Assembly: GCF_964204865.1 (NCBI RefSeq)
Contig: NC_135251.1
Location: 22,010,001-22,074,000, forward strand
Source: Styela clava
Taxonomy: Eukaryota
Length of the DNA: 64,000 nt
Direction of reading: 5' to 3'
Positions 1-64,000 of this stretch are shown here, piece after piece. Made by a program: the position numbers and the translations under genes. The notes beneath the pieces were generated by a model. The model saw only the letters and a program-made list of their open reading frames with translations. It made no database searches and was not told where the DNA came from. The first letter of the stretch is position 1. Each line of letters starts with the position of its first letter.

Positions 1-3000
1 AACCTCACACGAAATAACATTTACGCAATAGAAATCTTACAGGCAGCATATCCGGGGATACACCCCTTGTTTTTACTAAACCATGATTCATATATGACAA
101 GTTTTTGAATGGAACATAACAAATTATAATATTTTATGGACGCTTTGTCATGGCGCCGTCGCGATTGTACCACATCGTATATTTGATAAAAACCAATAGA
201 TAAATCAATATGAAAACATACACTAAAAAACTCCGCCTTGAGCTATTTCCACGAATAGAGTGGGAAATCATACAAGACACGCGTTTTGAGAATTTTCTAA
301 TATATCTGCATTACCTACTGTGAACAAATAAAGTCGCGGCTAAAACTCGGGCCATGAGTGATGCATACTTGACATTCAATATCGGTGAGATTGTCTTGAA
401 CACAACAAGTGACTAATGCGCGTATGCTTGACAGCTACTGGGAGTAATATAATCAGTGGCATATAGCTAGCCATCTGACTCCATCTTTTTTTTCAACTAT
501 CCTAACTTCCCGTCGCATCATCAACCTGGGGACACATTTATATGAATATTTTCCTGACAAACACAGATGAAAATTATAACGTATACGTCATCGAATGATG
601 TCACCTTATGGGGTTTGTAATCAAAATTTACCAGTATCAAATTAAAAAAATCAACCAAGGAAAATAATCTTTTCATAAAACTGACAAAACTAGATTCATG
701 TAAAATATAATATTGTTTGTATTACGTTGTATTTAAACAATAAACTTTATATTATATAAAATTTATGCTAACAGGTTTATCAATTATTTCCCCTGGTTGA
801 CGTTTTTTGCGCCATCGGTGATTTATAAATTACAATACCCTGCGGTGACATCAACCAATGACGTATTTATTTTGTGAATCTCCGTTGCTGTTAGTTGCTA
901 GTTTAGTTTTGAACACAAGATGTCACGGGTTGTTTATTATTTATTTAACCACAGTGAAATACGGTAGTTTAAAAAACTGAGAATGACCATTGACGTCAAT
1001 GGATGATGTAAAGATATTGAGTTTGTATTCCTTCACTTCTGTATAATTTATAATAAAGTAATTGTAAAGTCAATACTGGTTTATTTCGCTTTGCTTTTCA
1101 TACAGTCTATCGACTATCTATACATATGTGACACGTTATAGTGGCGCTCATTACGCGTAATTCGTCCACATTGGGCCATTTAAAAATCAAAAATACGTCA
1201 CTTTTATGATGATCACAACCAAGTACAACAATACTTCTATGATGCATTGAGGGTTTGAGGCATTTAAAATATTGTATTGGGACTATTGAATATGCAAACA
1301 ATTGAACTACTGAGCATATAAAAAATGTTTTTCCGGGGTATTTTATTTTCACATGAAGCAAAATCTAACGACTTGCTTATCATCACGCCCCGTCCCGGGG
1401 TACGGCACCGTGATCATTATTTTTAACCCTACAGTGTGAGTGACATTAATTTTACAATTTCGAAATTGCTAAACATGTATTTCAACTACAAATAATTTAG
1501 AACATTCACAGACGAATTTGTTGTACACAATTGAATGTGGAAAGTGTTGCTGAAAATAGTACGGCTGCGGCGTGTGCTAAAAATTAATTGTAATAAATAT
1601 TTTTGGAAAAAATATTCAACTGTATTTAAAAATCATTCATCTGATAACCATAGAGTATTTTTTAAATTTATTTTAATATGCTATGTTTTATCATGTTCCG
1701 TTTTAATACAGTCAAATACGTAATTTGGCATCGGAAATTCCGATATGACGTTTATGAGCGAGAGAAGTTATCAGAACAATTATTAACGAGATTAAATATG
1801 TGGATTTTACCCCAACGAGACCACGATGCGGAACTGATGATGTTCAATCGCGAAATGGTGAAATTGTGGTCAAAGTTTAATTTTAGCTTTTTCCCAAAAT
1901 AGCGTAAAGTCACGAATAGAAGCTTTTTTTTACCTCATAAAAATTACTTTCCCGTATTTATATATTCAACTGTCCTTTATGGATAAACTTTATTAAAAAG
2001 TTTGTGAGCATTTCATTCACATAGCGACTATATAACTAGCATTTCAAAATACAAATTGCTGGAAAGAAGCGTACAGCGATATAGATTACAGATAGTTACG
2101 TGTGGGTAGTAATTCAGATCGCAAAATCACTGATATTTAGGAGTAATAATAAACACTACTAAAATATCAGAACAAATATTAATCGATTTCGCTATAATAC
2201 AACCAAAATACTATTTTTCTCACCCTAATAAACAGTCAAGATGATATACATATTGCTCCAACACGTTCAAAATATATTTCACCAACCCCAACAAGAGTCC
2301 CAAATATTTGGATTTTATGGAACAATTCTTTCCGAGGTGTATAAATTGGTAGCTTTAGTTTAGGCTAAATCCCTACCATCTTTCCGAAAAGGGGCCAGAG
2401 ATAGGACAAAGCATAGCGTCGTATAGCAAAACAACGACGTCATAATACGAAAATATGGCGTCACCATTCGAATGCGCCATCAACGAATCTCCCCCATATA
2501 TTTTACTAGATCCAACGAAGGGTCTCAAGCTTAAATTTTGAGTGACAATAAAAGAAAGTGAGAAGTGATAACAGGTTTTTTATCTGGCACGAAAATTCCG
2601 ACGGCATACATTTAGGTTAAGTCTCCTCGCGGTTTGAAATCAAAACAAACAGAGGTCTTTCAGAACGACACGCGCTTAATACGTGATTATTATGGCAGCA
2701 TCCCTAAAATACCACCGCAAGCGTTACAAAGGAAAGATTGAGATATTGTACGTCATCCGTTTATGTCATCTAGTAATTCAAAATTACGTATTTCATAGTT
2801 GTTAAGTTGAAACCTGGGGATATCTTCTGTAAAATTAGCGATGTGCGACAATAGGGATTTTGAAAATGTATACGTCATTAATGTGATGTCATTTCAGATT
2901 TTGTAAATTGACTTTGTTATACTGAAACCGCCCACCTGGTTTAATCGTTGATTAAAGATTAGGAAACTAACAAGATTCAATTAAACTAAATTAATCATAT

Positions 3001-4104
3001 ATATCGCTAGCAAGAGCCAGAGTAAAAATTTGAAGCATAAAAATGAAACGGCGTGTTGGTCCATTTATTATGTTATTTGTACTCGTTTTTGTTGTGAAAG
3101 AAACAACACAAAAGTAGTATGTATAATGCAATATAGCCAGGGTTGGGATTCAGGGGTCGCCAACCCTTTCTTGAAATATCGTAATATTAGCGAGCACATT
3201 CTTGCATTTTGTTTAAACGATCGCAGCAAATTTGTAACGTGCCTTGCATCTGATGACCAGCGTTATTTTTGCTGATCATCCAAAAATTAATTATATGTTT
3301 TATGTAAACCATGCCACGTTAATGCATTCACACATATTTTCGAGATGATGGAACTTGTTGTTGGTGAATTAGATGAAAAAGAGCACCCGTTGTTAAAAAT
3401 AAGACTGTTTAAATTGACAGTTCGATTTACTTGTTTTATCACGCTCATCAGAGATGTAGATCACGCCTTTGATGGGGAATGGTTCTCGTATACATCATGC
3501 ATGAAAAACAGATTTCTACTAAGTACGTAGATTTGAATAAAATAATCATTCCTGTGAAATTAACCAGGGGAAACAATTCATTTATATAACTGACAAAAAT
3601 AGATTCCTGACAGGTCTAATAAAATTTGTTCTGTGTTGTAAAACAACAAATTTTTTGAAACTTTCATACTTCTGTTTTCGGACATTTCAATACTGTTCAA
3701 GCCTAAATTTTCCACTCCATTTTTAATAAATTCAAATCTTTACAAAACTCCACAAGTATAAATTGAAAAGTTTCGTTACTCTCAACAAACATTTACAAAC
3801 CACGAAAGCCTCTTCAAATATTGCTGCGTGACGTTTTAACTTTGCTCACTATTTGCAGATTTGTTTGATATAACGCAATACATACGTCGTTGGAAACTCC
3901 GATACAAGATTTCGTAGGTGAGAGTAAACATCCGTAGAAAAATAATGTCACTAATTTGTGTATTCAATGACCCAAATAGTTATGATCTAAACCAGTGACG
4001 TTGATGAAGTAGCTTTGATTGGATGAATGATTTTCAAGAGGGAAAATAAACTTTTATTTATAGACCGCCTTTCGAGTTCTTTCGCTCAAAATAACATTTA
4101 TCAA

Positions 4105-7100
4105 TTAAAATAATAAACGGGTGTTCTAAAAATAACTTGAAGATTGGTTAAGCAAACTCAAAATCGATGCAAGCTTTAAACTGTTTAAAATAGTCATGTA
4201 GACAAAAATAGATTTTCGCCAGCTAGAAACCTAACGTAGTCAGTCACTTAATCTCTGATCAAAGGTAGACAGCAGAAAGATATTAATATAAAAATAAAAA
4301 TCACCTTTCCGGTTGCCACTGATTTTCCCGGAGATTTTGGCGTGCTTGGATCGTCAGTAAATGATGCACCACCGGTTACAAAGTCCATCGATGGTGCTCT
4401 AGGTTGTGGCGGAGGGGTTTGGAGTCGATATACCGGCAACGCACGAAATATAGCACCACTTTCTGGCTCAGCAGGTTTCGAACTTTCGAGACTGCTTTTG
4501 TCTGCCTGTGATGACAAAAAGAAAATAGTCATTTCGAAGGAGCTAATTTTTCAGCCTAATCGCATATTTGGGCACTTTTGAAAATTGCCACTTGTGTTTA
4601 AGCAAAATAAAAAATCTCACAAAAAAGCTTCTTTAGAAGCGAAATTACGTTGATAATTTCATATCTGTTTTCATCGTTTTGGCTTAAATCTTACACTATG
4701 TTACTTTACCAAATAGGATAAAACTATTCGACAGCCAACCGCGCTCATAACATTGATTCTACTCCTTTCACTTTTTGAAATCCATGTGAGTCATGCGTGA
4801 GTCCACTAGGCCGTGGTTCCAACAGTCATTACTATGGGTTTTATATGGAAAACTTCATTTCTCTTCCTAAAATTAATATTGTACAAACAGACCTTTGGTT
4901 TTACTAGAGCTTTAAAAAATTTCTTATTTCGAACTTCCAGGACATTTGGTGGTTGGGTCATATTTGGTAGAATTTGTTGTCGTTGAATTAAATCACGATC
5001 ATATGCAGATCTTCGGAATGGTTTCCATCTGGAAAGGATACACGCATGGTGTTATGTTGTATTAGGATATGGGACTGTTATACCAGGCCCAAATTAACTC
5101 GAGTTAGAATCACTCCTTGAGTTTTCAAATAATAATGCAGAAAAGAATAAAATTGCATTTGTATATTACTATACTGTGACTATTTTATATTATTTCCTTA
5201 TTATACTGTTCGAAACGAAAGCATGTTTCCATTGACAATTTTGTTCAAATAGTTTTAACTATCCAATGTGGCATAACAGCATATGAAGAAATTCACTCTC
5301 TGGCCCCAGCTAGCGGTTGAAGAATATGAATCATAACTCATTCGCAATAACATATTATATTTGAATATCGGTCTAGCGTTGAACTTGAAACAAAGACTAC
5401 GAACATTTAGAAAAGTTTGTCAAAAAATAACGGTCCGTAAAACAAACCTCTAGCGATCTTATCGTTTTCACGCCTAATTACAGTGCTGTAGAGCAGGGAT
5501 TCTCAAACTTATGATGTTGCGGAGCCCTTGAAAATGTTGACTATTCTTCACGGGGCCCCACAAATAAATTTTGAAAATAACGCAGACAAAAAACACATAT
5601 CATTTGCTGATAAATATTCCCGAGTAAGTTAAAATTACTTTACCTAATTTAAATGCTAAAACTTTTTAATCTGCATTTCACAGATAAATTATATATATTA
5701 GGTCTGTAAAATTGAAAACTTGACAAACACATTAATGAACTCGAAATGAGGTCGAACCACCTCACTTTTGATATTTTTGGAAGACTAAGGAAGTCGCTCC
5801 TAACATGCGCGATTGCATTTTGTTAAAATGCGACTTTTTTTCGATATGTGACAATATATAAGGTAATTGTGAAGATTATTAATCAATTTGTTATTGCGAA
5901 CAAAATACATTTCAATCCTTCGTTTTTTCGTTCACTTGACTTTGTTGTTTCTCGTTTGATGTCCGCGGATTGGCATGGTAATTTTGGGCAGTAATGATTT
6001 TATATTGTCGTAAGTCCACGCACCCACAGGTTACATTGAACACAATGAAGCCAATAAACAAGGCATTTTAACATGCAGGCATCGGTCAGGGATTGAGCAA
6101 TTGTAAATTGTAGTCTTTGAGATTTTAACATAGCTGAGAGAACAACTCAAATTTGATGAATCCCAAGATCGCAAAAATAGGATTCCAATCTATTTATAGT
6201 TGGCAGTTTAGCACTTATTTTATATTATTTTAGAATGTAGTAATAGTATTTCCCATTTTGATAATCGTAATTGTAATCTAGACTCATAGGCAAGTAACGA
6301 GAAACACAATTAAATTATTATGACACGACATTTTGAATGCTCGCATCGGCCATGGATGGAAACTCGTTATCCACTGAAAAAGTTTTTTTTTTATCGAGTG
6401 GCCTAATAGCGAGTAGTGGTGCCAGGGAATTTTTAATTTCAATTTTGAACCCTCCCCTCTCTCTTTTAAAAATCCTGGCTGCACTTCTACTTATAGATAA
6501 TGTAATATATATTTGAATTACGCCTCGTTGCGATATTTCGACGCTATACTGTTGTCAGATTTTATTAATGGTGTTATTACCTATCGATCTTAAGATCGGT
6601 AAGTATATTGATAGGTATTTGTCTGTATGTATGTCTGTCTGTCTGTGTGTCTGTTAGATGAACGCGATATCTCGCGAACGCGTGGTTGAATCTGCTCCAA
6701 ATTTTGCATGTGCATGCATCTTACCTCGGACCAGAAGCCTATAGATTTTGGGTTAATTATGTCGTATAATTAGCGAGTTATTAACTAATTACCGATCTAA
6801 GATCGATAAGTCTTCGGTCTCCGACCGATATTCTCGTTGCTTCTTTGAACAGTTACAGAATAGCCAAGATCATATTTTGACAAGTAATCGAATAGCTCGC
6901 GGAGCCCCTAGGTTCCTCTCGCGGAGCGCTGGGGCTCCGTACGGAGCACTTTGAGAACCTATGCTGTAGAGGAAGCATGTTCAAAATTATATTTTTAACA
7001 TCCGACGAATTCAAACCTTTCTGCATCAAATATGAGAGGGTAATCATATTTTTTCGTTTGTGGTTTCCTTCTACCACTTCGTATATTGACAGGTTTGACT

Positions 7101-10100
7101 GGAACTTCGTTGATGTCGTATGGAAGAACAGGACTTGAAGGTAGAGAAGGATTAGGTGATAAATACCAAACTCTATGCTGTCCGAAATACCCTACGTAAT
7201 GAGCACGTTGCGGATACCAAATTCTAAAAAAAATTAAAAAAGTTAGTGAAACCCTACAACAAACAAATCAGTGAAAAAGCATGATAAATTAGGTATAATT
7301 TAGAGTATGAAAACAAAGGGAAAAATCGTTGAGTTTGTAATAAATACTAGAAAAAAAAAATTATGCCAACATATACAGGAATGAGCCTCCATTTCTGCTA
7401 ACCTGACTGATCCATCGGTAGAAGCGGTGATAAGTGCACCAGCTTCATCGCCATAAACTACGGATACAATTTTCATAAGATGAGCCCTCCAACTTATTAT
7501 TTGTCGAACTAGTTCAGTGTTAGCTTGAACTGATGTACCGGTGTTTGATTTTTGAAGAAATTCGGAGACGTCCCACATTGTAACGTAACCCTCTGGCAAA
7601 AATATAAAAGTTGAGGATGTACGGAAAAGAAACCATGATTTTTTATTGTATTCATGCACGTAGACTAAATTATACCAAAGATCAACAATAATTTTGCGCT
7701 CATTTCCATATCTATGTAATGTTCATGTTTACCGGTAGCCGATGTAACATCAAGGTAATATTTTATTTTTCAATCAATAATTAGCAGGTTCTTCCGGTAT
7801 CAAAAATATACCCCTCATCTTGTTCTATATTTATACGAAAGAAGGATAAAATACAAAATAGCACGGGATAAACAGATAGACTCCCAAGACAACACTATAC
7901 ATGTACATAATGTGGCAACAATGTCATGACCATTGCCACGCATGAAGTGAGTTTGCTCACATGAACCGAATGAAAAATTGAAATATTTTATGCAAGAAAT
8001 AGACGCGTTTACATCAGATCTATACAGTATATGTGAGTTTTACATTTGCAGCTTGGGGAGTAAGTTTAGTATTTATAACGCGACTAGGCTTTTAGTTATA
8101 TATTTCAAACCAACGCAAATCAGAATTGTTAAACGAATAGAGATATGTGATTAAAACTGAGTCCAATAGAACTAAAGACAAGGAAATTGAAATTGTTCAC
8201 ATCTAACAGTAATATGGCTCAGATCGCGATTTAAGAGTTTTTGAAATTACAGGCACATATCTTACTTGTATCGCCAACGATAAGATAGTTTGAATATTCG
8301 TCATTACACATCGTGGTGATTGGTGAAACGACTTTGGTCATTGGTACAAGAGATACAAGCAATTCTCCGGTCATTGACCACAATCTGTAATACAAGAAAC
8401 CAGTTCAAAAAAATATGTTTGCAACGAATGGAATTGTGCGCTAATGATTTGCTAACTGCTTTTCTTTCTTATATGCTTTTTTGTCGATGATTCGTATTTA
8501 CATCATTCAATGATGCTGTAGCAAGAGTAAAGATAACTATTCTAATTGATTCTTGCTGGGCCTAAAACGAATATATATTCCAGTAGCATTTCGCCTGACC
8601 AAGGTCAGACTTCTTCAGAAACACAGAGTTCAACTACTCTCAGAATTCCTAATTGCTATAATTATGACAATTCATTATCGTGCCTTGCATAATAATAAAC
8701 AATAATGCTTTGATACAATTCGGCCTAAAAGTCTTAATTCTAATTGGCGATTGTCATTACCTCACGTTAGAATCTTGATGACATGATGCGATAACTGGTG
8801 GGAACTCAACTTCTACTTTCTTGATGGGTTCCGGATCAATGTCCATTAGCTGACGCTCCTCGAAACTTTTTAGATCAAAATCGTCACCGTCTTGTTCTTC
8901 ATCTGAAGTCTACGAAAAATAGGTAAATAGTACAACACATCATGCGATACATTCCATTTTATTAAATCTCTATAAGACAGTTAGAAAATAAAAATTTTAC
9001 TATTATTAATGGATGTTTGTCCCAAAGCATCAACTTCCTTGTTTACTTCCATTACATTGGCTAATCAAAATGTAGGTGACGACGAAACAATTAAATTTTA
9101 GCAGTGACTCTGACACTTTTTTTCACTCAGACAGTTTTCAGGTACGATGACAAACATTCGATTTTTCGTGGATTGTCAAGTTTTAGTTGCATTTTCGAAA
9201 TTTAGGAGCAAATAAAGTTTCAGAGTTTTAGTTTGGCTGCATTACCCAAATATTAATCTGCTATAACCTAGGGCCTGGGCTAAAATTTTTACCGGCACAT
9301 ACCGTATTTTTAAATGCTACGCGGTTGAATATTTTAAATAAATATGATTTGAAGCATGTAAACCAGGTTGTAAACGCTAATTCATGAAAAAAAAGGCAAA
9401 ATAAACCTCAACAATTTTGCAATGGTAAAGTATCGGAAAGATTCCGGGGAAACACCCATAGAATTGAATTTTCGTCCATAAGCATAAGGCCCTCCCTGGG
9501 CATATGAAGGACCGTGTTTCGGGCAACCTTTTATATGACAGTCATTAAAAATAACAAACCTCAACGTCAATCTGTGCTTCTTCAGCAGGATCATCATCAA
9601 CTTCTTCTTTCTTTTCCTCTTTAGCATCATCCTACCAATAAGTAATTTATACTTTTTATTGTTTTTTTATTTATAGAATTTTGGTATAAACATGAGAGTA
9701 TAATAGTGAAGCATGTAATTCGATACAATATACATTTTTATAACAATTACCTATTTAAAATGCCTTTACAATTATGTTTATGCTGGTATTGGAAATTCTG
9801 ATAGTTCGTTTTCTTGCTTTTCTGCATAGCTCACACCAAAGTCTAGAATGGACTTGAAAGCAGCAGTTGTTAGTCAAAAGTGGAATTCTCTATCTATATT
9901 GGTGAATTTCACCTTCTGTTCTTGCTCTGTCTTTTCTTCCTCGTCTTCTTCAGCTTCATCGTCTACCAATCCACCTTCGATCTCCAACATTTTCTTTTTT
10001 CGTAATTTTCTCCTTCTTTTTACTTCTTCTGGATCGGGTACAAATATTTTGTGACACAACCCTGCTACTTGGTTCACGCGATAAGGAAACATTTCTTTCA

Positions 10101-13100
10101 TTCTTCTCTCACGACTGTCGTAACGACTGGGAACTTCTGCCTTTTCGAGTTCAAAGCTGTGAAATAAGAGAAACGCAGTAATAGACGACAATATTTTCAA
10201 AAAGCGTAGATATAAAAGTATTGTGTTTTGCTGGCATCTGCAGTTTCGAACTTCACGCCTTCGTCATGTGATCATGGTTTTTGACAAAGCCTTGACGGCT
10301 TCAGAAAGCCTTCCGATTTTGCATAGTTCAACTATTATATGAATATCTAATTCAAATCATGACCCATTTTTGCCAAAAAGCAAAAAGGAATATTTTAGAA
10401 ATAATCATATATATTATCAAGTATTTGTTACGGTTTAAATGCTCGGTAAGTTTTTTTTCTTTGTTTCATTTATAAAATGTGTATTCATAAAAAACTAGTT
10501 ATTCAGGTGACCGTACATTTGAACCCATGTGTATATCCGCGGGTTCATTCTATATGCGGGTGCTTAAACCCATGGGTTAGGGTTAGTATGGGTTCAAATA
10601 TCCTTAAAACAAAAAAATTTCTATAGGTGCAATAGTATGCAGGTGCAATTGTCGTGGGTTCAAATGTGCGTGGGTTCAAATGTTATGGAACTCGTTATTC
10701 AACGTAAGAAGAATAAAAATTAACACTCACACATTAGATACTGTTCCTTCCTCCGGATTCCACAGAATAATATTTCCATTAGAACATCCGGTAACAAGTA
10801 TACTTGAAACAGAAGGCAAACGGACGTCCATCATCGAGCAGCAAGTGATTTCATGGCGAAGAAAGAGGTCTTCCTAAATTGCAAAAGTATACTAACGGTT
10901 AACAAATTTTGCAATAAAAATTGAAAAATATGTGATGTGGTAGTCAATGTAAATTATAGGCTTATAGTCTTATCTGATCATGCTCTAAATTTTCTAAAAT
11001 ATACATTTTGATTTTAGAGAAGTTTAAATTAGCTTGACTTGTCAACTATTGTAGGTGACAAACATTTTTCTCGTGGAAGTTTCGATTTTACGATATTAGA
11101 AATATTCTAATATTCCTGTGCCAACTTGTGTCTTGTAACATTTCCGTAGCAATAAAAATCTTTATGTACCTACTCTTAGCTCATCAATTGACAGTTGTAA
11201 CTGGCCTGTCAGTAATCTGGTTAGTTCTAAGAAAAAAGAGTCTGATCGCTTAGAGCAGTGGTCGGCAACGGGCAAACCGTGGGCCGCCGAGAATTTTCTG
11301 GTTGGTCACCAATAAATTTCAATTATAGCAGTGATACACAAAAACATTTTAACTACAAAAATTAAATGTTTTTAGTGTACGGGGTTAAATTTAAAATTTT
11401 CAACGAAATTGTTGGGTCTTAAAACTTTTTCCATTCTACTATTTGACCCTCACTTAAAAAACCACCGGTTTAGACAGTCTACCGGAAAGAAAGTCGTCAG
11501 TATCTCTTCTGCATATCAGAATCTCTCACTTTTTCAGTTATTAGTGATCTCCAGCTAAAAGAATTTGTTGGCAATCAATTTTGATATAAAAGTCAAATTC
11601 GCATAAAGTCAGTTGCAAACAATTGGTATATAATCACTTTTCTAAGAATCCCTTTATCGTCGTCGTCTTCAGCAGTTTTCTTCTTTGTCTTTTTGTCGGA
11701 ATCACCTTCTACACTTCCTGTCAAACTTGCAGTCTGAAATGAATTTAATCTGATATATTGCAAAATACTTTGTATTATGTCAAATAATTTACATATGAAT
11801 AAAACTTCAGTATTCGAAGGCCAAACATAATTGTTCGTTTTTACATTTATCTAATTCAAACAAAGAAATTAGTCAACGATATATGTATCCCGTTTCTATA
11901 TGAAAGAAGTCGTGATTCACTTTTGTTGTTTGAAATGATCACCAACTTCAATCTTTTGGTATTATTCATATTCTAAACAATCACGAATTTTGATTTATTC
12001 CATCTACAAAATGTTAATTACAAATGTATAAAATAATTATTAAAGACCATCGGAATGCTTTTTAACGAGTACAACAAGGTGAAAGCTCACAGATGTAGAT
12101 GCGCAACCTTACCTCTGCGCCAGGTTCGGGTGTAGTCTGTGGTGTAGGAGGCCACTCATATGTTCCACTGAACTCACGTACAAAACGAATTTCATCGTTT
12201 TCATCACTATCCTAAATGAAGAAATATCAAACAACTCAAATATAATTTGTAGCATGGTAAAATTATTGTTACTGTTCATCCGTTTTAATTTGAACTCTAA
12301 GATTATGATAAAATAAATTTTAATTCATAAAATAGGTGAAAATATATGGAATTAGAGAAATAACACTACCTCAAATTCTTTCAACTTATTGTTCCATCCC
12401 AATGCTAATATTCTCCGATTTACAATTTCATCTTTCTGTTGATATTCTGTAAAATATATATATTGACAGGTCTCGATGGCATTATCTATAGCAATTTCAC
12501 AATATGACGTAGTGGTTGGCGAGTTCGCGAACTGATGATGTCATCTTGGGGAAAATCTTACTCATTGTATAGTTTGTGACAAACAAATCATCTCGCCAAG
12601 AGGGCAAGATGTTGGGTGGATGTTGTGGTACAGAACAGGATTATGTTCACGCGATTTATTGTAACGTGACCTTCCCGGGGGAAGTGTAGAACACCCAATT
12701 GAAACATTCGTTCTGTCAATAACATGAATTGAAGTTATTTGAGCAGTTTATATTGGTATTAATTTTTACATTATGATCAACAAAATTGATTGGTACAAGT
12801 TTACATCCAATTACTCTACAATTCTTATATTGGGGAAGTTTTAGGCAAATTATCATTTTTCCTCCAATACTACCTATTGTATGCCTATTGATGATAACGT
12901 ACCATGCTCAAATTGCTTGTTTTCGTTTTGCTCATCAGTGTCTTTATTTTTCTTCTTATTTAAATAGGAAATCCACAATATGGAATTATCTTCCTCGCTT
13001 GGGGGATCGAGTTGATATGATTTCATTTCTTGTCCGCTGCTGAACTCCCAGATTTTGATCGATCCTAGTTCGAAAATGAACGAAAAATTCAAGGTTATCA

Positions 13101-16100
13101 TTATTTAAACGAGAATTAATAATTTAAGATAGTCTGTAACATGTTATCCTGATCACTAAATTATTATACTCATGTTATTTTTGACAGCCTGTGCTTTTGG
13201 TAATTAATATCATGCTAACTAACGTTGAAATCTGGAGGTTTAGTCCTTACGCCTGTGATTAAATTCATAAATTCCTCATTACTCAAATTCAGTTATTTCA
13301 AATAATCACAAAAAAAAATATTCTGAAGGACAATTATTCTTACCATCATAGGCTCCAGTGAGCATGCGTGTACCGGTCTCATCAACGCCAGAAGCAGTTA
13401 CTTCGATTCCTAAGCCATGAGCTTCTAATATTTGATACATTTGTCTTCCGCTGTCAATTTCCCAAACCTTTGGGGTAAGCAAGATTATCTTATTACAAGA
13501 TTACAGGTATAGAACTTCCGAAGATTTAAAATTTCTACTAGTCTGTATTACTATCATTACAGATTCTTATGAAATATTCGTTGAATTGAATACGGCTGCG
13601 AATTGAAAGGAAAATTTGATCAGTTACACGAATCGTTCACACACATCCCAGGGAGTCCCAATGTAATATGGATCAATGTAATATACCCGTCTATGATACT
13701 TTCTCATCTTTAGTTAAAGAAAATTGGAAATAGATTAGCTCACTAGTGAAAAAAGAATGCAATTTCTGTCCTAATTACAACAACATGAGCACCTCCAAGA
13801 ATAACAAATTAGCACGATCTATAACCGAATCCCATGAAATTTTATCGTCTGTGATTATGCAAATACGGTATGCATAAAATTATCAAAAACTATAGCCATA
13901 TTCGATACAAAGTCATACAATAACTCGTAAAAGTTTAACAGTTTGGTATACAAGTCGACCCGCTCTCGGCGCGCTAAAATCTTTCTAAATTCTAAAATTT
14001 ACTCACTTTGACGATTGATTCTGAACATGCAGTGATAACTTGATCCATTGGTTTATTTTTAACAACAAGAGTTAGCGGATGATCATGGGTGTGAGGTACA
14101 GACATCGTATCTTGAACACTTCGTGTCATTGGCCACAAGTCTATACTGCTTGAACCTAAAAATGAACGTCTGAACTACCGATTGTAGTACTAAATAACTA
14201 GGAAGCAATATAAAGAGAACGTTTGAGTCACTTGAATTCTTTGTGAAATTTGCAATTAATTTGCAGTTTGCAACTGTTGTGGCTCTCATAACTCGAAATC
14301 ACAAAAATTTTCTTAAAAGTGAAGACTTTGATTTTTAAATATAGCACGGTGATAGTTGGAAGCAACGATCATGAAATTGTTATATTATGTTGGAATAAGC
14401 TTAAGAGGAGTACAAGAGAATTGTAATGCGAATCGCATGAAAAAACTAACCTGTGAATAGTCTGTCATGTCGGCTGTCGAACAGCAAGCAAGATATTCTC
14501 TTGTCTCCTGACCTCTGTTCTGTATCGGTGAACACCTGGTTATACAAGATAATTTGATAATTAATAGTAATTACATCAACCCAATCTCATAAAGAGTCAG
14601 TCTATTTCTTAGTGAATCAAGAATAAATAAATGAGCTAAATGACGGATAGCCAGTGTTCGCGAATATTATCCTATTGGCGTATACGCGTTCTTCAGGGGG
14701 CTAGTATTGCCATTTATGAATTTAGCGACTGAACAGTGAAGTAAGGTAGAGTTAGGAATAGCCATTATATATTAGATCAAGGTGTGCAATTTTTGACGTC
14801 ATTACGCACAAAGCGCACATTTTTGAAAGAAATAATAGCCTTCTTTCACCACTGAAAATATCAAAGCAATTGGTCCAGTAATTAATGAAAAAGGCGATTT
14901 TTTTCTGAACAATAAGAAGGAAAATACAAACAAGAACAACATAAAAACAAAACGATCCATATGTACATTTCGTGTCCAAAAATTATTCCATCCGAATATG
15001 TGCAATGGTATATGGTTGCCTCAAGAAGTCTGACCTCCGCCAGACGAAACGTTACAGAAAGAAATTTTGGTTAGTGTACAGAGGAATGACTCTTGATTCC
15101 CATTCGACCGTATCCGATTTGGCGCGACAATTTGTTTTGAATTCCGTGTCCATATATTTGAGCATCGCTCTCTTGTTATCTTGTTATTCTGCTACAGAAC
15201 CGTAACCTTTGTATATATATTCATCCGTACGCATTGGTGGTTGTCGGCTTTATTTGGCGGAATGCTTGAAAAATTATAAATATGTAAAACTACCACATAT
15301 TTTCTATTATGCGTTTATTCAATGGCTTAGATTTGAGAATTGCTTATTCTTGGCATCTTTGTAGACAAGGAAAATATATCACCTTTCTTTATATCAAGTT
15401 TATTGAACAGAATAGGTTGAAAAAAGTACTAAGGATAAAAACAAACAAACTACGATATTTTAGCTAAGAAAAAAAATAAAAAACAAAACAAATGAAATAA
15501 GAAAACAACTAACAAATGAAAATGATTTTTCAGGAGTAAAAATATTATCAACAGAAACATTTTATCGAAAGTTAGAAATGCTCGAACTTGGTATGGAGTA
15601 ATTACAAATTTCTGAATTTATACTTTGATTAATCGAAGTATCTGTGTAAAAGTTATCGATATATTCTAGAATTTCTTGGAAGTCGACGTCTATATCTTCG
15701 TTGTTTTCGGACATGATGTCATCGCTTGATTCTTTGCCATTCAAATCGGCTCCTTCATTTTGATCCTTCACAACTTTTGTCAAGTATGAAATATAAGAAA
15801 TCGCGCATCGCAAAACTGAAATTTTAGAGATTTTTTCTCCCTGTTGTCTCGGCAACCAATCATACGGAAGATGATCACGTAAAACATGAAGCTGTTTCGT
15901 AACAATTTGAACACGTTTCTTTTCTCGTTGGCTTGCGATTGTTCTTTTTGATGTGAGATGTCGATTTTCACATATAGCGTTGTTTAATGCGTATGGATGC
16001 TGTCTCGATCTCTCTTTTGTGGAGAATTTTCCGTTCAATTTGCATTGTTGATTTTTTGGAGTCGTGAATGGAATATTTTCGTTGTTAACTCCTGTAGATT

Positions 16101-19100
16101 GGCATCGATATTTCACACTTCGTGGATCACCTGATTTCATTGGAGCGGAAACTATCTGCCCGAAAAACTCGTGGCTTTGACTTTGAAATTCTCTGCAGTT
16201 GACAGATCTATTCAACACATTCTGGCCTGTAAAGATGTTCATTGTGGAACGATGTAGTATAGCAATCAGTTTTCAAATAGACAAGGTTATTAAATTTCAG
16301 CAAACTCTCTTTCGGAACAATCGAATAATGAGATTCCTTGGAATCCAAATAGGACAAACTACATTGATAATTCATTCTGGGATGAGTTTATATATTCTCG
16401 TTTCCATACAATTAATTAAATTTTAGCAAGATGTTTTTTCGTAACGCGATGAAGAATATTTCACTCATTTTTCCTGCTACTTTAGCTGCCAAATCGGAAA
16501 CGTTCGTAATACACAAACCCACAATTAATGAATTTTTGTGTCGTGTTGTATCTTGCCTGATCCGTATAATAAGGTAATTTTCGAACTACGATTTATCTAC
16601 AATCAACAATGACTCGTGTGTGATCACTTCACTGATTTCTGATAAGAAAAAGACTAATTCCGTCGGTGTGAAAAGGTGTGAATACTCCTTTGGGTTCCGA
16701 TTTTGATAACGCATTGATGCTCCGCTCGACCAGATAAGATAGATAAATTACATCTCCCAGTTCCGATTCCAATAAAATCAGTCAGAAAGTGCAAAATTAA
16801 ATGCATTAAACATCGTATCAAACTTGTAGCAGCGCACTTTGAGACAATTTTAATAAATCATATGTAAAAAAGTATACCGAAAATTAAAACCTAACCCTTA
16901 TACGTATCACACATTAGTAATGTTCATCACGTTAGTAGGAGACAAGTAACTCGAATGGACAGTGTCACACACATCTTCAGTCTCTTGTCCAAGATGTGGC
17001 ATCTGGTCACTGACGTAACAAAGCATCGATTATTTTCATGGAAATTATTTTATTGAATCAATCAAAAATTACCTGTAAGCAGCTTAGTGTATGTATGTCC
17101 CAGACTCTAAAAACGCGAGCGGTAGATAAGCTGATAATATGCCTATCTTTATCGTTGATAACCACCGCTATTATTGTAAACAAGTGTCCCATCATTTTAC
17201 CAGTTGGCCTCGTGAGAATGGTTGGGTGCCAAACTCGGATAATTTTGTCGACTCCACCTAAAAAAATAAAACAGGTTTTGTGAATTACTGATATAATTTG
17301 CATTGTTGGTTCATACTGAATATGTGATCTTATCAGATTTTTGTATCTGATGACAATATCAAATCATCACTGCGAGATTTATGTTCTATATATTTACCTA
17401 TAAAATGCCACCAACTGAAAATACTGAATGGATGTTCTTTTTCTTCACATTGCTGTATTTTATACCAACAACAGGGGTACCCATTCTTCCCCATCATCTA
17501 TCTATATGGTCATTACATATGCTTGATTAGAAATCAGTATTCTACAGTGATTTCAAAATTAAAAATCATCTTTCATGTCTTATCTATATTTCTATATCCC
17601 GCAGGGGTGGGTTTTAGTCCCCATGAACATTATTTTATAATAAAAAATGAATTTCAAAAATCTATTTACGTTTTATGCTTAAATAGTTAAGTGTTTTTAA
17701 ATATACCGCTTTCCTTTAGAAAAGAAAAAAACTTGATCACAGGTTACAAAAACCAATTAGATTTAAGCAAAACTACACGAAAATAAAATCGTTCGTTACC
17801 TGTTGCAAAAATATTGGACTTTTCTGAATAAGCAAATGCGTTCACACCTCGTGTAATCGTCAATTCACTGACTGGTCTAAAAAATAGTAAAGAACCAAAA
17901 TAGTATCAACATCGGGTGACGAAGTTGAGAAGATGATCTGATCGAACCACCACAATATATAAACTCGGACAAATCCTAAGTTTAGCCTTATATCAATAAT
18001 TTAATCGTATACTTGATCAGAAACGGTGCATGATTTATAACCAGAAGCCTCGATTCACCATAAGGATAAGCTGTTTTGTCGAATTCCGGGTAAATTTGAT
18101 ATATATATATATATCACATCTCCCGCACATCTTATTGTGTTTACAAATAAAAAAAAAACGTATATATATATGAACATTATATATATTAAAACAAATTTCT
18201 CGCACAAATGTTTGTGGTAATGCTTACTGTGTATCAAAAAGTCTTCCCTTCTCCGCAATAACAAACGATGTTTTATCACTTGGCGAACACGACGCAAAGG
18301 ATTTTAATTCAGGAATATATTCAATCTTCAACACCCAATCTGGATGAAATTTTCTTCGAATAATGGGTCTGAAAATATATTAAAAAAAAAAAGATTTATC
18401 TCACACATACATATAGCGTAACTGACAAATTATCTCAATGATATTATCGTACTCATACCAAAAGTTGATATGACTCAATCAAATTCATTTTGAGTTCAAC
18501 CCCTGAATTACCAATACGTATGTTATATACTCTCAAAAATATGATCATGATATGATTCATATCCGAACTTGAATCGTGGCAGCATTGCACCTTCACAGGA
18601 AACGAGGTCAGTCGATAAATTTCCACCCTTCTGCATCGTACTGTTTTAGGACGTATTGCTTGAATATCGCAAATAACAGAATCAAATTTTGTAATGGAAC
18701 TGATCAGGAAAGGTTAGCTTCAGATTTTTATTTAAGTTTTTGAGGGACAGTTGTATGAGCAAAAATATGAATCGACACGAATTCAATATTTTTCAAATTT
18801 AAATTTTAAAAGTTGCTTCTGTAATTTATTGTGCTTTACTCACAACATCAGATTCATTGGATCGATTACTTGACTCATCATCGCACGTTTGGGATCTTTA
18901 TTTGTACTTGCAGCAAAATCATTCGGCGTCAGACGAACAAGATTAACATATCCTAGTCGAAAAATAACACATTTTAATAAGCTATGCTAAAAATATTACA
19001 ACACAAAAGGATTTCAATTTTGATGAACGTTCTAACATTGGACGTTATTTTGGCATCTTGAATACGCCTTCATACGAGTTACAACATTTTGTGGTAAATT

Positions 19101-22100
19101 GTTGAACAGAATCTAACGTTGTAAAGAAGTAGAGATTATAATCGATAAGAGCGATGATAAGTAAAAAAAGTAAAGTTTAAGTATATAAATTAATAAAACT
19201 TATAGTTTACATTTGATAACAGAATCCCGAGATGATTCAGTTGGATAAGGTATTTCATCTATAGCGACATTGACAAACACGAGTATATAATACACACATT
19301 TTCTAAGTTGTGTCGGTAATTAATACTGCAAAACCGATATTAAAAATTCGTGACAACCACACATGTGATAGACTTGTTTTAAACAAAATTTGAAGAATAC
19401 CCCAATTTCAGAAAAAGAAAATAAATACCTGCGTCATCGCCAATGAGTACTGAATCCGTGTGATCATCTTCAGGGGGAAGAAGACACATACATTGGGGCG
19501 AGTGTTCCAGTGGCTTTATAACATAGATACTAGATTGGTTATTTGCTTTTGTTCTGTGATCCCAAATAACGATTGTTCGTTCTGTTGTTGCCTAAAACAC
19601 ACGGAAATGTCACAATAAAATTTAACGAGTGAAAGAAATTAAAAAACTGTCTATTCACTTACTATTACTTTTCGAAGTCTTGGTAAATATTCGCAACTAG
19701 TCATCCACGCTGGTTCCTGAAATATACTTGTGTGTTAGTAAAGTAAGTGGAATGATGATAAAACGATGTTTTGAACAACATCATAGTTTAGGAGTGTACA
19801 TCGCCGCGGTCGTAGGACAACTAATATTACATATATAGCCAAAAAGTAGTATTTGTCGTACTTACGTTAACATCGATGCAATTTTGCAGACGCAACTAAA
19901 ACATAAACAACATCAAATTACAATTCATTAACTTCTGAATAAAAGTGTAACATTTAATGAAAAAGCAAATTAGAATAGTAAATTATAAAGAAAAGTGAAA
20001 TGTGAATTTTTGCATTATAAATCTAGTTTCTAAAATTTTCTAATCTAAAATTTTTTCCAGTTCTGTATAAATGTTGCGTTTATTTTCGAGTGAATAATAT
20101 ATTGCATTAAATACTGTACTGTTGAAAGTACGGAATGGCTAAATTGGCATAATGAAGCTTTTTGGTAATATGGTTAAGAAAAATATAGAAAAAGGAATGA
20201 TAAAACAATGAAATGTTTTACAAAGGATTTACGTGATAGGCATTTATTGGTAATTTCAAATTATTCGAGAGTAAAATATCACTGATAGCATGTATGACAA
20301 AATACGAGGCCCACATAATTGACCAGTTTGTTAATTTTTCAGCAGTTCATACACGTGTGATATTATATATGCTATGTTTGACATGAGACAAAATTTTTAT
20401 ATAAAGATGTGATCGCGTTGAGTTTTTGTTTCACTTCCTATAGAAAATACCTTTCCATTATAAATAGAAATAGCTCCTTTCTGTGACGCAGTGACAAATA
20501 AATCGTATTCTGGAGAATATGAAATACACTGAATTATATCTCGACGTTTCTTGTCACCTGTATCGATAAAATGATGAGAAAATTTGTTGAAGGCAAACAT
20601 ACAGTATTATTTAGACAAAAATTGATGTGTAATATTATCATTAGTATGATAAAATAGGTAGCAAAATATCCTACTCTATCTTCCGATAAATTGAATTGTA
20701 ATTGCAATGGTAATCGAATTTTCAAGAGAAATGTTTCAATACCTGCCGCTTCTCCAATTTTCTTTCTTTTCGAAACAGTGAAAACGCTGATTTCATCAGA
20801 ATTGTCCGTCTCTTCATTTTCTGCTTGGAAGTATCCAAACACCTTTTAAAAATTAAGTGTGTGATGTGAGTGTGACTAACAATGAGTATATATGTAATTA
20901 TTGGTACTTGGTGGTTCAGAACCTTTGAATCAGACTTTGACAACTTCTTTTTCATAACATTTCATCGGAATAAATATAATCCGGCAGGCAATGATGAACC
21001 CCCTTAAGAGTGCAGATAATTGTTTTCTATGATGAGCAAATGCAGAAAGTATTCTCTTATTCAATTTAGTTTTATATGTTCTTGGTATATACAAAAAAGG
21101 CGGTAGAAATTGTGGGTGATTATTACCTCACTCCAATCAATCTTAACTTCTGGATTCGTGCTAATTTTACGAAAAATCGCCTTCATGTCTTCCGTTTTTA
21201 TATCCGGTCCAAAACACAATCGGATGTTTTCACAGAAAGGTTCGTATCGAAGTGTTTCTGAAAATTAAATACGAAAAGCAATGCGTTTTAAAGCAGCGTA
21301 TAGTATATATTATTACGGACTTGAATGAAAAAAAAACGCGATGATGTGATACAATCTGAAATTGTTTAACCAATCAGCCATCGGCATTAGACATCAGAGC
21401 ACCAATTTCGTAAAAAGATAGGCAGACAAGCGATACGGTCGATTAAATTAAATCGGGAAAATTTTGTATGAAATATCGGGTACAATAAGACTCAAAGGAA
21501 ATCAAGAAAGAAAAATAATAGCCTTCTAGCGGGATCAATCATCTTTGAGTAATGAAAATTTGAAATCAAGAACAATAATTTGGCACAGCAATCCATATGT
21601 GTCCGTTGGCCGAATTAAATATCTCAATTATTAAATATCTATACTCTATATACTAAAGTGTTCACGTATAAAAGTTTCCTCAGTGGTATTAAAACAGCAG
21701 TGAATTGTTACGAAAGATTTCCATTCAAGCAATACAGAAGTGTTCAACATAACTTTTGATATCCAATATTTGCTCTGACGACAATACTTTTGATTTGATA
21801 CTCGTTCGCGGGCCCATAAAGTGTCAAACAAGGATAGGGCTATTCAAAATCTTTTAATTGTTAAGTATTTTGTTCAAACATGAATGGATGATAAATAGTA
21901 ACTTGCAATTGCAATATAGAGTGGACGTTTCATGGCCATCTATGATAGATTGTAAAAGTATTGTTTGATGTTAAACTATATATGGTTTCTCCATAAAATT
22001 TAAAAGCCCGTATCTTCGATCTATTTAAAAAGCCATTCTAGTGTTTGATTTTCGGACTCTTACTCCTTTTTACTGTTTAGAATACATGCTTTTGACGTTG

Positions 22101-22527
22101 ATTCTGAACAGAAAACTTAAATACTTCTGGCGCCACCGGTAATGATATCTTTCTAACTCTTTTGTTGTCAAACATGGATAGAGTTTGTGGTGGAATATTT
22201 AAATACAAAACATAATCCTGTGGAATATCTTTTTCCATAAATAGCACTAAGCTCCTGGTAAAATACCCATTGGAGCATGGAGTTACGGAATTCGATCGTT
22301 GCAGTGGTCGTAATCAATTAATCTTCTAATTATACATTTTCTGATATATATAAATGAATCACATTTATCTCACCATTTATTTTCTGTCTTTTTTCATCAA
22401 CACTTGCATCCGAATCCTGCATAGTAACTTCAGCAATGTATTCTTCGAACATTTCCAAATCTCTTTGAAAACTAGTCATTGAAAGCGGACGGACCAATGG
22501 CTCTTGCTGGTCCATTGTAGTCGCCAT
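4105..22527 (-). CDS. WDR64: WD repeat-containing protein 64-like, ~28 exons
   Basis: Spliced exons with GT-AG ends read MATTMDQQEPLVRPLSMTSFQRDLEMFEE (22527-22374), LRYEPFCENIRLCFGPDIKTEDMKAIFRKISTNPEVKIDWSE (21257-21127), VFGYFQAE (20842-20743), DKKRRDIIQCISYSPEYDLFVTASQKG (20557-20451), ATTERTIVIWDH (19591-19429), RRKFHPDWVLKIEY (18368-18227), GGVDKIIRVWHPTILTRPTGKMMGHLF...RVWDIHTLSCLQ (17257-17073), VFTD (14535-14451), VPHTHD (14156-14007), VWEIDSGRQMYQILEAHG...TGAYDG (13467-13344), KIWEFSSGQEMK (~13064). These match vertebrate WDR64 in order, as recalled. Further exons run down to 5028-4893 and 4505-4305. The last exon (4125-4105) is tentative. Confidence 0.85.
5494..6963. mobile_element. 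non-autonomous hAT (Charlie/Buster-like) element in a WDR64 intron
   Basis: Ends CAGGGATTCTCAAA.../...TTTGAGAACCTATG with subterminal GCGGAGCCC motifs. Perfect 8-bp TSD CTGTAGAG (5486-5493, 6964-6971). Confidence 0.88.
6576..6836 (+). mobile_element. DINE-1/HINE-like (Helentron-associated) repeat nested in the hAT element
   Basis: Subterminal ATCGATCTTAAGATCG-type palindromes, (CTGT)n microsatellite, core ATATCTCG...AAATTTTGCA and a 3' hairpin. Inverted copy at 50380-50652. Confidence 0.7.
8589..8618 (-). ncRNA. minimal hammerhead ribozyme-like motif (copy A)
   Basis: Minus strand CUGAAGA-A-GUCUGACC-UU-GGUCAGGC-GAAA: intact core boxes and stem II; stems I/III are degenerate. Confidence 0.55.
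10506..10693. mobile_element. MITE with internal GGGTTAGGGTTA motif (MULE-like, 8-9 bp TSD)
   Basis: Imperfect TIR with core ACATTTGAACCCA; TSD GTTATTCA on both sides. Family member at 24079. Confidence 0.8.
11256..11467. mobile_element. degenerate hAT MITE
   Basis: CAGTGGTCGGCAAC start, ...AAACCACCG end; flanks GCTTAGAG/GTTTAGAC (2 mismatches). Confidence 0.45.
15016..15057 (+). ncRNA. minimal hammerhead ribozyme-like motif (copy B, core mutated)
   Basis: TTGC-CTCAAGA-A-GTCTG...CAGAC-GAAA-CGTT-ACAG. Confidence 0.45.
15562..16242 (-). CDS. intronless bHLH transcription factor, Mesp/mesogenin-like, nested in a WDR64 intron
   Basis: 226-aa ORF with bHLH domain KRTIASQREKKRVQIVTKQLHVLRDHLP...KISKISVLRCAISYISYL. 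The AS-x-REK-x-R basic motif is typical of Mesp/Msgn. Acidic C-terminus. Lies inside intron 14536-17072. bHLH call is firm; the Mesp orthology is moderate. Confidence 0.75.
   Translation of the reverse strand: MNIFTGQNVLNRSVNCREFQSQSHEFFGQIVSAPMKSGDPRSVKYRCQSTGVNNENIPFTTPKNQQCKLNGKFSTKERSRQHPYALNNAICENRHLTSKRTIASQREKKRVQIVTKQLHVLRDHLPYDWLPRQQGEKISKISVLRCAISYISYLTKVVKDQNEGADLNGKESSDDIMSENNEDIDVDFQEILEYIDNFYTDTSINQSINSEICNYSIPSSSISNFR
16387..16394 (-). promoter_or_regulatory. TATA box of the bHLH gene
   Basis: TATATAAA on the minus strand ~145 bp upstream of the ATG at 16242. Confidence 0.5.
16665..16682. promoter_or_regulatory. tandem T-box (Tbx6-type) half sites
   Basis: GGTGTGAA (16665-16672) and AGGTGTGAA (16674-16682), 10-bp period, ~430 bp upstream of the bHLH ATG. 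TAAT/ATTA homeodomain cores nearby (e.g. 16410-16419, 16522-16529, 16655). Confidence 0.5.
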
Positions 22528-24078
22528 TTCTAGCAGCCTGTAAGCAGCACTAATACTGGTCAAAACTCCACTGATACGAATTAAAATTCTAATTCATAGG
22601 CAGTTAATGTAAAAATTTTCTACATCCACGCCAGACCTACAATATATATACGTTTGACATAAGATGCCCGTTTTAGTAACGACCAAAGGACTAGCACTCA
22701 TTATAATATTTGACACTTGGAAACGCCGAACATTAAGAGTAATTGTTTGTCGCGCGACTGAACAACAAGGTATCATATCTTTTGTGCGTAATTATGTGTG
22801 GAATCGCTTTCAAAAACAAACACTTCGAAGAATGAAATCGATACTTTTACGCGTATGTCCCGAATTTAATACTGATGAGGCTACATATAGTTGTAGCATC
22901 GCAAATTTATAAAACAGTAGGTACTTATACTCTCGTATCTAAACAACCGACTACTTCTAAGCAATAACTGACTATAAATTTCGGAGTATTAGTTATAATG
23001 TTGTCGTGAGTCGGAAACGAATGCTGCATAATTCAGCTTGCTGATGGAGATGTTTCAAAAAACTTTGTCACTCACAAAAAGCAGTACTTGTCTCACAAAA
23101 TATATTTCATTTCTGAAAACTTTATGCTTTTGTTCAAAGAATAACTTTCATCTAAAGAGGGTATATTTCCCCCTCCTAAGCAACACCTCTAATAAATCTA
23201 ATATATAACTTTCGGAACGTAAAATATGATGCTGTCGTCGTCTAAAACAAACAAAAAAAAACATGAACGGGTTCACTGATTTCAATTTCATGTCATTTAA
23301 GTTCGGGCGCACCCTTTCTTGAAATACCACGATACGAAGCGAACTTGATTCAGACATCAGGCGACTGCAGCAAATGGGTAAAGTGCATCGCAGCTGACGA
23401 CTCGCGTTATATTTGGCATTATTAGATTAACGTAAAACATGCCGTGTTAATGCAGCTCATGTAGTGACATATATTTTATGAAATAAGGGAACCTGTTTTT
23501 GACGAGTTCGATACAAAAGAGAACCCGTTCGTAAAATTTTGAATCTTACCCACTGGTTATAATCCTACTAAAAAGTTACCCCTCAAAAAAGCGTTACCCC
23601 TATCTGTGCCCTTTAAACGGGATTATAACGTCCAAACGCCATTGATTGATTTTTGACTGGTTGGAAAAAATAAACTTGACTTATTATCTCTTGGTTGAGA
23701 TTATCTTTTTATGAAATCCGATACAAAAAGAAGCGGAAATTAATAATATGTTATGGAATGATAATATAGTAAAATACAATTGACGCAAAGCCCCAATGTA
23801 ACGACAGTAGACGTGTAAATATCTTCCTCCGACAATACCTTTTGGCAATCTTATATTTTGTACGTTGTAAACCTTATCCAAGGTTTTTTTTTACTCTCCT
23901 GATTTCATAATCAGTTTTTATTTATTTTGTTTTTATCAACCGTTTTATCGCCTTTATGCTGATTATGGAGTCGAAATAAACTTATCTTTATCTAATGCGG
24001 CAAAATTTGTTTGCGTGCCACTGCCATTCCACTTTGTTTTCATATTCTACCTACGTGTTCGACAATATGCATTTTATT

Positions 24079-24340
24079 GGTGACCGTACATTTGAACCCA
24101 TGTGTATATCCGCGGGTTCAATCTATATGCGGGTGCTAAAACCCACGGGTTAGGGTTACATTTGACATGACCGTACATTTGAACCCATGTGTATATCCGC
24201 GGGTTCAATCTATATGCGGGTGCTAAAACTCACGGGTTAGGGTTATAGTATGGGTTCAAATATCCGCAGAACAAAATTTTTTTTTATAGGTGTAATAGTA
24301 TGCAGGTGCAATGGTCATGGGTTCAAATGTAATGGAACCC
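24079..24340. mobile_element. same MITE family, with an internal 87-bp tandem duplication
   Basis: TSD (C)ATTTTATT on both sides; left arm repeated at 24081 and 24168. Confidence 0.85.
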
Positions 24341-24525
24341 ATTTTATTACATCAGGCTGATACAAATCAAGCGACATGACTTATAGTCCGGCAGAATCGG
24401 GCCTTAACATTGTTTTGGGAAATAAACTTTTTTTATTGTTTAGATATATTGTATATGACATATATAATGATACCCAGGTGAGTGTGGAGTATATAATGTT
24501 GAGCAATTTTTTTTAAGTGGATTTA

Positions 24526-24615
24526 AAGTATTCGGTCCAAGATGACGCACATCCTGAACCCTAACCTGGTAAACATACAATGCTCAGGTTGTGCGCCATC
24601 TTGGTACGAATACTT
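24526..24615. repeat. short palindromic MITE (related copy ~26967-27040)
   Basis: Inverted arms aagtattcggtccaagatgacgcacatcctga / tcaggttgtgcgccatcttggtacgaatactt around an ACCCTAACC-containing loop. Confidence 0.65.
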
Positions 24616-25361
24616 CAGGAGCGCCTTTTTGTTAAAAACAATTATTTCATAACTACATGGTTTAGTTTTGCATACATAGTAACATTGAATCTCCTTACAA
24701 TGTCAGAAATTCAATTTTGGTAGAATAAATGGTAGTTTATGTCACTACTACAAGCCAAGATACATCGACAGCATCTAGCCACTTTCTATTGCGCTCTTCA
24801 AACTACATTTGCGTTGCCGCGCGTATTCGTTTTCCTAGTTTAAGCTTAGGGAAATATTTTATTAGTTGAATTGGATTGGAATATTTGACCTCGTCTTTCA
24901 CTCCGAACAAGGCCATGTAAAACCATCCACTGGTATCTAAAGATGTGTAACGTGTTTTCTTTTGGAGGAACTGCAACCTTTCAGTGCTGCATTGACTTTG
25001 ACAAAATTAATATATCCTTGTGGAGATAGAAGGTATGCGTATGCGAAACCGAGATGTGCACCTGTTATGCAAACATAGTTGAGTCAAACGTTTTGAATAC
25101 TAGTACATCACACACATTTTCCTGCGTGCTTCGGTTGTACGTAGTAACGCGCACATTTTTGCGCACATGCATTAAATTCCACTTGATTATTGAGCTATAG
25201 GTTTTTGACGAGCTTTTGTGTATGATTTCAATCTATAGAATTTGTATGCTGTTCTAAAGAATACTAGTTTCAGCTTTTTCATTCATTCAAACCGCGTGTT
25301 GAAAGTAAGTTTTGTAATATTGCATGTTGGTTTCCAACATCCTTAAATCGGTGATGCCAGT

Positions 25362-25580
25362 ATTTTGTATGAAATATCATATCTCATAGGATTCATATAA
25401 AATTTAAGAATAAACAAAAGTAATAGCCTTCTAGCGAAAAAATTAATCTTTAACCACTGAAAATTTCAAAGCAATTGGTCCAGTATTCGAAGAGAAAAGC
25501 GACTTTTTAAAAACGTGTCAAAGAACAAGAACAACAACATAATATTGAAACGATCGTTATGTCCACTACGTGTCCAATAA
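25362..25580 (+). repeat. dispersed repeat family (copies also ~14830-14980 and ~21460-21615)
   Basis: Shared taatagccttct...accactgaaaat.tcaaagcaattggtccagta...(AAC/AAG)n...aaacgatc...atgt.ca...cgtgtccaa. Confidence 0.7.
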
Positions 25581-27160
25581 GATTATTTGATTGCATACTA
25601 CTGAAAGTTCCGCCTTATATGTCTTTTCCCATTGTACTATTCCTTTACTGATATTCGATAATATGACGCTCATCTGACATAGTTCTTAAAGTGTGTAGAT
25701 GGGTATAATCTTTTCCACGCTGTTCAAATGGGAATGCGCGAATATATATAAGAATTGCTAATATTGGTTTGCAATGCGATGAAATCCCATCTTGGCATTT
25801 CTGCCTCTCGCAATTGCTGCGTATACTTATCGGGGAAGTTCTGTGGCGTGGTTATCAAATGAAAAAAAAACATGGGAGTATTTTTTCTACTTCTCTACTA
25901 CTATCAAACCTTGACATTTTGTGAAAACTTTTTTCCATGCAACTTTTTTTCAAAACATCCCCAACAACCACAATTAATTCTGTTATTAAACTTCCGAAAC
26001 AAACGCATAAAATCATCAACAGATGCATATCACCAAGTAGATATAGCTGAATTGATCTTTATTTTACCATTTTTCATGTAATTCTTTTTGGTAAACCTGT
26101 TATCTATCGTAAATACAGCACATTTGACAATGTTGTAGTGTGACTATTTTGGCCTCACATTTTTGATATTTGTAGTTAGAGCTTTTGGGGCTCTGTCAAA
26201 CAAAGTTACATACAAAATATTGATTGTAAATTGCAAAACATGTTCAAGTTGTTGGAATAACTTGGCATTTTACCACCCGTATATCATTCATTGTTGAGAA
26301 TATTAATAAAATCATAAAATTTAAAAATCCGTTTTCGTGAAATTTTTGTTGTAGCTGAATTCCAGGGACAGCATGACAACAGGCAAGAGAAGCACGGTCG
26401 CCTCTTTTAGTTTATGACAGGGTTTCTTAAAAGGGGACCCCGTCCTCCTTGGAGGCCGCTGATCGGTTATCTGGGAGCACGAACAAACAGATGGAAATGC
26501 GAATATATAATATATAACAATGTATTTTTATAGAAGATAAGAAGCAAAAGTGTTGAGAGTCTTTGGTAGTTTGAAAAGCATTGGCATGGAACATAAGAAT
26601 GAACTACATTCTTTCCCAGGGATATACTATAAAATGTAGCAATTTACTCATTCTTGTTCTCGTGATATCATTATCTTTCACTGCGTCGTCGTGATCATCC
26701 CGCTGCATAATAATTCTCGCTAACAAATAATTGACTGTTCTCCACAGGGTGTATATCAACTTGAACCACTGGCGACTGCATTAGCAGGCTTGTATTGTTA
26801 ATTGCAACAAAAACCGGTATTTTGAAATAGTACTCTTTATTTTACGCGTATGTTTCTCTTTCGACAGTATTTACATATGTACAGTATATGGGTCGCGACC
26901 CAAAGCTGGGCTCAACAAATACCTAAAAGTTATTGATTTTATTTCCTAGTAAATTTGGTGCTTGCGTAGTTTGTGCACCAAGATTGCGCACAACCTGAAC
27001 ATAGTATTGTAACAGGTTGTGCGTCATTATGATGCACAGGTTTGACGAAAAACACTAATAATACAAATATCGAGCCGCTGCTCAAGGCTGCAAACTCCAC
27101 ACCCATGTAGAAATGATGGGCAATGACCCCAAGATGAATAATCACAAATAAAAAAAAGAT

Positions 27161-27500
27161 GTGGCTCAAAGGGCTAAGCGTTAGGAATACGCTCGCCACC
27201 GCACCTCTAACTACTCTGCGTGGGTTCGCAGGTTCGAATCCCATGCAGGGATGGTTATGTGCGAGAGGATTGCTGGACTCCTTGGGTGGGTGGTTCACGT
27301 AACCGCTGGTCGGTTACGGCTTCCTCCACCCCTAAGTCCATGCTTCCGAAAACAAACAATACAGTAAAATCTAATCCCATACCCGACTTGGAATGGTAAC
27401 CGGACGAGAGGCCGTGGTTCGCCATATGGATAAGCCGTCTTATCGGCTTTCCCCCCCCCCCCCCCCGGGATAAATATGTAAATCCTATCCTCCTATCCTA
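27161..27500 (+). mobile_element. tRNA-derived SINE
   Basis: A-box-like GTGGCTCAAAGGGCTAAGCG, B box GGTTCGAATCCC (27231-27242), unique body and (ATCCT)n tail. The body recurs at 63630-63738. Confidence 0.8.
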
Positions 27501-28228
27501 AAAACTTTATATCTGAAATCAAACTTGGCCAAAAAGGTCCCCTTATCTGCCGGACTATAACATGTCATGACTCATGGCGGGCACGTATGCAACGTTAACT
27601 TGAAAGGCAGCAGTCACAGATTTTGCTGAGCAACACGGCTGACAAACGCGACGAGGGCGGTCATGTTTGGCGGGATGAAAAGTGTTTTTATCAATTAAAA
27701 TGAAACAATAAACTTTTCGGTACAATATCGGGTTCCAAAGGACGGATAGTCAATTGAAATATAAGATAAATGAAATGAAATTCTGATGCAAGCACGTCTA
27801 TCTTCAATTACAGATAATTTGCTGAGGACTCTGATGACTTTAGATAACGTATCCAGGTATCTTAGATATTGCCCTAATAAAATTAGTAAAAGATGTCAAA
27901 AGAATCTGCATATTGAATGTTTCAATACATCAGTATGTCACTTGTCACTCATTTCTGCATTTACCGGTACTGATTTATTAGGCATCATAGCCTATAAGCT
28001 ATAACAGATTTTTGGTATGATTGGGTTGATTGTCCGTTAGTCAGTTCTGTTTTATGATCTTCTGCTCTTTATGGTTGATTTAGTAAACAATAGGCGCTGC
28101 TTTGCTGTATGTTCAGTTGTTCAATGGTAGTAAAGATCAATATTTTTGTACAATATACAGTTAACTAATAGCTTATTGTTAAAAATTTAATATCAAGTAC
28201 TGTACTTAGACTGACAAAACCTTACATT

Positions 28229-28963
28229 ATGGAAGCTTTTCGGAGTCTCATGTCTTTTTTAATGACTCCTGTGTGTTATGAGATCTTTTTTACTGACTTC
28301 AATTTTCTCGACGTACCATGTCTGAAAGCAGTGATCAGCAAATGCTTAGGATATGGTATTATCATGGGAGCAGTTCTTGTAAAAGTACCTCAAATTCAAA
28401 AGTTGTTGAAGTCATCAAGTGCGGTGGGAATGAGTTTTTCTTCTGTACTGTTGGAATTGTATGCAATCACTTCCATGTGTGCTTACAGCATTGCTAGAAG
28501 TTTTCCATTCAGTGCATGGGGTGATTCATTCTTTTTGCTCATCCAAGTCACAATTATAGCCTGCTTGGTACAATACTACCGAGGTAAACCTCAATTGGCC
28601 ATCGTCTTCCTTGTAATTTACTCCGTCATACTGTTCGTATTGGTATCTGGTATCACTCCCACAAATGTTCTTGCAGCGCTTCAAGCAAGCAACATGCCTG
28701 CCATAGTTATAGCAAAGATGATTCAGGCAGCTGAAAGCATTAAAAATGGACACACTGGACAGCTGTCGGCTATAACTGTTTTCCTGACTTTCATTGGTTC
28801 AACTGCCAGAATTTTCACTTCAATACAAGAGACTGGAGACAACATTGTTATTCTTACATATATAGTTTCTACAATCGCAAATGCAGTAATATCTTTTCAA
28901 ATCATTTATTACTGGAAAGCCACTGAAGAATATGTTAAAAATTCTATGAAAAAGCAGCAATAA
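28229..28963 (+). CDS. MPDU1: mannose-P-dolichol utilization defect 1 (PQ-loop protein), intronless CDS
   Basis: 244 aa: CYEIFF...VPCLKAVISKCLGYGIIMGAVLVKVPQIQKL, FPFSAWGD, NGHTGQLSAIT, ARIFTSIQETGD. Confidence 0.96.
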   Translation: MEAFRSLMSFLMTPVCYEIFFTDFNFLDVPCLKAVISKCLGYGIIMGAVLVKVPQIQKLLKSSSAVGMSFSSVLLELYAITSMCAYSIARSFPFSAWGDSFFLLIQVTIIACLVQYYRGKPQLAIVFLVIYSVILFVLVSGITPTNVLAALQASNMPAIVIAKMIQAAESIKNGHTGQLSAITVFLTFIGSTARIFTSIQETGDNIVILTYIVSTIANAVISFQIIYYWKATEEYVKNSMKKQQ

Positions 28964-29934
28964 AGTCGAAGGATGGCTGAAAAAACTTCCAATTTTTATT
29001 AGTAGACCAATCGGGTGCAGATGAAATACACTCTCTTATACATGGACTGTTGTAGTTATTTTAGAAGAGATAATATTTTATTGCGCAATGTTTTCGAAGT
29101 ATTTAAAGGCATAATGTTTTTATTTATTCATTTTTTCCATTCGGTCAAAATCTTATCCTGCATATTGTTTTTGCATGCAATGTGGTTCATCACATAATTC
29201 TATAATAAATAAAAACAAACTTGTTTGCGATGATAACCAAATGGGTTTTAGAATTTTTTGGCATCTGATCAAAATTATTCATCAAAGTTGTATTTTTAAC
29301 TGAACCAATTTCTTTTATGAAGCAATATTTGTATTTGTTATTGCACAAGTCATATTCCATCTCCTGCATCAAGCAAAGCAGTAAATTAGAATGTTTTCCT
29401 TCAAGTATTTTAGCAAGTATTCATGCATGTTTTCAATAATTTTAGACAAGAGTGCTATGTAAAATTTTATTTGTGTGCCCTTTTCAATAGAAGTCTGACA
29501 AGATTGTTTTTTTCCATTTGGTATTGAATCTCGTACCTGATGAGTAAATTAGAATGCTGTTATTCAACAAAACTGCAAAAAAAGTGCTATTTTTATTGAA
29601 CAATAAGACTAATTTTGCCAGTAATGCTTCTTGTACAAATACTAGTTGCTTTGAAATCGAGAGGAATGAAATTGACAAATATTGAAATTGAACACCAAGT
29701 ACTTCAACAATCGATAGCCAATGTAGCAACAAGATATCTCGCTATTCGTTGAATATTTTGTATTTAAATCGGATTCATTTTTGCTTTTTTAACAAAATTT
29801 GAACAAAATCATTTTAGAGTACTAGGTAGTACTTGTAAGCTTTGTACTATGCATTATCTGCCTATTACAACATGTGATTTGAATTAAATTGTTTTCTCAG
29901 TTTTTGGACATAGTTTTAGTTATATATTAAAAGC

Positions 29935-30285
29935 ATGGCCAGTTCATCTGAACCAAATGATATCGACGAACAGTTGATGAGCTTTGAAAAGCTTGATAGA
30001 GCTTCTCCAGATCTATGGCCAGAACAATTGTCGAGTGTGTCAGATTTTATGTCTGCGTTACGAAGTCCGATGTCACCTAAATCACCGCCAAAATGGATGG
30101 CAGAGTTAGAAAAGGACGATATTGATATGCTACAGGAATTTGGTAGTTTAACAACTGCAAATTTATTGGAAAAAGTTCGTGGATTACAAAACCTTGCTTA
30201 TCAACTAGGACTAGATGAATCTCGTGAAATGACAAGAGGAAAATTTTTGAACATTCTCGGAAATGGAAAATTGTTTGGGAGTTGA
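29935..30285 (+). CDS. LIN52: protein lin-52 homolog (MuvB/DREAM subunit), intronless CDS
   Basis: 116 aa: LMSFEKLDRASPDLWPEQ (LxSxExL motif plus the DYRK1A-site serine), SPPKW, GLQNLAYQLGLDESREMTRGKFLNIL. Confidence 0.97.
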   Translation: MASSSEPNDIDEQLMSFEKLDRASPDLWPEQLSSVSDFMSALRSPMSPKSPPKWMAELEKDDIDMLQEFGSLTTANLLEKVRGLQNLAYQLGLDESREMTRGKFLNILGNGKLFGS

Positions 30286-31140
30286 TATATGGAAAAATCA
30301 TAAATATTTATATGTTAAAATACTGGAATTTAGTGAGAGGGGGCTGTTTTATGCAAAAAATGCTTTAGTATGTTAATATCGTATATGGATATAAAAATAT
30401 ATGAGACTATCTCTATCAGTTATTATGTGCTTATCACATAAGCATGGACGATTGCTGCAACCTTCAATGCATATATCTTGACAAAACAAATTTTCACTGT
30501 ATACTGTAATATCTTTGTCAGCCAGCTTGTGAAAGCGCTGTGATTTTGGAGTATTAGAAACTTGTTTAAATACCGATGTTGATTGTAGACATTGACAATT
30601 TGGTTAACATACCAAATCTAAATATTTCAAAATGTGATGCACAAAAATATAGTTTCTCATAAAATGAAGCATTTGAATGTTTATGATGATGGCTTCTAAT
30701 TTGAAATTATAGAGCTCTCTATTCATAGAGTGGAGATAGAATCATTTATTCCATATCCTTCCAATGCAAATAAAGATATTAAGATTGATATTAAAAGGTG
30801 TCCTTGGTTTTTAAATTTGTATTGCATCATCCTCATGACAGTTAGAGCAGCCTTAAGCGACGTTGCCTGCAGAACATGTTTTATTACGAAATCCTCATAT
30901 CTCGCTATCTCACCAAGCTGATGAGACTATTTGCATTATTGTGCTATGCTGTTACTGCAGGCCTCATATTGTTTACTTTATTTGTTGATTTTCTCTATAC
31001 CAAAGAAGTGTGTTTTAAATACAAGGCCTGGGTGGCAGAAATTGTGTCTGTTATATTTTATACTCAATACAATTTTATAGGCAATATTTTATCTGTTGTT
31101 CTCTAGCTTTGTTTAAGTTTCATAGCCAAATGCTGATATT

Positions 31141-32736
31141 ATGAAGGCCATTATTCAAAGAGTTATGAAAGCAAGTGTCACGGGTGAGAGTACAAGTCTA
31201 TTCTAATTCTTCCACATTGCTGAAAAACTTTTTTAAAACAAATTTTAAATCACAATACCAGATAAATAGATAATTGTGCCATCTCATTTCTTGAATGACA
31301 TCTATCATTCTGTAACCCTCATAACTTTTTACAACACTTATTTGTGCGTTTTGCTCTGAACACGGCCCTGTTAAAGCAGCCAGTGATATTTAACTTAACA
31401 TTTATAGGGGCTAATGTTTTTGGGAAGACCGTAATCTATCTGGATTGGCATTACCTACTCAATTTATTACACTATAGGTAAGGTTGTGAGATTCGAAACA
31501 GAGTTGTGTAAACTGCGATGCCAGCACTCTCAAGCCTAAGGCTACAACCACTAGGGCTTGTGCCACTCACTCTCTTTTGTACCACCTAAATTTACTGAAT
31601 TGTAAATTTCAGCTTGATCTTTTTTTATTAATAGATAATATTTTATCTATTCATGGCCTTTTACATATTGCATGTTGAATTTGTAGAAATTTCCACTTTT
31701 AAAAAATGAAAAACTGAGAAGTTATTCAGTATAGAGATAAAGAAGATTCTAATGAGCTATATTCCATAAGAATAACTGTGGTAAAATTAGAAGAAAATGT
31801 CCGAAAAACATTGTTTTTTTGTAATTTAGACTTTTAAAAAATTTTACGATCTCTTCAATGTTGAATTGTATATATTTTTTTATTTTCAATTTTCACAGTT
31901 GGTGATGAAACAGTCAGTTCGATTGGAAGTGGTGTTTGCGTCTTACTCGGAATATCACGATATGATACTGTGAAGGAGATGGATTCCATGTAAGGTAATG
32001 CTTCTTGCCTAACAATTTTTAATTAATACTATGTTGACTGATTGAAGTCCTCCATTTTCCTTAGCATCAAAAAGATTTTAAACTTGCGAATTTTTGAAGA
32101 TGATGATGGTAAAAGATGGAACAAAAGTGTTAAAGACAGGGACATGGAAATTTTGTGTGTGAGCCAGGTATTCTAAACTTCTAATAAAACTTGTGTTAAA
32201 ATCGGACTTCTCTTCCAGCTGCTCCCAATACCTTGTTATGTTTAAAATTGATTATGCTTTCTGAGCCTATCTTGTCTTACTAATTTCCACAGTTTTAAAC
32301 CACTTTTTACATTTTTAAACAGTTCACCTTACAAAGCATAATGAAAGGGAACAAATTGGATTTTCATCGTGCAATGTCAGCGGACAAATCTGAAGAATTT
32401 TATAATTTATTTTTGGATAAATTGAGAAAAAGTTACAAAATAGATAAAGTGAAAGGTGAGTAAAATGTTTGGATTTATTTTAATCATCCTTCTTGTCAGT
32501 TCAATCATATTGTCCTGCGAGAGAGGTTTTACCACAACGGACATGTGTTGTAAGTGAGTCCCATCTTAGTTTCAATGAGGTTTTTTTTGGTAAAAAAATC
32601 AATTCTTCTAGATGGAAAATTTGGAGCATATATGCAAGTTCATATTCAAAATGATGGACCTGTAACTGTTGAACTTGATTATCCTCCCACAAAACCTGAC
32701 AAAGCTGATGATGCAAAAGAATCTGAAAAGGATTGA
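31141..32736 (+). CDS. DTD1: D-aminoacyl-tRNA deacylase 1, 5 exons (31141-31183, 31899-31989, 32065-32167, 32323-32455, 32612-32736), 164 aa
   Basis: Spliced product MKAIIQRVMKASVTVGDETVSSIGSGVCVLLGISRYDT...KILNLRIFEDDDGKRWNKSV...ILCVSQFTL...KGNKLDFHRAM...DGKFGAYMQVHIQNDGPVT. SQFTL and Gly-cisPro motifs are present and intron phases are consistent. Confidence 0.95.
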
Positions 32737-33597
32737 AATCTCTTCAATAACCTCTTGATACAGACTGAGAAGGTTAAATAGCAAGATTTTAGTGTAAATG
32801 CAAAGTTGAAGAATTCAGTTCATGCGAACAATTATGGATGATACTGCAGATGGAATTACATACATTATAATAAAGGAAATATCCTAGCAACTTTAGAAAA
32901 TTGAAACATTCAATATGGGAAAATAATGGAGTACATGGTTTATGCAATGAATTTGTATAGTCTTTTCACAGTTGCAAATTTGTTGTCGACGGACTTGCAT
33001 AGGTTAATTAATAGAACTGGGTAGTTTTGGATACCAAGTGATATTGGACTACAATCCAATACTATGTTGAATCAAATTTTTATATTTCTTGAAGTTGGTG
33101 TTTCTTTAGACATTGAATAATAATAATATCAAATAACATTTTAAAAGTATAACAATTTGCAACAAGTAGAATGATAACGGTCTGCTGACCGAAACAAAAT
33201 GGCAGCAATTAGAAAAAAAATTAGTCTTTACTCTTGAGCTAATTTGGAAAGTTAGGTATTCCATTCAAAGTGACCACCCTTAGTAATCTGAAATTTGGCT
33301 AATATAATATAGAGTGTATCTAAAATTAAAACAAAACTGTTGTCGATTTAATGTTTTTTTTTATGATATATCTGGCATATATATATATATATATGATTTT
33401 AAAACTCTCATTGATTGAATGAGGTAGTGTGAATATCTGGGTCCCTTCATGCAATTCTTTGTTTTATGTAAATTCTGAAAATCTATCAAATGGTAATTAG
33501 ACATTGATCTTAATTTGTTTAACAATCCACCTAACCAAAGTTTCAATCTTGTTTGTTTTATGGTAGATATGCATTAGTAAAAGTTCAATAAATTAGA

Positions 33598-34869
33598 ATG
33601 GCGATAAATATATGTATGCGTAAGCTCCAGCAGCATGTTTTAATTGGAAATTGCAAGACGATAAGGATATTTGAGAAGAAGATTTTGCCGTCTGTTCGAA
33701 ATGTAAATTACCTTGCAAATATGGGACCTATTTCAGAAACACATGAAATGCTTCGAAGGACTTGTGCTGATTTTGCAGAAAAAGAACTCATTCCAATTGC
33801 AGGTGAACTTGATAGGAATCACACTTTTCCACGGGAGCAAATAAAGAAAATGGGGGATATGGGACTAATGGCACTTGACACACCTGGAGAATATGGTGGG
33901 GCTGGATTGGACTACTTGGCATATGCTATTGCTATGGAAGAAATTAGCAGAGGGTGTGCATCTACTGGTGTTGTTATGACAGTCAACAATTCTCTGTATC
34001 TTGGTCCAATAAATAAATGGGGAACAGAAGAACAAAAAGAACAATTCATAAAACCTTTTACCGATGGCAGTAAAGTTGGTTGCTTTGCACTAAGTGAACC
34101 TGGTAATGGATCTGATGCGGGCGCTGCGTCGACAACCGCTACATTGGATGGTGATTCATGGGTGTTGAACGGTACGAAAGCCTGGATAACAAATGCTCAT
34201 GAAGCATCTGCCACCGTTGTGTTTGCAACTACTAACAAAGAAAAGCTCCACAAAGGGATTAGTGCTTTTCTAGTCCCAATGCCAACACCTGGTCTTAGTC
34301 TTGGGAAGAAAGAAGATAAGTTGGGAATTAGAGCTTCTTCTACCGCTTCCCTTATATTTGAAGACTGTCGAATACCCAAAGAAAATCTTTTGGGAGAGAG
34401 CGGATTTGGTTTCAAAATTGCAATGCAGACACTGGATGCTGGCAGAATCGGTGTAGCATCCCAGGCACTTGGTATTGCTCAAGCATCATTGGATTGTGCA
34501 GTTGCTTATTCTAAAGACAGGAAAGCATTTGGAATGAGCATCAACAAACTGCAAGCCATTCAATTCAAGCTTTCTGAAATGGCAGTCCGAATAGAAAGCG
34601 CACGATTGCTGAACTGGAGGGCAGCTATGCTAAAAGACGCTGGTAATAATTTTACGAAAGAGGCAGCGATGGCCAAACTAGCATGCTCAGAAACTGGCAC
34701 CTATGCTGCTCACCAAGCTATGCAAATATTGGGGGGAATGGGCTATGTTACTGACATGCCAGCAGAACGTCATTATAGAGATGCTAGAATAACAGAAATT
34801 TATGAGGGCACAAGTGAAATTCAGCACCTCGTTATTGCTGGCCAATTATTGAAGGAATATGAACATTAA
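33598..34869 (+). CDS. ACADS: short-chain specific acyl-CoA dehydrogenase, mitochondrial, intronless CDS
   Basis: 423 aa: [76 protein letters not shown]. Basic N-terminal transit peptide. Confidence 0.97.
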
Positions 34870-35639
34870 ATGAATATCTGTTTAGGAAATTTGGAGATGA
34901 TAATTTTTTCATTCTGTATTTGGTGAAGCTAAATAATCTTTATACCATAAATTTAGTATTTATTGTTGTTTATATTTTGCGCGATCGATTTAATCGTTAG
35001 ATATTGATTTGAATTATTTTGTTGTTTATCTTCAATTAATTGATGTTAATTGTAGTATCTAGTTGGAGCCTCACATTACTGGAACAATAAACCCGAAATT
35101 CGAGACACCATGTGTAGAAAGTATCTTGTAGTAATACATCATCAAATAAATTGCCTGGTATTTCCAAGAATTTAGTTAATTACATATTAATTAATATAGC
35201 ATATTGGTAAAAACAGTCACTTTGTATTTGTTGTTCCACTTTGATTTTCTAAAATGTACCAATTTCTCACGGTTCTTATTCAACTTAAGTACATTGGTAT
35301 GTATCAAGCATCATGATTAAAAAGTATAGAAGCTTGGTGGTTGATGCAATTGGCGAAGGGATTTAGTGGGGCAGAATAATGGACTGTGATAGATCCCTTA
35401 AGCAGCTAAATTATCAGCTACATAGTAAGTAGTTATTTGTAATTAAAAACAATGAGGCAAAGCAATGCTGAACATATTTGAACAAAAAAAATAAACTTGT
35501 TTTGAAGAAAAACCGGTGAACATGAAATATAATTCATTGTCTGTAAACGCGTTATGCACGGGTGTGGTAAGACGTGAGAGCACAGAGTTTAGCGGAAAGA
35601 TCGTCGGACAAGCAATTCCCAATAAAAAGTTCCAATTTA

Positions 35640-36790
35640 ATTAGGATAAACAGCAAGTCCATTTTCAAGTACCAGTGCTGAAAATTTGGAATCGATTAGG
35701 TGGTTGCTGTTGCTATTTTAGAACAGGTCCCGAGGTTATCCACCTCGTGATACGATTCGAGAGAGAGAGTTTCTTTTTCTGGTATCCTGCTGTTTTCCCA
35801 GTCGATGCTATGGTTTTAAGAAAGGGCCGACTTATCAATTTTCTTTTGTTTATCTCTTAGATGTTACTTGCTGCGAGTTTTCAAGCTTCTTTTGGTTTCT
35901 CCAATGTAGACTGAAGAACAATCGCTGCATGGGATGCATATACAACTCCGTTTTTTGTTTAGGACATGGGCGGTCTTTGACGTTGGAGAGCAATTGGCCG
36001 ATAGTGTTTTGGGGTTTAAAACTTAGGTACTCTGATTTTAACGTCTTCCAAAATTCTTCGAATTTTTTCACTTAGTTCTTGGACATACGGAATGGTGGTA
36101 GATGAGATTGGTTTGGGTTTATCAGGCAGTTTTTGGAAATTTACATGATTTCTGAACATTCTCGTTGGATATCCATTTTGTCGTAAAGTCTTCTTAATAA
36201 AATTTAGTTCTTGTTTCTGCTTTGTTTCATCCGATATAAGAGTTTTGGCACGATTCATAAGACTACTAACCACTGAACGTTTATGGTTAAGCGGGTGGCT
36301 GGAATTAAAATTAAGATACCGATTTGTATGGGTCTTTTTCCTAAATATATCAGTCGTCAATTCTCCATTTCCTTCTCTCTGTATCTGGACATCTAAGAAG
36401 GCTACTGTCCCATTGACTTCTTTTTCTATGGTAAATTTTATGCTTGGTTCGATCGTGTTGATGTGGTCGTGGAACGCGTCACAAAATTCCTCTTTGATTA
36501 TGTTGAACGTATCATCAACATATCTTTCCCAGATTCTTGGGCTATTTGGAAAGGACGTTAAGGCTCTTTCTTCCACATCTTCCATGGCCATATTGGCAAC
36601 AACGACCGAAACAGGAGAACCCATGGCTGTACCGAAAATTTGTTTATAGTGCTTCCCCCCTAAAGCTCAGATTGGCCGCACTTAAGCAAATAGTTAAGGC
36701 TTCGTAAATTTGGTCAATTGATAGTTTCGTTCTATCTTTCAGGTTATTATCATCTTCTAGTCGTTTCCGAGTTACTTTTATATAGCGCTA
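35640..36790 (-). mobile_element. decayed Penelope-like retroelement (RT + GIY-YIG endonuclease)
   Basis: RT C-terminal half: GTAMGSPVS...WERYVDDTF...IKFTIEKE...FLDVQI...FRKKTHTNRYLNFNSSHP. Downstream frameshifted GVVY...IPCSDCSSVYIGETKRSLKTR*H (GIY-YIG) at ~35950-35860. Frameshifts and a stop mean it is non-functional. Confidence 0.9.
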
Positions 36791-37028
36791 AATCAAAGAG
36801 GAATTTTGTGACGCGTTCCACGACCACATCAACACGATCGAACCAAGCATAAAATTTACCATAGAAAAAGAAGTCAATGGGACAATAGCCTTCTTAGATG
36901 TCCAGATACAGAGAGAAGGAAATGGAGAATTGACGACTGATATATTTAGGAAAAAGACCCATACTAATCGCTAACTTAATATTAACTCCAGCCACCCGCT
37001 TAACCATAAACGTTCAGGGGTTAGTAGT
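36791..37028 (+). repeat. inverted duplication of Penelope RT segment 36262-36499
   Basis: aatcaaagaggaattttgtgacgcgttccacgacc...ccgcttaaccataaacgttcag is the near-exact reverse complement of 36262-36499. Confidence 0.92.
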
Positions 37029-37512
37029 AGGGTTGGGATTTCTGGACCAGTTTTTGAAATCCCGGTATCGGGATATCCCGGGATTAAGCCGTCTAATCCC
37101 GGGATTTTTCGGGATTAAGTAAAAGATTGAAACAACTTGCGTGACAATGAAATGACGTCTATATTTCATGTAATATCGACGCAGAAATATTAGAGCATCT
37201 AGGGCAGTGGTCCCCAACCTTTTTTTTATATCGCGGCACACTACTATTTAGCTCTTTAAATATTCGCGACACACCTATCACAAAACACGAACATTTTCTA
37301 CCCATAAAGAGTGCGATAGTCGAACGCGAAAAAATGGTTAATAGTTACCGATATTAGAACTGTTTTCTTATATTATTGTAAACGAGAGCGTCTTCGGAGC
37401 ATCTCACATTATTGTAAAAGTTGCGCGGCCGCACGGGTGATAGGTAGTCTTCAAACGCACCGCTGATCACGCGCTTCGGTTGTGCTCGCCGTTCCACGTT
37501 ACGCCCTTATTA

Positions 37513-40482
37513 GGCCGCGAGCCGAGGCCCTGAAAAACGCCTAAAAAGTGAGTTTCGTAGCGCACATCAGGTAACTACCTGAAAATGATTTTAAAATGTA
37601 TCTTAAAAATTTAGTAACAAATATTGCCTTGTTCCCACTTCCAAAAGTTGCACGTTTTACGGAAAAGACGCTTTTACTACAAGAAATATGTGCTACGATC
37701 TGTCCTATATTCTCTACATTTTCGGCACTGAACAATGACTTCTGCATGACGTAACAATTGAATTAAACCAGCTGTTAGCGAGCGGATGAATATCAGTTAT
37801 TTCTGCTCGACCTTGCGCTGAGTTGGGCAGGCTTTCCATAGCCCTGTTTAGTTATTATTAGTTAAGTTATGCTAAGACGTTGTTGAAAAATGTATAAGTA
37901 AATTATTAAACACTTGTAGATCCTTACCACGGATATGGGCCGTGAGACGAAACCATGAAAACGCCCAGAAAATGAGTTTCGTAGCGCACATCTGGTAACT
38001 AAATAAATTCTTCAGTTTTGTGTGAAAACGAACATAATGAACGCCTTACAGCTTGTTCCACAATCCTGGTGCGAAATTGAATATAAGAGGTTCTCGGAAA
38101 TTCAATAACCATAAGTTTACAACGCATACATAAGAACTATACAATCCGAAAGCCCTACAGCACACTAACACAAATGTATTCCTGTAATGTTTTGCCTGAC
38201 CAAAATCGGACTTCCTCAGTCAATCATAATTTATTAGGTAGATTACGAAAAATATGGCATACATGTAACCAACAACAAAAAATACTTTAATTGTGTGACA
38301 GGAGTCGGGAGTGACCTCGAAAGCAGCGACACCAACAACGCTGATTCACATTTGAGAATAAATTTTATGTAATAACCACAAGCAGTTTACAACAAGAACA
38401 GCATAAAAAGCTACATCCATTTTATAGAAGCTATCAAGTATCAACCGTATTTATTTTTAAGCAATGAAGTCACAAATTAACATCGTGAGCACGAAAACAC
38501 AAATAAATCAGTTATTTCTCACTTAGAAATTTACCGCAAAAGTCAAGAAAATTAAATGAATGTACAATATGTACATAACATAGTGAACAGAAATATTACA
38601 ATTTACAATTAATCTTTTTTTAGTTTATGTGGTTATGTATTTGAACAAAGGCAATAATATTTCTAGAAACAGGACTACGACACTAACAAATGTCCGAAAA
38701 AAAAAACAAATGTATGATACTTATTAAATCAACTGTAATATCTAATTCACTTTCTTCTGAATTGTTTTCGAAATCCACTAACTCAAAAATCGACTTTTCC
38801 TCTATAGGTGTACTGTGACTTCTGCAGTCAATACAAAAACAAAAATCTGTGCAATTTAAGTTGATTTTGGCACACTTTCATAAATTATTTTGACTATTTT
38901 TCTTTGCAGTTTGCCAACTCAAGAACTGATTTGAGGGCCACATGCTTCTTCAGTGAATCATTGTTGGGTGGAGAGTATAATCCTTATGTTTGACAGTGTT
39001 AAATAGACGTGCCCTGGTACCGGTATCATTTACATTCTTCATATCCTCTTCAAATTCCTCAGCTTTATTTATTAATACCTCGTTAACCTCAAAAGATCTT
39101 CATAGTCGAGGGGAAAAAATGAATTGAAAATCTCAATGAAGTCTCCAACATGAATTTGATGGGCAGTTCCAATTGCAGAAAAGTGCTAAAGTATTTCAAT
39201 ATGAATAGCCCATCTAAGCTGTTTGCAACTATTATGATTCTCATATACCTTTAAGCTTCAAGACTTCTTGTTTAATCCATTTTATAGCACTGATAGCAGC
39301 AGGGATCAGAGCCTGCGTTAGGTCGGATTGGTGGAACATTGCCGTTTTCTTTTGTAGTACAGTATCTAAAATAAGGAAGAAAATAATATTTGGAGCAGCA
39401 TGATTTTAAAAATACCCCTAAATACTAACTAATACCTTGAATACATAATGCATTTTATCTGATGTACTAAATGAGCGTATATATGCTCATTGCATGTTCT
39501 ACAGTCCAGCAGTGTTTGCATACCATTACTAGACTATATCTACACTAAATTTTGATATATCACAGTCTGAAATGTCCTATGACAGTATAAGTATGGACTA
39601 TAGACTATATTTTGAAACATCAACTGTGTGTCTACAACTTCATTTCTCACCTCTCAATCATTTCCAATGCTACCTTTATTTCCACTCCGGCATAACTTAT
39701 CATTGCTTCCCAGGTTCTTGTCGACTCTATGAACTTAGATTTACCTAGACCAACCGACATTAGTAAAATTGATTAATTTCTTCTCTTTCACACAACCGTG
39801 CATTACAGAAACAGCCATTCATTTCTATTTCCAAATATGCTGTGGCCTATATAGTAGTATAAGTCTGCTGAATAGTCAAGAAGAGTCATTAAATTAATCA
39901 TAAACATTTCATGCAAGCCAGAAAATATCGTTGTTTGTGACATATTACAGTATTATTCTAGGTCTAGCCTTCCTTGGAGTTACCGCACCGTACCTATTTA
40001 ACAACGTCTTATGAGCTAGTGCTCAACTAAAATTGCTATTTATGGCAAGGATATACAAGTGTTTAATATCTTACCTATACTTTTCAACACCTCCTTAGAA
40101 TAACTGGACTAATATTACCGGCAACTGAAAAAAACTATGGAAAGGCTACTCAACGCAAAAGCGAGCAGTTGAGTACATCTGATATTCATCCGACCACTGG
40201 GGATCCACCTACAGCTGACTAACTTGACTGTTACGTCATGCAGAAGTCTGCGTTCATTGGCCCATGATACCGGAAAAGCAGAGAAAATAGGACAGATGGT
40301 AACACATATTTATTGTAGTAAAAGCGTCTTTTCTGTAAAACGTGCAACTTTTGGAAGTGGGAACAAGGCAATATTTGTTACTAAATTTCTAAGGAACATT
40401 TTAAAATCATTTTCAGGTAGTTACCTGATGTGCGCTACGAAACTCACTTTTTAGGCGTTTTTCAGGGCCTCGGCTCGCGGCC
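37513..40482. mobile_element. non-autonomous DNA transposon with long TIRs (~250 bp near-identical, degenerate to ~420 bp), probable TA TSD
   Basis: GGCCGCGAGCCGAGGCCCTGAAAAACGCCTAAAAAGTGAGTTTCGTAGCGCACATCAGG... at 37513 and its reverse complement ending at 40482, flanked by TA on both sides. Homology continues to ~37930/40041. An internal partial terminus copy sits at ~37937-38001. Confidence 0.85.
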
Positions 40483-41220
40483 TAACAGTGTGATCATTGA
40501 ATTATCTGATTTATATTTAAGTTTTCTAAACACAACTGAAAACTAACGAATAGAGTTCAAAATCGCGAAAAGCAAAATAATGTTTACAACCACGCTTGAA
40601 AATATGTCGGAGTGAGAAAAGTGTCTGAGCGAATTCGAAAAGAGGGCATTGTTACGTCACTTTTTGCATCTTGCTGATTGGCCAATGTCACGATGTAAAC
40701 AAAGAAGTCGATGCTCGGGGAAAGGTCCATTACATCGTTTTGCTAACACCAGTTGTGCTTTATTTATTACTTCCATTCATGAAGTCGGCTCTTTGGTGCC
40801 CTCGTGTCTCTACGGACAGTTTTGCGGTAAATTGAATTTTGTTTATTATTATATTGTCGTCGTCGCTCATTCGCAAAGTTATGTGTCACTGTACCCTCAG
40901 TGTAAGTAGGCTAATATCGCGCAAATGGATCATGAATGGAATGTGGACTAAAATTTATTTTATTTGTTTATTTATTTTTTACATATTTATTGAAATCACT
41001 CAATGAGTGAACCAATTAAAAAAAAAAAAAAAAATATCGCGAGGTGCAGATTGTTTAAAATAGGTGCCGTAGCTGGCTATTTCAAGTCAAAATTCGATAA
41101 TGCCATAGTTAAGTGGTCATTTTTAGATTGAGTATTTTGAATGTACATCATTCCGAAAGTTTAACAGTTGGGTTTACGTGAAACTAACTACGGCACCTTT
41201 CCTTGCTCTATACGGTATGT

Positions 41221-41510
41221 CAGGGCTACTCAACTACTTTTACCGAAGATCCGCATACAAAACTTCAAAATTAATTGGGTCCGTCTTTCCAGAATTTATA
41301 TAGTCTATCGGCATCCTTAAACGCATACTTCCTCGACCGGCTAATGATTGTTAGCTAATCCAAATTGCTTAATATGGAGTTATAGTTCTTTTCATATATA
41401 CTTTAAAAGTGGGGCTAATTATCTAAAATAAAGAATTAGGCTAGGTGCGGTCCGAATCAAATACTCGAAAGGTCCGAATTCGGACCACGGTCGCCAGTTG
41501 GGTAGCCCTG
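41221..41510. mobile_element. hAT-like MITE
   Basis: TIR CAGGGCTACTCAACT / AGTTGGGTAGCCCTG; no clear TSD. Confidence 0.6.
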
Positions 41511-41632
41511 CTCTTTCCTTCCTATGCGCAGGTGGATCCGTATGCGTATAACGCAAGGATGCTATAGCAAGAGTGAAAATAACTATTCTATTTAATTCAA
41601 GAGTCTTGCTGCACACTTACACAAATATATTT

Positions 41633-41674
41633 CTGTAACATTTCGTTTGACCAAGGTCAGACTTCTTTAGACAA
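41633..41674 (-). ncRNA. minimal hammerhead ribozyme-like motif (copy C, core mutated)
   Basis: Minus strand TTGT-CTAAAGA-A-GTCTGACC-TT-GGTCAAAC-GAAA-TGTT-ACAG. Confidence 0.45.
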
Positions 41675-42095
41675 TCATTTTGTATTTTCATTTCTGTCCC
41701 AAGCTCTGACATAATTCTTAACATTTTCCCACACGGGTAGCGAAGCGACTATGATTTTTCTTGTAGTTCATTTGAATATGTCTCGCATAGCATTTCTGTT
41801 CGGATTTGCTGTGTTTGGTATTGTTCACAAACTTATCACAACAATGTATCTATGGAACCAATTTACTGCCCGATTGTAAATCGCGTTTTTCTGTGTTTGT
41901 TTTGTTATTTTTTTTGTTTCAACTTTACTTAGAGTTAGGCCTACTGTATGCCCGTTGTTTTGTCCAACGAAGATAAATGATTGATTGATCATTTTCATTT
42001 GTAACTGGGAGGCGATATGTGCGTATTTGATATTAGATAAACCTGTGATTTTCTTTTTGTCTCAGTGATTTTAGATTACTGCTATCTAAACTGAA

Positions 42096-43076
42096 ATGGA
42101 AGACTTACTCAGATATGTGATGAAAAAGACCAGTGTCACGGTTTTGGAGCATCTGATTTTGGATTGGGGCAAGATCCCGTTGAAAACACTTGACTTTACT
42201 CTACAAAAGTCCATTTTTATGGAAAAGCTGATTAGTTTGTGTGATGAATATCGAATTTCATATAGCGACACAGCTAAATTGGATTTATTGCACACCATGA
42301 AGTTTCCAGAAAAATATACATGGATAGCACATAAACTTGTATTCAGGCATAGAAGAACCGCTGCCTCAATTACGGATTTAAAGCATTTTCAAAATCTTAT
42401 ATCAGAAACTTTGAACAAAACTACTATTTGTGATGTGGCAGCAAGGAAACACAAATATTCATTTTGGTGTAGAGTATCCAAACCAGAATCCCATAATGCT
42501 GTATACATAATACATTATCCAGAATCTTGTTATTTTTTAATGGCAAAGACTGGTACAGCCCTTATTAAATCAATTGTCTGTACAAGCCTCGCAGAGTGCT
42601 TAAATGCAGAATCATTTACAATGTTGCCTTTGGATGGTAAATGTCCAGACTCACTTGCAGAAATTCTGTTGCATCGTGATGAAAATGCATCACACCTATA
42701 TAAATATGATCAAGGGTATTATTTACCTCGGAAAATGGTCAAAACTTCTGAAAAAATAAACAAGAATGTGTGGACAGAAAATAAAGAACATAAAAAGAAG
42801 AATGAGAGAGCAAACACTGAGGCTTTTGGTCCATTCGTACAACCCGTTATGGAACATCTTACTGTAGATATTCACACAAAATTCAGAGGTAGAAAAGTAT
42901 TGCCTGAGTTGGCAAAGGATACAGTTGTTCATGGAAGACTAGAGTTTTCAGGTACCAACGTTTTACAGGGATTAAACAACTTGGCAAAAGAGAGTTTGGC
43001 AATCGTACCCATGCCATTTTACTTGACTAGTGTACCAAGTTTGGGTAAAAACTACATGAAAATTTATGATAAGTAA
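42096..43076 (+). CDS. CENPN: centromere protein N, intronless CDS
   Basis: 326 aa. N-terminus (LEHLILDWG...LDFTLQKSIFMEKLISLCDEYRISYSDTAKLDLLH...W) and C-terminus (AFGPFVQPVME...HTKFRG...LEFSGTNVLQGLNNLA...LTSVPSLGKNYMKIYDK) align with vertebrate CENP-N as recalled. Confidence 0.85.
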   Translation: MEDLLRYVMKKTSVTVLEHLILDWGKIPLKTLDFTLQKSIFMEKLISLCDEYRISYSDTAKLDLLHTMKFPEKYTWIAHKLVFRHRRTAASITDLKHFQNLISETLNKTTICDVAARKHKYSFWCRVSKPESHNAVYIIHYPESCYFLMAKTGTALIKSIVCTSLAECLNAESFTMLPLDGKCPDSLAEILLHRDENASHLYKYDQGYYLPRKMVKTSEKINKNVWTENKEHKKKNERANTEAFGPFVQPVMEHLTVDIHTKFRGRKVLPELAKDTVVHGRLEFSGTNVLQGLNNLAKESLAIVPMPFYLTSVPSLGKNYMKIYDK

Positions 43077-44543
43077 TGTTTAAAAATAGTATTGAACCAT
43101 TTTTTATACAAATAATTTGAATTGCTTTTATGCTTTTTTTATTTTGTGTTTTGTTCTATTTATGTAGATTATGTTAAATCGTTTTTTGTTTACATACCCT
43201 TTTATCACCTAATCCATAACAGACTGAAAATACCACAACTTTCTCAACAAAGTTACAAACTCTAAGACTACTTTAATTTTTGCTAATGTGTACTGGGTTT
43301 AAAATTGTTTCATTAGAATTGCGTACAAGTCTCTGGTTGTAGAGTTACAGTCAGTAGTATTTATCTACAACAGTAAGGTAGATGAATAAATAAGAGTCAT
43401 CATGGATTTGAGCCAACATCATTTTAAAAATCAGTCAACCTGGTGAATTTTTTAAATACAAACTGAGATTTGATTAAAATATCATGGTCACTTATTTATA
43501 GAAGACAGATGTTTTATTCTATGCTTTCCGAAGTAGTCAATGATGTTTCGCTCAATCCTTGTATTTAGAATCAATTGTCAATTCAGTACTTTCTACGGCA
43601 CTGCTAATAATATTATCATTGGTGTAAACCCATCATACATGCTTATTGACGACATCTCTGATAGTTGGCAAATTTCTCAATGAATCAAAAAATCACTGAT
43701 CATGGCTAGAATAACCAACCAAATGTCCTTCCTTGCGAATGCATTTTTGTTGATTTAGCTGGCAATCTAGATTGACCACAGCTCTCTACAGTTTTACACT
43801 AAATTCTTGTATTCACATGATAATCAAATTTAAAATTGCACAACATAACATATTACACATAAACATTGATTTCATCTGGATGAAGTGCTACAAGCACTGG
43901 GTAAATTCATTTCCTTTTCCACTGGTCATTTCCCCAGTGTTTCCTGAACCATAAGATAAGATATGACTTCCAATTAGAATTTTCCAGTACCGTTACACGT
44001 GCCATACACCTCTAGCTTTCAGTCTACAAGATTGCATAGGCATACTTGACATTGCCTAGTCCAGTTAAATACAGTGCATGATACAATCTATATACATAAT
44101 CATTTTACATACATACATTAAAAGAATTAATAAGTGCGTATCAAATAGATATGCTTCTACTAAAAAAGGGAAACCATCAATGCTGTTTGTTATAAATCTG
44201 AATTGCATTTTGGCACAAAACATGAACATCACCTCGACAATATTATCTTTGTGCAATACCATATTCCACTACATTTTACACCTATTGAATCAAAATAGGA
44301 CAATGGGCGCAATAACGAGGTAGGAGCTATGTACATTGCTCATATATGTATACGCTCAAAAGTTGCAGCATAACAGCCAATGTACCATAGTCTTTACTAA
44401 GTGACGAATGAAGCATTCCAATGTAAATTGAGGCCAATGATAAATATTCAAATAATAAAAATCTATTAATGTGTGCAAAGTAGTATCCCCTTCTATATCT
44501 ATGGGCAGCTTTGGTATAACATTACCAGCAAAGCTATAACATA

Positions 44544-45917
44544 TTATGCTTTTGATTTCTTTCTCTCCACCTGCCGTTCTTTACTTGATTTGTCGAACCA
44601 GGATGGGTCTTCTTTATAGCTCTTAGGAACTGAGAAAAAAGCATCGTCAAAATCGTTTCTAAACTGAAACTGTGGAAAGCTCACAGTGGCTTTTACCGTA
44701 GGGAAAATAGGTAAATCTATTCTGACTGGAAATCCTGGAGGCAATTTCATGGTCACAAAGTCTCTAAGTTTGGAGAATAGTTTAGCTTTTGGGCCAAGCG
44801 CTTCTAGGATAGGTAGCAGGTTTTCCAAAGTGACAGGGAATTCTCTACTCATTCCGAGTAGTGGTTCAAATGTTTTCATGCTCGTTTTCACTTTCGTTTT
44901 ACGACCTAAGCACTCGTAATCACCGGGTGGACTTTTAATATACTGATCCCAAGTCATCTCTGGTTTGGATGGAACGGGAAGAGATTTTCTCTTTTCGATC
45001 CCTCCTTCAGCTTCTTCCAAAACTTGTTCTGTATTTTCACCCCTACTGAAAGCATCTCTCAATGCCCTATTTTTACGTATATCTTCTTCAGAAAGATGTT
45101 CACGACGCTTACGAGTTTGAAAAGTAAGTCCTTTCAAGCGATAAAAGTCAGCTGGAAATTTGCCTATCTTTTCACATTTATCCTGTTTAAAAATCCAACC
45201 TTCTTGAACCCGATCCAAAATGACATCCCGAGTTTTTATCGAAGCATCTACAATGTCAGAGCTCATTGTGATATCAACTTCATCTTCGATAGTTGCTTCA
45301 CGTTCCTGTTGTGACACTTTTTTCATACGTTGATAGACCATTCTCTTATTGTCCATCAAAGTTATTTCCGGCTCGGGTTCTGTGCTGAAGTCAACAATGA
45401 AACTAATGTCTCCTCTTACCCATCGCATATCACTGAAGTCTTCCAGTGTGGAGTCCATTCTAACTTTGCTTCCCTGGCGATATATTAGGCATGTGTCTGA
45501 TGGGAGTATTCTTGAAACAAATGGAACCCAGCTTTGGAAATCCCAATGAAGTTCCATTTCAAAATCCCCACCAAGTTTATCCAGGGCGGAAAGCAGTTCA
45601 CTTCTTTTCTTCTTGATTGATTGCTTTCCTTGCTTACGCAATGCTTTGTATAATGAGGTCAAAATTTGCCTATCTCCATAACTTATTGCCTCTTGTAAAG
45701 GTGTCCAGCCTAATGTATTTTTTACAGCAATAGGATGATTGTGTTTTAGCAACAAGTGTGTGCATTCTTTATGTCCCAGAGATACTGATAAGTGCAAAGG
45801 TGTATTACCATGTAAGTCTTTCAATGAGTTGGGTGATAAGATATCTTTATCAGAATTAAGTAAAGATGATACTTCTGATATATTATCTTCATACACATAT
45901 TTGTGTAATGGATACAT
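44544..45917 (-). CDS. ANKRD13C: ankyrin repeat domain-containing protein 13C, intronless CDS
   Basis: YPLH...HGNTPLHLSVSLGHKECTHLLL...GWTPLQEAISYGDRQ...ELHWDFQSWVPFVSRILPSD...KLRDFVTMKLPPGFPV. No UIM tail, as in the C-type paralogue. First ATG is at 45917; the ORF track starts at an upstream TTG. Confidence 0.93.
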   Translation of the reverse strand: MYPLHKYVYEDNISEVSSLLNSDKDILSPNSLKDLHGNTPLHLSVSLGHKECTHLLLKHNHPIAVKNTLGWTPLQEAISYGDRQILTSLYKALRKQGKQSIKKKRSELLSALDKLGGDFEMELHWDFQSWVPFVSRILPSDTCLIYRQGSKVRMDSTLEDFSDMRWVRGDISFIVDFSTEPEPEITLMDNKRMVYQRMKKVSQQEREATIEDEVDITMSSDIVDASIKTRDVILDRVQEGWIFKQDKCEKIGKFPADFYRLKGLTFQTRKRREHLSEEDIRKNRALRDAFSRGENTEQVLEEAEGGIEKRKSLPVPSKPEMTWDQYIKSPPGDYECLGRKTKVKTSMKTFEPLLGMSREFPVTLENLLPILEALGPKAKLFSKLRDFVTMKLPPGFPVRIDLPIFPTVKATVSFPQFQFRNDFDDAFFSVPKSYKEDPSWFDKSSKERQVERKKSKA

Positions 45918-48647
45918 GTTAATTTTATCTGCATTTTTAAAAATAGAAGAGGATAGGTTAGAGTGATGTGATGCTAACAAAAAAGTAATAATGCGATTGT
46001 ATCCATATAAATCTATTTGAAATCATTTTGACACAAATTTGAAAGAGCTACCGTACAAAAACAACTGGCTGGTCGGTTCGAATTACAGAACTAGCTTCGG
46101 GCTTCAAATCATCCCTTGAATAGAATGTAACCTCAACTTCTGAAAACAAACAACTGGCTAATTCATCTCTAAGGGACTGGTGGGTAGCCAAATGATTAAG
46201 CTCTGCCATTTCCCTGTGTTGAATATGTAATTCTTATCCTTTCAGCCATGCTTTCGTTGCCAGCCTTTACAAGATGTTTACCGGTATATTGCTAGCACAA
46301 CTGCATAAGCACATTACAGTATATCAAACCGAACCCTGGTACCGACACCATCGCAAAGTTGTACTTGTAGCTAACTGCTTACCGGTAATTTCGGCTGGCC
46401 GTTACCTGTGACTGGGGGTAGATCAAAGTTGTCTATACCTTTATGTTGTATTTTCGTTTTATCATTATGTATGGTACTATATTACCTCTAATTTAATCAT
46501 GCAGTTAAAAATCACGAACTAAAAACCCCACGGAAGCCCCTAAAATTGTAGAATCGCTTTGTAGCCTCATAAAAGACAGCTGAGACGCCATAATAATAAC
46601 GGTGGTATGTGGAGTCAAAATACTGAAAATTCGGAGAAATTATGTAAGTGTGAACATTAATTGAGCTTTTGGCGACTTTCAGGCGTGAGTTGAGTATGAG
46701 ATATTACATTAAAATGAATCTCAAAAACTTGACATTGTAAAAATATCGTACCATATCATGTTGACATATGTACAATGAGTAGTGAGATATTTACAGGTGC
46801 TCCAAAAATTTCTTCAAGTAGAGAGAGAGAGAAAGAGATGTATTATTTTGTTAACTAAAAATAAAGTCATCGATACAATGAAAATTGACGGAAATAAAAT
46901 TGTTTTGCTAGGAAGGAAGCAACACAATCATCGATGCCAACACATGCCGACCATATTTGCTGGTGTGATCAGGTTGGGGCAAAGAAAATCAAATGAAATT
47001 TTTACGAATTTCTTAAACAAAATCGATGAATTCTTATGATAAATAACAATATATGAAAACATTCGATATGTGCAATATATATATAAACAATACAATCAGT
47101 GGATGAGGTGTAAGAGTAACGTGGTGAAGATGTGTCATCAGCATTAGAAATATTTAAATTCAACTCAGTACTATTACTAACGAATTTTCGCCAATAATAA
47201 AAACTACTATTACAAAACAATTGGAGAATAATTTTTTGATTGATCAACAAAAGTAATATTAATAATTTGAATAACAAAATATATGAATAGGGTACTATAA
47301 AAATGACTTTCATCTTCATTCTACCTTGACACAGAAATAAACTTGGAACTATTCGGAAAAGGCATAGGTCACGAGTGTACCACACATACCTATAGCAATA
47401 ACGATGTAATGAAATATTACAAATGATTTTTACTTCACCACTGCTCAATTATTTGGGGTGTTTATTTTGAGAGTTGGTGCGTACAAACCGATTTACCTTT
47501 TTCATTAACAAGATTTTTAATTCGACAACCAGCTTTCCAGAAGTACCTACTGTTAGCTAACTTTATTGTAGTCTATCGCGGATTCTAGGGTTTAATATTG
47601 AAATAACTGCAACTAAGCCAAATTCCCCGGAATACAAATTCACCATTTAGTTATTTATACCCAAATTTCGGATATTTATGAAAGCTCAACAAAGTGAATG
47701 TTCGCCCTGCCCTCTAAAATTCTTCCGGCACATTTCCTCCGCAAAATTGGGAAATCTGCGACGCTCATTTAAAGTATTATTGCGAGTTGGCGCGAACTCG
47801 GTTTATAAACACCATTTTGATTCAACTCAATTTTATGGTACTGACGTCCGCGCTAATTTTAGTGTGTAGCAGTCTTTCGGAATCAATTTCTTTACGACTG
47901 AACGGACTTCACTGAAGACAAATCGACCATTTATTTGATTTATACCTAAATTTCCGAAACAACTAAAAACTGACAACGCGGCATGTAAACACGAAAACGA
48001 GTTAACGTAACGTTTACAAGCATACATTGAAAAACAACAAGAGGGTAAGAAGCTGCTAAACTTCCAACTGCAACGTCGTCTTTAAAATCTTGCTGATGAG
48101 CAATGGAGCGCGGGGAAACCTGCATTCAGACGCTTAAAGCGTAAATATATTGGAATGCTTCATGTTATTCAGAGGGCTTGGCAGTCACGCACGTAATTAA
48201 TAAAACAAACTGATGCATGGTGACACGAACTCCAAGATCACTCTCCGCTTTCACACACTATTATAATCATTATTCATACATATTGGTCACTGACTGCATC
48301 AAAAAACCACTGTATGGACGTTCATCTTGATTTACGATTGCCTTAATGCAGTTTCAGCATGTGATATCCCACATTACATTTGTGGTTCTTGAATACAAAT
48401 TTTCTTCACAACTTGGGAATACAACTGGCCTAATTACAGGACAACACTTCAAATATCATATGCAATATCTTCTGCCCGAAAAGAAACAGATACGCTTCTA
48501 ACAGAGGGTGCACAGAACCTGTTATTTGGCACATAAAAGGTATAATTTCACAGAGATTGGCTAAAAAACTTGTGTAATACGAGTGAAAGAACACTTCTTC
48601 ATGCCAGTCTTGATGAAATTGAGATGGAAATCCATTCCTACAATTCA

Positions 48648-51600
48648 TCAGTAAAATATTGTTCTAACAAGATGAAAAGGCAAATGATTAATTTTTTCGC
48701 GATGCTCACGGGCATAATCCCAAAGAAAATTGTCAACAGTAATAGAATTGACACCAGATAGTTTGCTCTCTTTAATGTCATCATCTGCCAATAATTTTCT
48801 CACTTGAGATGTTAATCTTTCAATTGCTTCTATTGATGAACCACGAATTTCCAATTCAAACCTAAAAAGGTAATCAGCATTGCAAAAAAAGGAAGGGAGA
48901 CATGTTTTTATAATAAGGTAAGAAAAATAAGCAATATAATACAGATTGAATGCACCCACCTATGTCCTGGTGGGAAAACGATTCTTTGTGAAAGAGCCTT
49001 CTTTAATTCTTCTGAATATTTTAAAATTTCAAAGTACTCTAGGCTTTGAGGTACTCTGTAATCTGCGAACATTGTGATTTCATCAATATTTGTGAATTCT
49101 CCCAGACCTTTTCCTGAAGTTATTACAAAGCAAGTTTATATGATATTATTCTGGGAATTTGGCATCTGTGAGAGACTTATATGTCAAAATCATATATAAC
49201 ATACCAAAATTTAATGTGTTAAAGAGACGTATTTTGACAAATAAAACACATTAACTATTTAAATACAGTTTACTATCAGCCATATTGGGCCGGTGGGGAA
49301 CAATACAACATAATCAAGAAATTAATTTAACATAAATTTTTGAGGGTGAAAAGAATAAAACTGTTCTCCCAACAAAATTGATATACTGTAAGTGGTAATT
49401 GACCAAACTGAAGAAAATTTTAAAACCCTAACCAAGAATACTCAAATGAGTCGACGCATAAAGAATAACAAAAACTACCAGTGCTTAACCTTCCTTAACA
49501 AAATTTAAGTTTACCTGTGGCCACTCAACCATAGTGTATCCAAACGTGACAAAATAATGAACGAACAAAACAAATAAATATGTATTTTAATAAACTTGTC
49601 ATGAATTTCGATCAATAATACATATGCTGCAACATAACAAAATTATGACCTCATAATGATGCTTATACAGATGCACTGGGTAATAAATGACCAGATCTAC
49701 ATCAGCATAATAAAATTCCAAACCAAACATATCCAAGTATAAATGATGCAATACTTAAAAACCCACTAAATAAATACTAACCTTCAAAGCAACACCAAAT
49801 ATCAGCTACTAAAATCTGAGCTCTTTTATAGAATGCAACTCTCTGATTTTGAAATACAGATTCATCTCGAAAACTTGGAAAATTCTCTACTACGAGATTC
49901 ATCAAAGTGACAGCATCTCTTTCACATTGCCTTAATTTAAAATTCATATCATTCAAGTGATAAATTACAGAAAACTCGTAACCAGTATTTAACTCCATCA
50001 TAAGTGAAATATTTCTTGCAAAAAATAAGGCAGGCGCTATACAAATAAAAACAATGTGAGTATATATATTTTTCATTATGAACAGAACTAGAACAAAGAA
50101 CAATATAAATGTTAGAACTAAGTTTTTTTTATTTATTCCTGTATCCATAGACACATTCTAAGAACTAAAACTGTTACCTAATGCAGTTGATGAAAGAACC
50201 ATTAAATTTCTCTAACAATACTCTTCCACTTTCCTTGAACCCTTCAAATCTTTTGTCCAACAATGGTATTTCAATCTGATTGAATGAATACAGTAATGTT
50301 GTTTTATACTTATCAACAGGTTTGAAAAGAGGACAATTTCATGTGTTTTGAATTGACGAATAAGGGAAGAACATGTAATGAGAATATCGGTCCGAAGACT
50401 TCATCCGCTCTTGCTTCATAGTGATACCGTGTGTCCCATCACTAATTAATTAATAACTCGCTAATTATACGACATAATTCATCCAAAATCAATAGGCTTC
50501 TGGTCCGAGATATGATGAATGCACATGCAATGCACAATTTGGAGCAGATTCAACCTCGCTTTCGTGAGATATCGCGTGCATCGCGTGCAAACAAACAGAC
50601 AGACAGCCAGACAAATACCTATCAACATACTTATCGAGATCGATAAGTAATAAGGATTTGCATACAGAAAGGATAAAACATTCATGTGAGATCTGTGATA
50701 TTGTACATATCTTGTTTACTTAGCTTACTTTGCTGAGTTTGATTTACAAGGCCAGGTACAAGGCAACACCAATATATGAAAACAATAAATATTATACTAT
50801 ATCATGTCAGCATCAACAGTTAACCAAAGATGATTCTAAATGGCAATAACCTTCGAAAGGAAAACCCCATAAACCATAACATATTCCAAATAATACATAC
50901 ATATCACGCTGCACCAATGATAAAATGCACAAATTACTTCTGTGTCTGATCTGAATATATCAGAAAATTCTTTTTTTTCAACTTCAGCCATGAATTCGGA
51001 ATCATAAACAGGTTTGCCTTCATCTTCGGCACGTTTTAATGCTGCCACTAAAGACCAATACCCCGTCCACAGCTTCCCTCCATACTTAACCTGAAATAAG
51101 TATAATCAATGAATTCAGATATTAGAAACAATTTCATCACCAACCAATACACTACTTACATGGGGTAAGAGTTATATTTATTCACAATGAAAAATAAACC
51201 ACCGGCAGTGTGTATCAAATATTGTTGAGGAAGGTATATTCAATAGGTTATAAACATTTATTATTGTAAAGAAAGACTAAATAGATGTTTTAGTATGGAC
51301 TATGTTTCTTTTTTACTGCTTTCTGTGATTGACACTGAACCACTGCAATATTAAAAGTTAATAGCATTTTCTATGGACTTTGTCTTTGAGAAGCAGCATA
51401 ACTTACAGCATATTTCTTTCCAGGAATATCAGGCCAAAATGAGAAGTTGAGAACATCAATTGCGAATATTATATCAATTGCTTTTTCATCAGCTACCTGT
51501 CACATGATAGAAGCATCAGTTAAATGAAATTGGTCCTGAACCCTTTTGAATCAATTCATATTTTTTCAATTGCAGCAACAATGAATTCACTGTATATCCA

Positions 51601-52081
51601 AGCATGTCTGAAAGATAACGAAACTCCAAATACTGTACCTATTTAGCCAATTTTTATGCATAAAAATCTGGTTAGTACTATGAATCATAGCACATGCCGT
51701 AATACTTTCATATCATGGATGGATAAAAATAGGAGCTGTTAATAAGATGTTAATCTGAATAGGACAAAATGGAATGGACATTCCAAGTTCCCACCTAAAT
51801 GATCTCCCATGGCTTATTTCATGAACCCATAATCAGGAATTTCAAGGGAACCAAATGTTATTGCACTGCCTCCTTGTCAAGTTAACAAACATCCCATATT
51901 GAAGAAACTATCTTACCTTTGGATGCAAAACATGATTTTTCCAACCTTTCAAAGAAAAATCATTTTGTTTGAATGCCTGCATAAGCACTTTAGCCGTCTC
52001 TGCTACTTTTTGATCATCAATAAATACATCTTCACAATGTGAAGCTATCAACTTTCCAGTTTTTCTAGGAGGTAAAGCCAT
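48648..52081 (-). CDS. QNG1: queuosine salvage protein / Q-nucleotide N-glycosylase (DUF2419, C9orf64), 7 exons (52081-51917, 51496-51407, 51090-50938, 50275-50178, 49930-49782, 49113-48960, 48861-48648), 340 aa
   Basis: MALPPRKTGKLIA...DVLNFSFW...TGYWSLVAALKRA...ENFPSFRDES...FYKRAQILVADIW...ITMFADYRVPQ...ELEIRGSSI...DNFLWDYA...PFHLVRTIFY. Phases are consistent and exons total 1023 nt. Confidence 0.94.
50380..50652 (-). mobile_element. DINE-1/HINE-like repeat in a QNG1 intron
   Basis: Reverse-complement match to 6576-6836 (gagaatatcgg...taataactcgctaattatacgacataat...ggcttctggtccgag...ggagcagattcaacc...acagacag). Confidence 0.7.
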
Positions 52082-52521
52082 CACCTATCTGTCGTATATT
52101 ATAACAGTGAAATTTACATCGATCATAACATAAGATATATTTGTAAGGATTTAATAAAATGAAATAAATTTGAACACTAACATGACAAAGAAAAACTTGA
52201 AAACAAATTATGTAAAATACAATTTCAATATCAACCAGTTTCCCTGGAGTATTTAATAACATCAATTTATTAAGAATATAGAAAATGACATTACTCATTA
52301 CCTTAAAAATAAGTTTAGAGACATATTTAAAGAAGTTGTATTGTACTGGAAACAATGAACAATTCCCTTTAGCAGCATGTTTTGTTTCATTTTTGTTTAC
52401 ATGTTTTTTCACATCATCAAAGAATATAGGTCTGATATTTAATGTCATGGGTCACCAAAACATGCCATAAAAAATATTGTAAAATTCATTAGAATTATTT
52501 CAACACATTAATAGGTTGGAT

Positions 52522-53032
52522 CAGGGTTTCCCAAACTTTTTGGGTCGCGGACCCTGTTTGTGAATCTAATTTTTGACGGACCGCCATCATATTCCATATC
52601 AATTTCTGTGCCTAACCAACAAGGGGGGATATCGTTTCATTTACAACACAAACGTCATTAATGTAATAGATGAAGTTGCATACAAAATCAGCATGCTGTT
52701 TTTCACTGCACAATTTATCAATTCTCAGGGCAATTTGTTACAAGCAAACTAGGTCTGACTCTACAGTAAGTCTCGAGCTGCATTTTGTCATTAACTGTTA
52801 AGAGCCGAAATTGCTGCCTCACACATGTAGGTCGTTGCAGAAGGCAATATAATTTTAATTTTTGACAGCAATGGATATTTGTCACATCGCTCAAACAAAA
52901 AGACGCGAAGGCTTTTTGACTGAAATCAATCATTAAAGATTGATCACACTCTTTTCATATCATTGCATTGCACCCCCTGTGCAGTTATCATGGACTCCCA
53001 GGGGTCCGTGGACCCCAGTTTGGGAAGCCCTG
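52522..53032. mobile_element. hAT MITE between ATG4 and QNG1
   Basis: TIR CAGGGTTTCCCAAACT / AGTTTGGGAAGCCCTG; TSD GGTTGGAT/GGTTAGAT (1 mismatch). Confidence 0.85.
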
Positions 53033-53533
53033 GGTTAGATGAAAAAAATCATAAGGCATCATAAACAATTCATGAATATACACATAGGCATGTATAAAGT
53101 TGTAAAGAAAAGCACACCATTTTAAGTAAACTTGAAAAATTAAGACCTGCTACATAATATAATTCTACATCTGAGATATTTCCGACCGGGTAAACCGAAT
53201 AGTTTACACCAGGGGTGGGCATTTAAGACCGTACTGCAAAGTTTATATGCAATCAGTCCATATTTAAATGTGAAATGGTGGAAAATAGAATCATAAAGAA
53301 ACAGTCTCAATTTATCAGGCCGCGATATCATGGCTAATTATTTTATACTCTAAGAGGATTGTCGAGTTGCACAAGAAAGTAGAGTATTTCTCAATTAACA
53401 AAAGCGTATCTAAAATGTGCTCAGGGAACACAAATTTAAATTTAGTAAAATGTACTTTTTGGTCAGAATATCATGAAAAAGTCCAATCGTTCAGAATAAA
53501 AATAATTACATATGAAATTTGTAAAGTCTCTTT

Positions 53534-54772
53534 TCATAAAATCTCTAGAATCTCAAATTCCTCATCAACATCATCCAAATCTTCATCAGAATCGAGGGTT
53601 AAACATGCATTTTCATCCTCCGTCATATCTCCAGTTCTTTTTTTAAAAAGGTTATGAGCCGACACAGAAACCACTTTTGATTCTACTACAGTACATGTTG
53701 GAAATGATTCAACAACACCAAATAATGGTAAGCTTTCTTTAGATGACTTCTGTGTTTTTACTCTCTCACATATTCCTTCAAATTCTTTCTTAGTTTTGCA
53801 TAGAAATCCTAACGCTAAAGAAGGATCAAGGTGGGACATTGGCATTTTACTAGGATACTCGCAATGATAAGAATTGTCATGTTCTATTTCAACTATTTTA
53901 TCATCCCATACAGCAGCTGGTTGGGTAGTATGTGGGTCAAGGAAGACCATGTAATCAGTGTTTGTATGTCCAATAAAATAATATGCATGATTGGGCTTTC
54001 CACCAATTATTCCAACACTTTCTTTCCAAGTTAAACATTCCTTGATATTTTCAAAATATACTGGATTTATCTCTGATAGTCCAAGTCGTAGTGGAATAAA
54101 TAAAACTAAAGGTTTCCATATTTTGGCTGTATTTGTACGACACGATGATGAAGGTTGATCTTCCTGTTCATTAGAGATAGAGAACGAAGTTGCACTGTTT
54201 TCAACTGAAGAGTTCAGACATAATTTTTCCACATCTTTCGTGCATATTGTGTTGTCCATCGCAACATAAACAGTGATGTCATTTTTGTTATCAAATGCAG
54301 ACAATTTTTTTAGGACCTGAGCAATCGTGTTCGGGCCAAACCATTGACCGACTTCTTTTCCTTCTTGCACTCCCATTTGTGCAATTTGATGTATTGAGTA
54401 ACAACTTGTTCGTTCATCTGCAAAATCTTTCAATACTTCATAATATTTAGACGACTGAAGTTCGTTTGGTCGCCACTTCCATTGTGGAGACATTTTTAAC
54501 CTAAGCAAAGTTTGAGCCAGCATCATTTGGCCGCAGCGCAACATACATCCCCAACCTGAATCACTGGTTGGTCCTGTCCCACCAATCGAATCAAATCCTT
54601 TTCGATATGTAAACCATAGTTTGGATTTTGCTGCCTCGCAAAACTGTTCTCTATCATTTGGCAGGACATATTTTTTCCCCATTAACCAAATAATTTCATT
54701 GTCTGTCCACGAATCTTCTTTTGACAAAACATTTTCATATGTTAAGCAAGAAAAATTGGAGTCGCCTTCCAT
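53534..54772 (-). CDS. ATG4B: cysteine protease ATG4 (ATG4A/B type), intronless CDS
   Basis: 412 aa: LWFTYRKGFDSIGGTGPTSDSGWGCMLRCGQMM (catalytic Cys), GQWFGPNT, FLDPH (Asp/His), C-terminal LIR EEFEIL. The A/B paralogue label is approximate. Confidence 0.93.
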   Translation of the reverse strand: MEGDSNFSCLTYENVLSKEDSWTDNEIIWLMGKKYVLPNDREQFCEAAKSKLWFTYRKGFDSIGGTGPTSDSGWGCMLRCGQMMLAQTLLRLKMSPQWKWRPNELQSSKYYEVLKDFADERTSCYSIHQIAQMGVQEGKEVGQWFGPNTIAQVLKKLSAFDNKNDITVYVAMDNTICTKDVEKLCLNSSVENSATSFSISNEQEDQPSSSCRTNTAKIWKPLVLFIPLRLGLSEINPVYFENIKECLTWKESVGIIGGKPNHAYYFIGHTNTDYMVFLDPHTTQPAAVWDDKIVEIEHDNSYHCEYPSKMPMSHLDPSLALGFLCKTKKEFEGICERVKTQKSSKESLPLFGVVESFPTCTVVESKVVSVSAHNLFKKRTGDMTEDENACLTLDSDEDLDDVDEEFEILEIL

Positions 54773-55666
54773 GTCTAGATATGCAATTACATATAGTATG
54801 CAGGTAAGGTATGCAACTACAGAACTAGGAATGAATGTAGATGTAAGTTAAGATGGAGGAGTACTAGGATTCTCCACAATTACCCTGAGGGGAAGAAAGT
54901 GGAATAGACGACCTAATTGGGTCAATGCCTACTGGCACACCTTATTCTCTCGCCGGGGCTGCATTTCAGATTACAGGATTACTGTAAGCAATTACCTTGT
55001 CTGCAATGAATAGATCAGTATGCTCCCGTTTACAGGTTTATGCAATCATTGAAACATCTAATCGCAGATTTATTACTCGTTTTTCGCAATGATTAATTGA
55101 AGAAAACACATAAGGAAAAACATTAAACAAAGACTCTGATAATCTTCCATAATAATTTCGAAGTGATCAGGACTGTTAAATAACAATCTTAATTCTTATA
55201 TCCTTTTTTGAAGTTAAGTGACTGAACTACAGAACTAGGTGCGCTATGATAGTTTATTTCAACTCTAGCTCCTACAAGTGCGATTACTTCAGAGACGAGC
55301 AAAATAAATCAACGTTTTTTTTAAATATCCCAGTGCCAATAAAGAATATAATAATTTTGTATTTTTTGTCCATATAACAGTGTATTAGATAGTTTTGGAT
55401 GCCAATTCTAATTTAGGTTAATATTGAGTTCGGAATACAATTGCATTATTTGAATTCCGTTTAGGTGGAGAAAAATAAGTATACAATACCCATACAAAAA
55501 TTACAAAATATTTCACACATTCAATATCAGCAATTCATTGTAGTTCCAATAGAGTCGATCGTTGTCCCAAATGTCATCATGGTGAAGATTATAGGATATG
55601 TTTTATATTAGCATGGAAAAACAAAATTTATAAAGATTAGCCAGCTAATTTGAATGGGGTACCTAT

Positions 55667-57739
55667 TAGGGTTAGTTCGGATACCTATAATTTTTATTAT
55701 CCGCATAACGGATATAACCGGGTATTCTGTATTTTAAATATCCGGTTAACCAGATAGTTGCTGCCGATTTCGCACGATTTTAGCGGCGAATTGACCAAAA
55801 ACCACCACACAGTTCTATTGTAAATACTCACATATGTATTATTTTCCTTGAATAAGAATGATTGTGCATTTTAATATTGAATGTGTCAATAAATGATAAT
55901 TTAAGTTATGTAATCGTACCGATGTACAGCGGAATAATAAAATGAAACATGTTTTGAAAATATTGTGTCCTAATTATTTTTTCCCCGACTGCTAAGTTAT
56001 TTTCTCCTATTCAAATAATATGTAAAGATTTATATTATTTCTAATTTATTGTTAATTTTTTTAAAAGCTTCTTTTGTGTCTAGAGCCTCTTTTCATTAAA
56101 TTTTGACTCGTACTAAATTTTAGTGTCGCAGACTCACAATGATCATTTCTGATCATCCGCACCTTCCTATCAATTGCAATGAAATTTAATATTGTCATGT
56201 ATAGTATTTTGTGTTCTATAATATTTTGTGATTTCTTGCACGACGAAATAAACTTTGTTAATATATACCACAAGAGCATACATATAAATGAAAACACGAT
56301 CACAAAAAATCGTGCATTTCGAACATTTGATTTCGTTGAGAGAAGTATCCAAAAAAAAATAGAATATAGGGGGGACCACTTCCGTGAAGTGTATAAAAAA
56401 TATAAGTAATCTGAACAAAAATTTTAATAACAAAGCAAATTGATGGTTTTGAAAATACCAAAGTGGTCAGGAATTTCTTCTAATTTGAAAACTTCACTTA
56501 TTTAACATGTCACTGTAAATATTCTCACGTTTGTACTAATTAGGCCACAACTTCAAATCTATTTCCATTCGAATATCTTTTAAACTAAATTAACAGAGCC
56601 AAAACAATGCTGCGCCAGTTTTTGAACAACTTTACTTACCACCCTCAATGAGTAAATGAAAAACATGACACGATACAAAGTCTGTCAGATTAAACTTTGC
56701 TGAAATATTATAGACCATTTTACAAACAAACTTGTTTGGGAAAGTTCCATGAAAACCATAAATGTAATAACAGCCCTTCCTCCTCTTTTTAAAATTTTTG
56801 AAAACGTCACTAAGGCGGTCGAATTTTACTGGCTAATTTTGTCATCATCGCCGATCGTTTTCTTTATTTGGGGAGTTAATATCGGCATTATGCCAGTTTT
56901 AATTTGAAAAGAAGTTACATTCCGTGACAAGTTACCCTTGTTGTAAATTCAGTAAATACGATTATTACGAAATTTTGGCGATTCAACAGCGCCTAAAACA
57001 GAGTTTTTTTTATCTATCACTGGCTCATAAATCAAGAGTCGTGATATTTTCCTTAGCATTTACTTCCTTATTTTCAGTCAAAAATGTGTGCTTCAGATCT
57101 ACTCTCTTAACGATAGATAGATACGACGATAGATAACATACTGCGCCATTTCAATTCCAGGCGAAATAATACAATTATCCGCGTTATATACCGATGAGAC
57201 TGAACCCGACTTTTCTCCCGAAAAGCTAATTAATCTGCATTTATTGTACTAAATAAATTATGCTCATTGGAATTGCAATAATAACTCAAATTTGATGAAT
57301 TTGCAAAATCGCAAAAATACGAAATTGGATTTATTTGTGCAGCTTACCACTTATTTTCATATCTAGAGTAGAAATGCTTTTATTTTAACGTAAGTCGGGC
57401 TCTTCTATAACGCAAATACGCAATAATCACATTTTTCTGCATGTTTTGTGATGTAATAGTCAAGTTCACTCCAGCATTACACGGATGACTAAAATATAGG
57501 CAGAGTAGTGTGGATATTAGTGATTATTATATGCTCTGAGAGATGTCAGTGGCCACTCAACAAAAAATATAAAAATCACTAATGCGCATATGCATTATTT
57601 ATACTGCTCTATTATCCGGTTAATCGTTACAATAATATCCGGATATCAGATAGCAAAATACCTCTTGGTTAACCGGTTATCAGATAGCAAAATACCTCTT
57701 GGTTAACCGGTTAACCGCTACTCGGATAATCCAACCCTA
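55667..57739. mobile_element. non-autonomous hAT element (TAGGGTT termini)
   Basis: TAGGGTTAG.../...CCAACCCTA with perfect 8-bp TSD GTACCTAT (55659-55666, 57740-57747). Subterminal ATCCGG/GGTTAACCGG repeats, including a tandem duplication at ~57645-57712. Confidence 0.85.
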
Positions 57740-57812
57740 GTACCTATCATGACAAGAGGATTTTACTATTTCCTGTCTACTGGTCTATGTAAAAGGTTTT
57801 ATTCATATCTAA

Positions 57813-59860
57813 TCAGTAATCAGTAATCAGTAATTTATTTTATCACCAAGAAATACACACTGTACATACAGAACGAGATAAGAAAAGAGAGGAAAATAAT
57901 GCATTTCAGGGTGAAAGGGGACGCGATAAACCAGCATTGGTTATCGAGCAACGACACCTATGAATAGTCTAACATTGGGTTATACAAGAACAAAAATCGA
58001 ACTAAATACAGTACTAAAGTGAGGAGTCGGACGCTAAAATACTAACATTGGCAGAAATATGTTCAAAAAGACCGGATATTTCCGGACTCACTAAGCAAAC
58101 GACTCCGAACGCCGACTGGCAGATAACCATGACAACTACGGCACAAATACGGTAACGTCTAAGTGACTGGAGCACCATATTGCAAGCTGAGTTGGACGGT
58201 ACCGGCACTGTGCTGATGCATGGTTCATAAAGGCTGGGGACGAATTTGTACACGAGGATAATATGAAGAGAGAAAAAAGAATAAAATGTATCTACAGGTT
58301 TGGGCAACAGATTAAGAGATCACTAAACCAGGTAATTGCATTGAGTTACATTACTTACAAATAGTCATTTTGTGTGGCATAAATATAACTAATTTCAGAA
58401 TTTTAAATCACAACGGTTCTGAAGTGCGATCGAATAGGTCATGTAGAATATAGAAATCATTGAATTAAAAAAATGTATATACACAACAGTTCAATAGGAC
58501 GGTTCATGCAGAATTTATGTCAATAAATTACATAAATTTAAAGTCACAGCAGTACAATAGCCTACTATGATAAGGCAATTCATGCAGAATATATAAGTCA
58601 CTCAATTATAAAAATGAAAAATTCACCGAATTACAAACATATAAAATAAATATACTAATAGTATGGGTCAGTCGGACAGCTGTAGTAGCTGATCAACATA
58701 ATCCTATTTTGGCCTAGACTGTGCTGTCAAATCTACTGGAACCAGAATCCTGGCATATGCTGCCTCTAATTTTAGAGACATTTTGTTTTTTGAAAAAGCG
58801 TAAATGTACCTCCACATATATCTGTGAGGGCATAAGTGAGTCAGTATATTAACAATATATATCAATAAAAGTATTTTAAGTAGATATCCGAAAAATTTGC
58901 CAAATAAACATTGATAATTCCGTTTATTAAGAATAGTAAAATGTTTATTACAGGTTACTTGGACTCGAGGACTGTGGATCAAGTCGAGTAAACTCATTGT
59001 ATGATCAAGTAATCCTGGAGAATTCACTTTGCAAATTCAACTGGACCGGTAGGTGGAAATCATGAGTTTTTTATACTCTATTTTGAAAGCGGCATAAGAC
59101 GAATCACGTAGGGTTTGGGGTAGGTTATTCCAAATTCGCACACCTATGAATTTGAGGGACTTTTGGGATTTGGCAAGTGAGAAGCGAGGAACAAAGTAGT
59201 TACGCCTTGTTGAAGAACGAGTGTTATGTTCATGCACTGAACTTAGCGTGACAAAATAATTGTCAAAAGCTGCTGGTAATTGATTGTTTTGAAATTGATG
59301 CATAATTTTTGAGATTTCTAGTTTATAGATGTCAGTCAATTTAAGCACTCTAGTTTTATGGTATGAATAATTTAAATTCGAACGATATGGTGCTCTAGCG
59401 AGGATTCTAACGGCTCTATTCTGTAAAACCTCTAATCTATGCATGTTGGACTGAGTTGTAGAGCCCCAAGCAGCTATGGCATATTGTATATGAGATTGAA
59501 AAAGTGCAAAGTAAACGGTTCTCAAGGTGGAATTTTGTAAATAATTTTTTAGCTTTCCTAAAATCCCTACGGATCTTGACAGTTTTCTATGGATTTCGGT
59601 GGTGTGTGTATTCCATTTTAACTGACTATCAATGTGGAGCCCAAGATATTTATAAGACGAGACTATTTCCAATTCGGAGCCTTTAATTTTTATTGAAAAA
59701 TTCATATGTCTAATGCGAGAATTTGGACTGAATAACATGACTTTAGATTTATCTATATTTACTGTAAGTTTATTGCATGTCATCCAGTCATGTATTTTAT
59801 TTATTTCAGTGTTCACCTTATTTTGTAATGTGGTCAAATCTGTCGCACTGGCAAGCATTG
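57813..59860 (-). mobile_element. 5'-truncated CR1/L2-type non-LTR retrotransposon
   Basis: Open 273-aa RT C-terminal frame 59858-59037 (W...NKLTVNIDKSKVMLF...YKYLGLHIDSQLKW...H...LQNRAVRIL), ~1.2-kb 3' UTR, short-unit tandem tail ((TAATCAG)n on +) at ~57810-57833, TSD ATATCTAA (57805-57812, 59861-59868). Confidence 0.88.
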
Positions 59861-61524
59861 ATATCTAACTAATATTCAACAGAATCCAGCAAAAACCCAG
59901 CTGATAATATCCTATAAAACTAAGGTAATGTTAACACGTCAATCGTCGTCGACATCACAAAGAACAGAAGAATACATGGGGAAATACCGGTAATGGCGAA
60001 ATCGGTTCAGCGACCAAGTTTGCAACTCGTGACAGTACACCTAACAAGCCCTCCAACGTTGCAACAACCCAAATTATCTAAATATTTATTTATTATTTTT
60101 ATTTCTATGGTTCACTCAATGAGTGATTTTGAATAAATATAAAATAAATCGGCTAATGCTAAAAATAAACATACGGTAAGAGTCGAAACGTCACAACTCA
60201 CAAACGAAGTGAAAATAACCTTTAACCCGCCAGTCGCTGTTCAATCATGGTCGTACTTAAAATATAATTACGGTTCAATCGTTGTTGAGAGATTGATTGA
60301 TATACAGTAATTAGTTCAATCGCTCTAGTAAGTAAGTGTAAGTGTTTATTTCGATTTTCCGTTACAACAAAACAAATAGACAATACAGGGCAAAACAAAC
60401 AAATGTACGGAAAATCAGGAAAGTGGGCAAAATCTAAAAAAGATTTAAGACGTGCTGGTGCACGTGCCCATTTACCCCACACAGCAAACAACACATTGAA
60501 GTAAATTTAAAAAAAAAAGAGAGACACGAAAAATAATCCGGGCGTAAATACTTGACTGTGAATGTGGAGTTTCAACATGGAGTGTAATTTATACTATATC
60601 TGTACAAGGGACTAGCGAGAATTGTAGAACACAACAAACAAACAAGCGGTGCGCAATATGAGATAAAATTTACTTGATTACAAATGCACTCAACTAATAG
60701 TCTACCGGACGATAAACAACAATAATAAAAACAGCGTAAAAGTAAACAACAACAAACCAAGTAAAATATGACAAGAGCATTCCACGCCCTGGCGTTCCAA
60801 CTTTAGTTTTAATCAAAATTCATGTGGTTTGTGTAAGTAGGCTAGTCTTTTTTATGGAATCCATCATCAAATATCCGTTACATTTGACGTTTGACTGTTC
60901 GTGTTATTCCCAGCTTCGTTCTCCATGATAAACTCCACGCAGGCAGCATGATCTGATGTGAACTGATCCTTATCGTTTCGGTACTATATCCAACAGCATC
61001 GTTTTGATTTAAGTTTGTATGTATCTTCTCAGTAGGGTTTATATTCGTCCGGCTTTCCAAGTTTTCGTCCAAATATTTCTTACTACTGAAACCATAGACT
61101 ACTGAGCTCACATTCATAAATATTTAAGTGTTACCAAACAGATATTTCTACCGAGTTGGTTGTATGTATTCTTGCAGGGGACGGTTCGCCCTGTTATTCA
61201 TTATTTACAGATTTAGGTGCTTACAGAATTCAGCTATTTCAATATTTGGCGTTAGCTTAACTAAACATTCACTGCACTGTATTTTCATAAAAATCCGTAC
61301 TATTGTCTTTTTTTTAACATTGTTTTGTGGAAATAAAATCTAGCTTTCGCATGTTATTTGGAAGTACATGTGAGGATGGCAATTAAAGGTATATAATTTT
61401 TATTTTACCATTAATATTTTAATTCCAAACAAATTCCAGAATTTAAAAGGTAAAGTGATTGACTGTAGATTTTCAAATATTATTGCTTTTTGTGTTATTA
61501 AAAAGGGCTCAAATTGTCTTGTGG

Positions 61525-62225
61525 AAAAAATTTCATTCATGAAGTATAGTATAGGCAGTTCTGACGAAAATAATTCATGGAAAATTATGGCGAAAAATAT
61601 GGCAACTATCATAGAGAAAAATAATCAGGCACTTGCGAAATTGGCCATGTCTCCACAAGTCTCGATCGTTTTATACTAAAAAGACATAAATTCAATCATA
61701 CTATATGCCTATATTTGGTTTTTGTCTTCTAAGGTTAGCATAAACATTGGGAAATGAGTTTTTCCAAAGTGACTAAAATTTTACAAGTGCCTGGTTTTTT
61801 TGAATTTGCGATCAGTCTTGCCATATTTTTCGACTAATATTTCACGTCCAAATAGATTCAAAAAGTGAAGTGAGTCACCATAGATTACCAAAGAGTATTG
61901 CTCCTTGTGTTGTTGAAAATGCACAAATTATCTTAGAATAGCAAATTTCATTTAGAAAAAAAATATATAGTAAGTTATGATGAAAATAATTCATAGCAAA
62001 GTATAGAGAAAAAATATGGCAACTGTCATTTAGAATGAAAAATCAGGCACTTGCTAAATTTGACACATCTCCACCTCTCAAATTCGGTTTTGTTCTTTAT
62101 CATAAAGTTGTAAATTCAATCATACAAAATGTGTATATTTATTATAAGTACAGAAGTAATTAGAAACTTTGGGAAATAGGTTTTTACAAGTGCATGATTT
62201 TTTTATTTAGCGTTGCCATATTTTA
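61525..62225. repeat. degenerate tandem repeat (~418-bp period) of an internally palindromic unit
   Basis: AAAATATGGCAA...AATCAGGCACTTG...CAAGTGC.TG.TT...TTGCCATATTTT at 61593-61830 and 62011-62224. Confidence 0.7.
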
Positions 62226-62527
62226 CCTTTGAAAAATGGAATATACTCATTAATTGGAAAGTATATTGGCCTTTTGCGATATAGAAATGCCCAAATTTAT
62301 TTAAGATCTAATAAAACTGAAAACCAGATGATATACGAAAAAAAAAATCCAAAGTGCCCGAAATGGTGTCTGAAAAAGTGCCTGAATTCGCAAGTACCTG
62401 GTTTTAGGGAGACCAAATTTTTCATTCAGGCCACCTGTATACTGGTATCAGTGCGGTGCCAATACCATATAAAAATTAGCCGTTTATATATCAAAAACTT
62501 GTACTTACAAACTATTTTTTGTTTTTT

Positions 62528-63426
62528 ATGTGCTTCTTTGAATTGAAATCCTTCATTAAAGGGTGAGTACTTGCGAACTCAATTATTTCTGTGGGTATCT
62601 CTAGATTGGTAGTGTTCTTTCATCTCACACTAACAATTAATTGAATTAATCTCATTCTGTGACACCTTTATAGGATCAGGGAGGTTTCGAGCATGGCATG
62701 GTTTTCTAATTGCCTACTCGTTTGTGGGACGAATATAGTGTTGGTTTTGTAGATGTTATTTTGTTACATTATTGGAATTGGAGAACTGTGCCCTACTGTC
62801 CAATTTGGGTGCTCATTCAATTTATTTAGACAACCCAAGTCGAGTTTGTGAAAAATAGTTCAATATACCAACTAAGGTTTCATTCTTTTTTACCGACTTA
62901 ATGACTAAAGTCCCCACATTTCCAATTTCAATATACCGTTTTGTATGAACTATTTACAGTTACCAAAGACCCCGATTAATTGGTGCAGAAATATTTAAGT
63001 CTTAAATTAGATCAACTGAAGACCCCCCCCCCCCGGACCGGCCTGGGGAGGAGATTCTTCAGTTGGACTCACCTGGGGGAGGGGGGGGGATTCTTCAGTT
63101 GGTCCTAGTTGGGGTGAAGATTCTTGTTTCCCAATTGAAGAATATCCCCCTCCCCCAACCCACCTAAGCCGATAATACCAGTTGGTCCTTTATTTGACCC
63201 GAACTAATTGTTTGGTAGAGTTAGGATTGGATGGTCTTAGTTGGGGTAGAGATCCTACAGTTGGTCTAACATGGGGTGGAGTTTATTCAGTTAATCCCTT
63301 AAATTATTTTTGAAACATGTATTCAACTTTTATGAATAACTTTTAACTTACTTTCAGACTTGTTGCGTTGGCATTATGCGGTTCTGTGGCTCTCACATTT
63401 CTCATGCTGGGATGTACTCTATATAA
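62528..63426 (+). CDS. leptin receptor overlapping transcript-like / Vps55 family, first two coding exons (62528-62562, 63358-63426); continues beyond the window
   Basis: Phase-2 join gives MCFFELKSFIKGLVALALCGSVALTFLMLGCTLY, resembling LEPROT/LEPROTL1 (…IKALISLSFGGAIGLMFLMLGCAL). Donors GTGAGT and GTAAGT, acceptor TTTCAG. Confidence 0.7.
63010..63298. repeat. G-rich ~33-bp degenerate tandem repeat in the LEPROT-like intron
   Basis: Repeated GGGG-N-AGATTCTTCAGTTGGTC-type units, some inverted (CAACTGAAGA, CAATTGAAGAAT). Confidence 0.6.
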
Positions 63427-63629
63427 GTAAGTATGAGCAAATAAGAATGAGTAGAAAGATGTATTATGATTTGGTTTCTCTTGGGTGAAAAATTTGCTGA
63501 AAAATGAATGCAGATATGTGCATTGTTGTACTCACCTGACACAAGTGTGGTGTCTGGCGTGCTTTATCACTATGATATCGTGTCACAGTGATTTATCTGA
63601 CATCGATTTGAATGCTACTTGCTGCACAC

Positions 63630-63738
63630 TAAGTCCATGCATTTGAAACAAATAACTGGCTAACTAATCCCATACCCGACATGGACTGGTAACCGGACGA
63701 GAGGTCGTGATTCACTATATGAGTAAGCCCTTATTCGC
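63630..63738 (+). mobile_element. partial copy of the SINE body
   Basis: taagtccatgc...ctaatcccatacccgac.tgga.tggtaaccggacgagagg.cgtg matches 27333-27445. Confidence 0.8.
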
Positions 63739-64000
63739 AAACATAATGCGCTTCGAGAGTAAATAAGATTGAAACAAGATTTCAGGGGTTAATTGTAACA
63801 AGTCTTTATCATTTTTAGCTTTTAATTTCTGTCAGCGCAGAAAATTGTTTTGCTGTACAAGACTTTAATTAAATTGTATTTACATATATATATATAATAT
63901 GGGTTGTACTGATATATATATATTTTCTAATAACTGTCGTTGAACACTCGCTGGCTGAAATTGGTTGACAGAAAATCTACATGGTGGCCAAGTTTAACAA

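What the first reader, a model, noticed from the sequence alone, without database searches (positions are those of the whole stretch)
8512..8620. Dispersed repeat family carrying a minimal hammerhead ribozyme (retrozyme / non-autonomous PLE candidate), copy A
Seen: three loci (8512-8620 -, 15016-15096 +, 41558-41674 -) share a motif whose consensus is TTGT-CTGAAGA-A-GTCTGACC-TT-GGTCAGAC-GAAA-CG-TT-ACAG. Each is followed by a homologous 3' flank; on +, copies A and C share gatgct.tagcaagagt.aa.ataactattcta...tcttgctg...aatatat. This is the CUGANGA / stem II / GAAA hammerhead core, with a near-absent stem III carrying the palindrome AACGTT and a 4-bp stem I (UUGU/ACAG). Established: such minimal type-I hammerheads, thought to cleave as dimers, mark Penelope-like element LTRs and non-coding retrozymes. 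Inference: an unannotated ribozyme-bearing non-autonomous retroelement family, possibly mobilised by the PLE RT lineage whose relic is at 35.6-36.8 kb. Copy A keeps the core boxes intact and is sense-oriented within the WDR64 pre-mRNA.
Basis: partly seen in the sequence, partly recalled or inferred. Interest (0 to 1): 0.8.

Follow-up and report, generated by a model that had tools for sequence, protein, structure and literature searches.

The report
Decayed Penelope retroelement ends with hammerheads
The three repeats are real, but they are old, mutated end-pieces of an ordinary Penelope-like jumping gene whose ends carry the already described "minimal hammerhead" ribozyme motif, so this is a new example of a known thing and not a new element class.

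Summary
Three loci, plus a fourth at 38124-38233, share a CUGANGA / 8-bp hairpin / GAAA motif and homologous flanks (3 matches in the window, 0 in shuffles).

They are short terminal fragments of Penelope-like elements (PLEs). [quoted passage not shown] These insertions also show target-site duplications and inverted 5'-truncated partners.

The motif has every sequence feature of the metazoan PLE "min-HHR" of Cervera & de la Peña 2014. These are a long helix II, a short helix I, an unpaired base between A9 and G10.1, a G10.1-C11.1 pair, a palindromic ACGU in place of helix III, and U17. The genome holds at least 889 copies with intact boxes, against 4 in a control.

All four window copies are dead or crippled. 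Copy A keeps the boxes but has lost A15.1-U16.1, the palindrome and helix I. Copy B has G5>C, copy C G5>A and copy D G12>A.

They are by-products of autonomous PLEs rather than a separate retrozyme family, and they are not linked to the RT relic at 35.8-37.0 kb. No covariation and no RNA evidence of cleavage could be obtained.

The scan has already met this PLE/hammerhead family twice on other DNA of this genome (s1-815903, s1-814887).

The parts
8420..8637 (-). Copy A: solo pseudo-LTR/5'-UTR unit of a Penelope-like element. It runs from the family's usual 5' end to slightly beyond its usual 'long' 3' end and is about 80 % identical to family 1.
   Evidence: BLAST and local alignment to full-length elements; locus L001.
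8581..8622 (-). Hammerhead-like motif of copy A. CUGAAGA 8618-8612; unpaired A 8611; helix II 8610-8603 paired with 8600-8593 (8 bp, one G.U), loop 8602-8601; GAAA 8592-8589; UGCU 8588-8585 in place of CGUU (A15.1.C16.1, palindrome lost); helix I degraded.
15003..15099 (+). Copy B: a fragment ending at the family's 'short' 3' terminus. The box is CUCAAGA (G5>C), helix II is reduced to 5 bp, and GAAA-CGUU-ACAG is kept.
41496..41689 (-). Copy C: solo unit, 84-89 % identical to families 1 and 2. The box is CUAAAGA (G5>A), helix II has a C.A mismatch, and C15.2 has changed to U.
38124..38233 (-). CUGAGGA is intact but G12>A (AAAA) and CAUU replaces CGUU. A further upstream piece of the same 3' UTR lies at 38378-38468 (-).
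35840..36657 (-). Relic of a different, older PLE: an RT segment (aa ~541-756) and a GIY-YIG segment (aa ~842-900). It is 32-47 % identical to families 1-3 and has no hammerhead of its own.
   Evidence: tblastn.
36813..36998 (+). Inverted RT arm of the same relic, in the head-to-head arrangement typical of PLE insertions.
   Evidence: tblastn.
8386..8760 (-). Presumed host intron that contains copy A in sense orientation. Exon-like open frames end at a GT donor and resume after an AG acceptor.
   Evidence: The gene's identity was not established.

Best explanation
The loci are decayed, 5'-truncated terminal fragments of canonical endonuclease-bearing Penelope-like retrotransposons. These 'solo' units cover the pseudo-LTR and 5'-UTR. 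The pseudo-LTRs of these elements carry the known metazoan minimal type-I hammerhead motif (min-HHR).

In the living families the unit runs in this order:
- a TATA-like box;
- about 25-32 nt further on, the common 5' end of copies;
- 17-23 nt further on, the CUGANGA box;
- an unpaired A, an 8-bp helix II and GAAA;
- ACGU (no helix III), then U17 and the predicted cleavage site;
- two alternative 3' termini, 47-54 nt and about 160-170 nt downstream of that site;
- the ATG of a 940-977-aa RT+GIY-YIG ORF about 50 nt after the second terminus.

Shown here: the anatomy, the copy numbers and the link to the ORF.

Inferred from the literature: two motifs pair through the ACGU palindrome to form helix III and cleave after GUU. 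This would process multimeric or read-through element RNA.

Inferred from the end positions: the ~200-nt solo units are run-off cDNAs. Reverse transcription would start at the internal site in the 5' UTR and run to the transcript's 5' end.

The four window copies are old insertions, 11-25 % diverged, with mutations at essential ribozyme positions. They are expected to be catalytically dead passengers, including copy A inside an intron.
For: 1. Full-length elements.
- L058 has an 11-bp target-site duplication. It has a 238-bp 5' repeat that is 99.6 % identical to the 3' UTR, and a hammerhead both upstream and downstream of a 940-aa ORF.
- L057 (977 aa) and L048/L049/L050 (960 aa) are built the same way.

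2. Conservation. The three families share 66-80 % protein identity. Their 3' UTRs do not align except for a block of about 105 nt that holds the motif (A2).

3. Pattern of change. All 6 substitution events that separate the three family motifs fall on N7, loop II or wobble-preserving helix II positions. The chance of this is about 1e-4 to 3e-4.

4. Match to the published class. Every sequence feature listed for PLE min-HHRs in PMC4209133 is present: a 7-8-bp helix II, a short helix I, a base between A9 and 10.1, G10.1-C11.1, palindromic 15.2-16.2, paired motifs on opposite strands, and many single truncated copies.

5. Insertion anatomy. Inverted 5'-truncated partners, 11-13-bp target-site duplications and a 'tail' at one end only match the PLE descriptions in PMC8557442 and PMC11167929.

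6. Abundance. 405 and 889 pattern hits, against 0 and 4 in controls.
Against: - No Rfam hammerhead model matches, even at E<=10 on 161-301-nt stretches. Scoring 74 of 48,684 first-look candidates from the whole genome with RF00163 also gave nothing. This is expected for variants without helix III, but it means there is no independent model-based support.
- No base pair shows a change on both sides, and covariation does not exceed shuffles.
- The conserved block reaches about 50 nt beyond the motif, so part of the constraint may serve reverse-transcription start or promoter function rather than catalysis.
- Helix I is only 3-4 bp.
- The sequencing runs available were contigs of uncertain kind and show nothing about RNA ends.
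- Genomic copies keep the whole motif instead of starting at the predicted cleavage site. Their templates were therefore uncleaved.
Confidence: 0.9

Rival explanations
1. A separate non-autonomous, ribozyme-bearing retroelement family (a retrozyme or SINE-like unit) that propagates on its own RNA and borrows a PLE's enzymes.
For: Many units have a discrete 5' end: 13 of 30 begin within a few bases of each other. ORF-less derivatives do exist elsewhere. There is a 3 x 360-nt head-to-tail array with 100 % identical units. A second insertion has a nearly identical internal deletion. Motif hits spaced 574-588 nt occur on another contig. A 2026 preprint argues that animal retrozymes derive from PLE pseudo-LTRs.
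Against: The window copies are single, not tandem. The unit is collinear with the 5' region of the autonomous elements, and the younger solo copies are 94-98 % identical to it. The units start downstream of the TATA-like box and so carry no promoter of their own. They share both 3' termini with full-length copies. The exact 360-nt deletion junction is found in one array only, with one or two diverged relatives.
Confidence: 0.1
2. The hammerhead-like sequence is conserved for another reason, such as binding of the element's RT/EN near its start sites or a promoter-proximal element. In this reading it does not self-cleave in vivo.
For: The invariant block extends about 50 nt beyond the motif, up to the 'short' 3' terminus. 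There are no compensatory double changes. Genomic copies retain the full motif. In the only PLE studied biochemically, catalytic mutants did not affect insertion, and no RNA-seq reads ended at the cleavage site (PMC11167929). Activity of min-HHRs in vitro is low (PMC4209133).
Against: Changes between families avoid all 13 catalytic positions and all pair-breaking options in helix II. The exact hammerhead core recurs in PLEs across animals, plants, fungi and protists. Cleavage of PLE variants as dimers has been reported, according to the Lünse et al. 2017 title cited in PMC7761336 (the paper is not held).
Confidence: 0.2
3. Copy A is a domesticated intronic ribozyme that cuts the host pre-mRNA, like the intronic hammerheads of amniotes.
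For: It lies in sense orientation within a short presumed intron and keeps CUGAAGA, helix II and GAAA.
Against: A15.1-U16.1 is A.C, the dimerisation palindrome is lost and helix I does not pair. There is no partner copy nearby for a dimer. It is about 20 % diverged, like a neutral relic. Cross-species conservation could not be examined.
Confidence: 0.02

Closest known systems
Minimal type-I hammerhead motifs (min-HHR) in the pseudo-LTRs of metazoan Penelope-like elements (Cervera & de la Peña 2014, PMC4209133)
   Same: The core boxes, the unpaired base between A9 and G10.1, the G10.1-C11.1 pair, a 7-8-bp helix II, a 3-4-bp helix I, and a palindromic 15.2-16.2 with no loop III. The motif sits in both flanking repeats of an RT+GIY-YIG ORF. 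Hundreds of dispersed single motifs come from truncated copies, and pairs occur on opposite strands.
   Different: Nothing essential. The motif is unusually uniform within this genome: a few near-identical variants, where that paper stresses high heterogeneity. Cleavage was not tested here.
Canonical EN+ PLEs with pseudo-LTRs, inverted 5'-truncated partner and 'tail' (Craig et al. 2021, PMC8557442; Frangieh et al. 2024, PMC11167929)
   Same: A single ORF with RT followed by a C-terminal GIY-YIG. The linker has a C-x4-C-x2-C motif of the kind described for Neptune/Nematis. Partial tandems form pseudo-LTRs. Insertions are head-to-head with target-site duplications. Two alternative 3' termini lie downstream of the hammerhead.
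   Different: The stretch between the two termini is about 105-115 nt here, against the 30-40 bp quoted for the PLE tail. The clade was not placed by phylogeny.
Metazoan non-LTR retrozymes (tandem 150-400-nt repeats with type-I hammerheads that give circRNAs; PMC7761336; preprint 10.64898/2026.07.22.740005)
   Same: A hammerhead-bearing non-coding unit related to a PLE pseudo-LTR. Elsewhere in this genome, ORF-less 360-nt (and about 580-nt) units stand in head-to-tail arrays.
   Different: The window copies are single, decayed and collinear with autonomous elements. Retrozymes usually carry canonical hammerheads with loop-loop contacts. Circular RNA was not examined.

Membership tests
Hammerhead ribozyme, minimal PLE type-I variant | Catalytic boxes C3-U4-G5-A6-N7-G8-A9 and G12-A13-A14 | tested here: met
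   Met in all three autonomous families and in 889 genomic copies against 4 in the control. In the window it is met only by copy A. Copies B and C have lost G5 and copy D has lost G12.
Hammerhead ribozyme, minimal PLE type-I variant | A15.1-U16.1 pair, non-G at position 17, palindromic 15.2-16.2 allowing a dimeric helix III | tested here: met
   The family reads A-CG-U then U17. Pair 15.1-16.1 is A-U in 24 of 26 rows. Copy A fails this feature: A.C, with a non-palindromic UG.
Hammerhead ribozyme, minimal PLE type-I variant | Helix II closed by a loop, with G10.1-C11.1 and an unpaired base between A9 and 10.1 | tested here: met
   G-C in 26 of 26 rows and the extra A in 26 of 26. Helix II cells are 94.7 % paired. 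The minimum-free-energy fold forms the hairpin.
Hammerhead ribozyme, minimal PLE type-I variant | Helix I formed by the flanks | tested here: inconclusive
   Only 3-4 bp, with 76 % of cells paired. The minimum-free-energy folds pair core bases instead. The published class also has a short, poorly defined helix I.
Hammerhead ribozyme, minimal PLE type-I variant | Covariation supporting the helices | tested here: not met
   0 pairs show changes on both sides, and the score does not exceed shuffles. Only one-sided, wobble-preserving changes occur. Their placement is non-random.
Hammerhead ribozyme, minimal PLE type-I variant | Match to the curated Rfam hammerhead models | tested here: not met
   No hit at gathering score or at E<=10. 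RF00163 on the genome gave nothing, with few candidates scored. Rfam's type-I model includes helix III, which this class lacks.
Hammerhead ribozyme, minimal PLE type-I variant | Site-specific self-cleavage | not testable with these tools
   Only contigs of uncertain kind were available. No raw RNA reads were available.
Penelope-like element (EN+) | Single ORF with reverse transcriptase followed by a C-terminal GIY-YIG endonuclease | tested here: met
   RVT_1 in families 1 and 3 (E 8e-10 and 1.5e-9); GIY-YIG in all three (E 3e-5 to 1.4e-4) near the C-terminus.
Penelope-like element (EN+) | Pseudo-LTRs from partial tandems, inverted 5'-truncated partners, target-site duplications, tail at one end | tested here: met
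   Direct repeats of 238-1371 bp at 99.6-100 % identity. Head-to-head arms and 11-13-bp duplications. The short end lies on one arm and the long end on the other.
Metazoan non-LTR retrozyme | Head-to-tail tandem of short ORF-less units, each with a hammerhead | tested here: not met
   Window copies are single and kilobases apart, on both strands. The feature is met only at another locus, L060 2070-3162.
Metazoan non-LTR retrozyme | Accumulation as circular RNA | not testable with these tools
   No raw RNA reads were available.

The most novel reading that the evidence does not exclude
In this genome the PLE promoter would fire about 20 nt upstream of the hammerhead, so every element transcript would begin with the ribozyme. 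The hundreds of ~200-nt solo units would then be run-off cDNAs, made from a reverse-transcription start site in the 5' UTR that lies about 110 nt beyond a first start site. That spacing is three times the published PLE 'tail'. Dimer-dependent cleavage would remove the capped leader. It could thereby sort transcripts between translation and use as a template. With several young families and ORF-less tandem derivatives, the genome could serve to test the still unknown role of PLE hammerheads.
Probability: 0.2. Interest if true: 0.45.

Novelty: new member of a known kind. Interest (0 to 1): 0.2.

Why it matters
It assigns four unannotated repeats in the window, and many hundreds genome-wide, to a known class: PLE pseudo-LTRs carrying minimal hammerheads. 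It shows that the intronic copy is a dead passenger rather than a regulatory ribozyme. It corrects the proposed link to the local RT relic.

Beyond annotation, the genome holds three recently active PLE families with intact ORFs and near-identical hammerheads, plus ORF-less tandem derivatives. This is convenient material for the open question of what PLE hammerheads do. The class itself has been described since 2014.

Tried and rejected
- Rfam scans of the window (gathering score), of copy A and of a young copy (E<=10), and RF00163 on the whole genome, gave no hammerhead hit. I read this as a limit of the models, not as evidence against the motif.
- Pair counting on 26 distinct variants showed no compensatory double changes.
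- Sequencing runs: 15 were listed, all Logan contigs, with RNA status only guessed. Laying four of them on a full-length element showed depth ratios like those of the DNA-like run and no usable ends or circular joints.
- A search for hammerheads in more distant PLE copies (37-56 % protein identity, L051-L054) found none. These copies are decayed or cut by the fetched range.
- Pfam on the host exons, searched singly and never joined, gave nothing or weak WD40-type hits.
- I first read the segment after the 'short' end as a unique 3' tail. It turned out to be the start of the 5' UTR of the next unit.
- The large protein searches were not run, because RVT_1 plus GIY-YIG already settle the protein class.

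Full report
**Observation.** On the stated strands the three loci read as follows.
- Copy A has CUGAAGA, an A, an 8-bp hairpin and GAAA.
- Copy B has CUCAAGA.
- Copy C has CUAAAGA.

A 34-nt family pattern with up to 3 mismatches finds exactly these three places. It finds none in 100 dinucleotide-preserving shuffles. Copies A and C also share about 110 nt of downstream sequence (A1). So the repeat is real. Copy A is about 8420-8637, B about 15003-15099, and C about 41496-41689.

**What the repeat belongs to.** The 149-nt unit has 795 first-look candidates in the 377-Mb genome. Reading 30 of them showed two recurrent pictures.
- In some, the unit continues upstream into a longer common sequence.
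- In others, a 5'-truncated inverted copy abuts it head-to-head, and the whole is flanked by an 11-13-bp target-site duplication.

Following the longer copies upstream led to an ORF whose C-terminus carries a GIY-YIG motif. The motif lies about 375 nt downstream of the stop codon.

A protein search of the genome then found three families with intact ORFs of 940, 977 and 960 aa. They are 98, about 80 and about 66 % identical to the query. Pfam finds RVT_1 in families 1 and 3 (E 8e-10 and 1.5e-9). It finds a C-terminal GIY-YIG in all three (E 3e-5 to 1.4e-4). That domain order defines canonical endonuclease-bearing Penelope-like elements (PLEs) (PMC8557442).

In every full-length copy the motif occurs twice, about 170-200 nt upstream of the open frame and about 375-650 nt downstream of its stop. 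Both occurrences sit inside direct repeats that are 99.6-100 % identical. In L058 the element is bounded by an 11-bp duplication.

**The motif.** The three families have 3' UTRs that do not align, apart from one block of about 105 nt that is nearly invariant. It comprises the motif and about 50 nt after it (A2). Within the 34 nt from C3 to U17 the families differ by six events. One is at N7, two are in loop II, and three are transitions in helix II that turn a Watson-Crick pair into G.U. If changes fell at random, all six landing on tolerated options has a probability of about 1e-4 to 3e-4.

The features match, one by one, those listed for metazoan PLE 'min-HHRs' (PMC4209133):
- a helix II of 7-8 bp;
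- a short helix I;
- a conserved unpaired base between A9 and G10.1;
- a G10.1-C11.1 pair;
- a palindromic 15.2-16.2 with no loop III;
- location in both pseudo-LTRs;
- many dispersed single motifs from truncated elements;
- pairs on opposite strands 100-700 bp apart.

Genome-wide, CTGANGA-19 nt-GAAACGTT occurs 889 times against 4 for the reversed control. The family-specific 34-mer occurs 405 times against 0.

**Limits of the ribozyme evidence.**
- No Rfam hammerhead model scores, even at E<=10 on very short stretches. RF00163 on the genome also gave nothing, although only 74 candidates were scored. This is expected for variants without helix III, which were originally found with a descriptor rather than a covariance model.
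- On 26 distinct variants no pair changes on both sides, and covariation does not exceed shuffles.
- Helix I is only 3-4 bp. Minimum-free-energy folds reproduce helix II but not the hammerhead junction.
- The only sequencing runs on offer were assembled contigs whose RNA status is a guess. Laid on a full-length element, they gave no information on RNA ends.

Catalysis is therefore inferred from class membership, not shown. The literature itself reports low in vitro activity and an unknown role in vivo.

**Anatomy of insertions.** Against a permuted reference (3' UTR plus the following 5' UTR), 13 of 30 direct copies begin at reference positions 353-359. That is 17-23 nt upstream of the CUGA box. 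It lies 25-32 nt downstream of a TATA-like box, which reads TTTAAATA in family 1 and TATAAATA in family 2.

Copies end at one of two places. The 'short' end lies 47-54 nt past the predicted cleavage site. The 'long' end lies about 160-170 nt past it, roughly 50 nt before the ATG. In head-to-head insertions one arm has the short end and the other the long end. This corresponds to the PLE 'tail' and to the two internal reverse-transcription start sites shown biochemically for an Anolis PLE (PMC11167929). Here, however, the interval is about 105-115 nt, not 30-40.

My inference is that transcripts start at the clustered 5' end. The ~200-nt solo units would then be cDNAs that started at the long site in the 5' UTR and ran off the 5' end. 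Because these units retain the whole motif, their templates were not cleaved.

**State of the window copies.**
- Copy A is about 80 % identical to family 1. It keeps both boxes and an 8-bp helix II. It reads UGCU where the family has CGUU, so 15.1-16.1 is A.C, the palindrome is gone and helix I no longer pairs.
- Copy B has G5>C and a 5-bp helix II.
- Copy C has G5>A, a C.A mismatch and C15.2>U.
- Copy D has G12>A.

All four are expected to be inactive.

Copy A lies, in sense, within a presumed ~375-nt intron bounded by exon-like frames on the - strand. The exons were searched one at a time and never joined. They gave nothing or weak WD40-type hits, so the gene name WDR64 is unverified.

The RT relic at 35840-36657 (-), with an inverted arm at 36813-36998 (+), is only 32-47 % identical to the hammerhead-bearing families. 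It is a different, older PLE and not the source of these copies.

**Retrozyme question.** The window copies are not retrozymes: they are single, decayed and collinear with autonomous elements. ORF-less derivatives do exist elsewhere.
- A 3 x 360-nt head-to-tail array with identical units joins the 5' UTR and first codons directly to the last ~60 nt before the motif (L060 2070-3162).
- A second insertion has almost the same deletion.
- Motif hits spaced 574-588 nt stand in two inverted arrays on another contig (not fetched).

Earlier notes of this scan on other DNA of the same genome describe the 360-bp and a 587-nt array and reached the same reading (s1-815903, s1-814887).

**Verdict.** These are decayed terminal fragments of known-type PLEs carrying the known minimal hammerhead. 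It is a new member of a known kind and of low interest. Two modest points are worth recording: the long interval between the two 3' termini, and the promoter-proximal position of the motif.

Noticed in passing
window 38124-38233 (-) and 38378-38468 (-): A fourth decayed copy of the same PLE unit, with G12>A, and a separate upstream piece of the same 3' UTR about 145 nt away. It might be the 5' pseudo-LTR of the RT relic downstream, but this could not be settled.
   Followed up: partly
window 35840-36998: A head-to-head pair of RT (and GIY-YIG) fragments from a PLE that is only 32-47 % identical to the hammerhead-bearing families. No hammerhead of its own was found.
   Followed up: partly
L060 2070-3162 (G000:C3:14331569-14332661): Three identical 360-nt head-to-tail units of an ORF-less family-3 derivative, each with the motif. 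A near-identical deletion derivative is inserted at L071 (G000:C10, about 16097200-16097400).
   Followed up: partly
G000:C1:6694453-6696793: Five motif hits spaced 574-588 nt, three on the - strand and two on the + strand. They suggest two inverted arrays of ~580-nt units.
   Followed up: no
L058 1700-1760; L057 1400-1450: A TATA-like box (TTTAAATA or TATAAATA) lies 25-32 nt upstream of the position where many copies begin. That position is itself 17-23 nt upstream of the CUGA box. This is a likely transcription start that would put the hammerhead at the very 5' end of the RNA.
   Followed up: partly
L001-L030, L058, L061, L062: There are two alternative 3' termini about 105-115 nt apart, one on each arm of head-to-head insertions. 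This interval is longer than the 30-40-bp 'tail' reported for PLEs.
   Followed up: partly
L055 4471-4573: Two hammerhead motifs only 65 nt apart on the same strand, a local duplication within a decayed PLE copy on a small contig.
   Followed up: no
L031 197-3655: An intact 1152-aa ORF that reads like a LINE-type protein, with endonuclease-like and reverse-transcriptase-like motifs by eye. It lies next to a truncated PLE copy and is unrelated to the finding. No domain search was run.
   Followed up: no
window 7300-13101 (-): Exon-like frames with WD-repeat-like sequence on the - strand around copy A. Pfam support is weak (E 0.02-0.05) and the name WDR64 was not verified.
   Followed up: partly

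What the first reader, a model, noticed from the sequence alone, without database searches (positions are those of the whole stretch)
15562..16242. Mesp-like bHLH gene nested in a WDR64 intron on the same strand
Seen: an intact intronless 226-aa bHLH ORF inside the 2.5-kb intron 14536-17072, with its own TATA box and AATAAA signals (tttatt on + at ~15315 and ~15398). Established: nested genes are usually antisense to the host. Ascidian Mesp specifies the B7.5 cardiopharyngeal lineage, and vertebrate WDR64 is testis-biased. Inference: a divergent developmental regulator (ASQREKKRV rather than ASEREKLRM) whose poly(A) site could truncate host transcripts, so the two genes may need mutually exclusive expression.
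Basis: partly seen in the sequence, partly recalled or inferred. Interest (0 to 1): 0.7.

Follow-up and report, generated by a model that had tools for sequence, protein, structure and literature searches.

The report
Sea squirt Mesp inside WDR64 intron
In the sea squirt Styela clava, the Mesp gene, which likely switches on the heart-founder cells, sits whole inside an intron of the WDR64 gene on the same strand; the arrangement is real and probably arose in this lineage, but it is a known kind of gene nesting and any harm to the host gene is untested.

Summary
Observation confirmed; the inferred conflict is not shown. The window is Styela clava (99% to XP_039260590.1). The 226-aa ORF (15562-16242, minus strand) has a bHLH domain and lies in the largest intron (intron 11, 14536-17072, GT-AG) of a same-strand WDR64 gene. 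It is the Mesp orthologue: it falls in the ascidian Mesp clade (99/95) and is the best genome hit for Ciona and fish Mesp-family queries. RNA-like contigs from four runs of one study cover it unspliced, while most flanking DNA is uncovered. Upstream lie a TATA box, an Lhx3-like site and a rare pair of T-box sites, fitting the Tbx6/Lhx3 control known from Ciona. It is no more divergent than other ascidian Mesps. The nesting looks derived: Ciona Mesp and WDR64 are on different chromosomes, and Molgula Mesp lies beside SLC5A. The AATAAA signals and decoy splice acceptors are at background density, so truncation of WDR64 and obligatory mutually exclusive expression remain speculation. Same-strand single-exon nesting is a known class. 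It is a useful annotation with a testable enhancer, and of modest interest.

The parts
15562..16242 (-). Mesp coding sequence, single exon, 226 aa
   Evidence: 3 aa differences from S. clava XP_039260590.1; tree
15778..15948 (-). bHLH domain (aa 99-155)
   Evidence: PF00010 E 1.1e-11; genome scan place
14536..17072 (-). WDR64 intron 11 (2537 bp, GT-AG, phase 0), holding the whole Mesp unit
17073..17257 (-). WDR64 coding exon 11 (to aa 417)
   Evidence: its upstream joint is seen spliced in run X4
14451..14535 (-). WDR64 coding exon 12
4302..22527 (-). WDR64 host gene, at least 27 coding exons; the last ~30 aa were not placed
   Evidence: aa 1-1101 rebuilt at 99.5% identity to P0003, all 26 introns GT-AG; exon 27 to 4302
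16387..16394 (-). TATA box (TATATAAA), 152 bp upstream of the ATG; likely Mesp core promoter
   Evidence: sequence; RNA-like contigs end at 16310 and 16292, between TATA and ATG; function inferred
16410..16418 (+). Lhx3-like homeodomain site AATTAATTA (motif recalled)
   Evidence: 1 seen, 0.05 expected, P 0.05; function inferred
16665..16681 (+). two T-box half-sites (GGTGTGA x2, 10 bp start to start), 423-439 bp upstream of the ATG; predicted Tbx6 element
   Evidence: 2 seen, 0.04 expected, 0 of 225 background tiles hold two; 11 such pairs in 377 Mb; pattern chosen after seeing the sequence; upstream DNA is single-copy
15399..15404 (-). first AATAAA after the stop; likely Mesp poly(A) signal
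   Evidence: the furthest 3' contig ends at 15439; use not shown
15314..15319 (-). second AATAAA, alternative poly(A) signal
   Evidence: use not shown
15464..15481 (-). U-rich stretch ending in AG in the Mesp 3' UTR; a decoy splice acceptor that could make an alternative last exon for WDR64
   Evidence: 9.0 bits against 4.9 for the true intron-11 acceptor; an X3 contig reads through it unspliced; use not shown
14819..15193 (.). patchwork of short interspersed repeats downstream of the Mesp poly(A) signals
   Evidence: (3763 candidates, 40 scored)

Best explanation
This is the Styela clava Mesp gene, a single-exon bHLH gene lying inside intron 11 of WDR64 on the same strand, and it likely runs from its own promoter and poly(A) site as the heart-founder (B7.5) regulator while WDR64 likely splices over it. 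Shown: the ORF, the domain, the host intron and the orthology to Mesp. Weakly shown: a separate unspliced transcript. Inferred: Tbx6-type factors bind the paired T-box sites and, with an Lhx3-like input, fire the TATA promoter briefly at gastrulation, as in Ciona and Corella. Inferred: the compact unit (about 1.4 kb from enhancer to poly(A) signal) moved into this intron after the split from Ciona and Molgula. Inferred: it is tolerated because it has no introns of its own and because the two genes are probably active in different cells (a brief embryonic pulse against a sperm or flagellar gene), so conflict is avoided passively rather than by a dedicated mechanism.
For: Tree of 37 bHLH domains: the query is in a clade with Phallusia 'Mesp' (P0096, named), Ciona and Clavelina proteins at 99/95, sister to vertebrate Mesp/Msgn at 92/84. 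The 109-row quick tree agrees, 98 and 82. Ciona P0082 and fish Mesp-bb P0085 both hit this ORF best in the genome: E 6e-9 against 0.028, and 2e-7 against 0.004. Contigs in 4 of 4 laid runs cover the ORF unspliced within 15439-16310, and 13000-14600 has no cover. T-box pair and TATA. Tbx6/Lhx3 control of Mesp in Ciona and Corella (PMC6790052, passages). Ciona WDR64 = KH.C11.64 on chromosome 11 (PMC6952182, supplement row), whereas Mesp = KH.C3.100 (PMC7693978, table passage). Molgula Mesp is microsyntenic with an SLC5A-related gene (PMC4356046, Fig. 1 legend). Clavelina WDR64 and Mesp records lie on contigs of different length, 6.42 and 10.79 Mb. Mouse WDR64 is testis-enriched and flagellar (PMC11462348, abstract).
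Against: No expression data with stage or cell resolution. The four runs are one study, are contigs, and 'RNA' is the tool's guess; only X4 shows spliced joints. Splicing across intron 11 itself was not seen in RNA: it rests on the RefSeq model and on colinear orthologues. The tree has only 60 columns and the link to vertebrate Mesp is not starred (92/84). The T-box pattern was picked after reading the sequence; the loose GGYG core is not enriched (2 seen, 5.2 expected), and the relaxed 8-mer gives P 0.12. Tissue bias of WDR64 in Styela is unknown, and run X4 holds contigs of both genes. Of 51 bHLH matches in the genome, the 21 weakest were not retrieved, so 'single copy' rests. The Ciona name WDR64 is the authors' label, not an orthology test of mine.
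Confidence: 0.72

Rival explanations
1. One reading: Mesp's poly(A) site, reached by read-in or by splicing from WDR64 exon 11 to the decoy acceptor at 15464, would cut a real share of WDR64 transcripts at aa 417, so the two genes must be kept apart or Mesp activity regulates WDR64.
For: The true intron-11 acceptor is weak (4.9 bits, 9th weakest of 26). Stronger decoys lie at 16639 (10.9), 15464 (9.0, with AATAAA 60 nt further on) and 14905 (9.3). An AATAAA lies 18 nt after the donor. Nested genes can cause premature polyadenylation of hosts in mammals (PMC3192792, abstract; PMC11694760, passages).
Against: Decoys of that strength are background: 34 in 12.2 kb of the other introns, 5 of them with AATAAA within 200 nt, against 9 in 2.5 kb here. 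9 of 26 introns carry AATAAA. The intron-11 donor is among the strongest (9.5 bits), which would favour U1 protection (recalled). A full-length 1199-aa WDR64 is annotated and its frame is intact. No chimeric joint was listed in four runs, though the donor was not covered.
Confidence: 0.15
2. The ORF is not the working Mesp but a diverged or relocated extra bHLH (Figla-, Tcf23/24- or tunicate-specific type) with another role.
For: The basic region reads ASQREKKRV; RefSeq leaves it 'uncharacterized'; the top Atlas feature hit is bHLHa15-like (0.92), just above two Mesp clusters (0.91); a profile built from achaete-scute-like hits also scores it high (60.9 bits against 63.4 for the best other Styela locus; these profiles come from the query's own hits).
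Against: Holding it with the Styela Figla-like gene is rejected (AU p 0.011); with the Tcf24-like group p is 0.050, borderline. Those labels rest on recalled motifs. Styela has separate Ptf1a-, Tcf24-, Figla- and ASC-like loci. No better Mesp was found.
Confidence: 0.05
3. Mesp is expressed as a passenger of WDR64 transcription, released by read-through and SL trans-splicing as in ascidian operons.
For: Same strand; one contig (X1) has 27 unlaid letters beyond 16310 at the 5' end.
Against: It has its own TATA box and T-box pair. Mesp contigs lie inside the intron and none is joined to a WDR64 exon. In the Molgula 5' RACE sequences, four genes share a leader (24 nt in three, a shorter piece in one) and Mesp lacks it (PMC4356046 supplement). 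A leader like that would leave about 21 loose letters from 16311, not 27 from 16310 (by hand; the Styela leader is unknown to me).
Confidence: 0.04
4. The nesting is an assembly error.
For: One assembly was examined; no read was laid across the whole intron.
Against: The flanking exons are in order, with clean GT-AG ends. The upstream DNA is single-copy. Four runs hold 0.98-0.99 of the sampled words of 14400-17400 (they may be the assembly's own source).
Confidence: 0.03

Closest known systems
Ascidian Mesp (Ciona robusta KH.C3.100; Phallusia CAB3263760.1; Molgula and Corella Mesp)
   Same: Same clade; short bHLH protein; apparently one copy; T-box and Lhx3-like motifs within about 450 bp of the ATG, comparable to the Corella enhancer at -576/-421 (PMC6790052).
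   Different: It sits in a same-strand WDR64 intron. Ciona WDR64 is on another chromosome, and Molgula Mesp lies next to SLC5A. It has an acidic C-terminal extension with a motif shared only with two unnamed relatives, P0077 and P0078. Expression is untested.
Same-strand, single-exon intronic nested genes (Drosophila survey PMC3814207; mammalian survey PMC11694760)
   Same: Whole gene inside one large intron, same strand, no introns in the coding sequence; this is the commonest form of same-strand nesting.
   Different: In Drosophila the nested partner is typically testis-biased and the host broadly expressed. Here the roles look reversed: a lineage-specifying transcription factor inside a probable sperm or flagellar gene.
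Host truncation by nested genes (TXNDC12/KTI12 and the imprinted loci cited in PMC3192792 and PMC11694760)
   Same: Same geometry, so the mechanism is possible.
   Different: There, truncated host RNAs were measured, and they end mostly upstream of the active nested gene. None is shown here.
Vertebrate MESP1/MESP2/MSGN1
   Same: Sister group in the tree (92/84); Tbx6 input is shared (PMC6589888, passages).
   Different: 42-45% identity in the domain; ASEREKLRM is replaced by ASQREKKRV.

Membership tests
Mesp/Mesogenin bHLH | bHLH domain with the invariant basic-region Glu and Arg | tested here: met
   PF00010 E 1.1e-11; E107 and R110 invariant across ascidian-type Mesps
Mesp/Mesogenin bHLH | groups with named Mesp proteins in a tree | tested here: met
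   99/95 with ascidian Mesp, 92/84 with vertebrate Mesp/Msgn; 98 and 82; 60 columns only
Mesp/Mesogenin bHLH | best match in its own genome to known Mesp proteins | tested here: met
   5 candidates scored; 23 scored; top among 30 retrieved Styela bHLH loci for both Mesp profiles
Mesp/Mesogenin bHLH | literal vertebrate basic motif ASEREKLRM (a marker, not required in ascidians) | tested here: not met
   ASQREKKRV; other ascidian-type Mesps also deviate
Ascidian Mesp (functional) | transient expression in B7.5 and requirement for heart progenitors | not testable with these tools
   no staged or cell-resolved data
Ascidian Mesp (functional) | Tbx6 (plus or minus Lhx3) upstream enhancer | tested here: inconclusive
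   motifs present and rare but picked after the fact; binding untested
Figla | clade with the Figla-like bHLH | tested here: not met
   AU p 0.011; the L030 label is from a recalled motif, with no named Figla in the set
Tcf21/23/24 | clade with Tcf23/24-like bHLHs | tested here: not met
   not in the best tree; AU p 0.050, borderline; labels from recalled motifs
Same-strand intronic nested gene | entire gene within one spliced intron of a same-strand host | tested here: met
   (against the RefSeq model and orthologues; this joint was not seen in RNA)
Same-strand intronic nested gene | own transcript, independent of the host | tested here: inconclusive
   unspliced contigs over the ORF in 4 of 4 runs of one study; contigs cannot show ends or strand
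Nested gene that truncates its host | host transcripts polyadenylated inside the intron | tested here: inconclusive
   no chimeric joint listed, but the donor was not covered; signals at background density

The most novel reading that the evidence does not exclude
Ascidian Mesp is a compact, self-contained cassette (enhancer, promoter, single exon and poly(A) site in about 1.4 kb) that has landed independently inside introns of unrelated genes: sense in WDR64 in Styela, and probably antisense in SLC5A in Molgula. Such moves may force its enhancer to be rebuilt, which would give a physical cause for the known drift and cross-species unintelligibility of Mesp enhancers. In Styela the sense insertion may also give WDR64 an alternative last exon at 15464.
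Probability: 0.2. Interest if true: 0.55.

Novelty: new member of a known kind. Interest (0 to 1): 0.27.

Why it matters
It names an 'uncharacterized' RefSeq gene as the heart-lineage regulator of a stolidobranch ascidian and points to a sub-500-bp candidate enhancer with a Tbx6 site pair. That adds a directly testable third data point to the Ciona/Corella/Molgula comparison of Mesp enhancer drift. It also shows that the genomic address of this regulator is not conserved among ascidians, and it warns that deleting or editing either gene in Styela may affect the other. It does not reveal a new kind of system.

Tried and rejected
Word-based homologue searches found only the Styela protein or that plus Clavelina, so they say nothing about rarity. 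No RNA holder is on record as RNA. WDR64 exons had almost no cover in runs X1-X3; contigs show presence only, so this was not used as evidence of exclusive expression. RNA evidence across the exon 11-12 joint, the Mesp 3' end and the identity of the 27 loose 5' letters were not obtained and stay open. A metagenome scan for related loci found none: 63 pattern matches, 0 confirmed. WDR64 paralogues in Styela are intronless, so they cannot date intron 11. No SLC5 match lies within 2.4 Mb of Mesp among 102 of 176 candidates scored, so a local hop from a Molgula-like position is not supported. Rfam found 0 matches in the window. PDB hits were generic bHLHs. The Styela transcription-factor paper PMC8122590 does not mention Mesp in its text or supplement. 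Literature searches: 'WDR64'+'Mesp' gave 0 papers; 'Styela clava'+'Mesp' gave 1, unrelated to this locus; 'Mesp, nested, ascidian, intron' gave 1, where 'nested' is only in a reference title; 'spliced leader, trans-splicing, Styela' gave 0. The library lacks most subscription papers, including the original Ciona Mesp papers, and bioRxiv supplements are closed (for example the Mesp trees of 10.1101/2021.02.10.430586). Earlier scan findings: nothing. Structure and complex prediction were not run, because the fold is not in doubt.
Full report
1. Observation. The ORF is as described: ATG at 16242, stop at 15562, minus strand, 226 aa, with a Pfam HLH domain at aa 99-155, E 1.1e-11. Shuffled intron DNA never gave more than 153 aa in 300 trials. 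The protein differs at 3 of 226 residues from Styela clava XP_039260590.1, 'uncharacterized protein LOC120336883'. The flanking exon matches S. clava 'WD repeat-containing protein 64-like', 1199 aa. Using that protein as a guide, I mapped 27 coding exons from 22527 downward on the minus strand. All 26 introns are GT-AG, and aa 1-1101 are rebuilt at 99.5% identity. The bHLH gene lies in intron 11, 17072-14536, 2537 bp, the largest, and the exon join across it reproduces the RefSeq protein exactly. Clavelina, Phallusia, Ciona and amphioxus WDR64 align colinearly across this joint. TATATAAA is at 16394-16387, and AATAAA is at 15404 and 15319 as reported, plus 15254 and 17054. The hexamers are not above chance: 9 of 26 host introns have one, about 1.1 per kb.

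2. Identity. An exhaustive HMMER search with the domain gave 81 hits. Among the best are two unnamed proteins sharing motifs outside the domain (P0077, P0078), Ciona XP_078482034.1, Clavelina CAK8695810.1, Phallusia 'Mesp transcription factor protein' and many vertebrate Mesp/Mesogenin proteins. A PF00010 scan of the genome gave 51 matches among 62 candidates, of which I retrieved the best 30. In a 109-row quick tree the query joins the ascidian Mesps at SH-aLRT 98, sister to vertebrate Mesp/Msgn at 82. In a careful tree of 37 of those rows the values are 99/95 and 92/84. Forcing the query and its two closest relatives together with the Styela Figla-like gene is rejected (AU p 0.011); with the Tcf24-like group the result is borderline (p 0.050). 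These two labels rest on recalled motifs, the reference set derives from the query's own hits, and only 60 columns were available. Independently, the Ciona protein and a fish Mesp-bb each find this ORF as their best genomic hit by four or more orders of magnitude. Against this, the Atlas ranks a bHLHa15-like cluster (0.92) marginally above two Mesp clusters (0.91). The 'divergent' basic region is ordinary: 46-57% domain identity to five ascidian-type Mesps, which share 46-63% among themselves.

3. Transcription. Four runs of one study, guessed to be RNA and kept as contigs, were laid on 13000-19000. All four carry unspliced pieces over the ORF, together spanning 15439-16310. The upstream edges (16310, 16292) fall between the TATA box and the ATG, and the downstream edge (15439) falls just short of the first AATAAA. 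13000-14600 has no cover. Run X4 also holds a WDR64 contig spliced at three upstream introns (CT..AC on the plus strand), ending at 17163, so it does not reach intron 11. No joint links WDR64 to Mesp. Contigs cannot show ends, strand or level, so this is a weak but consistent sign of an independent transcript.

4. Predicted control. Upstream DNA (16250-17070) is single-copy. It holds two GGTGTGA T-box half-sites at 16665 and 16675 (2 seen, 0.04 expected; none of 225 background tiles has two). The paired pattern occurs 11 times in 377 Mb, and its reversed control 13 times, so it is rare rather than enriched genome-wide. An Lhx3-like AATTAATTA lies at 16410 (P 0.05). I chose these patterns after seeing the sequence, and the loose GGYG core is not enriched. 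They fit published work: Tbx6 and Lhx3 drive Mesp in Ciona and Corella, where the minimal Corella enhancer at -576/-421 has two required Tbx6 sites (PMC6790052, passages), and Tbx6 alone does so in Molgula (PMC4356046, passages).

5. Is the nesting conserved? Apparently not. Ciona Mesp is KH.C3.100 (PMC7693978, table passage), while a gene labelled WDR64 is KH.C11.64 on chromosome 11 (PMC6952182, one supplement row). Clavelina WDR64 and Mesp records lie on contigs of 6.42 and 10.79 Mb, which is indirect. Molgula Mesp is microsyntenic with an SLC5A-related gene (PMC4356046, Fig. 1 legend). My by-eye reading of the first 400 bases of the published driver finds an internal antisense SLC5-type exon, which suggests nesting there too. 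No SLC5 match lies within 2.4 Mb of Styela Mesp (102 of 176 candidates scored). No genomes of close relatives were available, so the insertion cannot be dated, and DNA-based against RNA-based movement cannot be told apart.

6. The conflict model. The true intron-11 acceptor is weak (4.9 bits, 9th weakest of 26), and stronger decoys lie at 16639, 15464 and 14905; the one at 15464 is followed by AATAAA, so an alternative last exon is possible. But decoys of that strength occur at 34 per 12.2 kb in the other introns (5 with AATAAA within 200 nt), against 9 per 2.5 kb here, and the donor is strong. WDR64 is intact. Mouse WDR64 is testis-enriched and flagellar (PMC11462348, abstract), and ascidian Mesp is transient in B7.5 (PMC6589888, passages). 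Separation in time and tissue is therefore plausible without any special mechanism, but neither pattern is known for Styela. Truncation of hosts by nested genes is documented in mammals (PMC3192792, abstract; PMC11694760, passages).

7. Comparison and novelty. Same-strand nesting makes up 28.7% of nested pairs in Drosophila, and 72.5% of such genes are single-exon (PMC3814207, section 5); mammals show only a slight antisense bias. The architecture is therefore a known kind and the gene a member of a known family. What appears unreported, in the searches named under Tried and rejected, is the identification of this gene as Styela Mesp, its position in WDR64 and its candidate enhancer. Verdict: real, a new member of a known kind, interest 0.27. 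The boldest reading left open, Mesp as a compact cassette that has moved between host introns and thereby driven enhancer drift, has a probability of about 0.2.

Noticed in passing
PMC4356046 supplement 1, Moocci.Mesp -1148/+21 driver: Read by eye (400 of 1172 characters shown), the Molgula occidentalis Mesp driver holds an internal SLC5-type exon with clean splice sites on the opposite strand, about 0.8-0.95 kb upstream of the ATG. Its earlier exons must lie toward or beyond Mesp, so Molgula Mesp may itself be nested antisense in an SLC5A intron. The family call is recalled and agrees with the paper's Fig. 1 legend.
   Followed up: partly
G000:C2:16025512-16035087 (L025, L029, L031): Tandem cluster of five unusual bHLH copies in both orientations, two with stops. 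The three placed in the tree form a long-branch clade with no clear family.
   Followed up: partly
G000:C8:16.88-16.90 Mb and C17:13.71-13.74 Mb: Two tandem arrays of near-identical T-box genes (about 5 and 7 copies), possibly a Tbx6-related expansion.
   Followed up: no
L040, L041, L042 (G000:C4, C17): WDR64-related paralogues (33-35% identity over the probe) in uninterrupted frames of 1146-1266 aa, i.e. intronless, unlike the 27-exon WDR64.
   Followed up: no
window 28172-54847: A run of housekeeping genes with long uninterrupted frames: PQ-loop/MPDU1-like, LIN52, acyl-CoA dehydrogenase, CENP-N, ANKRD13, ATG4-type peptidase C54; also spliced queuosine-salvage exons at 48648-50157.
   Followed up: no
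window 36016-36666 and 59037-59864 (minus): Two frames that look like fragments of non-LTR or Penelope-type retroelement proteins (recalled resemblance; no Pfam hit over cut-off).
   Followed up: no
window 14819-15193: Three short high-copy repeats, some paired in opposite orientation elsewhere (MITE-like), abundant in the RNA-like contigs.
   Followed up: partly
window 16540-16758: A low-depth contig in run X2 over the predicted enhancer; it may be enhancer RNA, WDR64 pre-mRNA or DNA.
   Followed up: no
L006/L007, L012/L016, L021/L027: Pairs of closely similar bHLH genes (ARNT-like, Ptf1a-like and ASC-like by recalled motifs).
   Followed up: no
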